Assembly: GCA_049325515.1 (NCBI GenBank)
Contig: JBMOLI010000011.1
Location: 89,022-153,021, forward strand
DNA: 64,000 nucleotides
Direction: 5' to 3'
Source of the DNA: Actinomycetota bacterium
Lineage (GTDB): Bacteria; Actinomycetota; Acidimicrobiia; Acidimicrobiales; VFJN01
Positions 1 through 64,000 of the stretch are shown here, piece by piece. Position numbers and translations under genes: made by a program. Numbering within the stretch: position 1 is the first letter of the stretch; each line of letters opens with the position of its first letter. The notes under the pieces were generated by a model that was given only the letters and a program-made list of their open reading frames with translations, did not search any database and was not told the origin of the DNA.

Positions 1-673
1 CGACGACGGGATCCTCACCTACCTGGACACGGGCCGCATCGCCGAGGAGGAAGGCGTCGCCGCCATGGCGCTGCACGCCCGCACCGCCGAGCAGCTCTAC
101 AGCGGCCAAGCTCGCTGGGATGCGATCGCCGCCCTCAAGGAGCACGTTCGCACCATCCCTGTGCTCGGGAACGGAGACATCTGGGAAGCCCACGACGCCA
201 TCGAGATGATGGAGCGCACGGGCTGCGACGGCGTGGTCGTCGGGCGCGGTTGCCTGGGCCGCCCGTGGCTGTTCCGCGACCTTGCAGACGCCTTCGCAGG
301 TCGCCCGGTGCAGCCACCGCCGCTGCTCGGCGAGGTGTGCACCGTGATGCGAGACCACGCCGAGCGGCTCGTCGAGTGGAGCGGAGAACGCGGCGGCATG
401 CGTTCGTTCCGCAAGCACGCCAGCTGGTACCTGACGGGCTACCCGGCCGGCAGCCGCCTGCGTCAGAATGCAGCGCTCGTGGCCACCCTCGCCGATCTCG
501 ACGCGGTGATCGACCAGCTCGACCCCACGGCCGAGATCAAGGAGAACGCCCTGCGCGCCGCGCGCGGTCACACCAACGGCCCCCGCCCCGTCCACCTACC
601 CGAGGGTTGGCTCGAGCTCGCAGAAGACCCCACACCCCCCGAAGGCGCCGAGGACCCCGGCAGCGGCGGCTGA
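1..673 (+). CDS. dus: tRNA-dihydrouridine synthase, C-terminal part (5' end outside window)
   Basis: ORF 65..673 stays open in the same frame back to the window edge (DDGILTYLDTGRIAEEEGVAAMALHARTAEQLYSG). The GCDGVVVGRGCLGRPWLF segment and the helical tail fit the Dus family. Confidence 0.85.
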   Translation, partial: DDGILTYLDTGRIAEEEGVAAMALHARTAEQLYSGQARWDAIAALKEHVRTIPVLGNGDIWEAHDAIEMMERTGCDGVVVGRGCLGRPWLFRDLADAFAGRPVQPPPLLGEVCTVMRDHAERLVEWSGERGGMRSFRKHASWYLTGYPAGSRLRQNAALVATLADLDAVIDQLDPTAEIKENALRAARGHTNGPRPVHLPEGWLELAEDPTPPEGAEDPGSGG

Positions 674-773
674 CCCGAGGCGATAGGTCCCGTCGGCGCC
701 GGCCTGAGGCGATGAGTCCCGCATGTGGGAGTCATCGCCTCACCCTGCTCGGATCGGGACCTATTGCCTCGGG
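674..773. repeat. Nested four-arm inverted repeat (about 100 nt) directly after the dus stop codon
   Basis: Outer arms are CCCGAGGCGATAGGTCCCG (674-692) and CGGGACCTATTGCCTCGGG (755-773), with 1 mismatch. Inner arms are TGAGGCGATGAGTCCC (705-720) and GGGAGTCATCGCCTCA (727-742), with 1 mismatch and loop GCATGT. All four arms are versions of one ~16-nt unit. Confidence 0.8.
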
Positions 774-820
774 CACACGGCATCGGGGGGACCGGCGGCC
801 GTGGCTGTCGCTTGGGTTTG

Positions 821-900
821 GCGGGGGGCGTGGGGGGCCGAGGCTCCCGCCGGAGCCCCCCACTAGCGCAGGGGCGGCTCCGCCGACCCCGGAGCACAAG
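821..900. repeat. GC-rich structured intergenic element, copy A (second copy at 15591-15669)
   Basis: 80 nt aligning to 15591-15669 with about 5 mismatches and 2 single-base indels, in the same orientation. It contains GGCTCC/GGAGCC and GCTCCG/CGGAGC stem pairs. Flanking sequence is unrelated between the copies. Confidence 0.8.
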
Positions 901-911
901 CCCTGAACAGC

Positions 912-937
912 GAGGGCCGCCCCGAAGGGCGGCCCTC
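912..937. terminator. Bidirectional hairpin between convergent dus and groEL
   Basis: GAGGGCCGCCC (912-922), loop CGAA, GGGCGGCCCTC (927-937): a perfect 11-bp GC-rich stem 44 nt downstream of the groEL stop. There is no clear U-tract, so function is inferred. Confidence 0.55.
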
Positions 938-980
938 ACACAACCAGTTCGCTGAGGAAGCTCCTCTTCCGAAGCGAGAG

Positions 981-2636
<1,656 letters not shown>

Positions 2637-2927
2637 CTACTTGACGATCGCGAGGACGTCGCGACCGTTGAGGATGAGGACGTCCTGCCCACCATCGCTG
2701 ATCTCGGTGCCGCCGTACTTGCTGTAGACGACGGTGTCGCCCACCTTGACGTCGAGCGGGATGATCTCGCCGGTCTGCTCTGAGCGACGGCCGGGGCCTA
2801 CGGCGAGGACCTCACCCTGCTGGGGCTTCTCCTTGGCGGTGTCGGGGATGACCAGGCCGCTGACGGTGGTCTCCTCGGCCTCGCCCGGCTTGACGATGAT
2901 CCGGTCTTCGAGGGGCTGCAGTGACAT
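2637..2927 (-). CDS. groES: Co-chaperonin GroES (10 kDa)
   Basis: 96 aa ([46 protein letters not shown]...) forming the C-terminal part of track ORF 2637..3812. ATG at 2925-2927. Confidence 0.95.
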
Positions 2928-2959
2928 GTCTTGGCGCCTCCGTGACGCTTGCGATGCGG

Positions 2960-2986
2960 TTAGCACTCGGTACGTGCGAGTGCTAA
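2960..2986 (-). promoter_or_regulatory. CIRCE (HrcA operator), perfect consensus
   Basis: TTAGCACTC-N9-GAGTGCTAA read directly, about 30 nt upstream of the groES ATG. Confidence 0.9.
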
Positions 2987-3002
2987 CCCTACGCCCAGAC
3001 CG

Positions 3003-3028
3003 CCAGCACTCGCAACCGCCGAGTGCCA
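3003..3028 (-). promoter_or_regulatory. Second, degenerate CIRCE-like inverted repeat
   Basis: AGCACTC (3005-3011) - N9 - GAGTGC (3021-3026). The core arms are conserved and the outer TT/TAA are lost. It sits 17 nt upstream of the first CIRCE. Confidence 0.55.
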
Positions 3029-3033
3029 GCCGG

Positions 3034-4071
3034 CTACAGGCCCAGGTTGGGGAAGGCGCCAGTGTCGAGGGGGGAGGCGCCGTCGGAGCGCCAGCGGTAC
3101 CAGGCGGCGCTGGCCACCATGGCGGCGTTGTCGGTGCACATGGCCCGGCTCGGCAGGAACCCGCGGACGCCGTCCTCCACGCAGGCGTCGAGGAAGCGCT
3201 CGCGGAGCCGCGAGTTGGCCGCCACTCCCCCGCCCAGGCACAGGCCCTTGGCTCCCACCTCCCGCGCGGCGGCGCGGGCCTTCGTGACGAGGACGTCCAC
3301 CACGGCCTCCTGGAAGGAGGCGGCCACATCTGCGGTCGATACCTCGGGGTGCTTGCGGACGTGGTTGACCACCGCCGTCTTGAGACCGCTGAACGAGACG
3401 TCGTAGGTGCCGTCGCCGGCCATCGGCCGCGGGAACTTGATGGCCTCGGGGTTGCCTTCGAGGGAGAGCTTGTCGATGGCCGGCCCGCCCGGGTAGCCGA
3501 GACCCAGGTAGCGAGCGACCTTGTCGAAGGCCTCCCCGGCGGCATCGTCGATCGTGGAGCCCAGCACCTTGTACTGGCCGTGGTCCTCCATGTGCACGAT
3601 GAGGGTGTGGCCGCCTGACACGAGAAGCACCACGAGGGGCAGCTCCAGCTCGGGGTCGTCGAGCATGGTCGCGTAGAGGTGAGCCTCCAGGTGGTTGACG
3701 GCGATGAACGGCACGTCCCAAGCCAGAGCGAGCGCCTTCGCAGCCGATACGCCAACCAGCAGCGCACCGACCAACCCTGGACCGTAGGTCGCGGCGACCG
3801 CGTCGATCTCACAGCCTGCGCCGTTGGTGGGGCGGTCCGAGAGCCCCGCCTCCACGAACGCCTGGGCCACGACCGGCACGATCAGGTCGACGTGAGCTCG
3901 ACTGGCGATCTCGGGCACCACTCCGCCGTAGCGCGCATGCAGATCCACTTGGCTGCTCACCACTGATGAGAGCACCGAGGTGCCCGCCTGGACGATGGCG
4001 GCCGCTGTCTCGTCGCAGGACGTCTCTATACCGAGGATGCGCCCCCGTCCGACGTCGTGCATGGCTGTCAT
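3034..4071 (-). CDS. tsaD: tRNA N6-adenosine threonylcarbamoyltransferase TsaD (Kae1/Gcp family)
   Basis: 345 aa from ATG 4069-4071, preceded by GGAGGG. Contains [16 protein letters not shown] and GGHTLIV. The 46 upstream codons of track ORF 3034..4209 look like an artefactual extension. Confidence 0.92.
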
Positions 4072-4120
4072 CGAGCCGCCCTCCGTGCCACGTTCGGATC
4101 GCGCTGGCGCGCAGTCTCGC

Positions 4121-4693
4121 TCACCGCCCGAGATCCTCCACCGTGGTGCGGCCAGGAAGCGAAGCCGCCAGTGCGTCGAGGCGGCTCGCGTACTCGGGCG
4201 TGTCGACATCGTTCGCCCACATGACCAGCGCGTCCTCGTTGCTCTCGACGTAGTAGCCCTTGCGCACGCCGGCGGGGGCGAAGCCGAAGCTTCGGTAGAG
4301 CGCCTGCGCTGCGTCGTTTCCCACGCGCACCTCCAGCGTGAGGTTCTTGGCGCCCCGAGCGATGCCGGCCTGCGCCAAGGTGTGCAACAGCCTGGTGCCG
4401 ATCCGGTGACGATGCCAGCGCGGGTCGACGGCCAGCGTGGTGATGTGACCGTCGTCGAGCACGAGCATCAGTCCTCCGTAGCCGACCACCGTCGGCCCGA
4501 TCCGAGCGGTGATGTAGACGCGGCTGCTTCCATAGCCGAGCTCGCTCATGAACAGGCCAAGCGACCAGGGCCGCGGGTACACCTGCTGCTCGATGCGCAG
4601 CACTCCACGCAGATGGCGCCGCCGCATGCGTCCGACGACCACGTCGAGGTCGGCCGGGTCGGTTCGCGGGACGGTACCGGTGTGCGCCATCAA
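4121..4693 (-). CDS. rimI: Ribosomal-protein-alanine N-acetyltransferase (GNAT)
   Basis: 190-aa GNAT (ITTLAVDPRWHRHRIGTRLL) in the conserved tsaB-rimI-tsaD position. ATGA overlap with the tsaB stop. Confidence 0.85.
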   Translation of the reverse strand: MMAHTGTVPRTDPADLDVVVGRMRRRHLRGVLRIEQQVYPRPWSLGLFMSELGYGSSRVYITARIGPTVVGYGGLMLVLDDGHITTLAVDPRWHRHRIGTRLLHTLAQAGIARGAKNLTLEVRVGNDAAQALYRSFGFAPAGVRKGYYVESNEDALVMWANDVDTPEYASRLDALAASLPGRTTVEDLGR

Positions 4694-5391
4694 GCCACCG
4701 AGCCCCGTGTCTTCCAGTTGATCTCAGCGTCTGGCTTGCGCAGGTAGATCGGAGTGAGCTCCGACGGGCTGACGAAGTCCTCCCGCAGAGCACGCGCGTG
4801 CGCCAGCTGCACGAGCGACGCAGCCTGCGGGTAGGCGGTGCCAGGGTCGGCCAGCTCGACTCGAGTGCCGCCCTCGAGCGCATCGCGGTAGCGCAGGGCG
4901 CCGTCGCCGACGAGCAGCAGCTCCTCGTTCGTGGCCAGCAGATCGGAAGCGAGATCGTCGGGCGTGGCCACCTCCGGCTCGGTGAGCCGCTGAACCCCCC
5001 CGGGTGACTGCCGGTAGCTGGCGTGGAAGATCTCGCCTCGGCCCGCGTCGATGGCGCAGACGATCCGCCGGTTCGAGTGGCGCAACGGAAAGGCGAGCAG
5101 GTCGAGGCTGGCCACACCGATCATCGGCAGCCGTCGAGCGTGAGCGAGCGCCTTGCCCGAAGCGATGCCGACGCGCAGCCCCGTGAACATGCCCGGCCCG
5201 AGGTCGACGGCGACCGCTCCGATGTCGGTGAGCTGGACCCGGGTCTGACGGCAGAGGAACTCAATTGCGGGCGTGAGCGTCTCGGCATGGCGCCGGCCGC
5301 GCGTCGAGTGGATCGCCCCGAGGATCCCCTCGTGGCCGCCGATGGCGCACCCGACCTGGGCGGTGGAGGTGGAGATGCCGAGGATCAGCAT
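4690..5391 (-). CDS. tsaB: tRNA threonylcarbamoyladenosine biosynthesis protein TsaB (YeaZ)
   Basis: MLILGISTSTAQVGCAIG...DLGPGMFTGLRVG. Start placed at ATG 5389-5391, which shares one base with the tsaE stop (TGATG). Alternative ATG at 5406. Confidence 0.85.
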   Translation of the reverse strand: MLILGISTSTAQVGCAIGGHEGILGAIHSTRGRRHAETLTPAIEFLCRQTRVQLTDIGAVAVDLGPGMFTGLRVGIASGKALAHARRLPMIGVASLDLLAFPLRHSNRRIVCAIDAGRGEIFHASYRQSPGGVQRLTEPEVATPDDLASDLLATNEELLLVGDGALRYRDALEGGTRVELADPGTAYPQAASLVQLAHARALREDFVSPSELTPIYLRKPDAEINWKTRGSVA

Positions 5392-5879
5392 CAGGCCGCC
5401 GTCCATGGGGCCATGGCCGCCGCCAGCTGCTCGGCACGCCCCGACCACCGCGGCCCGACCGTGCGCACCGCCAGGTCGCGGTCATCGTCGTCAGAGCCGA
5501 ACGTGAGCCGCACCTCCAGGTAGTCGTGTGGCAGCACAGGGGTGATGGCGTCGCCCCACTCGATGAGCACGACACCCCCCTCGTCGAGCATCTCGGCGAG
5601 ACCCAGGTCGAGTGCCTCGCTCAGCTGGTCGAGGCGGTAGACGTCCAGGTGGTGCATCGGGAGGCGGCCGCCGTCGTACACGTGCACGAGCGTGAAGGTC
5701 GGGCTCGTGATGCGCTCCGAGACGCCCAGCCCGCGGCCGAAGCCCTGCACGAAGGCCGTCTTGCCCGCTCCGAGATCGCCGGCCAGGACCACGACGTCGC
5801 CCGGGCGTGCGAGGGCCGACACGGCACACGCGAGGTCACGGGTCGCGTCGACTCCGGCGGTCTGGGCGAGCAGTCGCAC
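5391..5879 (-). CDS. tsaE: tRNA t6A ATPase TsaE (YjeE)
   Basis: 162 aa with P-loop GDLGAGKT, SPTFTL and HLDVYRL motifs. GTG start at 5877-5879. Confidence 0.9.
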   Translation of the reverse strand: MRLLAQTAGVDATRDLACAVSALARPGDVVVLAGDLGAGKTAFVQGFGRGLGVSERITSPTFTLVHVYDGGRLPMHHLDVYRLDQLSEALDLGLAEMLDEGGVVLIEWGDAITPVLPHDYLEVRLTFGSDDDDRDLAVRTVGPRWSGRAEQLAAAMAPWTAA

Positions 5880-5888
5880 GCTGCGAGC

Positions 5889-7001
5889 CTACGAGAGGTA
5901 GCGGCGCTCGACCCGGGCTCCGATGGCGCACACGACCTCGTAGGAGATCGTGCCCAGCCGCTGCGCCCACTCGTCAGGGGAGATGCGCTCGTCACCCTGC
6001 GCGCCGAGCAGCACGGCTTCGTCGCCTTGCCGGACCTCACCGTCCGGACCGACGTCCACCATCAGCTGGTCCATGGTGACCACACCGATCATCGGATGCC
6101 TTCGGCCCCCGATCAGCACCTCCTGCCGCTCGAGTCCGAGCCTCCGCAGGACTCCGTCTGCGTAGCCGATCGGGAGCGTGGCGATCCGGGTGTCACGGTC
6201 GGTGCGATGGTGCAGGCCGTAGGAGACTCCCTCGCCGGCACGGACCCGCTTCACGAACGACACCTCAGTGGCGAGCCGTACGGCCGGCCTCAGCGAGATC
6301 GCACCGGCAAGCCCCGGGGCCGGCGGAATGCCGTAGACGGCGATGCCGCAGCGGACCATGTCGTAGTGGCTGGCGGGGTGGGTGATGGCGGCTGCTGAGT
6401 TCGCCGCATGGCGCATCGGGACCGAGAGGCCAGCTCGCTCGAGCTCTGCAAGCACGTCCTCGTAGCGCTCCAGCTGCCTGGCCGTGAAGGGGTTGTCGGG
6501 CTCGTCGGCCACCGCGCAGTGCGTCCAGACCGCGGCGAGCGAGAGTGCCGGATCGGAGTCGATGGCCTTGGCGAGATCGAGCGCGCTTGACGGTTCCACG
6601 CCGACGCGCCGCATCCCGGTGTCGACCTTGAGGTGCACTGGCCAAGCACGCTCGCCGCGCTTGGCTACGGCGCGGGAGAGGGCGGCGACGAGCTCGGGGG
6701 TGTAGGCGGTGATGGCGAGGCGCGCGTCGAGCGCGTCGCTCACCTGGTTGGGGCGTGGCTCAGAGAGCAGGAGGATGGGCGCTTCGATGCCGAACTGGCG
6801 CAGCGCGGCAGCCTCCGGCACCTGCGCCACGGCTAGCCAGGAGGCTCCGGCGTCGAGTGCGGCTTGCGCGACTGGAACCGCGCCGTGCCCATACCCATCC
6901 GCCTTGACCACCGCGCAGACCGCGGCCGGCGCCACGAGGCGACGAAGCTCGGCGACGTTGGCGCGCACGGCGTCGAGTGAGACCTCCGCCCAGGCGCGCA
7001 T
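5889..7001 (-). CDS. alr: Alanine racemase
   Basis: 370 aa from ATG 6999-7001 (MRAWAEVSLDAVRANV), with PLP-lysine motif VVKADGYGHG. The upstream 59 codons of the track ORF were rejected. Confidence 0.92.
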   Translation of the reverse strand: MRAWAEVSLDAVRANVAELRRLVAPAAVCAVVKADGYGHGAVPVAQAALDAGASWLAVAQVPEAAALRQFGIEAPILLLSEPRPNQVSDALDARLAITAYTPELVAALSRAVAKRGERAWPVHLKVDTGMRRVGVEPSSALDLAKAIDSDPALSLAAVWTHCAVADEPDNPFTARQLERYEDVLAELERAGLSVPMRHAANSAAAITHPASHYDMVRCGIAVYGIPPAPGLAGAISLRPAVRLATEVSFVKRVRAGEGVSYGLHHRTDRDTRIATLPIGYADGVLRRLGLERQEVLIGGRRHPMIGVVTMDQLMVDVGPDGEVRQGDEAVLLGAQGDERISPDEWAQRLGTISYEVVCAIGARVERRYLS

Positions 7002-7056
7002 CAGCGGCGGCCTCCCCAGCCGCGGCGATGGCCACGACGGCTCGACGATGCCGACG

Positions 7057-8406
7057 TCATGACTCGACCTCGGCCAGCGCCTCGGGCAGCAGATCGACGA
7101 GGTCACTGGCGATGAGGCCACGCGCCCAGCCCAGATGCGCGGCGCGGCCGTGCAGCCAGGCACCAGCAGACGCTGCATCGAACGCCGGAACCCCTTGGGC
7201 GAGGAGCGCGCCGATGACGCCGCTCAGCACGTCGCCCGTGCCCGCGGTTGCCAATCGAGGGTCACCGCAGGTGACGATGCGCACCCGGCCGCGGGGGTCA
7301 GCGATCACCGTGGTGCTGCCCTTCAGGAGCGCGACCGACCCGCTGAGCTCGGCCAGGTGGCGAGCCGCCGCGAGCCGGTCCGCTCCGGGCGGTTCGCCCA
7401 CGAGGCGCGCGTACTCGCCGTCGTGTGGGGTGAGCACCGCATCGCCGGGGCGGCGGCGCAGGTTGGGCGACGCGTGGCCGGCCAGAGCCACGAGCGCATC
7501 CGCGTCGACGACGCTCGGCATGTCGAGGCTTGCCAGCAGCTCCCGCACGCTCACCAGCGTCTCGTCGCGCCGCCCCAGACCCGGGCCGACGACGGCAGCG
7601 CCGACCCGATCGATGTCGGTCAGCGCTGCGTGCCACCCCCCGACACCCAGGGCGATTCCCACCGCCTCGGTTGGCTGCCCGGGGTCGTCGACGACACCGG
7701 GCATCGCTAGCCGCACCATCCCCGCACCCGCTCGCTGGGCCGCGGCCGCGGCGAGGTGTGCCGCCCCTCGCATCCGCGGACCGCCGGCAACCACGAGCAC
7801 GGCCGCGTCCCACTTGTGCGCTTCGGTGCGACGGCGCGGCAACCAGCTCGCCACGTCCGATGCCTCGACCAGGCAGGCGTCTGACTGGACAGCCAGACCT
7901 ATGTCTGCGACCACGACCTCTCCCGCGAGGTCGCGTCCCGGTCCGATGAGCAGACCGGGCTTGAGCGCCGCGAAGGTCACCGTGCGGTCAGCGCGCAGCG
8001 CCCGCCCGCCGACCTCGCCCGTGAGCCCCGACACGCCGCTCGGGATGTCGACGGCGAGGACGGGCGCGCCGCCAGCGTCGGGTGCGTCGATCTCTCCGTG
8101 GAAGCCGGTGCCGTAGGCGGCATCGATGACGAGATCGCACCCGGGGAGGCGCGAGGGTGAGTCCAGAGCGTCGACGATCTCGACCCTCGCTCCGCGCCGA
8201 CGGAGCCGCTCGGCCGCGCAGCGCCCGTCTGCCCCGTTGTTGCCCTTGCCCGCCAGCACCACGACCCGGCGGCCGTAGCCCCCGCCGAGCATCAGCAGCG
8301 CCTCGCGGGCGACGGCCGCCCCGGCCCGCCCGATGAGAACCTCGACGGGCTCGGTAGCGGCAGCGTCCGCGGCTGCCATCTCGCTGGGCGTGAGCACAGG
8401 GATCAT
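7057..8406 (-). CDS. nnr: Bifunctional NAD(P)H-hydrate repair enzyme (epimerase + ADP-dependent dehydratase)
   Basis: 449 aa from ATG 8404-8406 (MIPVLTPSEM). N-terminal YjeF_N motif AGKGNNGADG and C-terminal GTGDVLSG kinase-like motif. Confidence 0.88.
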   Translation of the reverse strand: MIPVLTPSEMAAADAAATEPVEVLIGRAGAAVAREALLMLGGGYGRRVVVLAGKGNNGADGRCAAERLRRRGARVEIVDALDSPSRLPGCDLVIDAAYGTGFHGEIDAPDAGGAPVLAVDIPSGVSGLTGEVGGRALRADRTVTFAALKPGLLIGPGRDLAGEVVVADIGLAVQSDACLVEASDVASWLPRRRTEAHKWDAAVLVVAGGPRMRGAAHLAAAAAQRAGAGMVRLAMPGVVDDPGQPTEAVGIALGVGGWHAALTDIDRVGAAVVGPGLGRRDETLVSVRELLASLDMPSVVDADALVALAGHASPNLRRRPGDAVLTPHDGEYARLVGEPPGADRLAAARHLAELSGSVALLKGSTTVIADPRGRVRIVTCGDPRLATAGTGDVLSGVIGALLAQGVPAFDAASAGAWLHGRAAHLGWARGLIASDLVDLLPEALAEVES

Positions 8407-8454
8407 GCACAGATCAGCGTACGACCGGGCGCCCTTGCCCAACCGCCGTCGCGG

Positions 8455-8820
8455 CTACAGTGCAACCGCGATGGCTTCTGCCACTCGGTGGGTGTGGGTC
8501 AGCGTGAGCCGCCATGACGAGATGTGCCGCTCCTCGGCGAGGGCTAGTGCGCCGCCGTGCAACCGGACCGACGGCGCGCCGCTGCGCGCCTTCACGACCT
8601 CTATCTCGCGCCACTTGCACGCGCCCATCCCGACGCCCATGGCCTTCATCACCGCCTCCTTGGCGGCGAAGCGGGCCGCGTAGCGCTCTGTCGGGTCGCG
8701 GCGCCTGTCGCAGTACGCCTGCTCCCCCTCCGTGAACACGCGTGCCCTCAGCGACGGGGTGCGGGCCAGAGCGGCACGCATGCGGTCGACCTCGCAGAGG
8801 TCGACGCCGATCCCGATCAC
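8455..8820 (-). CDS. acpS: Holo-[acyl-carrier-protein] synthase
   Basis: 121 aa, IGIGVDLCEV...FAAKEAVMKA. GTG start forms a GTGA overlap with the stop of the upstream gene. Confidence 0.9.
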   Translation of the reverse strand: MIGIGVDLCEVDRMRAALARTPSLRARVFTEGEQAYCDRRRDPTERYAARFAAKEAVMKAMGVGMGACKWREIEVVKARSGAPSVRLHGGALALAEERHISSWRLTLTHTHRVAEAIAVAL

Positions 8821-11800
8821 GCGGGACGGACCCGCCAGCGATCAGCCAGCTCGCGGATGGGCTCGACCAGGAGATCGGCGGCCGTTACCTCCGCCAGGAG
8901 GTCCTCGCGGAACGTCTGCTCTGTCTCGAGAACCGCGTCGCGAAGCGCGGACCAGCGGTTGCGGTAGCCCTGGAGGGCGCCGCGGGCCGTGGCGGCCGAC
9001 AGCCGATCGTGGAACCGGACGTGCAGGAGCGTGATGCCCACCGCGCGATCGTCCTTCGTCTCGGGGACGATGACGATCGTGCGTCCGTCCTCGCGCCCGC
9101 GCGTGACGAAGACCTGCCGCTCGACAGCGACCGTGTGCTTGGTGCCTCGCAGCATGCCCGTGCGCTCGGTGCGAGACGGTATGTCGAGCGCGATCCCGCC
9201 TCTGGCGACGACCGAGACGGGAACCTCACCGTCCTCGGCATCACCGTCGATCGCGTAGCGGATCCAGCCGGTGACCTCGGCGACGGCCGGATCGAGATCG
9301 GCCAGCGTGCGCAGCGTCTTGTAGGACAGGCCGTCGCGGTTGGCACCAGCCGCGAGGACGGCTTGGACGAGGGCGGGCTGGAGGAGCGTCTCGTCGCTGC
9401 GGGATATGCCCACGGTGACAGTCTTCGCCTGGTGCTTGATCGCGTCCACCGGGCGCGTGAGCTCCTCGATCCCCTGTGTGAGGGCCGTGGTGAGGTCGTC
9501 GACCACGACGGCCGGGGTGCCGATCCGGCCCAGCTCGGCCTGGTAGGCGTCGAGGGGAGCGATGCCCAGCGCGTAGCGGAAGGAGGAAGCGAGCCGAACC
9601 GCTGTGCTGGCCTCCAGGTTCCCGTCGTAGGCACCGCTGCGCAGGCCGTCGAAGAAGCGGGAGGCGGTCGCCGTCATCGTCGGCCGTAGCTTGCGGAGGA
9701 GGCCGTCGCCGTCCGTGGTGGCCGACTCGCCTACTGCCTCCTCGATGGCAGCACGCGCTTCGCGCAGAGGTCTCGCCTGAGCGTCGATGGCCAGCGCTGC
9801 TTCGTAGCCGAAGAGGTGGCCCGCCACCGTTGTGAGCACGAATGCCAAGCGAGGGTGGGTCTGCGGAACGGTGATCACCTGGAGCGCGGCGGCGAAGCGC
9901 GCCTGGCCATCTGTGGCGATCACGATGGGTGATGCCTTGTGGGCCCTGTAGATCGCCACCTCCTTGGCGACATCGTCAGCAGTGGAGCCTTCGAGCCCCG
10001 TGGCGCACACGAGGATCAGGGGTTCGCACGACAGGTCGATGTGCTTCTTGTCCTCGGTCGCGTCACAGGCGATCGAGCGGTAGCAGAGCTCGCTCAGCTT
10101 GATCCGCAGCTCCTCCGCAGCCACGCGGTTGGGGCCGTTGCCGACGATCGCCCAGTAGCGCTTGGCCGGCGCCAGCTGCTGCGCCGCGGCCGCGATCTCA
10201 GCGCGGCGCGTGAGGGTCTCCTCCATCGCTGTGGGCAGCCGCCGCAGCGCCTCGACCACCTCCGGATCGACCGAGCCCCCCACCTCGGACGCGATGGCCC
10301 AAGCGAGGAGGAAGCCCGCCGCGATCTGCGCGTAGAACGCCTTCGTCGAAGCCACGCTCATCTCGACGTCGCGGCCGTCGGCTGTGTAGAGCACGCCGTC
10401 GGCCTTGTCGGTGAGATCCGATTGCCGCCTGTTCACGACGGCGATGACAGCCGCGCCACGCGACCGGGCGAGATCGACCGTGCGATTCGTGTCGGTGGTG
10501 GTTCCGGACTGGCTTATGGCGATGACGAGCGTGTCGGACATGTCCGGGCGCAGCCCGAACCCCGACAGCTCGGTGGCGGGCAGGGCCTCGACGCGAAGAC
10601 GCCCGTCTGGGGCCGCTTCGATCAGTGCGGACACGAGGCTCTGACCTGCGATGTGAGCGGTGCCCTGGCCGATGACCTGCACGCGATCGATGGCACCGCT
10701 GGCGAGCCTCTGGCGCACGTCGTCCGGCAGGACGTCGGGGCCGAGGACGACCTCCGGACCGCTCCCGCGATCGACGATCTTGCCCCGGAGCGTCTTGCGG
10801 AAGCTGACCGGCGCCTCCGAGATCTCCTTCAGCAAGAAGTGCGGGTACTCGCCGCGGTCGATGTCGCGCGTCGTCACCTCCGCGCGCTGCAGCTCGTCCT
10901 TCGCGATGGGGAGCACGGTTCCGTCGTAGGCCTGCCGGTGGACGCCGTCGAGGCTGCCGGCCTTGGAGCCGTCGAGCACGATGATCTGCCCGCGGCTCGC
11001 GTTGGGGTTGGCGGGGTCGGCGGGTGTCTCCCCATCCATCCGCAGGTATGAGTCGGTGAGCTCGACGAGCCCGTAGGGCTCGGATGCGACGACGAAGCAG
11101 CCCTCGGCCAGCCCCACGTAGAGGGCCTGACCGCTGCCACGAAGGGCGAGCACCAGATGACCGGGGCTAGATGCTGCGCTGGCACCGATGGCGACCGAGC
11201 CCTCGAAGCCGGCCACCGTGTTCCGGAAGGCCGTGGCCAGGTCCGCACCGTCGGCGAGCCGGCGGGAGATGAGCGTCGGGATGACCTTCGCATCGGTGGT
11301 GATCTCGGCAGCGACCCGGAGCCCGTCGGCGGCCTTCAGGTCCGCGAAGTTGTCGACGTCGCCGTTCAGTGCGGCGGTCACGTAGGGCCCGTCAGGACGG
11401 TCGATCTCGAGGCTGTCGACGGGGTGCGCGTTGGGCTGGGAGATGATCCCGATGCTCGCCCAACGGGTGTGACCGAGGACGACCGCCGCCGCTCGCTCTC
11501 CTTGCAGGGCGAGCCGCAGGAGGTCATCCGCAACGATGTCTGCCCGCATCGCAGCCGTGTTGTCGCCCAGCTCGCCGATCTCGGCGGCGGCCTTGTAGAC
11601 GAAGCTGAGATGGCCCTCGGGTGTCCGCACTGCGCGACTGCGGAAGAGCGGGTCGTCGGCTCGACCTCCGAGCAACCTCGCGACCGCAGGGTCGTCGAGA
11701 TCGAGCCCGTGATCTCTTAGGAGGATGGTGAGCCCAGCGGAGTCACGCCCCCGCACCTCGAGGCGGTCGATCGCGGCGAGCGCCTGCTGTATCGACGTGC

Positions 11801-12245
11801 CGACCTCGATGGCGGACCAGCCGGCCTCCGCGCCGACCAGATCGCGCACGCCGGCCGCGGTGGACAGCCGGTCACGCCCGATCGCCCACAGAGCGTCCTT
11901 CAATCTCAGGAGAGCGGCATTGGCCCGCTCGGGCCCACCCGCTCCGTTCGCGGACGGCGCGTCCATGCGCTTGTCGGCCTCGATGACCCAGTCGCCCATC
12001 GCAGCGATGGCAGCCCGGACCCGGGTCGCAAGATCGCGATCACGGACCAGCACCGCCACGCCATCGGGGCTCCGCAGCAGGCCGTCGAGATCCTCCAAGA
12101 AGACCGCGGCCGCCTCTGCAGCGGCCGCCACGTCGCCCCGCGGGGTCAGGAGGTGGCGGGCTGCATCGAGACGCTGGAGGACTTCCGTTGCGGGGAGAAG
12201 AGTCCGAGTCCCGGGCCCCCGCACGAGGGCGATGATGCCGCACAC
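8817..12245 (-). CDS. GlmS-like glutamine amidotransferase (class II Ntn domain + SIS domains), about 1142 aa with large insertions and a C-terminal extension
   Basis: CGIIALV..., RGRDSAG, GHTRWAS, NGDVDNF (Ntn glutaminase). YPHFLLKEI, AISQSGTTTDT, VASTKAF (SIS). Start moved to GTG 12243-12245 so the catalytic Cys is residue 2, with GGAAGGA 8 nt upstream. It occupies the syntenic glmS position. Confidence 0.75.
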   Translation of the reverse strand: MCGIIALVRGPGTRTLLPATEVLQRLDAARHLLTPRGDVAAAAEAAAVFLEDLDGLLRSPDGVAVLVRDRDLATRVRAAIAAMGDWVIEADKRMDAPSANGAGGPERANAALLRLKDALWAIGRDRLSTAAGVRDLVGAEAGWSAIEVGTSIQQALAAIDRLEVRGRDSAGLTILLRDHGLDLDDPAVARLLGGRADDPLFRSRAVRTPEGHLSFVYKAAAEIGELGDNTAAMRADIVADDLLRLALQGERAAAVVLGHTRWASIGIISQPNAHPVDSLEIDRPDGPYVTAALNGDVDNFADLKAADGLRVAAEITTDAKVIPTLISRRLADGADLATAFRNTVAGFEGSVAIGASAASSPGHLVLALRGSGQALYVGLAEGCFVVASEPYGLVELTDSYLRMDGETPADPANPNASRGQIIVLDGSKAGSLDGVHRQAYDGTVLPIAKDELQRAEVTTRDIDRGEYPHFLLKEISEAPVSFRKTLRGKIVDRGSGPEVVLGPDVLPDDVRQRLASGAIDRVQVIGQGTAHIAGQSLVSALIEAAPDGRLRVEALPATELSGFGLRPDMSDTLVIAISQSGTTTDTNRTVDLARSRGAAVIAVVNRRQSDLTDKADGVLYTADGRDVEMSVASTKAFYAQIAAGFLLAWAIASEVGGSVDPEVVEALRRLPTAMEETLTRRAEIAAAAQQLAPAKRYWAIVGNGPNRVAAEELRIKLSELCYRSIACDATEDKKHIDLSCEPLILVCATGLEGSTADDVAKEVAIYRAHKASPIVIATDGQARFAAALQVITVPQTHPRLAFVLTTVAGHLFGYEAALAIDAQARPLREARAAIEEAVGESATTDGDGLLRKLRPTMTATASRFFDGLRSGAYDGNLEASTAVRLASSFRYALGIAPLDAYQAELGRIGTPAVVVDDLTTALTQGIEELTRPVDAIKHQAKTVTVGISRSDETLLQPALVQAVLAAGANRDGLSYKTLRTLADLDPAVAEVTGWIRYAIDGDAEDGEVPVSVVARGGIALDIPSRTERTGMLRGTKHTVAVERQVFVTRGREDGRTIVIVPETKDDRAVGITLLHVRFHDRLSAATARGALQGYRNRWSALRDAVLETEQTFREDLLAEVTAADLLVEPIRELADRWRVRPA

Positions 12246-12297
12246 TTGGCGAGTCCTTCCGGTCCGAGGGTCTGGCAAGCGTACCGGCGGCAGCCCG

Positions 12298-13629
12298 TCA
12301 GTGGAGTGCGCTGATGGCAGCGACCAAGCGCTCAGCGGCGGCCTCGGCGCGTTCGCTGGTGGGGGCCTCGACCATCACGCGGACGAGGGGCTCCGTGCCG
12401 CTGGCCCGGATGAGGACACGGCCGCTGTCGCCGAGCCCCCGCTCCACCTCGGCCAGCTCTGACGCGATGGCCTCGCGCACCTCCGCCGCCCCTTGCGGAA
12501 CACGAACGTTGCGCAGCACCTGCGGCAGCCTCGCCATCGAAGCGTCGGCTAGATCGGCGAGCGGACGACCGGTGCGAACCATGATGTCGAGGATCTGCAC
12601 CGCGGTCATCAGCCCGTCGCCGGTGGTGGCTCGGTCGGTGAAGATCACGTGTCCGCTCTGCTCGCCTCCCAGCGACAAGCCGGCGTCGTCAAGCGCCTCC
12701 AGCACGTAGCGGTCGCCCACCGGCACCTGGAGCACCTTGATCCCGTGGTCGGCCATGCCGATGTGGAACCCGAGGTTCGTCATGACCGTCACGACGACTG
12801 TGTCTTGGGCCAGGGTGCCTGCGAGGTGCCGGTCTATGGCGGTGATGGCGATGATCTGGTCGCCGTCGATGAGCCGTCCGTTGGCGTCGATGGCGAGCGC
12901 CCGGTCGGCGTCGCCGTCCAGTGCGATGCCCACATGCGCGCGGAGGTCGACCACGGCCCTCTGCAGTGCCTCCGGGTGGGTCGACCCGCAGCCGGCGTTG
13001 ATGTTGGCGCCGTCCGGTTCGGCGTGGAGCACCGAGACGTCCGCACCCAGCGAGCGCAGCAGCTCTGGCCCGCTGGTGCTGGCGGATCCGTTGGCGCAGT
13101 CGATCACGACGTGGAGGCCGGTGAGGCGCCGGCCGTCGATCGAGTCAGCGACAGACGCCGCCCAGCTGCTGAGGTCCGCGGCCCCTGTGACGACGGTGCC
13201 GACCTGGCTGCCAGTGCGTGGCTCCATCATCGCTTCGTGGCGCAGCAGGCTGTGCAGCTCGGCCTCCAGAGCCGTCTCGGTCGAGTCGTCGAGCTTGCGG
13301 CCACCGGCGCCGAACAGCTTCACGCCGTTGTCCTCGAAGGGGTTGTGGGAGGCCGAGATGACGGCACCTGCGATGGCGTCGCGAGCTGCGACCCAGGCAA
13401 CGGCCGGGGTGGGTGCCACGCCCAGCAGCTCGACGTCCACGCCTTCAGCGGTGATCCCCGCCACGAGCGCTGCTTCGAGCAGAGGCCCCGACCGCCGAGT
13501 GTCGCGCCCGATCACGAAGCGGGAGGAGGGCAGCACCCGCGCTGTAGCCCGCCCGAGAGCGAGCACGAGCTCCGGCGTCAGGTCGAGGTTCGCCACCCCC
13601 CGAACCCCATCAGTCCCAAACCTCAACAT
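12298..13629 (-). CDS. glmM: Phosphoglucosamine mutase
   Basis: MLRFGTDGVRGVAN and phosphoserine loop ISASHNPFEDNG. ATG at 13627-13629; alternative GTG two codons upstream at 13635. Confidence 0.93.
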   Translation of the reverse strand: MLRFGTDGVRGVANLDLTPELVLALGRATARVLPSSRFVIGRDTRRSGPLLEAALVAGITAEGVDVELLGVAPTPAVAWVAARDAIAGAVISASHNPFEDNGVKLFGAGGRKLDDSTETALEAELHSLLRHEAMMEPRTGSQVGTVVTGAADLSSWAASVADSIDGRRLTGLHVVIDCANGSASTSGPELLRSLGADVSVLHAEPDGANINAGCGSTHPEALQRAVVDLRAHVGIALDGDADRALAIDANGRLIDGDQIIAITAIDRHLAGTLAQDTVVVTVMTNLGFHIGMADHGIKVLQVPVGDRYVLEALDDAGLSLGGEQSGHVIFTDRATTGDGLMTAVQILDIMVRTGRPLADLADASMARLPQVLRNVRVPQGAAEVREAIASELAEVERGLGDSGRVLIRASGTEPLVRVMVEAPTSERAEAAAERLVAAISALH

Positions 13630-13756
13630 GTTCACCCGATCGTAGATGCGCCGAGAACAGCGGCTCTCAATGCATCGGTTCCCCGACGAGGACGTGCGCG
13701 ACAGTGCCCCGGGCGGGAAGGGGAGCGCGCCGAAGGCGCACCAAAGGTTCGCCGCA

Positions 13757-13773
13757 GGCCGCCAACGGCGGCC
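13757..13773 (-). terminator. Hairpin downstream of rpsI
   Basis: GGCCGCC-AAC-GGCGGCC, a perfect 7-bp stem 15 nt after the rpsI stop. No U-tract; function inferred. Confidence 0.35.
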
Positions 13774-13787
13774 GAGGACGACAGCGC

Positions 13788-14192
13788 CTAGCGCTTCGAG
13801 TACTGCGGCGCCTTGCGGGCCTTCTTGAGGCCGTACTTCTTCGATTCCTTCTCGCGGCTGTCGCGGGTGAGGAAGCCGAGGCGCTTGAGCGCGGGGCGCA
13901 GCTCGGGGTCGAGCTCGATCAGAGCGCGGGCGATGCCGAGGCGCAGCGCACCGGCCTGGCCGGTGGGGCCGCCGCCGTCGATGGTGGCGTCGATGTCGTA
14001 GGCATCGGTGCGCTCGGTGGCGCGCAGCGGCTCGGTGAGGATCATCTGGTGCGTCTTGGAGGGGAAGTAGTCGTCGAGCGAGCGCTTGTTGACGGTGATC
14101 GTGCCGTCGCCCTCACCTTCGCTGGCACGGACGCGCACGCGGGCGACAGCCTGCTTGCGGCGACCGGTGGATTGCACGAGGGGCTGGGACAC
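13788..14192 (-). CDS. rpsI: 30S ribosomal protein S9
   Basis: 134 aa ending ...[17 protein letters not shown] start preceded by AGGAG. Confidence 0.96.
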
Positions 14193-14200
14193 GGGATCTC

Positions 14201-14650
14201 CTACGCGGTGCGCCGGGCGGCGGCGATGTCGAGGGCCTCGGGCATCTGCGCCGAGTGGGGATGGTTGGGGCCGGCGTACACCTTGAGCTTGGTGAGCATC
14301 TGGCGGCCGAGGCGGTTCTTCGGGAGCATGCCGCGGATGGCCCGACGGATCGCCTCCTCGGGCTTGCGCGCCTGGGCGTCGCCGAAGGTGCGGGACTTGA
14401 GCCCGCCCGGATAGCCGGAGTGGCGGTAGACCATCTTCTGCTCGGCCTTGTTGGCCGTGACGACGACCTTCTCGGCGTTGATCACGATCACGTGGTCACC
14501 CATGTCGAGGTTGGGTGCGTAGACCGGCTTGTGCTTTCCACGGAGGATGCGCGCGGCCTCGGTGGAGAGGCGCCCGAGGACGAGGTCTTCCGCGTCGATC
14601 ACGTACCACTTGCGGGTGATCTCGCTTGCCTTGGGGCTGTAGGTGCGCAC
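14201..14650 (-). CDS. rplM: 50S ribosomal protein L13
   Basis: 149 aa from GTG 14648-14650 ((M)[19 protein letters not shown]). The track ORF 14201..15091 overextends upstream into the truA 3' end. Confidence 0.94.
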
Positions 14651-14715
14651 GCGAAGCGTCCTCGGGGAGTTGCGGGATGATCTGGCCGGGCGCTCTGGCG
14701 CCGAAGCGGAGTGCA

Positions 14716-14745
14716 AAACTACGGCCCGGCGAGCGCCGACCGCAA
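14716..14745 (-). promoter_or_regulatory. Candidate sigma-70-type promoter for rplM-rpsI
   Basis: On the minus strand: TTGCGG (14745-14740), 18 nt spacer, TAGTTT (14721-14716), about 65 nt upstream of the rplM GTG. Pattern match only. Confidence 0.3.
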
Positions 14746-14762
14746 CTTGCCGACGTGGGACA

Positions 14763-15563
14763 TCAGTACTCGACGTGCCACAGGCACAGGCCGTGCGGTG
14801 GTGCGATGGAGGCCGCGCTAGCGCGATCGCGAGAGCGCAGGATGCCGCTGATCTCACCTGCCCTGACCCGACCGTGCCCGGCGGAGACCACGGTGCCGAC
14901 GATGCTCCGCACCATCTGGTGACAGAAGGCTGTGGCCGTGATCTCGAACCGCAGGATGCCCTCGCCCATGTCGGTCCATTCGGCCGACAGGACGCGGCGC
15001 ACGAGGGAAGCCGCGTCGCCTGCGGGACCTGGCTTGGGCCGCCGGCAGAACGCCGAGAAGTCGTGCTCACCGAGCAGCGGGTCGCACGCAAGGGCCAGCA
15101 GGTGCAGATCGAGCGGTGCTGTCACGTGCCAGGCCGTCCGAGCGAGGAAGGGGTCGGGCACCTCGCGGTTCAGGACCGTGTAGCGGTAGGTGCGCGACCG
15201 GGCGGAGAAGCGGGCGTCGAAGGTTGGAGCGACCGCCGCAACCTCTCGCACGACGATCTCGTGGCCGCACAGCTTCACGAGCGAACGTTGCAGCGCCTCG
15301 AGGTCGGTTCCGGCGGCGACATCGAGGCTGACCACCTGGCCCCAGGCGTGCACGCCGCGGTCGGTGCGGCCGGCACAGGTGATCTCCACGCCGTGCCGGA
15401 CCACCCGCTCGATCGCCGCGCGCAGCACCCCCGCGACGGTCCGCTGCCCCGGTTGCTCCGCAAACCCCGCAAAGCCGGTCCCGTCATAGGCAAGGACCAT
15501 CCGAACCCGCACCAAGGGGCCAGCGGGCGCCAGCGGGGTGTCAGGCAACTCGAACAGCGTCAC
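14763..15563 (-). CDS. truA: tRNA pseudouridine(38-40) synthase
   Basis: [10 protein letters not shown] and catalytic GRTDRGVHA motifs. Start set to GTG 15561-15563 because codons further upstream run into the intergenic repeat at 15591-15669. GTG 15512 is an alternative. Confidence 0.85.
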
Positions 15564-15590
15564 AAGCCGAGACCGTAGGCGCGAGCGCCG

Positions 15591-15669
15591 GCGGGGGGTG
15601 TGGGGGGCAGAGGCTCCGCCGGAGCCCCCCACCCGCGCAGGGGCGGCTCCGCCGTCCCCGGAGCAGCAA
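15591..15669. repeat. GC-rich structured intergenic element, copy B
   Basis: About 91 percent identical to 821-900, in the same orientation. Lies between the rplQ stop and the truA start. Confidence 0.8.
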
Positions 15670-15705
15670 GCGTTCCGCGCCGCCGAATGGCGGCACGAGA
15701 AGCTC

Positions 15706-15730
15706 GGCGACGAAGCTCCGCTTCGGCGCC
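15706..15730 (-). terminator. Hairpin 2 nt after the rplQ stop
   Basis: GGCGACGAAGC-TCC-GCTTCGGCGCC, an 11-bp stem with 1 mismatch. A second small hairpin GCCGCC-GAAT-GGCGGC lies at 15679-15694. Confidence 0.4.
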
Positions 15731-15732
15731 GA

Positions 15733-16086
15733 TTACACCAGTTCGATGCGCGCCATCGGGGCGTTGTCGCCCTGGCGGTTGCCCAGCTTCAAGATGCGGG
15801 TGTAGCCACCGTTGCGGTCTGCGTAGCGGGGCCCGATCTCCGTGAAGAGCTTGTGGGCCATCTCCTTGTCACCGAGGTACGAGACGACCTGGCGGTGGTT
15901 GTGGAGGCCACCCTTCTTCGCCTTGGTGATGACCTTCTCGGCGACAGGGCGCAGCGCCTTGGCCTTGGCCTCTGTGGTGACGATCCCCTCGGCCGCCACG
16001 AGCGATGCGACGAGGTTCGCCATCATCAGGCGCTGGTGCTGGGAGCTGCCGCCGAAGCGGCGCCCCTTCTTCGGGGTGGCAGGCAT
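15733..16086 (-). CDS. rplQ: 50S ribosomal protein L17
   Basis: 117 aa, [25 protein letters not shown]... Confidence 0.96.
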
Positions 16087-16095
16087 GGCTGAGCC

Positions 16096-17034
16096 TCAGT
16101 CCTTGGTGCGCAGCGCCAGGCCGCGCTCGTTCAGCTTCTCGATGACCTCGTCGAGCGACTTCTGGCCGAAGTTGGTGATCGCCAGCAGGTCGTCCTCGGT
16201 CTTGAGCAGCAGCTCGCCGATCGAGTTCACCTGCGCTCGCTTGAGGCAGTTGCGGGGGCGCTCGGAGAGGTCGAGGTCTTCGATCGGCAGGTCGAGGTCG
16301 GGCGAGCCGGCCGTGACCGTGGCCATCTCACCGAGCTCGAGGCCCTGCGGCTCGTCGCTCATCTCGGCCACCAGGCCGACGAGCGACCGCAGCGTGTCTC
16401 CCGCGGACGCCAGCGCCTCCCGCGGGGAGATGGAGCCGTCGGTCTCGATGTCGAGGACCAGGCGGTCGTACTCGGTCGACTGCTCGACGCGCGTCGGCTC
16501 GATCTGGAAGGCCACCCGCCGCACGGGCGAGAAGATCGAGTCGACAGGGATCACGCCGATGGTCTGGCTCGACTTGTTGCGGTCAGCCGACACGTAGCCG
16601 CGGCCCTTCGACACGGTGATGTCGACGGCGAGCCGGGCCGACTTGTTGAGCGTGGCGATCGGCATGTCCGGGTTGAGGATGTCGACGTCTGAGTTGGGCT
16701 CGATGTCCTTGGCCGTGATCTCGCCGGGGCCCTTGGCGTCGAGGCGCAGGGTGACGGGCTCGCTGCTGTGGCAGACGAGAACGAGATCCTTGAGGTTGAG
16801 GATGATGTCGGTGACGTCCTCGGTGACGCCCGCGATGGTGTCGAACTCGTGCAGGGCGTCGTCGAAGCGGAGCTGGGTGATGGCGGCGCCTGGGATCGAC
16901 GAGAGGAGGGTGCGGCGGAGCGAGTTGCCCAGGGTGTGGCCGAAGCCTGGCTCCAGCGGGCTCACGGAGAAGCGCTGGCGGTTGCCTTCGGCCTCGCCGA
17001 TCGCCTCGACGGTCGGGCGCTGGATGACGAGCAT
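16096..17034 (-). CDS. rpoA: DNA-directed RNA polymerase subunit alpha
   Basis: 312 aa with LEPGFGHTLGNSLRRTLLSSIPG and a C-terminal domain ending ...LSERPRNCLKRAQVNSIGEL. Confidence 0.97.
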   Translation of the reverse strand: MLVIQRPTVEAIGEAEGNRQRFSVSPLEPGFGHTLGNSLRRTLLSSIPGAAITQLRFDDALHEFDTIAGVTEDVTDIILNLKDLVLVCHSSEPVTLRLDAKGPGEITAKDIEPNSDVDILNPDMPIATLNKSARLAVDITVSKGRGYVSADRNKSSQTIGVIPVDSIFSPVRRVAFQIEPTRVEQSTEYDRLVLDIETDGSISPREALASAGDTLRSLVGLVAEMSDEPQGLELGEMATVTAGSPDLDLPIEDLDLSERPRNCLKRAQVNSIGELLLKTEDDLLAITNFGQKSLDEVIEKLNERGLALRTKD

Positions 17035-17075
17035 GGTCTGCTACCTCGGTTATCGGTGGCGGCGGGGGGAACGGA

Positions 17076-17690
17076 CTACTTGGAGTACAGCTCGACGATG
17101 AGCTGCTCACGCACGGGCACGTCGATCTGCTCGCGGAGCGGAAGCTCGCGCACGGTGATGGACTTGCCGCCATCGCCGGCGTCGAACCACGCCGGCAGGC
17201 GCACGTCGAGCGTGTCGAGGTTGTGCTGGATGACGATCATCGCCTGGCTCTTGGCTCGCAGTGAGACGACGTCGCCCTTCTTCACGCGGTAGCTGGGGAT
17301 GTCGACGCGCTTGCCGTTGACATCGATCAGCCCGTGGTTGACGAACTGGCGCGCTTGGGGCCGCGTGCGGGCCCAGCCGGCCCGGAAGACGATGTTGTCG
17401 AGCCGCTGCTCGAGGAAGCGGAGGAGGTTCTCGCCGGTGACGCCCTTGGCGCGGGTGGCCTCCTTGTAGAGGTTCTCGAACTGGCGCTCGAGCAGGCCGT
17501 AGATGTGCTTGGCCTTCTGCTTCTCCTGCAGCTGCATGGAGTACTCGGAGGGCTGCCGGCGCCGTGAGCGACCGTGCTCGCCGGGCGGGTACGGGCGCTT
17601 CTCGAGGGCCTTGCGGCCCTTGTCGTTCTCGAAGACGTTGACGCCGAGGCGACGGGAGATCTTGACCTTGGGGCCTGTGTAGCGAGCCAT
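17076..17690 (-). CDS. rpsD: 30S ribosomal protein S4
   Basis: 204 aa, MARYTGPKVKISRRLG... Confidence 0.96.
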   Translation of the reverse strand: MARYTGPKVKISRRLGVNVFENDKGRKALEKRPYPPGEHGRSRRRQPSEYSMQLQEKQKAKHIYGLLERQFENLYKEATRAKGVTGENLLRFLEQRLDNIVFRAGWARTRPQARQFVNHGLIDVNGKRVDIPSYRVKKGDVVSLRAKSQAMIVIQHNLDTLDVRLPAWFDAGDGGKSITVRELPLREQIDVPVREQLIVELYSK

Positions 17691-17699
17691 GCGAGGGCC

Positions 17700-18098
17700 T
17701 CAGACTCGGCGCCGCTTGGGAGGGCGGCAGCCGTTGTGGGGGACAGGGGTGACGTCTTTGATGCCGGTGACCTCGATGCCGGTGTTCTGGAGCGACCGGA
17801 TCGCCGTCTCACGACCGGATCCGGGACCCTTCACCTGCACGTCGACCTTGCGGACGCCGTGCTCCATGGCGCCTCGGGCCGCCTTCTCCGCTGCCATCTG
17901 GGCGGCGTAGGGGGTGCTCTTCTTCGAGCCCTTGAACCCGACGTTGCCAGCCGAGGCCCACGACAGCACGTTGCCCTCGAGGTCGGTGATCGTGATGATC
18001 GTGTTGTTGAACGAGCTCTTGATGTGCGCGACCCCGTGGGAGACGTTGCGCCGCTCACGCTTGCGCGGCCGCCGGCCGCCTGGCTTCGGCTTCGCCAT
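17700..18098 (-). CDS. rpsK: 30S ribosomal protein S11
   Basis: 132 aa with [18 protein letters not shown]. The ATG shares one base with the rpsM stop (TAATG). Confidence 0.96.
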
Positions 18099-18475
18099 TA
18101 CTTGCGCACCTTCTTCTTGCCGGCGACGGTCTTCTTCGGACCCTTGCGAGTGCGAGCGTTGGTCTGCGTGCGCTGGCCGCGGACGGGCAGGCCCTTGCGG
18201 TGGCGCAGGCCCTGCCAGCAGCCGATCTCCATCTTGCGGCGGATGTCCTGCTGCACCTCGCGGCGCAGATCGCCTTCCACCTCGAGGTTCTGGTCGACGT
18301 AGGCGCGGATCCGGTTGACCTCCTCGTCGGTGAGGTCGCGGACCCGAGTGTTGCGATCGAGGCCGAGCTCGTCGCAGACCTTCTGCGATGTGGTGCGACC
18401 CACACCGAAGATGTAGGTCAGCGAGATCTCCAGCCGCTTCTCGCGGGGGATGTCGACGCCAGCGATTCGTGCCAT
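18098..18475 (-). CDS. rpsM: 30S ribosomal protein S13
   Basis: 125 aa, [26 protein letters not shown]... Confidence 0.96.
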
Positions 18476-18503
18476 GTGCTGAGGTGCCTGCCTATCTCTT
18501 CGA

Positions 18504-18617
18504 TCAGCCCTGGCGCTGCTTGTGCCGGGGGTTGGTGCAGATGACGCGGACGCTGCCGTGGCGACGGATCACCTTGCACTTCTCACACATCTTCTTGACG
18601 CTCGGACGGACCTTCAT
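18504..18617 (-). CDS. rpmJ: 50S ribosomal protein L36
   Basis: 37 aa, [37 protein letters not shown], inside track ORF 18504..18695. Confidence 0.93.
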
Positions 18618-18630
18618 CGCTGGCTCTCGA

Positions 18631-18855
18631 TCACTTGTAGCGGTAGGTGATCCGACCCCTGGTGAGGTCGTAGGGGGTGAGCTCCACCTGGACACGGTCG
18701 CCGGGCAGGATGCGGATGTAGTGCATGCGCATCTTCCCGGAGATGTGGGCCAAGACCTTGTGACCGTTCTCGAGCTCGACCCTGAACATGGCGTTCGGGA
18801 GGGGCTCGGTCACCGTCCCTTCCAGGACGATCGCGTCTTCCTTGGGCTTGGCCAG
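18631..18855 (-). CDS. infA: Translation initiation factor IF-1, apparently initiated at CTG
   Basis: The track ORF (60 aa, GTG 18811-18813) lacks the first beta-strand. The in-frame upstream codons read (CTG)[14 protein letters not shown], matching the IF-1 N-terminus. AGGAG lies 7 nt before CTG 18853-18855, and an in-frame TAA at 18877-18879 closes the frame. Confidence 0.8.
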
Positions 18856-18943
18856 GGTGGTGCTCCTGCAGATTCGTTACGGGTCGCATCACCGGTGCAC
18901 AGGGCGCGTGCAGCCGACGAAGGTGACCCAGGGCCGAAGGGTG

Positions 18944-18972
18944 ATGCTAGCGCGAGCCTGGCACGGGGCCAA
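18944..18972 (-). promoter_or_regulatory. Candidate promoter for the infA-rpmJ-rpsM... operon
   Basis: On the minus strand: TTGGCC (18972-18967), 17 nt spacer, TAGCAT (18949-18944), about 90 nt upstream of the infA start. Pattern match only. Confidence 0.3.
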
Positions 18973-19180
18973 CTCGGCGACGAGCGCGAGCAGGGACAAG
19001 CTCCACAGCTCGACCGCACTCACGGCACCACGCCTTCACGGTCTCACCTATCGGTGCTCCCTGGAGGCGCCGCAACGGCGTCTGCAGCGCCCGCCACAGT
19101 AGCGGCAGCGGCAGCGGCAGCGCGTCACCCTGGCGCCACCGCCACGACGACCTCGGTGGCCCCACTCCCCGACCCCGAAC

Positions 19181-19230
19181 GCGTGACGGCGGGCTCACGC
19201 AGCCTTGCGGCTGCGGGCCCGCCTTCACGC
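19181..19230. other. Long imperfect hairpin (20 bp in three helices) in an unassigned gap
   Basis: GCGTGA/TCACGC, GGCGGGC/GCCCGCC and CGCAGCC/GGCTGCG pairings with loop TTGC. It lies about 95 nt downstream (minus strand) of the 19325 stop and may be a terminator or an RNA element. Confidence 0.5.
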
Positions 19231-19324
19231 ATGGTGCACCAGCGCACCGCCCCCCTGGCCGGTGGGCCGGCGCTGCCCGCCGCCGACCCACTCCGGCGCG
19301 CTATGTGCGCCGCGCTCTATGGAG

Positions 19325-19861
19325 CTAGAGCGAGGACTTCTGGACCGCGCGCTTCCGCATCCGGGCGGCGCCGAGCACGAGCCCACCGACGGCGAGCGTG
19401 GCCAGCGCGATCTGGGTCATCGGCAGCGAGCTGTTCGAGCCTGTGCGTGCCAGCTCAGCCGCCGCGACCGTTGTGGTCGTCGTCGGGGCTGCCGTCGTCG
19501 TGGTCACTGCGGCCGGCGTGACTGTGAGGGTGAGCGAGAGCACGGAGGACCCGGAGTCGACGCAGTCGACGGACAGCGTCTCGGTGCCCGTAGCAGTCGA
19601 GGGGATGGTCGCCGAGAAGCTGAAAGCACCCGCTCCGGTCGCCGTCCCAGAGCCGACCTGAGCACCGTCGAGTGATGCCGTCACCGTGCCGTTGGGCTCG
19701 GCGCCGGTGCCACTGACGGTCACCGTGTCGCCCGCAGACGGGGTGGTGTCGGACACGGTGGCGTTGCAACCCCCGTAGCTCTGTGCGCCCGCAGGTGCCA
19801 TTTGCAGCGCGCCACCGGACGCAAGAACCAGAGCGGCAATGAGCAGAATTCGACGAAGCAT
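19325..19861 (-). CDS. Cell-wall-sorted surface protein with LAxTG (class E sortase type) signal
   Basis: 178 aa from ATG 19859-19861 (GGGGGAG upstream). Signal peptide MLRRILLIAALVLASGGALQMAPAGA and a Thr-rich stalk, then LARTG + hydrophobic helix + RMRKR tail. Confidence 0.75.
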   Translation of the reverse strand: MLRRILLIAALVLASGGALQMAPAGAQSYGGCNATVSDTTPSAGDTVTVSGTGAEPNGTVTASLDGAQVGSGTATGAGAFSFSATIPSTATGTETLSVDCVDSGSSVLSLTLTVTPAAVTTTTAAPTTTTTVAAAELARTGSNSSLPMTQIALATLAVGGLVLGAARMRKRAVQKSSL

Positions 19862-20064
19862 GCGTGGACTCCCCCGCGATTTGGCCGCTCCGATGGAACG
19901 GGAAGAACCGCAGTATGCCGAACCGATCGGCTCGCGTCCACCACTCTTTCCGAGATTGCCGCCTTGAGACCATACCAATCGGATGTAGGAGCACACAACC
20001 ACCCATATTGCCAATTGGGCCAACCAGATATAGAGGTCGAAACGGCACTCTCCTGCCCTCGAAG

Positions 20065-22413
20065 CTAGCGAGAGCGGCTTGGCCCATATACCTCGAATCG
20101 CTCTACTTCGCGCAGTTCGACAGTCGGCGCATCCTCCCCACTCCTCTGCCAGCCCGCTGGTCCGTCGACGGTGACGCGCAGGAGGTCGGGGTTGACGAGC
20201 GGCTGGGGCACGACGTCGAGCCGGTAGCCGTCGCTCAGGTCCAGATCGCCCTCTAGCTGAAAGGTGATCTCGATCGTGCGCCCCGCAGGTACATCGACCT
20301 GGGCGGTGTAGCGGTTCCGACCATGGGCTCTGAACGCGCCACGGCCCACTGACCGGCCGCCCTGGGTGACGTCGACGAGCTCGAGCGGTGTGTACACGGA
20401 CACCGTCGTGGAGTTGGTTCCGGTGGGCTTGCCGACGCGGTTCCCGATCACGGGATCGGGCAGTCCCGTAGAGGGCGCGTCGTTCTCGATCGACACGGTG
20501 AGGGTGGCCCTCACGCGGTCGCTACCTGGATCCACTGCCACCGAGTAGTCGATGGTCCGCTGCATCATCGCGTCGATCTTGCTCAAGCCTCTGTTCGATG
20601 CTCGCACCGACAGGAAGTCACCTCGGACGGGTGGCATGGCTCCGTCGAGGTTGAAGCGCTCGAACAGCGATTGCTCGGCCGAGTGGAAGCTGTGGAGGAG
20701 GAGCCGCCGCTCGCGCACGGCAGGGGCGAGCGTGTGGACGATGGCTCCCGGCCGGGGCAGATCGCCGGTGGTGAGCTCGTCGAAGACCGTCTCGGCCGCA
20801 TCGACCAGGAAGTCGTGCCTGTCGTCGTCGGGGAACTCGATGTACTGGTCACGAAGCAGGAACGGAGCGGCCGTGTCGCTCGTAAGGGGCTCGTCGTGGT
20901 CGGGCACGCGTATCGGCCCGGTGAGGTCGAGCATGTCGGCCAAGGTCTGAGGGTCCATGTAGAGGACGCCGTCGACGCGACCCGCGTCAGCGCTCCACAT
21001 CTGGCGCACCGCCTCCGCCAACGTGGGGAAGTCGGCGGTGGCTGTGATGTTCTGCCAGAAGCGCTGCGGCTGGAAGGCCAAGAAGTGCGCCGGGAACGCA
21101 GCGCGGTCGGTGAGCTTGCGGCCTCGCATCGACTGGTTGATGTCTCGGACTCGTCCGGTCACCTCGAGGCTGAGCTCACCGTCGTCAGCCACCAGCGTGG
21201 CGTAGGCGCCCATGAAGCCACCGAGCTCACGCGTCTCCGCTGGGGTGCCGAACGCGACGAAGTAGCGCCTCGGGCCCTCGCCGCCGAGCAGGTCAGGGAG
21301 CACTGCCACTGCCTGAGCCGCGGACTCGGCCTCGTCCGCGGCAGAGGCAACGGTCCGCTGCAGCGCCCCGAGTCGGCCCGCTACGGGGGGGAGCAGCCAT
21401 CTCGACTCGACCGCCGACAGCGCCTCTTCCGCGCCGTCGATCGCGGTGCGCACAGACGCGAGCGGAGCCGCCATCGACCTGACGTGTGCCAGGTCCACCT
21501 TGCCGTCCGTGACCTGCAGGTCGTCGACCCGGGCCGAGCGCGCAGCTGTCGCTGCCGCGTCGGTGAGATCGGTGCCCAGCGCTGCAACGGATGTCAGGGC
21601 ACGAGCGTGCTGCCCCACCACGGGCAGGAGCAGCGCCGGCCGGGCCCACCACTGGTCGAGGGCGTCGTGAGCCGCAGCGAGGGAGCGGCTCGAGTCGTCG
21701 AGCAGGTCGGCCGCCCGGTCGCTCTCGCCGTCGCGGGCCGCATCCAACCCGGCCTCCGCCTTCCGCACTCCTTCCAGGAAGTCGTCGAGTGCCAGAGCGC
21801 CCGCCAGTCCGAACCCCGCGAGAGCAAGGCCCACCAGGGCGCCGACGCGCACGGAGAGATATCGCGCGCGCTCGCGCCGACTACCGCCCAGGGCGGACCA
21901 TGCGGTGCGACCTAGGAGGCACGCGACCGCGAAGGACAGGGCGACGTTCAGCTCTGAACGACCAGCAGGCATCGCCGACAGCGTCTGCACGAACGCCGCA
22001 CCCGCAGCGGCGCCCCAGACCCGGTGACCTGTGGCGCGACCGCGGATGGCTGCTGCGAGGCCCACCACGAGCACCGCGATGGTCGCTCCCAACGGCGCTC
22101 CCGCGAGCGCCGCGAGCGTCACGGCAGCGAGGAGCAGCACCCGGGTCGAGGTGAGCGAAGAAGCGAACACCATGACACCACCGAGCACGACGAGCGTGAC
22201 GATGTCGCTACCCATCGTCGCTGTCGGTTGCGCACCGGACCGCGCGGCCAGCGCCGCGCCAACGATCGCGATCGCGATGATGGCGACTCGCTCCAGCCTC
22301 GTCCCCCGCCTCAGGTGCCGTCTCGGCGACGCGCCATCGCTGGCTATGTGCGCCGGCCGCGAGAGCACCGAGAAATCTGGTGGGCTGCTCAGCCTGCCGG
22401 GCATGACGGCCAC
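20065..22413 (-). CDS. DUF4012-family membrane protein
   Basis: 782 aa with multiple N-terminal hydrophobic helices. The RRYFVAFGTPAETRELGGFMGAYATLVADDGEL block is what I recognise as the DUF4012 hallmark. GTG 22411-22413 or ATG 22402-22404 as start. Confidence 0.7.
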   Translation of the reverse strand: MAVMPGRLSSPPDFSVLSRPAHIASDGASPRRHLRRGTRLERVAIIAIAIVGAALAARSGAQPTATMGSDIVTLVVLGGVMVFASSLTSTRVLLLAAVTLAALAGAPLGATIAVLVVGLAAAIRGRATGHRVWGAAAGAAFVQTLSAMPAGRSELNVALSFAVACLLGRTAWSALGGSRRERARYLSVRVGALVGLALAGFGLAGALALDDFLEGVRKAEAGLDAARDGESDRAADLLDDSSRSLAAAHDALDQWWARPALLLPVVGQHARALTSVAALGTDLTDAAATAARSARVDDLQVTDGKVDLAHVRSMAAPLASVRTAIDGAEEALSAVESRWLLPPVAGRLGALQRTVASAADEAESAAQAVAVLPDLLGGEGPRRYFVAFGTPAETRELGGFMGAYATLVADDGELSLEVTGRVRDINQSMRGRKLTDRAAFPAHFLAFQPQRFWQNITATADFPTLAEAVRQMWSADAGRVDGVLYMDPQTLADMLDLTGPIRVPDHDEPLTSDTAAPFLLRDQYIEFPDDDRHDFLVDAAETVFDELTTGDLPRPGAIVHTLAPAVRERRLLLHSFHSAEQSLFERFNLDGAMPPVRGDFLSVRASNRGLSKIDAMMQRTIDYSVAVDPGSDRVRATLTVSIENDAPSTGLPDPVIGNRVGKPTGTNSTTVSVYTPLELVDVTQGGRSVGRGAFRAHGRNRYTAQVDVPAGRTIEITFQLEGDLDLSDGYRLDVVPQPLVNPDLLRVTVDGPAGWQRSGEDAPTVELREVERFEVYGPSRSR

Positions 22414-22429
22414 CCGCGAAGTCCGAGAC

Positions 22430-22783
22430 TCACGGCGGGCCGCTGCTGAGCGTGAGCTCTATCACCGTCCCCTGCGGGACCTTCGTGCCCTGCTGCGGGT
22501 TCTGGCGGATGACGCGATCGCGCGGGATGTTCACCGACGGCGCCCGCACCACGCTCGACTTGAGCTTCACTTGCTCGAGGCTCACCGCCGCGAAGAACCC
22601 GTTCTTGCCAACGACGGTCGGGACGGAGACCAACGGGACGGTGGTGGTGGCGCCCGGCTCCGTGGTGGTGGTGACCGCCGCCTGACCCTTGTCCTCGACG
22701 TCGTAGGAGCGGATCAGCGCCCAGGTGCTCACGCCGAGCGACAAGACCGCCGCTAGGAGCGCTGCGATGGTGAGCCTCTTCAT
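22430..22783 (-). CDS. Membrane-anchored single-PASTA-domain protein
   Basis: 117 aa from ATG 22781-22783: TM helix MKRLTIAALLAAVLSLGVSTWAL, Thr-rich linker, and a PASTA-like VPTVVGKN...IRQNPQQGTKVPQGTVIELTLSSGPP. Confidence 0.7.
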   Translation of the reverse strand: MKRLTIAALLAAVLSLGVSTWALIRSYDVEDKGQAAVTTTTEPGATTTVPLVSVPTVVGKNGFFAAVSLEQVKLKSSVVRAPSVNIPRDRVIRQNPQQGTKVPQGTVIELTLSSGPP

Positions 22784-23049
22784 CGGCGGAATAGTAGGTC
22801 GGATCTTCGGCGCGCCTTCGGCGAATCGCGATCTATGGCATAAGAGCAAATTGGTGCTAACAAGCGGTTTGCACCATGCGACATTCCAGATGCCCTCCGG
22901 TTCGCGCCCGATTGGCCCTTGTTGCTGCAAGAGGCCGTAGACCGATCGGAAGGATGCCTGCTAGGAAGGCAAGCGTTCCGTCAGGTGGGCCAAGCCCCCC
23001 GCGGGAGCATTCACTCATAGGGCGAACCACTAACGGGGGGAAACACCTA

Positions 23050-24612
23050 ATGCACAAGGCAAGGGCACGTTCGATTGTCGCCGCTTTTGCGGTGGCGCTG
23101 GCCGGCATTGCGATATCGCCAGCCGAAGCTGCTGTAGCCACCAACGGCTGCAAGAACAGCGTCATTCCCGGCGCGGAGATCGGCCACTACCCGGCCCAGC
23201 CTGCCTCGCAGAGCGGCCTGAGGGTGTCCTGCAACTTCCGCAACGACACCGGCAACAACATGGTCACTGGCACGTTCACGATCCACGACTTCGACGTCGC
23301 CATGTACCACAACGGTGCCGCTCGCACGATCACCAACACGGCGAGCATCGCCTCGGGTGCGACCACCTTCACGGCCACCAACTTCGCTGGAGCGACGGGC
23401 TTCGTGAACCGGGTGATCACCCAGGTCGGCGGCACGGGCATCCCTGCCCGCACCTTCGTGAAGTCGATCAGCGGCGCTGGTCTCGTCACGTTGAGCAACC
23501 CGACGGTGGCGGTCATCCCCGCCGGCACGTCGTTCAAGATCGACAACGGCCACAGCCGGTCCCGGACCGATGTCGTGACGACCGCAGCGTCGACCACGAT
23601 CACGTCGGCCACCGCCAACTTCACGGCTGCTGACGTGGGTCTGAGCGTCGGTGGCACCTTCATCGCCGCCGACACGACGATCGCCTCGGTGACCAACTCC
23701 ACCACGGTCGTCCTCACCAACGCCGCCACGGCCTCGGGGGCGTCCCAGACGGTCACCTTCGGTGGCTCGCTGCTCAACACCACCACCCGCACCGTCAACA
23801 ACGCCGCGATCACATCAGCCACCGTCATCAACTCGTCGGCGGCGAAGTGGAAGACCGACGACGTTGGCCTGCCCGTGTACGGCCCCGGCATCCCGGCCAA
23901 CACCTACATCCTGTCGGTGTCAGGCGCCAACGCCACCACCACCGGCGGCATGACCGTCAACGCCGGCCCGCTCAACGTCACGATCGGTGACCCGAGCGTT
24001 ACGGCTCCTACGAGTGCCGACACCATCGCCAACCAGGGCGTGCAGCTCAACCTGAACCCCGTGCTCGTGGCGGGCTCCGATGCCTGCTTCAACAACACGA
24101 CGGAGGGCTTCACGACCGTGGCGACGTGGCGCAACCCTGGCTCCTTCGCCGGCACTGGCAGCTTCAACACGCAGCCGGCTGGCACCAAGGCGATCGGCCA
24201 GATCTTCTTCGACACCTCGGTGGCCGACTTCTCGGCCTTCGTGATCGAGCGGCCGCTCCTGGTCGCGGGCGACCCGATCGGTTCGACGCACTACGACCTC
24301 GTGCTCAACTCGCCCACCTCGCTGGCCCTGTGCCCCTCGAGTGCAACGTCGACCGGTCTCGGCTTCTCGCTCGGTGTGCACGCGTCGACAGCAAGCCAGG
24401 CCCAGCTCGCGCCGGGCGTCGGCAAGCCGGGCACGGCTCAGTTCCGGTCCATCCTGCCGCAGGCAGGCGCCGGATACCCGGGCTACGCCTCGACGGCTTA
24501 CGTGGCTTCCGACGACCCGCTGATCACGTTCGCTCCCGCTGCGGAGTTCAACCGTCTCTGCCTCTACCCGGCAGGTTCGGCCAACGTGAACTTCCAGTGC
24601 GGTAACGGCTGA
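23050..24612 (+). CDS. Secreted Thr/Ala-rich repeat protein, function unknown
   Basis: 520 aa from ATG 23050 (GGGGGGA upstream) with signal peptide MHKARARSIVAAFAVALAGIAISPAEA. Three loosely repeated units share the pattern F-x3-DVGL-x-V-x-G-x-GIP-x2-T-x-I-x-SV. Confidence 0.7.
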   Translation: MHKARARSIVAAFAVALAGIAISPAEAAVATNGCKNSVIPGAEIGHYPAQPASQSGLRVSCNFRNDTGNNMVTGTFTIHDFDVAMYHNGAARTITNTASIASGATTFTATNFAGATGFVNRVITQVGGTGIPARTFVKSISGAGLVTLSNPTVAVIPAGTSFKIDNGHSRSRTDVVTTAASTTITSATANFTAADVGLSVGGTFIAADTTIASVTNSTTVVLTNAATASGASQTVTFGGSLLNTTTRTVNNAAITSATVINSSAAKWKTDDVGLPVYGPGIPANTYILSVSGANATTTGGMTVNAGPLNVTIGDPSVTAPTSADTIANQGVQLNLNPVLVAGSDACFNNTTEGFTTVATWRNPGSFAGTGSFNTQPAGTKAIGQIFFDTSVADFSAFVIERPLLVAGDPIGSTHYDLVLNSPTSLALCPSSATSTGLGFSLGVHASTASQAQLAPGVGKPGTAQFRSILPQAGAGYPGYASTAYVASDDPLITFAPAAEFNRLCLYPAGSANVNFQCGNG

Positions 24613-24633
24613 CCTAACACAGCACCAAGACTC

Positions 24634-24669
24634 CGATCGTGGGTGGGCCCGAGGGCCCACCCACGATCG
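24634..24669 (+). terminator. Perfect 17-bp hairpin after the secreted-protein gene
   Basis: CGATCGTGGGTGGGCCC-GA-GGGCCCACCCACGATCG, 21 nt after the stop at 24612. Confidence 0.6.
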
Positions 24670-24689
24670 CGTCTGGTAGTCATACGCAG

Positions 24690-25352
24690 ATGAGGCTTCG
24701 AACCACTACATCGCTGCTGAGCTTGATGCTCCTCATGATCGTGAGCGTCCTGTGGCCCGCGCCTGCGGCAGCCCACGACGAAGAGGAGCACGAGGAAGAT
24801 CCCACCGAGCTGACGACGCCCGATGGAGCCGTCGGGATCGGCGACGGCATCTTCTTGACGGGCGCCACGATCACATCGCCGGGTGAGGCGCCTCGCTCAC
24901 TCGATGCCTACCACGCGGCTGTGTTCGTGCAGTCGTGGCTCGCGTCGGCCTTCTTCGGCACCGACCACGCTGGCGACCCACCGCCCGAGCTGCCGGTGCA
25001 CCGAGTCGACATGACAGGGACCTGGACCGGCACGGAGGGAACGGTCACCGTCTACTACGCCGTGGACGGCCCCACTCCGTACATCGCCTACGGCGAGGGA
25101 TTGGTGCCGCGGCAGCAGCCCTTCACACCGCCGCCTCCGTCGAACTGGTTCAAGCCACCAGCGCGCGTCATCGAAGCCTTCAACGGTGAGGCTGACCTGA
25201 TCCGCACGACTGGCACCCAGCGGGCATCCGGCGAGCTCGACGAGCAGGCTGCGTCCGACGGCTCCGACTCGGACAAGTGGATCTGGGCTGCGGGTGCAGG
25301 CCTCGTTGCGGTCATCGGTGGGGGCTTCTGGTTGCGACGACGGCGCGCCTAG
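24690..25352 (+). CDS. Exported/membrane-anchored hypothetical protein
   Basis: 220 aa from ATG 24690. Signal peptide MRLRTTTSLLSLMLLMIVSVLWPAPAAA, an acidic HDEEEHEED stretch, and a C-terminal helix WIWAAGAGLVAVIGGGFW + RRRR tail. Confidence 0.6.
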   Translation: MRLRTTTSLLSLMLLMIVSVLWPAPAAAHDEEEHEEDPTELTTPDGAVGIGDGIFLTGATITSPGEAPRSLDAYHAAVFVQSWLASAFFGTDHAGDPPPELPVHRVDMTGTWTGTEGTVTVYYAVDGPTPYIAYGEGLVPRQQPFTPPPPSNWFKPPARVIEAFNGEADLIRTTGTQRASGELDEQAASDGSDSDKWIWAAGAGLVAVIGGGFWLRRRRA

Positions 25353-26251
25353 TGCCCGAGCTCAGCGTCGTCGTCGTCGCCTACGACATGGCGCGTGAGC
25401 TCCCACGCACGCTCTGCTCGCTGGCACCGCGCCGTCAGCAGGGCATCCCCGCTTCGTCCTACGAGATCATCGTCGTGGACAACGGTTCCCCTGACGAGCT
25501 GCGACCGCCGCCTCCCGACGAGCTGGGGATGCCCCTCCGGTTGCACCGCATCGACGTGGCTGCTGCGTCACCGGCTGCCGCAGCGAACATCGGCGTTGGG
25601 CTGGCCTCGGGCGCTGTGATCGGGCTGATCGTGGACGGTGCCCGCATGGCGTCCCCCGGCCTGCTCGCGACCGCGCTGACAGCGTCACGCGTGTCGCCGC
25701 GCGCAGTCATCACCGCGCCTGCATGGCACCTCGGGCCCGGGCTCCAGATCGACGCCGCAGCGAACGGCTACGACGAGGCCGCCGAGGACGCGCTCCTCGA
25801 TGGTTGCGGGTGGGAGGAGGACGGCTACGAGCTGTTCGCCGTCTCGACGCCCGCCGCTTCATCGCATCGCGGCCTGTTCGGGCCGATGGGCGAGAGCAGC
25901 TCGCTGTTCATGTCCCACGGGCTGTGGGAAGAGCTGGGGGGCCTCGACGAGCGCTTCACGCTGCCGGGTGGCGGTCTCGTGAACCACGACCTGTACCGCC
26001 GGGCCTGCGCACTTCCCGAGTCGCAGCTCGTCGTCCTCCTGGGTGAGGGCACCTTTCACCAGATCCACGGCGGCGCCGCCACGTCTGGTCGTGTCACCCG
26101 GGACGAGATGCGCACGGAGTACGAGGCGATCCGCGGCGAGCCTCACAGGCCTCCATCGAACCGACCCGTCTACGTGGGGTCTGCGCCGCCGCAGTACATG
26201 CCCTACATCGCATCATCATTGGAGCTGACCGGCGTCGAGAGGCAGCGATGA
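25352..26251 (+). CDS. Glycosyltransferase family 2
   Basis: GTG 25352 overlaps the upstream TAG (TAGTG). Contains LSVVVVAYDM...EIIVVDNGS...LIVDGA and a C-terminal GEGTFHQIHGG. Paralogous to the GT2 domain at about 56171-57050. Confidence 0.8.
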   Translation: MPELSVVVVAYDMARELPRTLCSLAPRRQQGIPASSYEIIVVDNGSPDELRPPPPDELGMPLRLHRIDVAAASPAAAANIGVGLASGAVIGLIVDGARMASPGLLATALTASRVSPRAVITAPAWHLGPGLQIDAAANGYDEAAEDALLDGCGWEEDGYELFAVSTPAASSHRGLFGPMGESSSLFMSHGLWEELGGLDERFTLPGGGLVNHDLYRRACALPESQLVVLLGEGTFHQIHGGAATSGRVTRDEMRTEYEAIRGEPHRPPSNRPVYVGSAPPQYMPYIASSLELTGVERQR

Positions 26252-27177
26252 CCGACGACCTGCACGCGTCCCCCTTCGGCGATCTCCAACGAGCGCCGCA
26301 CTGGCTCTACCGGCTCTACGAGCTGATCACGCTGCCCTTCGCCATCCACTTCATCCTCAGCTCGCCACGCCTGCACCCGAGCTACAACCTCACGCCTTGG
26401 CGTCGCTTCCGCCTGGGGCTGCGGATGTATCGCAACTCGCGCCGCATCTGGACGGGCATCTCCTACCGGGCCCATCTCGCCATGGCGGTGAAGCTGTTCG
26501 AGCTGCCACCGACCATGCGCGGTGTGGTGGTCGAGTGCGGCTGCTTCCGTGGCGGCACCACTGCGAACCTGTCGCTGGCATGCGCCATCGTCGGCCGGGA
26601 GCTGTATGTGTACGACTCCTTCGAGGGGCTGCCGGAGGCAGTCGAAGGTGACAAGTACGGCAACCCGGCCGGGGCTGGGTTCCTGAGCGCCGGCCTCGAA
26701 CAGGTGAAGTCGCACGTCGAAGCACATGGAGCGCCGGAGGTGTGCACCTTTGTGCCGGGCTGGTTCGAGGACACGACACCGGCTCATGAACCACCCATCG
26801 TCATGATGTTCCTCGACGTCGACTACCAGTCGAGCCTCACCGATTGCGTTCTGAACCTGTGGCCCAAGCTGGTCGAACGAGGCTTCTGCTTCATCGACGA
26901 GTACGTGTTCAACGACTACTGCGCGCTGTTCTGGTCGGAGAAGTTCTGGTCGAAGCACTTCAACCGAACACCCCCCGGGCTGATGGGCTCCGGCACCGGG
27001 ATCTCGCTGGGCGGCTTCTACCTGGGAGGCGGCTTCGGGCAGCGCTCCGACTACAGCCGGCCGGCGAGCATCGCGTACACGCGCAAGCACTGGTCAGGCC
27101 ACTGGGCCTACTACCCGGAGGAGAGCGAGCCCGCGGCGGGCGGTGAACCGCACGACCACAGTGGGAGCGAGTCGTGA
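26248..27177 (+). CDS. TylF/macrocin-O-methyltransferase-family SAM methyltransferase
   Basis: ATGA overlap with the upstream stop. Contains VVECGCFRGGTT...VYDSFEGLPE...MFLDVDYQSS...ERGFCFIDEY. Confidence 0.8.
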   Translation: MTDDLHASPFGDLQRAPHWLYRLYELITLPFAIHFILSSPRLHPSYNLTPWRRFRLGLRMYRNSRRIWTGISYRAHLAMAVKLFELPPTMRGVVVECGCFRGGTTANLSLACAIVGRELYVYDSFEGLPEAVEGDKYGNPAGAGFLSAGLEQVKSHVEAHGAPEVCTFVPGWFEDTTPAHEPPIVMMFLDVDYQSSLTDCVLNLWPKLVERGFCFIDEYVFNDYCALFWSEKFWSKHFNRTPPGLMGSGTGISLGGFYLGGGFGQRSDYSRPASIAYTRKHWSGHWAYYPEESEPAAGGEPHDHSGSES

Positions 27178-27258
27178 GCCGGGCGTCCCGTCGGGACCTT
27201 CGGCCCTACGTGACGAGCGGCTCCAGCGGTACGGTTCTCGGAAACGAGGGAGGGGCGT

Positions 27259-28350
27259 GTGGGCAACGCCGCACTGGCTGACGAAGTGGTGCAGATCGTC
27301 GAGAGGGCTGATGCGCTCGAGTCGCGCGGCGAGCTGCGCGCCGCGATCGATCTGCTCAGCGCTGCCAACCGTCGCGCGAGGGACGCTCGGCTCGAGCGAT
27401 CGCTGGCTCGCATCCGGCGGGAGGGCTGCCGTTGGCTGACGGCACCGGCCGTGCCTCCCGTGCGGGAGCCCGTCGCGCCCAAGCCCTCGGACGGCACCAT
27501 CTTCAGCGTCAGACCGGATGAGCTCACGGTCGACTCGCTGCGGGAGGGGCTGGCGCGCAGCGGGTGCGTCCACGTTCGTGGCCTCGTACCCCCGCAGCGG
27601 GTGGAGACCTGGGTCGCTGGCATCGACGCCGCCCTTGCTGCCTACGACGCGGTCGAGGCCGGCGAGGAGGGCGTCGACAAGGCCTGGTACAGCCCCTTCT
27701 CATTGCCCGACCGGGCATCCGCCGCCATAGCGGGAGCCGTCGCCACGCCCGAGGATGCGTTCAAGCCGGCACACATGCCTGAGCGCTTGCGGCGGAAGTT
27801 CATCCGCGACTCCGGTGGGCTCTGGACCGCCTACTCGCCGCGCATGCTGTTCGAGCTCTTCGAGCTGGTCGACGATCTGGGCATCGGCCAGCTGATGACC
27901 GAGTACTTGGGCGAGCGGCCACTCTTGTCGGCGAACAAGTGCACGCTCCGGCGCGTGCCACCTGAGACCGTCACGGGCGGCTGGCACCAAGACGGCGCTT
28001 TCCTGGGCGACCACGTGGGTTCCTTCAACTTCTGGGTGTCGCTGAGCCGGTGCGGGGTCGACGCACCCGGCCTCGACATCGTCCCGAGGCGCATCGATCG
28101 TGTGCTGACCAGCGGAGAGGGCGACGCACAGTTCGACTGGTCGTTGTCAGAGGAGGCGGTGCTGGCCGCCGCGGACGGCGCTCCGATCGTGCGGCCGGAG
28201 TTCGAAGCAGGTGACGCCCTCCTCTTCGACCACCGACTCGTGCACCGCACCGGTGCCACCGCCGGGATGACCCACCAGCGCCACGCGCTCGAGTCGTGGT
28301 TCTTCGCTCCGTCCGCCTATCCCGGCGGACAGATGCCGATCGTCTACTGA
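27259..28350 (+). CDS. PhyH-family Fe(II)/2-oxoglutarate dioxygenase
   Basis: GTG 27259 after GAGGGAGGGG. GGWHQDGAF (HxD) plus LFDHRLVHRT (distal His). About 100-aa helical N-terminal extension. Paralog at 59693-60730. Confidence 0.7.
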   Translation: MGNAALADEVVQIVERADALESRGELRAAIDLLSAANRRARDARLERSLARIRREGCRWLTAPAVPPVREPVAPKPSDGTIFSVRPDELTVDSLREGLARSGCVHVRGLVPPQRVETWVAGIDAALAAYDAVEAGEEGVDKAWYSPFSLPDRASAAIAGAVATPEDAFKPAHMPERLRRKFIRDSGGLWTAYSPRMLFELFELVDDLGIGQLMTEYLGERPLLSANKCTLRRVPPETVTGGWHQDGAFLGDHVGSFNFWVSLSRCGVDAPGLDIVPRRIDRVLTSGEGDAQFDWSLSEEAVLAAADGAPIVRPEFEAGDALLFDHRLVHRTGATAGMTHQRHALESWFFAPSAYPGGQMPIVY

Positions 28351-28364
28351 GGGCTGCCGGCGCC

Positions 28365-29294
28365 TCAGACCCAGGACGACGGCGATGTGAACCGCGCCAG
28401 GGTCCACGTTGCGGCGGCCGCCGCACAGAGGCCGGCGACCAGCACCGCCTCGACTGCGCCGAGGCCCGACACGACGACGGCGACCACCGCGAGGGCGATC
28501 TGCGCCAGCACGCAAGCGATCACCGCGCGCCGCGCCGTCCACCCACGCGTGACGAGCTGGTCGTAGACATGCCCCCGATCCCCCACGAGCAGAGGTCGCT
28601 TGGCTCGCCAGCGCCGGACTATCGCTACGGACGTATCAGCCACGGGCACACCGAGCAGCAGGACGGCGGCCGCTCTCCATTGGGTCGAGCCGCCGTCGCC
28701 GAGGGTGGCCGCGGCAAGGACCGATAGCCCCGTGCCAAGGAGATAGCTGCCCGAGTCGCCGAGGTAGACGCGTGCCGGAGGGCGGTTCCAGATGAGGAAG
28801 CCCGCCAGCGCTCCGGCCATGCCCGCCGCAAGGATCTGGGGATCTCCATCCAGGATCAGAGCGAAGCCGATCGCGGAGGCCAGCACCGTCCCGGATGCCA
28901 GAGCGTCGAGCCCGTCGAGAAGGTTGACCGCGTTTACGAGCAGGATCGTTCCCACGATGACGATCGGCGTCGTGAGAGCCGGGGCGTCGACGGCCAGCAC
29001 CACCAGGGCGCCGATCACGATCTCAGCCGCGAACCGGAGCCGAGCGGTGAGGTCGGCGATGTCGTCGAGCAGTCCGAGCGCAGCGGCGGCAGCCAACGGA
29101 GGCAGAAGCCCAGCGGCTGCGGGGGCCACCGCAGCGACGACGCCGGCGAGCACCGCTAAGCCGCCGAGGTAGGCAACAGGACGTGATTGCACCTTCAGCG
29201 GACCGGGTCTGTCGACGACCCCGAGCCGGTGTGCGACCCATGCAAAGGCAGGTGTGGTCAGGGCCGTCACGAGGAGCGCGATCGTCAGTGCCAA
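28365..29294 (-). CDS. Polyprenyl-phosphate N-acetylhexosamine-1-phosphate transferase (WecA/MraY family)
   Basis: 309 aa, polytopic, with GLLDDIADL, NAVNLLDGLDAL and YLGDSGSYLLG motifs. TTG start at 29292-29294; alternative GTG at 29270. Confidence 0.85.
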   Translation of the reverse strand: MALTIALLVTALTTPAFAWVAHRLGVVDRPGPLKVQSRPVAYLGGLAVLAGVVAAVAPAAAGLLPPLAAAAALGLLDDIADLTARLRFAAEIVIGALVVLAVDAPALTTPIVIVGTILLVNAVNLLDGLDALASGTVLASAIGFALILDGDPQILAAGMAGALAGFLIWNRPPARVYLGDSGSYLLGTGLSVLAAATLGDGGSTQWRAAAVLLLGVPVADTSVAIVRRWRAKRPLLVGDRGHVYDQLVTRGWTARRAVIACVLAQIALAVVAVVVSGLGAVEAVLVAGLCAAAAATWTLARFTSPSSWV

Positions 29295-29881
29295 ACGAGC
29301 ACCTCCTGGACGACCCCGCGGTGGACCTCGATGGTCGAATCCGAGCGGAACCCACAGCCCTCGTAGGTTCTGCGCGCGGCCTCGTTGTCGGTCGCTGTCA
29401 CCACATGCGCTCGCGTGACACCGCGATCGCGCAGCACAGCCGTCGCCGCGCCGACCAGCTGCTTGCCACGTCCTAGACCTCGCGACCCGCTCCCCACCGC
29501 GAGGGCCAAGATCTCAGCGCCGCCGCCCGCGGGCCCACCGCCGAAGCCGTGCATCAGAGTCTCGATCACCATCCGGGGGTGGCGAGCGACGGCGGGCGCC
29601 GCGCTGAGGCCTGCCCGGAACCCGTCGCGCAGGAGGAACGACCGATAGAGGTCCCCTGTGCTCTCGGCGACCGCCACGAAGCCGTCCACCTCACCGCTCG
29701 CATCGACACTCACGACCGCGAAGCCACCACCCGCTCCCGCCACCACGCGGCGGTAGAGGCGCTCGAGGAACCTGCGTCCCAGAGCCGCGAGGAAGCCTTC
29801 GGAGACCTCCTCCGCATGGAGCCGCGCGATCGCACCCACGTCGTCGCTCGTCGCTCGTCGCACGCGCGCTGCGTCGTTCAC
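29285..29881 (-). CDS. GNAT-family N-acetyltransferase
   Basis: 198 aa with LAVGSGSRGLGRGKQL (acetyl-CoA loop). GTGA overlap with the upstream stop. Confidence 0.75.
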   Translation of the reverse strand: MNDAARVRRATSDDVGAIARLHAEEVSEGFLAALGRRFLERLYRRVVAGAGGGFAVVSVDASGEVDGFVAVAESTGDLYRSFLLRDGFRAGLSAAPAVARHPRMVIETLMHGFGGGPAGGGAEILALAVGSGSRGLGRGKQLVGAATAVLRDRGVTRAHVVTATDNEAARRTYEGCGFRSDSTIEVHRGVVQEVLVWH

Positions 29882-31056
29882 GTACCCACCCCGTTGGGAA
29901 CGGACATGCCGCGCTGTCGGAGCAGGCGTTCATAGCCCGCGAGCGTGATGTCGATGCAGCGCTGCTGGTCGAACCTCCGGAGCGCTCGCTCGCGCCCTGC
30001 CCTCCCCATCTGCGCGCGGAGCGCCGGGTCTGCCACCAGCGTCGCCACGGCGTTGGCCAGCGCCGCTGGATCCCGAGGCGGGATCAGCAGGCCCGTCACA
30101 CCATGCTCGACCACTTGCCGGCATCCCCGGACGTCGGTGGCAACCACCGGAAGACCCATGGCGGCCGCCTCCATCGCCGCCCGCGGCATGCCCTCGCGGT
30201 GGGATGCGAGGACGAAGATGTCCATCCCTGAGTACAGCCAGTCGACATCGCTGCGCCCCCCGAGGAAGCGCACGCCGGCGGCCGCAGCGTCCGCGACCTC
30301 CTGAGGCGAGATCCCATCCTTCTTTCCAGGCTCGTCGAACCCGATGACGGCCACACGAGCCCGTGGTGGAAGCGCCTGAAGGGCCTCGAAGAGCTCGCGG
30401 TACCCCTTCTCCGCGACCAGCCGACCGACCGCCCCGATCACCACATCATCCGCCTCGGCGCCGAGCTCGCGCCGTGCACGCGTGGCGCTTGCGGGGTCGT
30501 GCCTGCGCGGGTCGAAGCGAGCGAGGTCGATCCCGTTGCCGAGCAGCTCCAGGCGCGATGGGGGAACGCGCAGGCGGCGGAGCACTGCGAGATCTTCCTC
30601 GTTCTGGACCAGCTCGAGGTCTGAGCAAGCCGCCGCAGTGCGCTCGAGTGCGTACACAGCGGTCCGGCGTGGAAGCGGATCCTCGGGGATCGCATAGAGC
30701 CCGTGGACTGTGTTCACGACGACTGGCACACGGGCCGCCCGGGCGGCCAGGCGGCCGTAGATGCCCGGCTTCGGGTTGTGCGTGTGCACAAGCGTCGGTC
30801 GAAGCCTCCGGAAGAGCGCCGTGAGCTCGGCCAGTGCCCGCACGTCGCGCGTGATCGCCTGTGATCGCGTGGCGTGCCGCAGAGGCAGGTGTTCGACGCC
30901 GCGTGCGGCGAGCGCTTCCACGTAGGGCCCGGGGGCGGACGCGCCGGCCACCCTGTAGCCGGCGCCCACGAACGCCTCGAGCTGCGGGCCGAGGAGCAGC
31001 TCGAGGCTCATGTCGGTCGTCGCCACGTGGATGAGCAGCGGACGGTTCGCGCTCAC
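29878..31056 (-). CDS. Glycosyltransferase family 4 (GT-B)
   Basis: 392 aa from GTG 31054-31056 (GTGA overlap). Contains LIHVATTD, HTHNPKPG and the E-x7-E region HREGMPRAAMEAAAMGLPVVATD. Confidence 0.85.
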   Translation of the reverse strand: MSANRPLLIHVATTDMSLELLLGPQLEAFVGAGYRVAGASAPGPYVEALAARGVEHLPLRHATRSQAITRDVRALAELTALFRRLRPTLVHTHNPKPGIYGRLAARAARVPVVVNTVHGLYAIPEDPLPRRTAVYALERTAAACSDLELVQNEEDLAVLRRLRVPPSRLELLGNGIDLARFDPRRHDPASATRARRELGAEADDVVIGAVGRLVAEKGYRELFEALQALPPRARVAVIGFDEPGKKDGISPQEVADAAAAGVRFLGGRSDVDWLYSGMDIFVLASHREGMPRAAMEAAAMGLPVVATDVRGCRQVVEHGVTGLLIPPRDPAALANAVATLVADPALRAQMGRAGRERALRRFDQQRCIDITLAGYERLLRQRGMSVPNGVGT

Positions 31057-31889
31057 GAGATCGCGCGCGCGTAGCGCCGCCGATTGAGGCGCTCCCGGAG
31101 AGCATCTTCGAGGCCCATGCCTCCGCGTGCCTTGCGGGTGAACCATCTGAGCCCGTCGCTCACCTGGATCGGAGATCGAGCCAACCGGTAGGGGTCCGTG
31201 TGGCCGCCCACGTTTGCGCGAGTGCCCGCCAGCGCGGCCGACCGGAACCGTGCTCGCACGGCCTCCTGTGCCGCCTCGGAACCGAGCACCGCCTTGGGGT
31301 ACGCGAAGTCGAGTGGCGCGCTGCCGATGTTGGCCCCGATCGACTCGATGGAGCGATCGAGCTCGTCAACCACCTCGACCACTGGTGCCCTGTCCAGGAG
31401 CAGATGGCTGTGCGTGTGCGAGCCGATCGAGACAAGCCCCGTGGAGCATGCCTCCCTGAGTGCCTGCCACGTCAGGGGGGAGCCGGCGCCGTCGAAGGCC
31501 TTCTCCGCGTCGACGAACGATGTCGCGATGTACCAGGTTGACGGGATGGCGTGACGTTCGAGGATGGGCAGCGCAGAGTCGATCAGATCAGCGGTGCCGT
31601 CGTCGAAGGTCACGGCCACACAGGGCCCGATCGGCACGGCTTCCTCGAGGCAACGCAGCACGTGATCCATCGACACGACCGTGTGGCTGCTCGCCAGCGC
31701 CGCCATCTGCTCTTCGAACAGCGCTGCGGGCAGGTCGACGGATGACGACGTGCCTCCACCGACGCGGTGGTAGAGGAGCACGACCGCACCCGTGGCGGGC
31801 CGCCGCAGAGCATCGGCGGCGCCAGCCGCGACCTTCACCGCAGTGCGAAGCGATGCGTCAACCGCCAGGACGGACCGATTCCGGGACAT
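31053..31889 (-). CDS. Polysaccharide deacetylase (CE4 / NodB homology)
   Basis: 278 aa with VAVTFDDGTAD and GSHTHSH motifs. The 5' end overlaps the upstream gene by 32 nt, so a later start (GTG 31838) is possible. Confidence 0.8.
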   Translation of the reverse strand: MSRNRSVLAVDASLRTAVKVAAGAADALRRPATGAVVLLYHRVGGGTSSSVDLPAALFEEQMAALASSHTVVSMDHVLRCLEEAVPIGPCVAVTFDDGTADLIDSALPILERHAIPSTWYIATSFVDAEKAFDGAGSPLTWQALREACSTGLVSIGSHTHSHLLLDRAPVVEVVDELDRSIESIGANIGSAPLDFAYPKAVLGSEAAQEAVRARFRSAALAGTRANVGGHTDPYRLARSPIQVSDGLRWFTRKARGGMGLEDALRERLNRRRYARAIS

Positions 31890-33420
31890 CGCTCGCTTGG
31901 TCGTCGCGACGGAGGCGGGCGGGGTCGACCGCGATGAGGGCGTAGAGCGCGGGAAGCGCCAGCGACCGCTGGCGGCTCAGCAGGCCGAAGTTGGCCAGCG
32001 ACGAGAACAGCACCGCGTACAGGATCAGCAGCACGACGCAGAACATCACGAAGGGATCGAGGCGGACGCGCCGAAGTGCCAGCTGCACGGATCCGAAGCG
32101 TCGAGCGATGAGTCCGATGAGCAGAGCCGACTCAGCAGCGGCGGCCAGCTGGAAGGCGCTGCGGGCCTCCCAGGGCAAGGGCCGCACCAGCACGGTGACG
32201 ACGTTGAGAGGCAGGAACAGGGGGTTCAGCGAGTTCCCGGCTCCCGCATAGGAGGAACCACCCTGCGACGTCTGCTGCGTGGTCTCGTCGAGCTGTTCCT
32301 CGATCGCGCTGATCGACAGTCGCTCGATGCCAAGGAACTTGGCGCTGGTGGTCACGGTCAACAGCACGGCCACTCCGATGACCGCCATGCCGATTGGGCG
32401 CGTGAAGAAGGAGCCCTTGGCTCGCTGGCGGATGTGCCCGACGAAGTACGGGACGGCGCCGGCCACGGCGACGAGTGCGAGCAGATGAGGGCGCACGACC
32501 CAGACGAGCCAGCCTCCCCCCACGATCAACGGGAGGGGACGGCCGGCCTGGCCCGTCAGGAGCATGCCGATGCCCCAGGCGAGCGCACCTACGCCGACCT
32601 GCATCAGCGCTTCCTTGCCGAGTGCCGAGGGCCAGAAGACGATGCTGGGCACGAACATCATGAACATGAGGAAGAGCCGCTTGTCGGCGTTGGGCAGAGC
32701 GCAGGCGACCGCGCGGAACCAGAAGTACGAGCCGATGACCGCCAGCAGCCCGAACAGCAGGAAGGCACCGAGCAGGCTCTGGCCGAACAGGAAGTACGTG
32801 ATGCCCGACATGAGCTTGAGGAAGTTCGTCTGTCGGAAGTCGCTCATCACCGGTGCCACGCCGTCCCCCGCCCACGCTGCGACGAACTTCCGAGCCTCGA
32901 TGTCGTAGCGGGTCGCGTCTCCGACACCGTCGTACGCCTGGGTGAGGGTGACGTATCGGAGGTAGGAGGCGCTGAGCTTCACCAGCGTGCCGTAGAGGAT
33001 CAGGCGCGGCAGCCACGGTTCGTCGGGGTGCACGCGTGCGCAGCGGTTTCCGAAGGAGACAGCCGCTATGACGCCGACGACCGGGATGACGAACGGTCCC
33101 AACCACTCGACGTGCAGGATCCGTGCCGCGAACACGACAAGGCCCAGCAGCCCTGCGGCAGCGGTCGCACCCGAGAGACCCGAAGGAAGGAGGGCCCGGT
33201 AGGAAGCCAGCATGCTGCCCGACTCCGCGGCAGGCTGATCCAGCCTGACGTGGGCCGTGGCGCGGCTTGGCGCCCACCGCCGACTCGCGCTCGGTGACAC
33301 TGGCATCACTGGGATGGTCGTGGGCGGGCGTTGGTACATCCACCAGTGCGCGCCCGCCTTGGAGCGGTGCACCTTGCCTGTGCTCCGGAAGGACGGATGG
33401 TCAGCCGAAGGGGGCGTCAT
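31858..33420 (-). CDS. Polytopic membrane protein, Wzy/O-antigen-polymerase-like
   Basis: At least 10 hydrophobic helices and one large loop. No catalytic motif recognised; the call rests on topology and context. Start ambiguous: ATG 33420, or ATG 33213 with GGAG upstream. Confidence 0.5.
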   Translation of the reverse strand: MTPPSADHPSFRSTGKVHRSKAGAHWWMYQRPPTTIPVMPVSPSASRRWAPSRATAHVRLDQPAAESGSMLASYRALLPSGLSGATAAAGLLGLVVFAARILHVEWLGPFVIPVVGVIAAVSFGNRCARVHPDEPWLPRLILYGTLVKLSASYLRYVTLTQAYDGVGDATRYDIEARKFVAAWAGDGVAPVMSDFRQTNFLKLMSGITYFLFGQSLLGAFLLFGLLAVIGSYFWFRAVACALPNADKRLFLMFMMFVPSIVFWPSALGKEALMQVGVGALAWGIGMLLTGQAGRPLPLIVGGGWLVWVVRPHLLALVAVAGAVPYFVGHIRQRAKGSFFTRPIGMAVIGVAVLLTVTTSAKFLGIERLSISAIEEQLDETTQQTSQGGSSYAGAGNSLNPLFLPLNVVTVLVRPLPWEARSAFQLAAAAESALLIGLIARRFGSVQLALRRVRLDPFVMFCVVLLILYAVLFSSLANFGLLSRQRSLALPALYALIAVDPARLRRDDQASDVPESVRPGG

Positions 33421-33443
33421 CTCGACCCGACCCGACCGTTGGT

Positions 33444-35312
33444 TCAGGCATGGCGGTTCACGACGGCCAAGCCGAACGGCGCGACGCCGGCGAGCTCGAG
33501 CCGGTCAGCCGACAGCTGGGCGTCGCGGGTGTTGACCCGACCGAGCTCTACGGTCCAGAGGACGTGCCGAGTCGACCACGCCATGATGGTTGCGTTCGGA
33601 TCTTCGAGCAGCGCTGGACCTGCGATCACGACGACGTCGATCTCGTTGCCGGCCAGCGCCTCCAGCAGCGGCGGCAGCCCGTCGAGGGCGAGCGGTCTCT
33701 CGGAGCGGCCCGGCGGGATGACGTAGAGGTTCTCCACGTCGTTCGTGCCCAGGCTCGACCGCAGCTCTGCGGGGAGACGGCCCGCCTGCGCCACCTCGAG
33801 GAGCTCGGGGAAGGTGGGCACGGCGTAGAACGACACGGGGGTGAGCACCTCGGTCGGCGCGTCGGGTCCCTCGGGCGCCGCCACGGTCCTAGGAGCAGGT
33901 GGCGCCTCCGCTTCCACCGAAGATCGAGGCGACTCGCCGGAGCTCTGCTGCGCGCCCGACTCGCCGCCTCCTTGGACTTCTCCACCCGACCCACCCGCAG
34001 GCAGCCCGCCGCCGCTCAGCGGATCTCCGCCATCGAGCTCGGTCTCGGATCGTTCCGCCTCCGCCGCCGCCAGGGCGTCAACGTCCACGTAGACGTCGGC
34101 CTCGGTGCCCGCACCTTCGGTCGAGTCACTCGCGCCACCCTCCGGTGCGAGGGATGGGCCAGCACCGCCCTCTTGAAGGAACCAGCTCTGCCGGGGCACC
34201 GTGCCAACCAGAGCCACGGTCGCGCCCAGGCTGGCCAGGCCGACGGCGAAGTTGGCGGCCACGCTGTCCTGTGTCGCGCCCACGGGGCACGTGACCATGA
34301 TCGCCTTCGGCAGCTGGTCAGTGGAGATGCTGGTGGCGGCCAGTGACTTGAAGGCGGCATCCCAGGTCGATCCCGGTGGCGCATACTCGGAGTGCAGCCG
34401 GTGTGGCATGTAGGGGATCGTCGCGAGGAGGCGAGCGCGGAACGCCCCGGGGGCAGAGCGGGCCTCGGTGATCGTCGCGTCGAACCGGTCGAGGGTGACA
34501 GGAACTGCGAGTGCCAGCAGCAGTCCTGCGCCGATGATCTCGAGCACTGGAATGAGAGGAGACGGCGGCGGGGGAGCGACACGCGAAGCGGAGCGCCGCT
34601 GGACGACCGTTGTGTAGTCGCCGGGGATGGCCGCCAGCGTGATCTGCAGGGAGTAGTTGACGTGGCGGCGCTGCATCTCGTTCAAGATGGCGTTTCGCTG
34701 GTACAAGAGAAGCGCGGCGTCGGTTGAGAGGCTCGGCGAAGCCGGCACGACCGCACCATCCGGCACCGCCGCCGGGAGACCCACCCCTTGAGCTGTGAGC
34801 TGCCGTTCGACGTCGCTCAGCTTTCGCGTGAGCACGCCGATTGTGCGGACTTCGATGTCGGCCCGTTCGACGGCCGAGTCGAGCACGGACTGCCGCCGAC
34901 CCTCCTCGAAGGCGACGATGTACTCCTCGAGAACCGCTGCAGCAGTCTCGGGCTTCGGGGCTGAGACCGACAGCGTCATGATCGTGCGGTTGTCGCTGAG
35001 CTGAGCGTCGAACGAGAGGTTGTTGTTGGCGTCGGGGTCGAGGCCCGCCTCTTGGAGCGCCAGATCTCTCGTGGTCCGCGAGAGCGCTAGCTCCCTCTGC
35101 CCCTGCAGGAGCACCGGCGGCACTCGGTCAGGGCCCTCGCCAGTCTCCGGGTCGTGAGCCGGGATGAGCATGTCCGCACTGGTCGTGTACCGAGCTGAAG
35201 GGCGCGTCACGTCGCGGCCGGCGAGATACACCCCCACGGCCACGGGGATGAGCAGAATGATCGCGATCGCTATGGGCCAACGCCTGCGAAGAGCAGCGCC
35301 GACATCGCTCAT
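33444..35312 (-). CDS. Wzz/PCP-like chain-length-determinant protein with a degenerate BY-kinase-like C-terminal domain
   Basis: 622 aa. TM1 (WPIAIAIILLIPVAVGVYL), a helical periplasmic region, TM2 (IPVLEIIGAGLLLALAV), then a CpsD/MinD-like fold with CPVGATQDS in place of Walker A GxGKS/T. ATG 35310-35312; alternative GTG at 35318. Confidence 0.65.
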   Translation of the reverse strand: MSDVGAALRRRWPIAIAIILLIPVAVGVYLAGRDVTRPSARYTTSADMLIPAHDPETGEGPDRVPPVLLQGQRELALSRTTRDLALQEAGLDPDANNNLSFDAQLSDNRTIMTLSVSAPKPETAAAVLEEYIVAFEEGRRQSVLDSAVERADIEVRTIGVLTRKLSDVERQLTAQGVGLPAAVPDGAVVPASPSLSTDAALLLYQRNAILNEMQRRHVNYSLQITLAAIPGDYTTVVQRRSASRVAPPPPSPLIPVLEIIGAGLLLALAVPVTLDRFDATITEARSAPGAFRARLLATIPYMPHRLHSEYAPPGSTWDAAFKSLAATSISTDQLPKAIMVTCPVGATQDSVAANFAVGLASLGATVALVGTVPRQSWFLQEGGAGPSLAPEGGASDSTEGAGTEADVYVDVDALAAAEAERSETELDGGDPLSGGGLPAGGSGGEVQGGGESGAQQSSGESPRSSVEAEAPPAPRTVAAPEGPDAPTEVLTPVSFYAVPTFPELLEVAQAGRLPAELRSSLGTNDVENLYVIPPGRSERPLALDGLPPLLEALAGNEIDVVVIAGPALLEDPNATIMAWSTRHVLWTVELGRVNTRDAQLSADRLELAGVAPFGLAVVNRHA

Positions 35313-35416
35313 ATGCACGCGCCACTCCCCCCGATGTCTGCGATGACGGCTTGCGCTTGCGCCCGACAATGAAGAACGGATGTTGGTCCGATCTGGTGGC
35401 TAGATTACTACACATC

Positions 35417-36559
35417 GTGGCGAAACTGAAGGCCGAGGTTGAGCGAAATGCACCCTTGAAGGTGCTATGCCTCATAAAGGGCCTTGGTCGTGGGGGGGCA
35501 GAGTCTCTTGTCCTCGCACATATGCTCAATCGGGACAAAGTGCGGTTCGATTATCGAGTCGCCTATCTGACTCCAAATAAGACCGCTCTCGTTGGCGAGA
35601 TTGAGCGCGCCGGTGTGCCGGTCACATGTCTGGCCGCGAGCAGCTCGCGGGATCTGACATGGGTCTGGCGGTTCCGTCGCCTGGTCTCCGACAACACGAT
35701 CGACGTCGTACATGTTCACTCCCCCGTGGCGGCGGCAGGCGCCAGGGTTGCGCTTCGCACTCTCCCGCCGCAGGGTCGCCCAGCGGTCGTCACGACCGAG
35801 CACAACATGTGGCACACCCACGTCTGGCCGACTCGCCTGGCGGATGGCTCCACCTGGGCGCTCGATGATGCTCACATCGCGGTCTCCGCAGCGGTTCGGT
35901 CGTCGTTGCCGGCTCGATTGCGGGCCCGCACCGAGGTCATCCACCATGGGATCGACCTGGCGCGCGTGGCCGAGCAGCGAGCCGCGCGCTCTGAGGTCCG
36001 CCGGGAGCTCGGACTGGAGGGCTCGCTGGTCGTCGCGACCGTGGCCAACCTTCGTCAGACGAAGGGGTGGCCCGACCTGCTCGTCGCTGCCCGCCAGGTG
36101 CTCGACGAGGTCGACGACGCCGTCTTCCTCGCCGTTGGTCAGGGCCCGATGGAGGAAGAGATCCGGACTCTGCATCGTCAGCTCGGGTTGGGCGATCGCT
36201 TTCGGCTGCTCGGCTACCGGGCCGACGCAGTTCGCCTGATGGCCGGCAGCGATGTCTTCTGCCTCGCCTCCCACAACGAAGGGCTGCCCGTGGTCCTCAT
36301 GGAAGCCATGGCCCTCGGTCTCCCCATCATCGCAACCGAAGTCGGTGGCGTCGGAGAGCTCGTGTCGTCGCCCGACCACGGACGACTCGTCAGCCCGCGC
36401 AGACCCGACCAGCTTGCGGCAGCGCTCGTAGAGCTGCTGATGGACGAACGGCTCCGATCCGCGGCATCTGCGAGCGTGGTGCGCACCGCGGAAGCACTCG
36501 ACGCAACGCGATCCGTGAGCCGCATCGAAAGCATCTACGAGTCGATCGCGCGGAACTAG
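35417..36559 (+). CDS. Glycosyltransferase family 4 (GT-B)
   Basis: LKVLCLIKGLGRGGAE, HVHSP, and the E-x7-E region HNEGLPVVLMEAMALGLPIIATE. Start uncertain: GTG 35417 chosen, with a TAGATT box at 35401-35406 just upstream. Confidence 0.8.
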   Translation: MAKLKAEVERNAPLKVLCLIKGLGRGGAESLVLAHMLNRDKVRFDYRVAYLTPNKTALVGEIERAGVPVTCLAASSSRDLTWVWRFRRLVSDNTIDVVHVHSPVAAAGARVALRTLPPQGRPAVVTTEHNMWHTHVWPTRLADGSTWALDDAHIAVSAAVRSSLPARLRARTEVIHHGIDLARVAEQRAARSEVRRELGLEGSLVVATVANLRQTKGWPDLLVAARQVLDEVDDAVFLAVGQGPMEEEIRTLHRQLGLGDRFRLLGYRADAVRLMAGSDVFCLASHNEGLPVVLMEAMALGLPIIATEVGGVGELVSSPDHGRLVSPRRPDQLAAALVELLMDERLRSAASASVVRTAEALDATRSVSRIESIYESIARN

Positions 36560-36589
36560 CTGCTTGTCGCCTGGTTCAGCCGGGCCAGC

Positions 36590-37183
36590 TCACTTCTGGA
36601 CCGGTGCGTTGCGGTGGCGCCAGGGAAAGGGGGTCGCCGGCTCGGGCAGACCGAGGAACGGGCACAAGGCCTGGTAGTCGTCGCCCGCAGTGATGTCCAT
36701 CACCAACAGATCATTGGGTCGATCGCGGAAGTAGGCGCGCACCCGTTCATGGTGCTCTCGGTACAGCGAGGTCCAGGCCTCCAGGTCGACCTCCAGGAAG
36801 GTCCCGTCGTACTCGCCGGTCTCGATGCGCAGCCTGTTTCGCTCGACATGGCGCCGACGACTGTCGAGCCATCCCTCGAGGCTTCGCGTCGTCAGCACGA
36901 AGCGACTCCCCGGGTACTGCTCGTCGAGGAGATCAAAGCTCACGCTCAGGCGCTGGATGTCCGAGAAGGCGTTGTAGTCGCCGAGGTACGTCAGCAGGGG
37001 AGCCCCTTCCCGTAGCGCCCGCTCGACGGCGACCCGGGAGGCCGGCCCACCCCAGTGGAGGCTGCGGTAGCCGAGCGTCTCCAGCGCCTCATGGAGGGAG
37101 ATCGTGCCGGTCTTGTTGAGGCCGATGCCGAACACCAATGGGCGCCCACCGTCGGCGACTTCATTGAGGTCTTCGCTCGCCAC
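36590..37183 (-). CDS. Sulfotransferase-family protein (Sulfotransfer_4-like)
   Basis: 197 aa from GTG 37181-37183 (TAGTG overlap, GAAGGAGGA 8 nt upstream). GLNKTGTISL (5'-PSB-like loop) and TTRSLEGWLDS (3'-PB-like). Confidence 0.7.
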   Translation of the reverse strand: MASEDLNEVADGGRPLVFGIGLNKTGTISLHEALETLGYRSLHWGGPASRVAVERALREGAPLLTYLGDYNAFSDIQRLSVSFDLLDEQYPGSRFVLTTRSLEGWLDSRRRHVERNRLRIETGEYDGTFLEVDLEAWTSLYREHHERVRAYFRDRPNDLLVMDITAGDDYQALCPFLGLPEPATPFPWRHRNAPVQK

Positions 37184-37986
37184 TACAGGGATCCTCCTTC
37201 GAGGGCTGGCTTGACCGAGCAGAACGTCAGCAACCGTGAGGCGGCCCGGCTGGTGCACTCGAAGCGGACGGCATCGGTCACGAAGCCGATGTCCGAGAGC
37301 TTGTCCAACATGTCGGCGCCGAAGTCGTTGTAGACGAGATGGACTCGGTGGTACACCGGCTCGAGCAGGAGGACGTCATCGTCTCCCGAGGTGTCCACCC
37401 GCTCGATCGTGCGCTCTCGCATCGGCCAGCGCACAGGGACTGTGAAGATGTGAGCGCCTCCGGGGCGCAGGATCCGGTGGATCTCGGCGAAGCCCTCATA
37501 CGGGCGGCGAACGTGCTCGAAGACGTCCGACGTGATGACGAGGTCGAACGAGCTCGACTGGTACGTCAGCGCCATGAGGTCCTCGCACCTGACGCCATCT
37601 CGGGTGTCACCGGGCGCAACGTCCGGCCAGTAGCTGGAGGTCTCGTAGCCCGGCAGCGCACGGAGGTGGCGCCGGAAGGGCCCGAGCTCTCCGGGCTCCC
37701 ACATCCGCAGACTGCGGAACTCGGGCTCAGCGCACAGCTCGGCGAAGCAACGAGCCCCGTGGCGAGCGAAGTGCCTGACCAGAACCCGAGCCTGGCCCTG
37801 GTAGCGAAGTGAGCTTCGGCACGTGGTGCAGTGGTAGCTGGCCCCGATCGCCATGCGGTCCCTCGTGAACCGGCCCCAGGCACCGCATACAGAGCACTCT
37901 CCCTCGAAGAAGTCTGCCTCGGAGAGGTCGACCGGCCGGTCGGCCGGGAGTCGATCGGGCGCACGCCGGCGCGCGAAGAGCTTCAT
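37183..37986 (-). CDS. Class I SAM methyltransferase with N-terminal CxxC...CxxC zinc-ribbon
   Basis: 267 aa. Contains CSVCGAWG...CTTCRS, then FDLVITSDVFEHV and LRPGGAHIF (Methyltransf_11-like). ATGA overlap with the upstream stop. Confidence 0.75.
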   Translation of the reverse strand: MKLFARRRAPDRLPADRPVDLSEADFFEGECSVCGAWGRFTRDRMAIGASYHCTTCRSSLRYQGQARVLVRHFARHGARCFAELCAEPEFRSLRMWEPGELGPFRRHLRALPGYETSSYWPDVAPGDTRDGVRCEDLMALTYQSSSFDLVITSDVFEHVRRPYEGFAEIHRILRPGGAHIFTVPVRWPMRERTIERVDTSGDDDVLLLEPVYHRVHLVYNDFGADMLDKLSDIGFVTDAVRFECTSRAASRLLTFCSVKPALEGGSL

Positions 37987-40388
37987 GCAGCCACCGCCAG
38001 CAGCGCTGCGACGAGCACGGTGGCGGCCAACGCCACTCGGACGGCGACTGATCCGAGCGGCACCTTGCCGCCAACCGGCACACAGCGTGCGACCGTCATC
38101 GCGGCGAGAGCGACGAGAGCCACGGCCACCGCTGCGAGCACCCGACGAACCGAGAGCCGACCGATGGGAGTGTCGAAGGAGCGGTCGTCGTCGCCGCCCC
38201 GAGGACTGCCTCCGAACACCGCCGTCTCCAGCAGCCCACCCTCCGCAGCCTCGCGCGAGGTGTCGTGCATCGTGACGGGAAGCGTGATCACCTCCCAGGT
38301 CTCACCGCGGTCGGTGGACTTGAGCAGCGATGTCTCCGCGAAGCCGAAGACCGTCTGATCGCGCTCGTAGTCCGGGGAGAAGACGATCGGTTCGGTCGTC
38401 GAGTGGTAGAAGGTCGAGACGACGAGATCGCGGTCGAACAGGTCGCTTCCCACCGGAGCGAAGGACGCGCCGTGGTCGGATGTCCGGAAGAGGCCTCGCC
38501 CTTTGACGCTCACGAGGCCCGTGCCGTCACGTTCGAAGGCCGGCGACAGCACCACCCCTTCGATGACGCCCGATGGGCCCAGCGCCGGATCGACCACCTC
38601 AGACCAGCTGCCAGCGGCGTCCTCGGAGACCAGCAGTCCGTTGTGGGTTCCCACGAACACTCGCTTGTCGCGCTCGAAGGCGGGCGAGACAGCAAGGCTC
38701 GTGATCGGAACCTCGAGGCCACCGGCTCGATCCCAGCTCTTGCCCTCATCTGAGCTGATGTGCACACCGGCCGCTGTCCCGGCCACCACGAGGCGTTCGC
38801 CTGGCGGTCCGGGTGAGATCGCGATCGCGGTGATCTCCACGCCGATGTCTGCGACCAAGCTGAAGCTGGCACCCGCGTTGTCCGAATGGAACACCTTGCC
38901 GCCATCGGTGCCCAGCACGACCGTGTGGTCATCGCTGAACCGGGGCGAGAACGCAGTGAGCGTGTAGTCAGCCGGCACCTCGTCCGGCGCGAGCAGGCCA
39001 TCGGGAGTGCGCGCGGTCCACGACTCGCCACCATCGAGCGAACGAAGCACGTACCCGCGGATCCCAGCGAACATCGTCTGGTCTCCTGCGAACGACGGTG
39101 AGAAGCCGATGCCCGTCAGGCGGGCGACGTAGTCAGGTTCGCTCGTCCACTCGTGCTCCGAGGCGAGACCGTCGTTGATGGCCTCGAACGAGCGCCCTCC
39201 GTCGCGAGACAAGAACGCGCCGTTGATGTAGGTCGCAACCGCGATCGTCTGGTCGTTGGCGTAGTCGGGCGACACCGCGACGCTCACGATGTTGCTCGAC
39301 ACCTGCGTCTCGACGCTCTCCCAGTCGCCGGACCCAGATGCTCGGAAGAGCCCGTCGAACCCTGCGAGGAACACGGTGCGATCGTCTTCTGAGGTCCCAC
39401 CGGAAGTGCGCAGCGCACCGAAGTGGGGGTTGTCCAGCAGATCCGCCTGCTCGTTCTTCGTGAGACCTTCGCTGTGAGGCTGCCAGGTGGCACCGGCGTC
39501 GTCCGAGGTGAAGACGCCATCGCTCCACGTGCTGAGCCACACCGTCGAGTCCGTCTCGAAGGCGGGCGACAGCATGACCGATACGAGTCGCGTGCCCGTG
39601 ATCCGGGATTCGAGAGGAGCGAAGGAGCCGCCACCGTCCGTTGAGACGAGAGCACCGGCCTCGCGGGTGGCGACGTACACCGTGCGATCACGCGAGAAGG
39701 CGGGCGAGACCGCGATGTCCGCGATCCCGCCGGACCCGTCGCCCTGGTGCACCACAGACCATGCGCTCCCACCGTCCGAGGAGATCCGCACCCGACCGCC
39801 CCCGTCTCCCGTGAAGATCACTTCGTCGTCGTCGGGCGCAAAGGCGACGACCCGCGACCTTCCGGCATCGGGCAGCTGCGACCAGGTCTGACCGCCGTCG
39901 TCCGTGCGGTGCACCACCGGGCCACCCTTGCCGACGATCGTCGCGAACACCGTGTCGGGTGAGTGAGGAGACACAGCGAGGGCCAGCACGTTCGCGCCAG
40001 GCAGATCGCCGTTGACGTTGGTCCAGGACGTGCCCTCGTCGTCAGAGCGGTAGATCCCATCACCCTTCGTCCCCGCATAGAGGATGCTCGCGTCACCCGC
40101 GGCGACACCGATTGAGCTCAGCGGGCTCTCGTGATCGAGACCGCGGACGAGTCGACGCCAGGTGTCTCCACCGTCCTCGGTCTTGAGCAGGTAGGAGCGT
40201 GCAATGGCGTATGCAGTCCGGTCCTCGTCGAAGCTCGGCGACAGCTCGACGTCGAAGATCACGTCGTGTGGCGTGTGCGCATCGGACGCTGGGAGGCCGA
40301 CCACGAGGAAGATCCCGGCCAGCAGGAGGGCCCACCAGGTTCGGAGCGCACGAGGCCAGCGCCTCGACGCGTGCTGCGCCATCCTCAT
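37983..40388 (-). CDS. Exported BNR/Asp-box repeat protein (about 14 Asp-boxes, two seven-bladed propellers expected) with C-terminal membrane anchor
   Basis: Signal peptide ...WWALLLAGIFLVVGLPASDA. Repeated S-x-D-x-G-x-[ST]-[WF] boxes (TEDGGDTW, SDDEGTSW, TDDGGQTW, SSDGGSAW, ... STDRGETW). Two C-terminal hydrophobic helices. Confidence 0.8.
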   Translation of the reverse strand: MRMAQHASRRWPRALRTWWALLLAGIFLVVGLPASDAHTPHDVIFDVELSPSFDEDRTAYAIARSYLLKTEDGGDTWRRLVRGLDHESPLSSIGVAAGDASILYAGTKGDGIYRSDDEGTSWTNVNGDLPGANVLALAVSPHSPDTVFATIVGKGGPVVHRTDDGGQTWSQLPDAGRSRVVAFAPDDDEVIFTGDGGGRVRISSDGGSAWSVVHQGDGSGGIADIAVSPAFSRDRTVYVATREAGALVSTDGGGSFAPLESRITGTRLVSVMLSPAFETDSTVWLSTWSDGVFTSDDAGATWQPHSEGLTKNEQADLLDNPHFGALRTSGGTSEDDRTVFLAGFDGLFRASGSGDWESVETQVSSNIVSVAVSPDYANDQTIAVATYINGAFLSRDGGRSFEAINDGLASEHEWTSEPDYVARLTGIGFSPSFAGDQTMFAGIRGYVLRSLDGGESWTARTPDGLLAPDEVPADYTLTAFSPRFSDDHTVVLGTDGGKVFHSDNAGASFSLVADIGVEITAIAISPGPPGERLVVAGTAAGVHISSDEGKSWDRAGGLEVPITSLAVSPAFERDKRVFVGTHNGLLVSEDAAGSWSEVVDPALGPSGVIEGVVLSPAFERDGTGLVSVKGRGLFRTSDHGASFAPVGSDLFDRDLVVSTFYHSTTEPIVFSPDYERDQTVFGFAETSLLKSTDRGETWEVITLPVTMHDTSREAAEGGLLETAVFGGSPRGGDDDRSFDTPIGRLSVRRVLAAVAVALVALAAMTVARCVPVGGKVPLGSVAVRVALAATVLVAALLAVAA

Positions 40389-40410
40389 TGACCGACTCGA
40401 CCATTCACTA

Positions 40411-41505
40411 GTGCGATGTGAACTGCAGAACCGAGACAGTATCCATCGCTTCCGATATGGCAACGGTCACGACTCACTGATTCGTCAGACAAAAGGGGCA
40501 GCGACACTGCAAGAGCACGCGGGGAACTACCGTGACCAAATCGAACTGAGACCAGCCGCAGATGAGGATCGGCCGGCAGTTCTCGCGCTGCTGGGCGCGG
40601 CATTGGGACGCGACGGCGACCCGCGATTCGCACGGCTCCACAGCTGGAAGCACGAGCGGAACACATTCGGCGCCTCCATGGAGTGGGTTGCTGTCGCCGA
40701 GAGCCGGGTCGTCGGCTATCGAGCGTTCCTGCGCTGGGAGTTCACGGATGGACATCGCGTGTTCCGGGCCGTGCGGGCCGTCGACACCGCTACCGACCCG
40801 GCCTGGCAGGGCAAGGGGATCTTCCAGCAGCTGACGACGCAGGGATTGGAGGGCGCACGAGCAGACGGAGTCGACTTCGTCTTCAACACACCCAACGACA
40901 AGAGCCGGCCCGGGTATCTCAAGATGGGTTGGCAGCTCATCGGCGTGCTGACCCCGCGGCTGCGCCCCCGCTCCGTCGCGACCATCCCGAACGTCCTGCG
41001 CGGTCGAGCGCCGGCAGGGCACTGGGCCGAGCGATCGGACGTAGGGATGCAACCCGAGCAAGCGTTCGCGGACGAAGGCCTCACCGAGGAGCTGCTGGCT
41101 TCGAGCGGTGCGAGGACAGGCCAGATGACCACACGGCGCTCGGCCGAGTTCCTCCGTTGGCGCTACGACGGCGATCTTCTCGGCTACCGCGTCGCCACCA
41201 TCGGCCGTGACATCTCGGAAGGCGCCGCCTGCTTCCGGTTGCGCCGGCGCGGGACCGCGCTCGAAGCCACGATCTGCGACCTGCTCGTGCCGCAAGACGA
41301 TCCAAGCGTCCGACGCCGCCTGATCCGCACCGTGCTCAGGTCTACGCGGGCGGACTACGCCTTGCTGCTCGGTGGAGCACGCAGCGACCTCACGATCCCC
41401 GTCGCCCGTCAGGGCCCCACGCTCACATGGCGCTCCGTCTGCGAGCCGATCTGCCCATCACTCGACCGATGGACGTTGACCATGGGCGACATCGAGCTCT
41501 TCTGA
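40411..41505 (+). CDS. GNAT-like acetyltransferase with C-terminal extension
   Basis: IELRPAADEDRPAVLALL..., VDTATDPAWQGKGIFQQL (acetyl-CoA loop) and FNTPNDKSRPGYLKMGW. Start unresolved: the only canonical in-frame start before the GNAT core is GTG 40411. CTG 40507 follows AAAGGGG. Confidence 0.55.
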   Translation: MRCELQNRDSIHRFRYGNGHDSLIRQTKGAATLQEHAGNYRDQIELRPAADEDRPAVLALLGAALGRDGDPRFARLHSWKHERNTFGASMEWVAVAESRVVGYRAFLRWEFTDGHRVFRAVRAVDTATDPAWQGKGIFQQLTTQGLEGARADGVDFVFNTPNDKSRPGYLKMGWQLIGVLTPRLRPRSVATIPNVLRGRAPAGHWAERSDVGMQPEQAFADEGLTEELLASSGARTGQMTTRRSAEFLRWRYDGDLLGYRVATIGRDISEGAACFRLRRRGTALEATICDLLVPQDDPSVRRRLIRTVLRSTRADYALLLGGARSDLTIPVARQGPTLTWRSVCEPICPSLDRWTLTMGDIELF

Positions 41506-41517
41506 GAGCTCACCGCA

Positions 41518-43554
41518 GTGGCATACGCTCGACAGATGGGCGAGGAGGCGGGCAAGCCACACGTCGAGCGTCCTCAGGGCGCCACCGACGCCGACGAGCT
41601 TCTCGCCGCCGCTCGAGCCGAAGCGGAGCAATGGCGTGAGCTGGCCGAACGGCGGGAGGCCAACCTGCGCGAGCTGAAGCGCAGGCCCCTCGTGCGGCTC
41701 GCACTGCGCCTGGAGCGTCAAGCCAGGCCACTGGCCCGACGGCTGGGTGCACGGTCGCGGGCACCGCTGTTGCGCCTGCCGAAGGCGGTGGTGCTTCTAC
41801 GTGCGCTCCCGATGATCCCACTGCGCGGGCGCCGTCGCCGCGACCTCAGCGGTGAGGTCGCGCATCTGCCGCCGGTGCTGCTCGCGCGCGGTGTGTCGAT
41901 CATCACGTTCGAAGCACAGCTCCGTACGACCGCTCCACTGACGAGCGATGCGACCGCCGAGGTTCAAGTGCTCCATGCAGCCACCGCCCCTTTGCACTCC
42001 TCATCGGAGGAGGTCCCACGGGAAGCGCTGGACACAGTCGTCGCTGCGCTGGATCGAGCGGCCGTCGATGCGACCACCGAGCTCCTCTGCTTCGCGCCCG
42101 CGCCGATCAGCGCACCCGAGCGCGGCTGGCTCGCACGCCTAGCTGCAGCGATCGAGGACGATGTCGTCGCCGCGACTCCGACGACCGTGCACCCGGAGCG
42201 CTCGGGGTCGGGCGCTACCGAGCACGATCTCCGCGTCAGAGCCCAGGGGTACATCATCGAGCTGGGCAGCGGGGGTGATCCGAGTCTGGTCGCAGCTGGT
42301 GCGGGCGCGCGGCTTGCCCTCGGGGAACACCCGCACGACGTCGCCGCGGCTCCCCTTCAGGGCCTTGTCGTCGACACCCTCGCCTACCGCGCGGCAGGAG
42401 GGCTTGATCCGACCCTTGATCAAGACGCCGCCGCGACCGATCTCTGCGCACGATTGGGGCTGGCCGGCGGTCGCGTGGTCCACGTGCCCTCAGCCGTCCT
42501 CTTCGATCCGCGGCCCGTCGAGTCTGTCGCTGCCCTGCGCCACCCCGTCGACCCCACTGGAGGAGCGTGGCGCTCCGTGGTCGAACGACACGGTCAGGGC
42601 GGCTTCCGGAACCGGCCGAGCAACGATGCCGCGACGCCCAGCTGGGTGATCACCACTGCGGCGCCGTCGGCTCGGGTGGCCGACCGCTGGGGGGACTGGC
42701 ACCTGGCCGAGGGGCTGGCCCGCGCGCTCCGCCGGCTCGGCCACGCGGTTCGCGTGCAGACGCTCGATCAAGCCGACTCGCTGGCCGGCCGCTGGCAGGA
42801 CGTCCACATCGTGCTCCACGGCCTGGCAAGCGTGCGGAGGACCAATGGCCAGCGCCACATCATCTGGGTCATCAGCCACCCGGAGACGGTCGACACGGCA
42901 GAGTGCGAGGAGGCCGACCTCGTGGTCGTGGCGTCGCCGCGGTTCGCAAAGGACCTCCAGTCGCGCATCACGACGCCGGTCGAGGTGCTTCTGCAAGCCA
43001 CGGATCCAGGCCGCTTCCGCCCACAAGCACCCGATCCTCGCCACGCTCACCCAGTGACGGTGGTTGCGAAGACGCGGGACGTGATGCGCCGCTCGGTGGC
43101 CGATGCCATCGAAGCGGGCATTCGCCCCGCCATCTACGGCACCGGATGGCGCGACCTGGTCGATGCAGACCTCATCTCCGCGGACCACGTCGACAACCGC
43201 ATGCTGGCGGCCGTCTACAGCAGCGCCGGTGTCGTCCTCAACGACCACTGGGACACCATGCGCGAATGGGGCTTTGTGTCCAATCGGATCTTCGACGTCC
43301 TCGCCTGCGCAACGCCGGTGATATCGGACGACATGAGTGAGGTCCGGGATCTGTTCGGCGATGCCGTCGCAACGTATGGCTCCAGCGAGGAGCTGGGCGA
43401 GCTGGTGCGACGCATCACCGAGGACCCCGGCAAGGCCCGTGCCACTGCGCAGCAGGGTCGCAAGCTCGTACTCGAGCACCACACCTTCGACCATCGAGCA
43501 CAGCAGCTCGTGGGGCTGCTCGAGAAGCACCCCAAGCGGGACATACGTAGCTGA
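41518..43554 (+). CDS. Two-domain putative glycosyltransferase (N-terminal coiled-coil + GT-A-like region; C-terminal CgeB/GT1-like domain)
   Basis: 678 aa, GTG start. The C-terminal half (IYGTGW...VLNDHWDTMREWGFVSNRIFDVLACATPVISDD...EELGELV...LEHHTFDHRA) resembles the CgeB-type GT-B C-domain. The N-terminal half is only weakly GT2-like. Confidence 0.5.
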   Translation: MAYARQMGEEAGKPHVERPQGATDADELLAAARAEAEQWRELAERREANLRELKRRPLVRLALRLERQARPLARRLGARSRAPLLRLPKAVVLLRALPMIPLRGRRRRDLSGEVAHLPPVLLARGVSIITFEAQLRTTAPLTSDATAEVQVLHAATAPLHSSSEEVPREALDTVVAALDRAAVDATTELLCFAPAPISAPERGWLARLAAAIEDDVVAATPTTVHPERSGSGATEHDLRVRAQGYIIELGSGGDPSLVAAGAGARLALGEHPHDVAAAPLQGLVVDTLAYRAAGGLDPTLDQDAAATDLCARLGLAGGRVVHVPSAVLFDPRPVESVAALRHPVDPTGGAWRSVVERHGQGGFRNRPSNDAATPSWVITTAAPSARVADRWGDWHLAEGLARALRRLGHAVRVQTLDQADSLAGRWQDVHIVLHGLASVRRTNGQRHIIWVISHPETVDTAECEEADLVVVASPRFAKDLQSRITTPVEVLLQATDPGRFRPQAPDPRHAHPVTVVAKTRDVMRRSVADAIEAGIRPAIYGTGWRDLVDADLISADHVDNRMLAAVYSSAGVVLNDHWDTMREWGFVSNRIFDVLACATPVISDDMSEVRDLFGDAVATYGSSEELGELVRRITEDPGKARATAQQGRKLVLEHHTFDHRAQQLVGLLEKHPKRDIRS

Positions 43555-43707
43555 CCCGCCGCACAAGCGGTGTTGGAGCCGCCACTGGATTCGGTATGTT
43601 GACGCACGTTGCGTCGGGCTCCGTTCACGTGATCTCGTCAGCAGCTCACGTCCGTCGGAACGAGGGGCTTCACACGGCGGCGGCGACGGGCAGAGCGGGA
43701 GGGCACC

Positions 43708-44751
43708 ATGACCGATGGTTCGCGATCAGCGGGAGAGTCTGACGACATCGACTCGCTCGGAGCGGCACCGACGCGTCCGGCGGGCGGATCGGCGAAGAAG
43801 CGCGGGCGCGTTCGACGTCGGCTGCGCATCCCTGCGCGTGGCCGGGGACCGCTCGCCAAGATCGGGCTGGCGCTCGTCCTGATCGTTGCGTTGGCCCTCA
43901 CGCCGAGCGCGATGTCGAGCCTGAAGAAGACGCCGCGGAACATGGTCGGCATCAGCTACGGCGGCGGGCCGGTCGAGTCAGCCCACTTCCAGCGGATCGT
44001 CCAGCCGGGCAGTGGGCTCTTCTTCAACGGCGCATTCGATCCGCTCTACCTCTATCCGGCCGACACCCAGACGTACATCGTGTCCAAGGTCGCGGGCGAG
44101 GGCGCTGTCAAGCAGGCGGACTCCATCATCTCACCGTCACGCGACCGGGTTCAGATCGAGTACCAGGTCGCGGTGTACTTCAAGCTCAACACCGATCGTC
44201 TGCGGGCCTTCCACGAGGAGCTCGGGCTCCAGTACTCGGCCTACGAGGCGAGCGGTTGGGACCGCCTGATCCAGGACACGTTCCGCCAGCAGATCGAGAA
44301 CGCCCTCCAGGAGGACACGAGGAAGTACGACGTTGCGGACATATACGGCAACGCCGATGATCTGACCACGATCCAGACGAACGTCGAGAAGAAGGTGAGC
44401 GACCGACTCATCGCTGCACTCGGGCAGCCCTTCTTCTGCGGCCCCACCTACGCACCGGGCAAGCCATGCGGGCCCCCCACGTTCGTCATCAAGAAGATCG
44501 ACATCCCCGAGGATGTCGCACAGGCCTTCCAGGACAACCGCACCTCCCAGATCGAGGTCCTGACGAGTCAGAACCAGATCGAGCAGCGGGCCGCCGAAGC
44601 GAAGGCCATCGAAGCACTCAACGCGGGCTTGGCGCAGGCAGGCATGCCGTATGTGCTGTTGCGAGCCATCGAGTCCGGCAAGATCACCTTCTGGGTGCTG
44701 CCGTCTGACGGCAGTGTCGACCTTCAGCCGCCCAGTACTCTGCAGCCTTAG
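43708..44751 (+). CDS. SPFH/Band 7 (stomatin-prohibitin-like) membrane protein
   Basis: 347 aa, ATG after GGGAGGG. N-terminal TM helix (IGLALVLIVALAL), an SPFH-like core and a C-terminal Q/A-rich helix (QNQIEQRAAEAKAIEALN). Confidence 0.7.
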   Translation: MTDGSRSAGESDDIDSLGAAPTRPAGGSAKKRGRVRRRLRIPARGRGPLAKIGLALVLIVALALTPSAMSSLKKTPRNMVGISYGGGPVESAHFQRIVQPGSGLFFNGAFDPLYLYPADTQTYIVSKVAGEGAVKQADSIISPSRDRVQIEYQVAVYFKLNTDRLRAFHEELGLQYSAYEASGWDRLIQDTFRQQIENALQEDTRKYDVADIYGNADDLTTIQTNVEKKVSDRLIAALGQPFFCGPTYAPGKPCGPPTFVIKKIDIPEDVAQAFQDNRTSQIEVLTSQNQIEQRAAEAKAIEALNAGLAQAGMPYVLLRAIESGKITFWVLPSDGSVDLQPPSTLQP

Positions 44752-44765
44752 GAGGGGTCGTGGAG

Positions 44766-45215
44766 ATGGACTACGTGATGGTGCCGGTGCCCGAGGAGCA
44801 CGTCATCGATGTGATGCTCCACGTTGCCCGCCTGGTCGCCCGAGCGTCGGTAGTCCCCTGGACCGACGACGCAGTCGCCGAGCTGTTCGACGAGGTCGAC
44901 GAAGCCAGCCGGTCACTTCTCTCGCTCGTCGCGCGCAGTACGACCGCCTCCAAGGACATCGGCGACGAAGACGCCGCCAAGACCCTCGAGCTGAACGTGC
45001 GCGAGGTGCGGGCGATCGTCTCCGACATCAACGTGTTGGCGCAGCGCGGCAAGCGCGAGCCGCTCCTCGCTCTACGGGATGTCTCAGTCGTGCTGCGCAA
45101 CGGTCGCACGGTCGAGAAGCGCCTCTTCACGATGGCCGACACCGTCGCCCGCGCCATCCGCGCCCACGAGCGCGCATCGCTGGACGCACCGTCCGGCCCA
45201 GGTCCCTCGGAGTGA
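44766..45215 (+). CDS. Small protein of unknown function, paralog 1 (possible HTH-like)
   Basis: 149 aa from ATG 44766 (GGAGGGG 8 nt upstream): MDYVMVPVPEEHVIDVMLHV... It aligns along its length with the 53904-54341 product. Confidence 0.55.
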   Translation: MDYVMVPVPEEHVIDVMLHVARLVARASVVPWTDDAVAELFDEVDEASRSLLSLVARSTTASKDIGDEDAAKTLELNVREVRAIVSDINVLAQRGKREPLLALRDVSVVLRNGRTVEKRLFTMADTVARAIRAHERASLDAPSGPGPSE

Positions 45216-46087
45216 GTCTTCGAGCTGACTCTGCGAGCGGCGCGCGGAGGTACAGCAACGTGGTGCACGTGTTCGAGCCGAACTCGCTCGAGCTCCCGTC
45301 GCTCCGGCCCTACGTCAAGGAGCTGATCGCGAGGAAGCCCTTCCTGGTGGAGCTGGCCGGGGCTCAGGTCAAGGGGCAGCGCTCCAGCACCGTCCTGGGC
45401 GAGCTCTGGTCCCTGGTCGATCCCGTGTTCCAGGCCTCCATCTATTGGTTCCTCTTCACCATCATCCGCGGAGGAAGCAACGGCGGCAGGTCGACGGAGT
45501 ACGTGACGGCGATCATCGGCGGCGTGTTCCTCTTCAACTACACGCGCATCTCGATCAGCGACGGCGGGCAGGCCATCCTTCGACACAAGGGCCTCGTCCT
45601 GAACGCGATCTTCCCGCGAGCCTTGCTGCCGCTCGCAGAGGTCTACAAGGGCTTCCTCTCGACACTGCCGGCTCTCGTCCTGTACGCCCTGATCCACCTT
45701 GCGGTGGGCGCGCCGGTCACCCAGGCGATCATGATGCTGCCGCTCCTGCTCCTGATACAGACAGCGTTGAACGTCGGCCTGGCGCTGCTCTTCTCGACCG
45801 CCACCGCCTATTTCAAGGACGTGTCCAACCTCCTCAAATATCTGCTTCGACTGCTCACGTTCGCCACCCCGGTTGTCTACCCGGTGTCGCTCCTGAGCCC
45901 GTCCATCAAGGCGATCCTGAGCTGGAACCCGCTGTTCGCACTCTTCTCTGCCTACCAGTCGATCATCGCAGGCCAGGTTCCTTCGGCCGGTCTGGTGTTC
46001 CAGAGCATCGCGTGGGCCATCGTCCTCTTTGCATCTGGAGTGTCGCTGTTCCTCCGGCACGAGCGATCGTTCGCCCTCCATGTCTGA
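45212..46087 (+). CDS. ABC-2-type polysaccharide exporter permease (Wzm/TagG type)
   Basis: 291 aa from GTG 45212 (GTGA overlap). Six hydrophobic helices, with LWSLVDPVFQASIYWFLF and SWNPLF motifs. The upstream 187 codons of the track ORF were rejected. Confidence 0.85.
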   Translation: MSLRADSASGARRYSNVVHVFEPNSLELPSLRPYVKELIARKPFLVELAGAQVKGQRSSTVLGELWSLVDPVFQASIYWFLFTIIRGGSNGGRSTEYVTAIIGGVFLFNYTRISISDGGQAILRHKGLVLNAIFPRALLPLAEVYKGFLSTLPALVLYALIHLAVGAPVTQAIMMLPLLLLIQTALNVGLALLFSTATAYFKDVSNLLKYLLRLLTFATPVVYPVSLLSPSIKAILSWNPLFALFSAYQSIIAGQVPSAGLVFQSIAWAIVLFASGVSLFLRHERSFALHV

Positions 46088-46871
46088 AGCGGTTGGGCGC
46101 TCGAGCCTGGCGATCGAGGTCGACCACCTTTCCGCGTCGTATCACGTGCGCGTCGGCAGAGCCGCCGGTTGGTGGGGTCTCAAGGGGATCCTCAGCTCCA
46201 GCGGATCAGGGCGCCGTGAGGTGCAAGCGCTGAGCGATGTGAGCTTCAACGTTCCAAAGGGCACTGTGCTCGGGATCATCGGCCGGAACGGGGCCGGCAA
46301 GTCCACGCTGCTGCGCACCCTCTCCGGCATCCTCGCCCCGAGCGAGGGGAGGATCGTCGTGCGCGGCCGCATATCGCCGCTGCTGTCGGTTGGCTTGGGG
46401 ATGCAGGGCGACCTCACGGGTCGCGAGAACATCAGACTTGGCGCCCTCGCCTTCGGCCATTCGGCCGGCGAGCTCGAGCGCCTCGAGGCCTCGATCGCCG
46501 AGTTCGCTCAGCTCGGCGAGTACGTCGACTACCCGTTCAAGACCTACTCCGCTGGCATGCGCTCGCGCCTCGGCTTCGCCGTAGCCGCACATCTCGATCC
46601 GGAGATCCTTCTCATCGACGAGGCTCTCACCGGCGGTGACGCCAAGTTCAAGGAGAAGACGGCCGAGAAGATGTTCGAGCTGTGTGGCGACGGTCGCACG
46701 ATCGCGGTGGTGACCCACGGCCTCTCACTGGTGCGGTCGATCGCCACCACCGCGCTCTGGCTTCACCAAGGGAAGATCGTCGAGTTCGGCGATCCGGACG
46801 ACGTCGTCGCGGCATACATGAGGTATTGCCGCATCGACGCCGCCCACATGGACCTGGTCGATGACGATTGA
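46080..46871 (+). CDS. ABC polysaccharide exporter ATP-binding protein (Wzt/TagH type), NBD only
   Basis: 263 aa from ATG 46080 (8-nt overlap). Walker A GRNGAGKST, signature YSAGMRSRL, Walker B ILLIDEAL. No C-terminal carbohydrate-binding extension. Confidence 0.9.
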   Translation: MSEAVGRSSLAIEVDHLSASYHVRVGRAAGWWGLKGILSSSGSGRREVQALSDVSFNVPKGTVLGIIGRNGAGKSTLLRTLSGILAPSEGRIVVRGRISPLLSVGLGMQGDLTGRENIRLGALAFGHSAGELERLEASIAEFAQLGEYVDYPFKTYSAGMRSRLGFAVAAHLDPEILLIDEALTGGDAKFKEKTAEKMFELCGDGRTIAVVTHGLSLVRSIATTALWLHQGKIVEFGDPDDVVAAYMRYCRIDAAHMDLVDDD

Positions 46872-47703
46872 TGCAGCTTCACGCGCCGCCTACGCGCTAG
46901 CCCGGGCCCGACACCGCTTCCGCAAGGGCCGATCGCCGGCAGGACCCGCCGTCGTCTTCTCGATGGCCAAGACGGGTTCCTCTGCGGTCGTCGCGGGGCT
47001 CCGCGCGGCGGGTTGGCGTGACCTCTACCACGTGCACGATCTCGATCCGGAGTTCCTCCGGGCCGAGGAGGTCCAGTATCGATGGTCCGGGCGACCGTGG
47101 CGCATCTGGGACGCTCAGCTCCTGCTCCAGCGAGGCCGCAGCCGCGACCAGCCGTGGCGCGTCATATCCCTCGTCCGTGACCCGGTGGCACAGACCGTCT
47201 CGGCGTTCTTCCAACCAGGCATGCGTCACGGCTACATACGACCCGGCGCGACGATCGGCGAGCTTCGCGACCGCTTCGGCGATCGGCTCGACCGGCTGCC
47301 CCTGGGCTGGTTCGATTCCCATCTCCTCCCGACCCTCGGGATCGATGTGTACGACTTCGACTTCGATCCCGACGTCGGCTACCGGATCATCGACACCCCG
47401 ACCGTGCGACTCCTTCTACTGCGTTGCGAGGGCCTCGAAGTGGCTCCGCGAGCGCTGATCGCGCTGCTGGAGGACGATCGCCTGATCCGGATCCCGAAGG
47501 CAAACGTCGGCGCGGACAAGGCGTACGCGCACATGTATCAGCAGTTCATCCAGTCCGTCCGCCCGACTCCTGAGCAGCTCGACCGCGCGTACAGCTCGCG
47601 CCTCGTTCAGCACTTCTACTCCCCGCGTGAGATCGACCAGTTCAGGGCGCTTTGGTCTGATGGTGCCTCAGAATCAGGCGGTTCGGCCCTCTTAGGCGAC
47701 TAG
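46861..47703 (+). CDS. Sulfotransferase-like protein
   Basis: 280 aa with FSMAKTGSSAV (5'-PSB-like) and SLVRDPVAQTVSAFF (3'-PB-like). 11-nt overlap with the wzt-type gene. Confidence 0.65.
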   Translation: MTIDAASRAAYALARARHRFRKGRSPAGPAVVFSMAKTGSSAVVAGLRAAGWRDLYHVHDLDPEFLRAEEVQYRWSGRPWRIWDAQLLLQRGRSRDQPWRVISLVRDPVAQTVSAFFQPGMRHGYIRPGATIGELRDRFGDRLDRLPLGWFDSHLLPTLGIDVYDFDFDPDVGYRIIDTPTVRLLLLRCEGLEVAPRALIALLEDDRLIRIPKANVGADKAYAHMYQQFIQSVRPTPEQLDRAYSSRLVQHFYSPREIDQFRALWSDGASESGGSALLGD

Positions 47704-47725
47704 ACGCGTCGGTAGTCTCTGACCC

Positions 47726-50700
47726 ATGCAGCTGATCGTGCTGGGCATGCATCGCTCCGGCACGTCGAGCGTCACCCGGCTTCTGAACCTCGCCGGCGCC
47801 TACTTCGGGCCGGAGGGGATCGCCACCGACCCCAACGCGGAGAACCCGAAGGGCTTCTGGGAGCGTCGAGACGTCCGCCAGGTCTGTGACGGCCTTCTCC
47901 TCGGCGGGGGGTTCGACTGGTGGCGCATCGCGGACTTCGCCCCGGACCGCATTCCCGAGGCGGCGAGAGCCGAGCAGACCGACAACTTCAACCGCATCGT
48001 GCATCAGCTCGATGCGCATCGACCGTGGGTCATGAAGGAGCCACGGCTGTGCCTGCTCATGCCGCTGCTGCGCCCGGCTCTGGAGGCGCCCGTCTTCATC
48101 CATGTGACTCGCGAGCCGCTCGAGATCGCTGAATCGCTCGCTGCTCGCAACGGGTTCAGCGTGCCGGTCGGCCTGGCTATGTGGGAGGCGTACACGCTGG
48201 GCGCGCTGGCAGCATCGTCTGATCAGCCGCGAGCTCACGTCTCGTACGGCGAGCTGATGGCCGACCCGGTCGGAGTCACGACACGCCTGGTCACGCGCCT
48301 CGAAGACCTCGGGGTGCAGGGACTCCGCGTGCCGAGCGAGCGCGAGGTCACGTCGTTCATCACACCCGACCTCCACCGTCAGCGCGAGCACAGCGAGAAC
48401 CGACGCGGCTACCTCAACGCGTCGCAGCTGCTGCTGGCGGAGATGCTCGACGAGGGCGGGCTGCCGGATGGGGCCCAGGTCCCAAGCCTGTCGGGCGGTG
48501 CGGTCGCAGCGCTTCGCGCTTTCGAACGTGCGCAGGCGGTGACGGCAGAGCTGACCGAGCTCCGGCTAGAGACCGAAGCGGAGCGCGAGCGCGCCGCTGT
48601 GGAAGCCGCGGCTGAGGCGGCGGCGCACCAACGGGCTCTCGACAAGCTCCGGAGCGAGCAGCGGGAGCGGGACAAGTCGCACGAGCAGCGCGAGCATGAG
48701 CTCCGGGCCGACGCGGCGGACGCCGCACGAGCGACGCGCGACGCGGAGCTCCAGGCGGTGGAGGCCCTCGATCTCGCAGCGCGCAAGGTTCGATCAGCAC
48801 GGCGCTCGGGAGTGGTTCGGATCGGCCGACGCCTGGCACCGATCCGGGCGCTGCTTCGAGGCGGGTCGACCGCTGGAGTGGACGACGCCCTCCAGTCGGC
48901 GCTGAAGCGGATCGACGAGGCGCGAACGGGTCTTCACGGCCATCTGGGCCTCTTGCGCCCGGAGGGCATCGACGCGTTGCCGGAGGTGATGGCTGCCGAT
49001 GAGCTCAGGCTGCACCGCGGAGCTGCGCGCGCACGCGGCGAACGAGCGAAGGTGGCGGTGCTCGCCTGGGACGTCGGACACAACCCGTTCGGGAGGGCTC
49101 ACCTCCTGGCCGACCTGCTGAGAGAGCGCTTCGACGTTGAGATCTGGGGGAGCCAGTTCGAGCGCTACGGCGCAAGCGTGTGGTCGCCACTTCGTGAGAC
49201 GACGATCCCGGTGAGGAGAGCCCCGGGAAGCAGCTTCCCGGACTATCTCGACACGATGGAGGACTTGGCGCAACGCATCGACGCCGACGCGATCTACGTC
49301 AGCAAGCCGCGCCTGCCCTCCCTCGCCGTGGGGATCCTCGCCAAGGAGCGATGGAACCGACCGCTGGTCGTCGACATCGACGACTTCGAGCCTTCGTTCT
49401 TCGGCGAGAGTGCGGGGTTGGCGGCAGACGACATCCGAGCGCTGCGCGGCAACGACGACCTCACGCTTCCCTTCGGCCGGCTGTGGACCCAGGCCTGCGA
49501 GCACGCCGTGAGATCTGCCGACCAGCTGACGGTGTCGAACCTCGAGCTCGAGGCCCACTACGGCGGCGCGATCGTGCCTCACGCCCGGGACGAAGCCCGA
49601 TTCGATCCAGCGCGATGCGACCGCGCGCTTACCCGCCAGCGGCTGGGGCTCTCCGATGCGGACCGTCTCATCCTGTTCGGGGGCACGCCACGAGCTCACA
49701 AGGGGATCCTCGACATCCTCAAGGCCTTGGACAGGCTTGGCGACCGGACCATCCGTCTCGGCGTGTTCGCATCCCGAGAGCTGGACGAGCTGCGCCGAGA
49801 GATGGGGGCGCTGGAGCGCTGGGTGCTCCCACTCCCCTCGCCTGCCTTCGACGACCTTCCGGACCTTCTGGCGGGCGCTGACCTCACCTGCGCGCTCCAG
49901 ACTCACGGCCACCCTGTGTCTCGGTTCCAGATGCCGGCCAAGGTCACCGACGCCATGGCCATGGGCGTCCCGTGCCTCGTGACACCGGTGCCCCCGCTGC
50001 AGGCACTGATCGACAAAGACGTGCTCGAGGTCTTCGACGGTGAGATCCCGCTCGAGGAGCGGATCCGAGAGGTCCTCGGCAACGTTGACGAGACGACCGA
50101 GCGGGCCATGCGCGCCCGCGAGGTCTTCCTCGAGTCATACAGCTACGCGGCCGTCAGGCCGTTGGCCGTGGCCGCGATCGAGCGTTACATGGACGACCCG
50201 CCGCCGCTCGCAAAGCCCCTCGCGGATCTGGTGACGACCACGCGCGACCTCTTCAGGCCAGGCGGGGGTGAGCTGGCTCCGAGTGTGAAGACCCCGCCGC
50301 GCGACGGTCGCAGGGCACTGCCTGCGGGAGCGATCTACGACCTCGTCGTGTTCTGGAAGCAGAACGACACAGGGATCTACGGCCGGCGGCAGGACATGAT
50401 GCTGAAGTACCTCGAGCGATCGGGGCGGTTCCACACGATCATCCACTTCGACAAGCCGATGAGCGCCAAGGGCCTGGCCGAGGTCGCTCGCCGCAGCCTG
50501 GGAAGCTCGGATCAGAACGGCCTTGTGCTGAGGCAGACGATGAGACGGCTGGCCGGCCGCGGCGACCGGGGGGCACTGAAGCAGCGGACCTTCCTCTACG
50601 GCACGGGCGGTCGATCGCGCTCGCTGGGCCTGCCCCGCCGCGATGGCTACGTGGACTACGTGCGAGCGCAGCTTCGCAAGGAGGGTGTCGGCGCCGGCCG

Positions 50701-51541
50701 GCGGCCACTGATGTGCCTGGTGTACCCGACCAACAGCTGGTTCCCTGAGATCGCAGAGGCGATCTCGCCCGATGTCGTCGTTGCAGACGTGGTGGACGAC
50801 AACCGCAGCTGGTACGCACCCGGAACCGCGGCTTATGACGACCTCAACGACAACTACGAACGAGTTCTCGCGTGGAGCGACGTGGTCCTGGCGAACTGCG
50901 AGCCGGTCGCTGAGAGCATGCGTGCGTTCACGCCGCGGGTAGAGGTCCTCCCGAACGCCTGCGAGCTCCCGATCGATGCTCGCCCACATCCTCGTCCTGC
51001 CGAGCTGAGACACCTGGGCAGCCCCATCATCGGGTACGCGGGGAACCTCTCGGATCGCATCGACCTCCACCTCCTGCGCCAGCTCATAGCTGCGAGGCCG
51101 GAGTGGAGCTTCGTGTTCCTGGGATCAACCCACCTCGATCGGTCCGCGCTGCAGCTCGCCGGCCAGCCCAACGTCACCTTCATCGGCACCCGTCGTCATG
51201 AACAGGCCCAGGAGATCATCCGACACTTCGACGTGGCACTCATCCCCCACCTCGACAACGAGATGACGAGATCGATGAACCCACTCAAGGCCTACGTCTA
51301 CTGCTCGCTCGGCGTTCCAATCGTCTCGACGCCGGTCGCGAACCTCGACGAGCTCTCGGAGTACATCTCCGTCGCAGATGGTCCTGACGAGTTTCTCGAG
51401 GCCATCGAAGCAGCTCTCAGCACTGAGCACGGGATCCCCGATCGGGAGGCACTCATCCCCCACTCGTGGGAGGCCAGGGTGTCGCGTGTCCTCGAGCTGG
51501 TCGACGCCGAGGTCACAGGGCGCCGCGATGACGAAGGCTGA
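47726..51541 (+). CDS. Multidomain sulfotransferase / coiled-coil / GT-B glycosyltransferase / GT-B glycosyltransferase fusion (1271 aa)
   Basis: - aa 1-235: LGMHRSGTSS, VMKEPR, HVTREPLEIAES (sulfotransferase).
- aa about 258-360: heptad-rich Ala/Glu/Arg helix (ELTELRLETEAERERAAVEAAAEAAAHQRALDKLRSEQRERDKSHEQREHELRA...).
- aa about 441-800 and about 860-1260: two GT4/GT1-like domains (LFGGTPRAHKG...; IGYAGNLSDRID...NPLKAYVYCSLGVPIVST). Confidence 0.75.
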   Translation: MQLIVLGMHRSGTSSVTRLLNLAGAYFGPEGIATDPNAENPKGFWERRDVRQVCDGLLLGGGFDWWRIADFAPDRIPEAARAEQTDNFNRIVHQLDAHRPWVMKEPRLCLLMPLLRPALEAPVFIHVTREPLEIAESLAARNGFSVPVGLAMWEAYTLGALAASSDQPRAHVSYGELMADPVGVTTRLVTRLEDLGVQGLRVPSEREVTSFITPDLHRQREHSENRRGYLNASQLLLAEMLDEGGLPDGAQVPSLSGGAVAALRAFERAQAVTAELTELRLETEAERERAAVEAAAEAAAHQRALDKLRSEQRERDKSHEQREHELRADAADAARATRDAELQAVEALDLAARKVRSARRSGVVRIGRRLAPIRALLRGGSTAGVDDALQSALKRIDEARTGLHGHLGLLRPEGIDALPEVMAADELRLHRGAARARGERAKVAVLAWDVGHNPFGRAHLLADLLRERFDVEIWGSQFERYGASVWSPLRETTIPVRRAPGSSFPDYLDTMEDLAQRIDADAIYVSKPRLPSLAVGILAKERWNRPLVVDIDDFEPSFFGESAGLAADDIRALRGNDDLTLPFGRLWTQACEHAVRSADQLTVSNLELEAHYGGAIVPHARDEARFDPARCDRALTRQRLGLSDADRLILFGGTPRAHKGILDILKALDRLGDRTIRLGVFASRELDELRREMGALERWVLPLPSPAFDDLPDLLAGADLTCALQTHGHPVSRFQMPAKVTDAMAMGVPCLVTPVPPLQALIDKDVLEVFDGEIPLEERIREVLGNVDETTERAMRAREVFLESYSYAAVRPLAVAAIERYMDDPPPLAKPLADLVTTTRDLFRPGGGELAPSVKTPPRDGRRALPAGAIYDLVVFWKQNDTGIYGRRQDMMLKYLERSGRFHTIIHFDKPMSAKGLAEVARRSLGSSDQNGLVLRQTMRRLAGRGDRGALKQRTFLYGTGGRSRSLGLPRRDGYVDYVRAQLRKEGVGAGRRPLMCLVYPTNSWFPEIAEAISPDVVVADVVDDNRSWYAPGTAAYDDLNDNYERVLAWSDVVLANCEPVAESMRAFTPRVEVLPNACELPIDARPHPRPAELRHLGSPIIGYAGNLSDRIDLHLLRQLIAARPEWSFVFLGSTHLDRSALQLAGQPNVTFIGTRRHEQAQEIIRHFDVALIPHLDNEMTRSMNPLKAYVYCSLGVPIVSTPVANLDELSEYISVADGPDEFLEAIEAALSTEHGIPDREALIPHSWEARVSRVLELVDAEVTGRRDDEG

Positions 51542-52289
51542 TCGGCCGGCCTCGATGGGTGAGCCCACTCGCTACTTCTTCGTCCACCTTCAGAAGACCG
51601 GCGGCACGGCACTCTTCCAGCGCCTCCGCGACTGCTTCGGGCCCGCTGCGGTCTACCCGAGACCGGACCTGGACGGCGGGGTGGAAGCCGTCACCGAGGT
51701 CGACCGCATGGTCGAGGCGTTCGCGACGCGTCGCAACGAGCTGCGCGTCATGACCGGCCACTTCCCACTCTGCGCCGTCGACGTGCTCGACGCTCCGTTC
51801 AAGACCTTCACGGTGCTCCGGGATCCGGTCGAACGAACGCTCTCCCTGCTGCGCCGGCGCAGCGTCGCCGACGAGCGCTTCAGGGATCTCGAGCTCGAGG
51901 CGATCTACGCCGACGAGTCCCTCCAACCGATCATCCGCAACCACATGGTGAAGATGCTGTCGCTCACTACGGACGAGATGACCGAGGCGCCCCTCCTCGC
52001 CACCGTGCCCTTCGACGACGCTCGCCTCGAGGTCGCGAAGGAGAACCTCGCCCAGAGGATCGATGTGTTCGGGCTCCAGGACCACTTCGAGGACTTCTGC
52101 AGTGACCTCGAAGTGAGCTTTGGCTGGGATCTTGGGTCACCGCGGTTTGCGAATCGCACTCCTCCGCGCGCCGTGAGCGACGAGCTGAGGCAGCTCATCG
52201 CAGCGGACAACAGCCTGGACGTAGAGCTCTACGCGTTTGCGACAAGAGCTCTCAGCGAGCGAACGGCCCGCCAGGTGCGCCGTGCCTGA
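51528..52289 (+). CDS. Sulfotransferase family 2-like protein
   Basis: FFVHLQKTGGTAL and TVLRDPVERTLSLL. Paralog of 53071-53868. ATG 51528 overlaps the upstream gene by 14 nt; alternative ATG at 51555. Confidence 0.75.
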   Translation: MTKADRPASMGEPTRYFFVHLQKTGGTALFQRLRDCFGPAAVYPRPDLDGGVEAVTEVDRMVEAFATRRNELRVMTGHFPLCAVDVLDAPFKTFTVLRDPVERTLSLLRRRSVADERFRDLELEAIYADESLQPIIRNHMVKMLSLTTDEMTEAPLLATVPFDDARLEVAKENLAQRIDVFGLQDHFEDFCSDLEVSFGWDLGSPRFANRTPPRAVSDELRQLIAADNSLDVELYAFATRALSERTARQVRRA

Positions 52290-52299
52290 GGGAAAGGTC

Positions 52300-53064
52300 G
52301 TGATCACCGGGACGGGTCGGGCGGGCACGACGCTGCTCGTCCAGGTGCTCGATGAGCTCGGACTCGACACAGGTCTCGCCGCGGGGAAGCTCACGCCCTA
52401 CGGACACAGCGTCCGCGCGGGCTTCGAGTGCCGCGTCGATGATCCTGACGCCCCGACCATCGTGAAAGACATGACCCTCGGGTTCAGGATGCGAGCGGTG
52501 CTCGAGAGTGGCGGCGTGCAGATCGATCACGTGATCATCCCGACCCGGAGGCTCGACATCGCTGCGGCCAGTCGCATCCGAGCGGCGAGCTACGGACGAC
52601 TTCCCTTCAAGCGCGGCGCCCTGACCGGCACGCTGCACGCCACGGGCCAGAAGAAGATCCTCGTACGGATGCGGAAGGAGATCGTCGACGCTCTCGAGGA
52701 GTTCGAAATTCCGTTCACCGAGCTCGAGTTCCCCAAGTTCGCCACTGACGCTGCCTACACGCATCAGTCGCTGGGCTTCCTCGTTCCCGGTGCCTCGCAG
52801 GACGACTTCCAGCACGCACTCGAACGCGTGGTGCGCCCTGATCTGATCCACGAAGAGCCACTGACACGGCGAGAGCGCTGGCGCACCCGTGCCACCACGC
52901 TCTGGATGGCCGCTGTCAGGTACCCGGTCGCCCGCGTGCGCCGATGGATCGATCCTGAGGGATCGAAGGAGCGGCTGCGCGCGTCCGTGGCCGCCGCACA
53001 GAAGGCCGAGGCAGCGGCAGCCGAGCGGGAGCGTCGGGGGGAGGTGCCGACCCAGGGCTCCTGA
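52300..53064 (+). CDS. P-loop protein, sulfotransferase-like (weak)
   Basis: GTG 52300 after GAGGGAAAGG gives (M)ITGTGRAGTTLLVQVL at the N-terminus. IIPTRRLDIAAAS is a possible 3'-PB motif. The C-terminal Ala/Glu/Arg helix is family-less. Confidence 0.45.
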   Translation: MITGTGRAGTTLLVQVLDELGLDTGLAAGKLTPYGHSVRAGFECRVDDPDAPTIVKDMTLGFRMRAVLESGGVQIDHVIIPTRRLDIAAASRIRAASYGRLPFKRGALTGTLHATGQKKILVRMRKEIVDALEEFEIPFTELEFPKFATDAAYTHQSLGFLVPGASQDDFQHALERVVRPDLIHEEPLTRRERWRTRATTLWMAAVRYPVARVRRWIDPEGSKERLRASVAAAQKAEAAAAERERRGEVPTQGS

Positions 53065-53070
53065 GGTCGG

Positions 53071-53868
53071 TCAGTCAGCAGTCGGCTTGCGGGGGTCGCG
53101 CTGTCGCTGGAGCTGCTGTGCGTAGGCGTAGAGCTCCAGATCGATGGCGTTGTCCTCGGCGATCCGTCGCCGCAAGGCGTCGCTGACGGGCTGGATCTCG
53201 CTCGCTGGCGTGGCGTTGGCTCGCGCGTCACGCTCCACATCCCAGCCGAACCAGGCGTGCAGGTCGTCGAGGAACTCGTCGTAGCGCTCGGTGAGGCCGA
53301 GAACGTCGATGCCAGCCAGGTTCTGCTTGGCGAGCTGCAGCCGCTCGTGATCGACGTCGATCACGTCCATGTAGCTCTGCGGATCATCCGATGGCCGCAT
53401 GGAGAAGATCTTCGTCTGGTGGTTGTGGATCAGCGGTTCGAAGACGATCGCCTGCTCATAGATCTCGTCGAGGGTGCTGGATTCGAGAGTCGGGCCTGGA
53501 GTCGGGTCGAGCCACGGGGCCTTGCGCATGAACTGCCTCAAGAGGGAGATCGTGCGCTCGATCGGGTCGCGTAGCAGCGTCACCGTCGTGAGCTTCCTGC
53601 GCAGCAGGTCGGCCGCGACCAGCGGAAAGTGACCGGTGTAGACGCGAATGCGTTCGTGGCGTTCCGGGCCGAGCCCCACGAGATATGGCACGGAGAGGTG
53701 GTGCTGCACGTCGACCTTCGGTCCGTCGAACTGGATGTCCAGCTTTCGGTACGGATAGAGCTGATCGAGCTCGTAGTTGGCGCGCAGGTTTCGGAAGAGT
53801 GTGGTGCCCCCGGTCTTCATGACGTGGACGAAGAAGATCGGCGGAGAGCTGGGGTCATGTGGCGCCAT
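53071..53868 (-). CDS. Sulfotransferase family 2-like protein
   Basis: 265 aa with IFFVHVMKTGGTTL and TLLRDPIERTISLL. Collinear with the 51528-52289 product, including the C-terminal DN(A/S)(I/L)D(L/V)ELYA(Y/F)A. Confidence 0.75.
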   Translation of the reverse strand: MAPHDPSSPPIFFVHVMKTGGTTLFRNLRANYELDQLYPYRKLDIQFDGPKVDVQHHLSVPYLVGLGPERHERIRVYTGHFPLVAADLLRRKLTTVTLLRDPIERTISLLRQFMRKAPWLDPTPGPTLESSTLDEIYEQAIVFEPLIHNHQTKIFSMRPSDDPQSYMDVIDVDHERLQLAKQNLAGIDVLGLTERYDEFLDDLHAWFGWDVERDARANATPASEIQPVSDALRRRIAEDNAIDLELYAYAQQLQRQRDPRKPTAD

Positions 53869-53903
53869 GGTGATGCGAGTATCTCAGGCCGCGCGCCGGG
53901 CGC

Positions 53904-54341
53904 TCACTCGGTGGATCCCTCGGACCGGCGCCCCGCTGCGCGGATCAGCGCTGCGACATCCGGTCGCATCCCGACGAACACGATCGTGCCCGTCTGACCG
54001 TGAACGCCCACGGCCTTCTCGGCGCGGAGCTCGAGGAGCTCTCGCCCACCGGCGGCAACGTGCTGGTCGTTCAGCTCGGCGATCCGGTCGCGCAGCGCCT
54101 TTCCCTCCAGGTCGAGCTCGTCGGCGAGGTCGCGAAGTCGAGGCGGATCGTCGGCGGACGTGGCGGTCGCGACGATTCGCAAGAGGTTGCGCGTCACTTC
54201 GTCTGCCTCGGAGAGCAGCGCGTCGATGGTCTCGGCCGTTGCCTTGGCGGGCTCCCCTTCCTCGTCGTCAGCGCGAAAGAGCACCCACCTCATCACGTCC
54301 AATACGAACTCAGCGGGAACCGGGACCAGTACGTAACCCAC
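53904..54341 (-). CDS. Small protein of unknown function, paralog 2
   Basis: 145 aa from GTG 54339-54341 (GAGAGG upstream): (M)GYVLVPVPAEFVLDVMRWV... Related to the 44766-45215 product. Confidence 0.55.
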   Translation of the reverse strand: MGYVLVPVPAEFVLDVMRWVLFRADDEEGEPAKATAETIDALLSEADEVTRNLLRIVATATSADDPPRLRDLADELDLEGKALRDRIAELNDQHVAAGGRELLELRAEKAVGVHGQTGTIVFVGMRPDVAALIRAAGRRSEGSTE

Positions 54342-54470
54342 CCGTACCTCTCATTTCGGAATAGATGGCAGAAAGCCTCGACAAACCCACACAATGCCCC
54401 TCGGCCCTTCAACCGTCGATGCCCTGGGTCGATACGCTACGTGCTTCCACTGCAAGGGGGGCTTACAGAG

Positions 54471-57400
54471 GTGTTTCCACTTTGGGAGGCCGCGATCGCG
54501 CCGGTGCTCGCCGCGACGAAGGCCAAGCGCGTCGTGGAGATCGGCGCGCTTCGTGGCGACACCACCAAGCTCATGCTCGACTTCCTCGGCCCTGAGGCCG
54601 AGCTCCACGTGATCGACCCCGCCCCGGACTTCGATCCCACGGAGCACGAGCGCACCTTCGCAGGGCGATACCACTTCCATCGCGATCTGAGCCACAACGT
54701 GCTCCCGCACCTCGAGCCGATGGACGCCGCTCTGATCGATGGCGACCACAACTGGTACACGGTGTACCACGAGCTGTCGATGCTCGCGAAGGTTGCCCGG
54801 GATGCAGGACGACCACTGCCGGTCCTCATACTCCACGACGTGTGCTGGCCCTACGGCCGGCGCGACCTCTACTACTCACCTGATCAGATCCCGGACGAGT
54901 TCCGCCAGCCGTGGGCGCGGGCCGGCATGCGCCCCGACGTCAAGGGCTTGCTGCCCAAGAGCGGGGTCAACCCGACGATGTGCAACGCCGAGATGGAGGG
55001 CGGCCCGCGCAACGGGGTGATGACCGCGCTCGATGACTTCATCGCGGAGCACGACCGACCCGTGCGCCGGCTGCTCATCCCGATCTACTTCGGCCTGGCC
55101 ATCGTCGCCGAGGAGGGAGTGCTGGCCGAGCGCCCCGACCTGGCCGCCGCGCTCGATCGCATAGAAGGCCAAGACGGCCAGCGAGAGCTTCTCGAGGTCG
55201 CCGAGGAGACTCGCATACGGGCTCTCGTGTTCCAGCACACCTCGATCCAAGCGAGTCAGCGGAAGCTCGCTCGAACGGCGAGCCGCTACCTGGAGCTGCT
55301 CAAGGGATCGCTGCTGAACGAGCACTACCTGGAGAACGAGATCCGGCTCCGGTATCTCGCTCGCTGCTTGTCCAACGACGAGGCCGTGGAGCCAGACCGA
55401 GTGCGCGATCCAGTCCGCTTCCAGCCTGACGTCTACAACAGGCTGCGGCGCCGTCGACGCGATGGGCTGACCATGCCGTTGGACGGCGCCAACGGCTTTC
55501 TGCCCTACACGGCGATGGGGCGTACCCGCCTGGACCACCTCGAGCAGTGCCTCGACTCGATCCGCGCCGACGGAGTACCGGGTGATCTCATCGAGTGCGG
55601 CACGGGCCGAGGCGGTGGAGCGATCTTCCTCCGCGGCTACCTCGCCGCGCACGAGCTGCCCGACCGCAAGGTCTGGGTCGCTGATCGTTTCCGCGCCTCG
55701 CCCGCGCCGGCGCGCGAAGCCCGCGTGGTCGACGAGTCGATGTCCGACCTTAAGGCCGACCTCAACCTCGTGCGCGACGCGTTCGAGCGCTTCGATCTCC
55801 TCGATGACCGCGTGCGCTTCCTCCAGGGACCGATCGACGACACCGTGCCGAAGGCCGCTGTCGAGCAGATCGCACTGCTTCGCATCGGGCCCGAGGGCGG
55901 CTCCGCGGCAGGCGCGGTGCTCGAGGCGCTCTATCCCAAGCTCTCGGTGGGCGGCTTCGTGGTGATCGACGAGTACGCCGACCCGTCGTGCGCGGCAGCA
56001 GTGACCGCCTTCCGCGTGGACCACGGCATCAGCGCGCCCCTCGAGCCCGTCGACTGGTCCGCAGTCGGCTGGCAGAAGACCGAGCAGGTCGACCCGGTGC
56101 CCGCACACCAATCGCTGGCCCGCTCGGCGTCACTTGGCCTTCCGCTGGCCCCGCCACCGCCGATCGACTCGATCGACCTGACCGTGGTCGTCGTCTTCTA
56201 CAACATGAAGCGAGAAGCCGAGCGGACCCTTCGGTCGCTGTCGCGGCCGTATCAGCTGGATCTCGAGGATGTCACCTACGAGGTCATCGCCGTCGAGAAC
56301 GGATCCGACGACGATCAGAAGCTCGGCGCAGACTACGTCGCGAGCTTTGGTCCCGAGTTCCGCTACCTCGACCTGGGTGACGACGCCCGACCCTCTCCCG
56401 CGCACGCGCTGAACCGCGGCATAGCAGAGGGACGTGGCAAGGCGTTTGCGCTCATGATCGACGGTGCCCATGTCCTCACCCCCAGCGTGCTGAAGTTCGG
56501 ACTCGCCGGCTTGAAGACATACGAGCCCGCAATCGTCGCTACGCAGCAGTGGTATCTGGGCCCGGGCCAGCAGGGCGAAGCCATGAGCGACGGCTACGAC
56601 CAGGCGTACGAGGATCGGCTGTTCAAGCAGATCGGCTGGCCCGAAGCCGGGTACCGCCTGTTCGAGATCGGTCACTTCGTCGGCGGCCGCGACTGGCTCG
56701 ACGGGGTGTGGGAGAGCAACTGCATGTTCGTGCCGCGCCGGCAGCTCGAGCAGGTCGGCGGGTTCGACGAGAGCTTCTCCATGCCCGGCGGAGGCTTCGC
56801 CAACCTCGAGCTCTATGAGCGGCTCGGCTCATCGCCTGACGTGACCGTTGCGACCATCATCGGCGAGGGCTCGTTCCACCAGGTGCACGGCGGCGTCACG
56901 ACCAACCAGCCGGAGGCGGACGAGCGGCGAGCACGGGTGTTCGGCTACGGGGAGCACTTTGCCGAGCTTCGCGGCAGGCGCTTCCGCGGGCCCGGCAAGC
57001 CCATCCACTACGTGGGTCGCATCGCCTCACCCGATGCGCGACGCAGCCGCCCGCGGCGCCTCACGGGTGAGATGTTCGGGCGCGGAGCAGATGCTCCGGA
57101 TCCCGACGGCCTCCCCGCCACGCCACTGCCGGTCACCGAAGACCTACGTGTGGGGTTCGTCGAGGCGGTGTGGCGGAGCCTTGCCTGGAACACCACGACC
57201 TGGCTCGGCCGTCACCTGACGAGTGCACCCACCGACCTGATCGCGTACCAGCAGCTCATCGCCAGCGTACGACCCGACTGGATCATCGAGACCGGCACCG
57301 CTGACGGCGGCCGCACCCTGTTCCTCGCATCGATCTGTGAGCTCCTGGATCACGGTCAGGTGGTGTCGATCGACAGCGGCATCTCAGAGGGCGTGCCCCT

Positions 57401-64000: not shown

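Follow-up and report, generated by a model that had tools for sequence, protein, structure and literature searches.

The window that we analysed, a 64,000-nucleotide stretch of DNA from an acidimicrobiial actinobacterium, encodes on its forward strand a 1271-aa protein (47726..51541, ATG start) in which a sulfotransferase domain, a long helix and two GT-B glycosyltransferase modules follow one another. We hold, with moderate confidence, that this fusion is best read as a chain terminator that caps a glycan with sulfate and carries a helical ruler, because the fusion is conserved, its spacer is variable and the same sulfotransferase clade follows wzt genes that bear a Wzt_C module. The sulfate cap and the ruler function are both proposed by analogy; if they hold, a layout known to set chain length elsewhere would be used here with sulfate as the likely chain-ending mark. 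We know of no system in which sulfate has been shown to end a chain, and the 2019 census of Mann, Kimber and Whitfield may already predict such chemistry.

The domain order proposed by a first-pass annotation from the letters alone (sulfotransferase, helix, two GT-B domains) was recovered by Pfam, the AlphaFold2 models and Foldseek. The helix, which that annotation had placed at about nt 48497-48805, lies at aa 257-360 (nt 48494-48805) in the AlphaFold2 model, as a separate element between the N-terminal sulfotransferase domain and the two C-terminal GT-B modules. The 22-nt gap between the stop of the upstream gene (46861..47703) and the start of the 1271-aa ORF, and the overlap of that upstream gene with wzt at 46869-46871, were likewise found as described. 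Since more than 100 independent Acidimicrobiia homologues have the same fusion of sulfotransferase, helix and two glycosyltransferase modules, it is not an assembly artefact.

The N-terminal domain (aa 1-245, 47726..48460, forward strand) was assigned to the PAPS-type sulfotransferases on the basis of its Sulfotransfer_3 profile match (PF13469; aa 3-192, 33.2 bits with a cut-off of 27), its fold and its invariant motifs. The best 18 Foldseek matches in the PDB were all sulfotransferases (probability 0.99-1.00, E from 5e-5), including the CurM/OLS sulfotransferases, TPST1/2, Stf9 and Stf1, and P-loop kinases ranked lower. These closest solved folds act on polyketides, tyrosylproteins and glycolipids and are all distant (E 5e-5 to 1e-3), and the similarity of the domain to solved sulfotransferases in sequence is marginal (E 0.1 to 0.24). 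Comparison of 45 sequences from many phyla showed that G7-M-H-R-S-G-T-S14, E46, K104, R107, R129, S137, R141 and W153 are invariant, and the loop, R129/S137 and E46 are also invariant across 78 family members. By the pattern of TPST- and NodH-type enzymes, we take G7-M-H-R-S-G-T-S14 to be the 5'-phosphosulfate-binding loop and R129...S137 to be the 3'-phosphate motif, with E46 as a candidate catalytic glutamate; the invariance of these residues argues for a catalytic rather than a dead domain. Pfam, AlphaFold2 and Foldseek thus place a sulfotransferase directly N-terminal of the helix, where a terminator would be expected. No PAPS-synthesis genes were seen within the window.

The helix (48494..48805, forward strand) is an uninterrupted Ala/Glu/Arg-rich stretch of 104 residues, about 15 nm long, which we propose as the spacer and ruler. 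It is a single helix in the AlphaFold2 model of aa 1-450 (mean pLDDT 90, mostly above 90 in the helix), and its run of 103 residues free of glycine and proline has an expectation of about 1e-4 per protein of the same composition. The next longest such run in the cluster is 50 residues, so the fusion is its only protein with a long helix, which we counted in favour of a ruler. The first-pass annotation had attributed coiled-coil propensity to aa 258-360; a signal of this kind appeared in the family and in individual relatives but not in the window helix by itself, whose heptad periodicity is not significant (band p=0.15; LIVMF 15%, Ala 28%) and which could be a single stable helix. When hydrophobicity was averaged over the family, the helix showed a peak period of 3.54 residues (z=4.45). 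In the 29 closest homologues the helix measures 73-111 aa. Two insertions in the window protein are each exactly seven residues long, and tandem duplications of seven and 11 residues can be seen in relatives. Canonical coils occur in some relatives, with a period of 3.48 (z=5.4) in L059 and tandem repeats of seven residues in L069 and of 14 residues in L031. These heptad signals at the family level suggest that the helix probably forms a coiled coil and would oligomerise through it. The spacer between the sulfotransferase and the first glycosyltransferase module is the only part that varies in length: close relatives have 226-343 aa there, and values of 447 and 628 aa are reached further away in the family, while the sizes of the catalytic domains and the distance from the first to the second glycosyltransferase module are constant. 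The helix is followed by a linker of low model confidence (aa 361-440, 48806..49045, forward strand; pLDDT 46-86) with three shorter helices in the AlphaFold2 model (362-378, 385-407 and 424-436), and this linker contains a basic amphipathic stretch, VVRIGRRLAPIRALLRG, with a partly conserved consensus, SRxxRxxxxLxxxRxxL.

Both C-terminal modules are on the forward strand, module 1 at aa ~441-830 (49046..50215) and module 2 at aa ~869-1271 (50330..51538), and the model of aa 430-1271 has a pLDDT of 92.3. Pfam Glyco_trans_1_4 matched two stretches (70 bits), with aa 1100-1232 in module 2. The Foldseek matches of this region were GT4 enzymes (E 1e-16 to 1e-11), among them MshA, GlgM, BshA, PimB', HepE and MMP ManT, with a TM-score of up to 0.76 on the target. 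Module 1 also matched PimB' in a profile comparison (E=1e-9), and NCBIfam likened it to WcaI and TuaC (aa 611-764) and module 2 to TuaH (aa 1095-1208). By predicted fold, with two Rossmann-like halves each, and by profile both modules belong to the retaining GT-B glycosyltransferases of the GT4 type, and they would be the polymerase.

The fusion gene follows wzm, wzt and a sulfotransferase-like gene, with which it forms one overlapping operon. The wzm gene (45260..46087, forward strand) encodes an ABC-2 permease of 275 aa (Pfam ABC2_membrane, with a weak NCBIfam match to the galactan Wzm/RfbD permease), and wzt (46080..46871, forward strand) encodes an ABC nucleotide-binding subunit (Pfam ABC_tran, 77 bits; like TagH and the galactan Wzt in NCBIfam). 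As had been noted, this Wzt of 263 aa has no C-terminal carbohydrate-binding module (CBM); ABC_tran was its only Pfam match, no Wzt_C match was found by Pfam, and the NCBIfam match to the nucleotide-binding domain already extends to aa 251. The ATG of the third gene (46861..47703, forward strand) overlaps the wzt stop. This gene, first described simply as a sulfotransferase gene, belongs to the NKWYS family (PF10364, 63.7 bits), has the motifs KTGSS and RDPVAQTVS (RDPxxxxxS) in its translation and occupies the same position in homologous loci.

Downstream, a Sulfotransfer_2-like protein of 253 aa (51528..52289, forward strand; motifs HxxKTGGT and LRDPxERTxS) is encoded by a gene whose ATG overlaps the fusion's stop codon. 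It is followed by a weakly sulfotransferase-like protein of 260 aa (52282..53064, forward strand; Sulfotransfer_3 E=0.009, below the cut-off, with a P-loop-like GTGRAGTT motif) and, on the reverse strand, by a Sulfotransfer_2-like protein of 265 aa (53071..53868) that just missed the Pfam cut-off (21.4 bits against 22) and is a paralogue of the 51528..52289 protein (38% identity). Further on the forward strand are a multi-methyltransferase/GT2 fusion of 1099 aa (54471..57770; Methyltransf_24, TylF, GT2 and rhamnosyl-O-methyltransferase/CmcI, RhmsylMtase-like in NCBIfam), which contains no long helix, its longest run free of proline and glycine being 42 residues, and a stand-alone Sulfotransfer_3 protein of 250 aa (57788..58540; Pfam, 30.9 bits). 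The cluster thus has five sulfotransferase-like genes besides the fusion, and therefore sulfation probably also decorates the backbone and is not confined to a cap. Upstream, a glycosyltransferase of ~675 aa (41518..43554, forward strand; Pfam Glyco_trans_1_2) is conserved alongside the fusion in related loci (the P0023, P0045 and P0039 contexts), and a WecA/MraY-type polyprenyl-phosphate sugar-1-phosphate transferase (28365..29294, reverse strand; Pfam Glycos_transf_4, PF00953, 86 bits) probably initiates the synthesis of a lipid-linked glycan.

At E<=1e-30 the sulfotransferase clade comprises 817 clusters (50% identity) from many phyla, with Mesorhizobium relatives (L054 and L080) among them; its domain is nearly always N-terminal, a long helix usually comes next, and the fusion partners are interchangeable GT1, GT2 or GT25 modules. 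GT1-type domains were present in 33 and GT2 domains in 27 of the 37 long representatives. In nine of the ten contexts examined, wzm and wzt adjoin the gene or lie within 4 kb of it; the P0045 homologue has no transporter within 10 kb. The Wzt_C carbohydrate-binding module is a hallmark of capped glycans. Relatives within the clade are joined by clear coiled coils to other sets of glycosyltransferases, immediately behind wzm and a Wzt_C-bearing wzt. The same clade is found directly after such a pair (Wzt_C, 80-101 bits) in seven loci (L053, L060, L081, L051, L068, L072 and L059), which belong to Proteobacteria and Cyanobacteria and are more distant relatives than the Acidimicrobiia fusions; there the sulfotransferase is fused to two GT2 modules or to GT1 and GT25, or stands alone with a coil. 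No methyltransferase or kinase that could provide another cap is present in the L059 locus. Of the 36 Wzt proteins encoded close to relatives, 27 lack a CBM, like the window Wzt.

On the preferred reading, the fusion would be a single-polypeptide polymerase and terminator for a lipid-linked cell-surface glycan made by an ABC-transporter-dependent route in a monoderm member of the Acidimicrobiia. The two GT4-like GT-B modules would be located at the membrane, where they would add sugars to the non-reducing end of the chain, and the rigid 104-residue helix, as a probable coiled coil, would hold the PAPS-dependent sulfotransferase about 15 nm away from them. A chain would be sulfated only once it was long enough to reach the sulfotransferase, on its terminal sugar, at or close to the hydroxyl that extension requires; the sulfate would halt growth, so that the length of the helix would set the modal chain length, as in WbdD, WbbB and the ORF6 protein of serotype O7. 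The adjacent Wzm/Wzt would export the chain, probably without cap recognition as a gate, because the window Wzt lacks a CBM. The other sulfotransferases and the methyltransferases of the cluster would decorate the backbone.

Several observations count against this reading: the window Wzt and most Wzt proteins near relatives lack the CBM of the experimentally studied systems, the window helix has no significant heptad periodicity by itself, the P0045 homologue lacks a nearby transporter, and PAPS-synthesis genes were not seen in the window. Given the five other sulfotransferase-like genes of the cluster, moreover, sulfate would not mark the chain end exclusively, and the sulfotransferase domain of the fusion could itself be a decorating enzyme. 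It is possible, though doubtful, that it is one of six sulfotransferases that sulfate the backbone during or after polymerisation, in which case the helix would only dimerise the enzyme or scaffold a complex of several enzymes and chain length would follow from the ratio of transporter to synthase. Several sulfotransferases are also found in the L001, L059 and L086 loci, the heptad signal of the window helix is weak, and the absence of a CBM from the window Wzt is shared with Klebsiella pneumoniae O2a, in which chain length is set by stoichiometry; the terminal pyruvate of O1 is non-regulatory (PMC11231755). It is not obvious, however, why a decorating enzyme should need to be kept ~15 nm away from the polymerase on a spacer whose length varies, and the same clade adjoins CBM-bearing Wzt proteins. 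Moreover, the fusion carries the sole sulfotransferase of the minimal L084 cluster (wzm, wzt, fusion and rml genes), and in the window its domain is unrelated to the other sulfotransferases, sharing only the P-loop with the 57788..58540 protein.

We consider it unlikely that the domain modifies a different target from the end of the growing chain, for example a primer or adaptor linked to lipid, another glycan or glycolipid, or a protein, with the fusion serving co-localisation or co-regulation only. The varied substrates of its distant solved fold matches are compatible with this, and substrate specificity is not readable from sequence, but the recurrent fusion to glycosyltransferases and the recurrent linkage to wzm/wzt indicate the polymer made by those glycosyltransferases as the substrate. 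Very improbable is an N-terminal domain that is catalytically dead or only binds PAP/PAPS, or that reads a sulfated glycan to make up for the CBM that the Wzt lacks, for which the extra CBM in the terminator part of the K. pneumoniae O7 ORF6 protein offers a parallel (PMC11231755); the RSGTS loop, R129/S137 and E46 are invariant across phyla, as expected of an active PAPS-dependent enzyme.

The sulfotransferase domain has its PAPS-type fold and PSB/PB motifs in common with characterised bacterial carbohydrate sulfotransferases (NodH, Stf0, Stf1, Stf9 and, presumably, Mesorhizobium loti KpsS), and NodH also shares the Sulfotransfer_3 assignment and an RxG-type PSB loop (PMC11625862). However, these are stand-alone decorating enzymes, none of which is reported to be fused to a coiled coil and glycosyltransferase modules. 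The layout of the whole fusion resembles that of the coiled-coil terminators and polymerases (WbdD, WbbB and ORF6 of O7), which form a functional class and not one homologous family. The characteristic sign of this chain-length strategy is a coiled coil carried by the terminator, and a Wzt CBM is present in every terminated system studied experimentally (PMC11231755). The window has the linkage to Wzm/Wzt, the N-terminal terminator-type domain and the glycosyltransferase modules in the same protein; the cap-reading Wzt CBM is absent from it and present in the seven more distant loci.

The closest parallel in layout that the first-pass annotation had drawn was to WbbB of K. pneumoniae O12 and Raoultella terrigena, which is encoded with Wzm/Wzt and has an N-terminal terminator joined by a long spacer of the coiled-coil type to two polymerising glycosyltransferase modules at its C-terminus (PMC11231755). 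The parallel in domain layout stood while homology did not: the fusion matched no PDB chain at E<=1 when phmmer was run against all PDB chains, and no WbbB chain was among the top 50 Foldseek matches of either AlphaFold2 model, so WbbB was rejected as a homologue and is regarded as a functional analogue. WbbB has a beta-Kdo glycosyltransferase (GT99) as its terminator rather than a sulfotransferase, the O12 Wzt has a cap-reading CBM that the window Wzt lacks, and the host of the fusion, unlike those of WbbB, is a monoderm actinobacterium, so that the product is not LPS.

In Escherichia coli O9a and K. pneumoniae O3 and O5, WbdD holds its catalytic terminator domain at the far end of a coiled-coil ruler, as the fusion would, and caps the chain with methyl or methyl-phosphate, a small group other than a sugar that prevents further growth, while the polymerase WbdA has tandem GT4-type modules, as in the fusion (PMC11231755). 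WbdD and WbdA are separate proteins, whereas terminator and polymerase are fused in the window ORF; WbdD has kinase/methyltransferase chemistry instead of a sulfotransferase, and its systems require the Wzt CBM that is missing here. ORF6 of K. pneumoniae O7 resembles the fusion in its order of parts, with an N-terminal terminator that transfers a small group (a methyltransferase-kinase), then a coiled coil and two C-terminal glycosyltransferase modules in one protein, but these modules are GT2 and not GT-B, its cap chemistry differs, and CBMs are present both in its terminator part and in its Wzt (PMC11231755). The cap added by WsaE of Geobacillus stearothermophilus NRS 2004/3a, which acts on an S-layer glycan, is methyl and not sulfate, and no long ruler helix is mentioned for this protein; like the fusion, however, WsaE combines an N-terminal cap-adding enzyme (a 2-O-methyltransferase) with two glycosyltransferase domains in one protein, and it is encoded in a monoderm host in the order wzm-wzt-wsaE (PMC2943079).

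The reading frame of the fusion protein, at 47726..51541 (+), was confirmed and encodes 1271 aa. Independent gene calls, taken from the identical contig, placed it in a tightly packed operon in which wzm (45260-46087, 275 aa) and wzt (46080-46871, 263 aa) are followed by a gene for a 280-aa NKWYS-family protein, whose ATG at 46861 overlaps the wzt stop codon (46869-46871) and whose end lies 22 nt from the fusion ATG at 47726; the stop codon of the fusion is overlapped by the start of the next gene at 51528. The first-pass annotation had placed the fusion 22 nt past a sulfotransferase gene that itself overlaps wzt, and both coordinates were confirmed. Its domain order and domain coordinates also proved correct in the gene calls, Pfam and the AlphaFold2 models. 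Pfam detected Sulfotransfer_3 at aa 3-192 (33.2 bits for a cut-off of 27) and two stretches with GT1-type domains, and no NCBIfam model names the protein. The Wzt, of the TagH/galactan-Wzt type, ends directly after its nucleotide-binding domain and therefore has no carbohydrate-binding module (CBM); the gene call, Pfam and NCBIfam thus agree with the earlier reading of a 263-aa Wzt without this module. A hidden CBM was rejected, as neither Pfam nor NCBIfam found one in Wzt and aa 361-440 of the fusion form helices only in the AlphaFold2 model.

The AlphaFold2 model of aa 1-450 (mean pLDDT 90), made from an alignment of 78 sequences, showed a globular alpha/beta domain followed by a single helix. 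The fold of the globular domain matched the CurM/OLS sulfotransferase (ST), TPST1/2, Stf9 and Stf1 (E 5e-5 to 1e-3, probability 1.0), with P-loop kinases ranking below the sulfotransferases; sequence likeness to solved sulfotransferases was marginal only. The PAPS-type motifs G7-M-H-R-S-G-T-S14, R129/S137, E46, K104 and R107 were invariant in 78 family members, and also in 45 sequences from many phyla, and the ST loop does not contain the Walker-A lysine of kinases. The model of aa 430-1271 (pLDDT 92.3) showed two complete GT-B modules resembling the retaining GT4 enzymes MshA, GlgM, BshA, PimB', HepE and the methylmannose-polysaccharide mannosyltransferase; in a profile comparison the match to PimB' reached E=1e-9.

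One unbroken helix occupies residues 257-360 of the fusion in the AlphaFold2 model. Its 103-residue Gly/Pro-free run is expected about 1e-4 times per protein of this composition, and in the remaining proteins of the cluster such runs do not exceed 50 residues. The helix contains 28% Ala, 40% charged residues and 15% LIVMF. The uninterrupted helix of the first-pass annotation was recovered, but the fusion sequence alone gave no significant heptad signal, the 3.4-3.7-residue band being not significant in a Fourier test (p=0.15). A canonical coiled coil was rejected on the fusion sequence taken alone, given this null result and the lack of a single heptad register with good a/d occupancy, and a crude heptad score did not clearly separate the helix from some globular helices. 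An ER/K-type single alpha-helix was not supported, with 7 i/i+4 opposite-charge pairs observed for 8.2 expected.

More than 100 full-length homologues with the whole architecture were found, at 44-87% identity, and those with a named source are all labelled as Acidimicrobiia, Acidimicrobiales or Microthrixaceae MAGs. Comparison of the homologues showed that 226 to 343 residues separate the ST domain's end from the start of the first GT module (GT1) (447 and 628 in more distant members) and that the spacing between GT1 and GT2 is constant; the spacer sequence is almost unconserved and all three catalytic domains are strongly conserved. The helix measures 73-111 residues in the 29 closest homologues, several of which carry tandem duplications of 7- or 11-residue units, and the fusion helix shows two insertions of exactly seven residues relative to most of them. 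Averaged over these 29 sequences, hydrophobicity showed its strongest periodicity at 3.54 residues (z=4.45, band p=0.03), and the heptad test applied one by one to 108 homologues gave p<=0.05 in 30% instead of the 5% expected. Spacer differences counted as multiples of 7 in the 29 homologues were mixed, residue classes 0, 3 and 6 dominating, and this count was not used as a statistic because these are related sequences with uncertain anchors. The coils of distant relatives are canonical or built of repeats: that of L059 (L numbers denote loci with relatives of the fusion's ST clade) has a period of 3.48 (z=5.4), that of L014 extends over 181 residues with a period of 3.51, that of L069 (Chroococcopsis) consists of eight near-perfect tandem copies of the 7-residue unit TQLQETQ, and that of L031 of near-perfect 14-residue tandem repeats. 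Near-perfect tandem repeats make up the post-ST helices of L049 and L067 as well as those of L069 and L031, which suggests recent growth of the spacer by whole-heptad duplication. A long rigid helix in the fusion is thus well supported by the model, and the family's sequences make a coiled coil likely at the family level.

The wzm gene and a CBM-less wzt gene adjoin the fusion or lie within 4 kb of it in the window, in five contexts of homologues (P0023, P0039, P0105, P0109 and P0113) and at L005, L011 and L041; no transporter was present within 10 kb of the P0045 homologue. A minimal cluster, L084, comprises wzm, wzt, dTDP-rhamnose genes and a fusion that is extended at its C-terminus by an additional methyltransferase. 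In the window, an SPFH/Band-7 gene (43708-44751 (+)) and a 149-aa ORF (44766-45215 (+)), which has no Pfam match, lie immediately upstream of wzm; the SPFH gene adjoins wzm/wzt also in P0023 and P0039, and this putative SPFH scaffold is conserved in the glycan-export operon. The closest GTDB relative, at 10001-10411 of L041 (Acidimicrobiia MAG MFD04850.bin.2.5), is 86% identical over the first 102 residues and has wzm and wzt directly upstream; its ST ORF is cut to 136 aa, possibly because of a frameshift or a masked stretch, or because the gene is truly a pseudogene.

Scanning of the GTDB species representatives found the ST clade at no fewer than 569 loci in Proteobacteria, Verrucomicrobiota, Planctomycetes, Acidobacteriota, Cyanobacteria and Bacillota, among many groups, and a full HMMER search through 1.84 billion representatives recovered 817 clusters with a threshold of E<=1e-30 and 10,454 with E<=1e-10. 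Among the best 150 matches listed, the ST domain is in nearly all cases the N-terminal domain of a longer protein, and in 100 of the 142 top representatives it is followed by 50 or more consecutive residues free of P and G. The domains of 37 long representatives were of the GT1 type in 33, GT2 in 27 and Glyco_trans_1_2 in 21, and WsaF or WbsX domains were present in some long representatives.

At seven loci (L053, L060, L081, L051, L068, L072 and L059), the ST gene comes directly after wzm and a wzt gene encoding the Wzt_C module (80-101 bits). The ST proteins of L059 and L072 combine an ST domain, a coil and two GT2 domains; that of L053 has an ST domain and two GT2 domains with a 55-residue P/G-free run between, without heptad signal; that of L081, from Rhodanobacter, has ST, GT1 and GT25 domains, and that of L051 is a stand-alone double ST with a coil. 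The neighbours of the L059 gene (Leptolyngbya) include two further sulfotransferases and GT2 genes, and no methyltransferase or kinase. Precisely this pairing, of a Wzt that bears a CBM and a coiled-coil protein with a non-GT catalytic head, has been published as the hallmark of capped, length-controlled glycans (PMC11231755). Fusions of ST, coil and GT beside ABC-2 transporters, for which the first-pass annotation had proposed a domain-architecture search, were found at L059 and L072, with Wzt_C, and, with a long helix that is probably a coil, among the Acidimicrobiia homologues; the clade recurs on coils beside wzm/wzt both with and without a CBM. At L022 and L025-L044 (Dokdonella, Rhodanobacter and Lysobacterales), the ST domain is C-terminal (aa ~625-860) in an 850-1050-aa protein with an N-terminal GT2 and no long helix, encoded directly after wzm and a CBM-less wzt; this reversed order may be a ruler-less variant.

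The stretch from ~20 to 64 kb of the window is one glycan-synthesis region, with a WecA-type initiating transferase, several GT4 and GT2 genes, a GNAT gene and two PhyH-type Fe(II)/2-oxoglutarate dioxygenase genes (27259-28350 (+) and 59693-60766 (-)), the latter type, possibly involved in sugar hydroxylation, being found also at L001 and L002. Five more sulfotransferase-like genes, of at least three subfamilies, surround the fusion (46861-47703, 51528-52289, 52282-53064, 53071-53868(-) and 57788-58540), for a total of six such domains; those at 51528-52289 and 53071-53868(-) are paralogues on opposite strands, 38% identical. The ORFs scanned in the window (all except a few small ones) included no PAPS-synthesis gene. 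A methyltransferase-rich GT2 fusion lies at 54000-57770 (+) (54471-57770 in the gene call; 1099-1256 aa), with Methyltransf_24, TylF and rhamnosyl-O-methyltransferase/CmcI domains around GT2; it was rejected as a true terminator, having no long helix and a longest P/G-free run of 42 residues. Comparable fusions recur in the related Acidimicrobiia loci L001 and L086, an indication that the glycan is heavily O-methylated. Such dense packing of sulfotransferase and methyltransferase genes is not usual in bacterial glycan clusters. The 826-aa product of 37983-40463 (-), a gene located between the region's two halves, carries BNR/Asp-box and Sortilin-Vps10 repeats; it may be secreted and be of a glycan-binding or hydrolase-like kind. 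The loci 20065-22413 (-), 22876-24612 (+), 31858-35369 (-) and 59990-62500 (+) contain a gene for a DUF4012 protein and several large ORFs; the large ORFs of the region (520-836 aa) had no Pfam match, and the 836-aa one, with hydrophobic stretches, is a possible membrane GT-C or ligase. Upstream of the region, 981-3812 (-), 5889-7178 (-) and 8817-13635 (-) contain housekeeping genes, namely groEL/groES, alanine racemase, a GlmS-like amidotransferase/SIS protein and a GlmM-like phosphoglucosamine mutase.

The best-supported model is that the fusion is a fused terminator, ruler and polymerase. The GT4-like modules would extend a lipid-linked chain at the membrane, and the ST domain, held about 15 nm away (estimated from 104 residues of 0.15 nm each), would sulfate the chain end once it came within reach; the sulfated end would block further extension, and the product would be exported by Wzm/Wzt. 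We infer that the sulfation is terminal and terminating and that the helix oligomerises and measures chain length; which sugars are used and what becomes of the glycan in the monoderm envelope are likewise matters of inference. In the chief alternative, six sulfotransferases decorate the glycan, the ST domain among them, the helix serves as a scaffold, and chain length is set as in CBM-less O2a-type systems. The neighbouring sulfotransferase genes and the Wzt of the window are compatible with such decoration, while the length-variable helix between conserved catalytic domains and the recurrence of the clade on coils beside exporters are more in keeping with the terminator-ruler-polymerase. If the ST domain only decorates the backbone, the fusion is an ordinary multi-domain glycan synthase.

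More broadly, we put forward as a tentative proposal, for which our confidence falls somewhat short of even, that sulfation is a widespread putative chain-terminating cap for ABC-transporter-exported glycans, made by one dedicated ST clade, which comprises 817 or more clusters at 50% identity. Carried on length-variable coiled coils, this clade would have been shuffled onto many polymerase modules in phyla both monoderm and diderm, and its Acidimicrobiia version would measure and terminate chains without CBM proof-reading by the transporter. If this is true, termination and export gating would be separable, and the Acidimicrobiia would offer a natural test case for length control by ruler and terminator without a cap-reading CBM on the transporter. 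The coiled-coil ruler mechanism would also reach the Actinomycetota, whose surface glycans are, to our knowledge, almost unknown. The N-terminal GMHRSGTS-type ST with a long helix and interchangeable GT modules would then form a very large and easily recognised class, usable for predicting sulfated, length-controlled glycans from genomes and for obtaining enzymes with which to make sulfated polysaccharides of defined length.

The caps described as controlling chain length are methyl, methyl-phosphate and Kdo, whereas the terminal pyruvate of O1 does not regulate length (PMC11231755); sulfate would be a fourth kind. The open-access literature yielded no paper joining sulfotransferase, coiled-coil and Wzt, no report of terminal sulfate for an ABC-transporter-dependent pathway and no report of sulfotransferase-coil-GT fusions. 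The 2019 Mann/Kimber/Whitfield census of terminator chemistries, which may already list such chemistry, the 2020 O-antigen review and the WbbB PNAS paper lay outside this search, and a prior bioinformatic prediction may therefore exist.

Among known systems, the fusion may be likened in its presumed working to WbbB, ORF6-O7 and WbdD with WbdA (PMC11231755) and, among monoderms, to WsaE (PMC2943079). The first-pass annotation saw in it a mirror of WbbB; the architecture is indeed analogous, but the fusion shares no homology with the terminators WbbB and WbdD, a sequence search matched no solved protein in the PDB, and WbbB was kept as an analogue. In the studied class the CBM of Wzt is a defining feature, whereas the Wzt beside the fusion has none and relatives of the fusion are accompanied by one.
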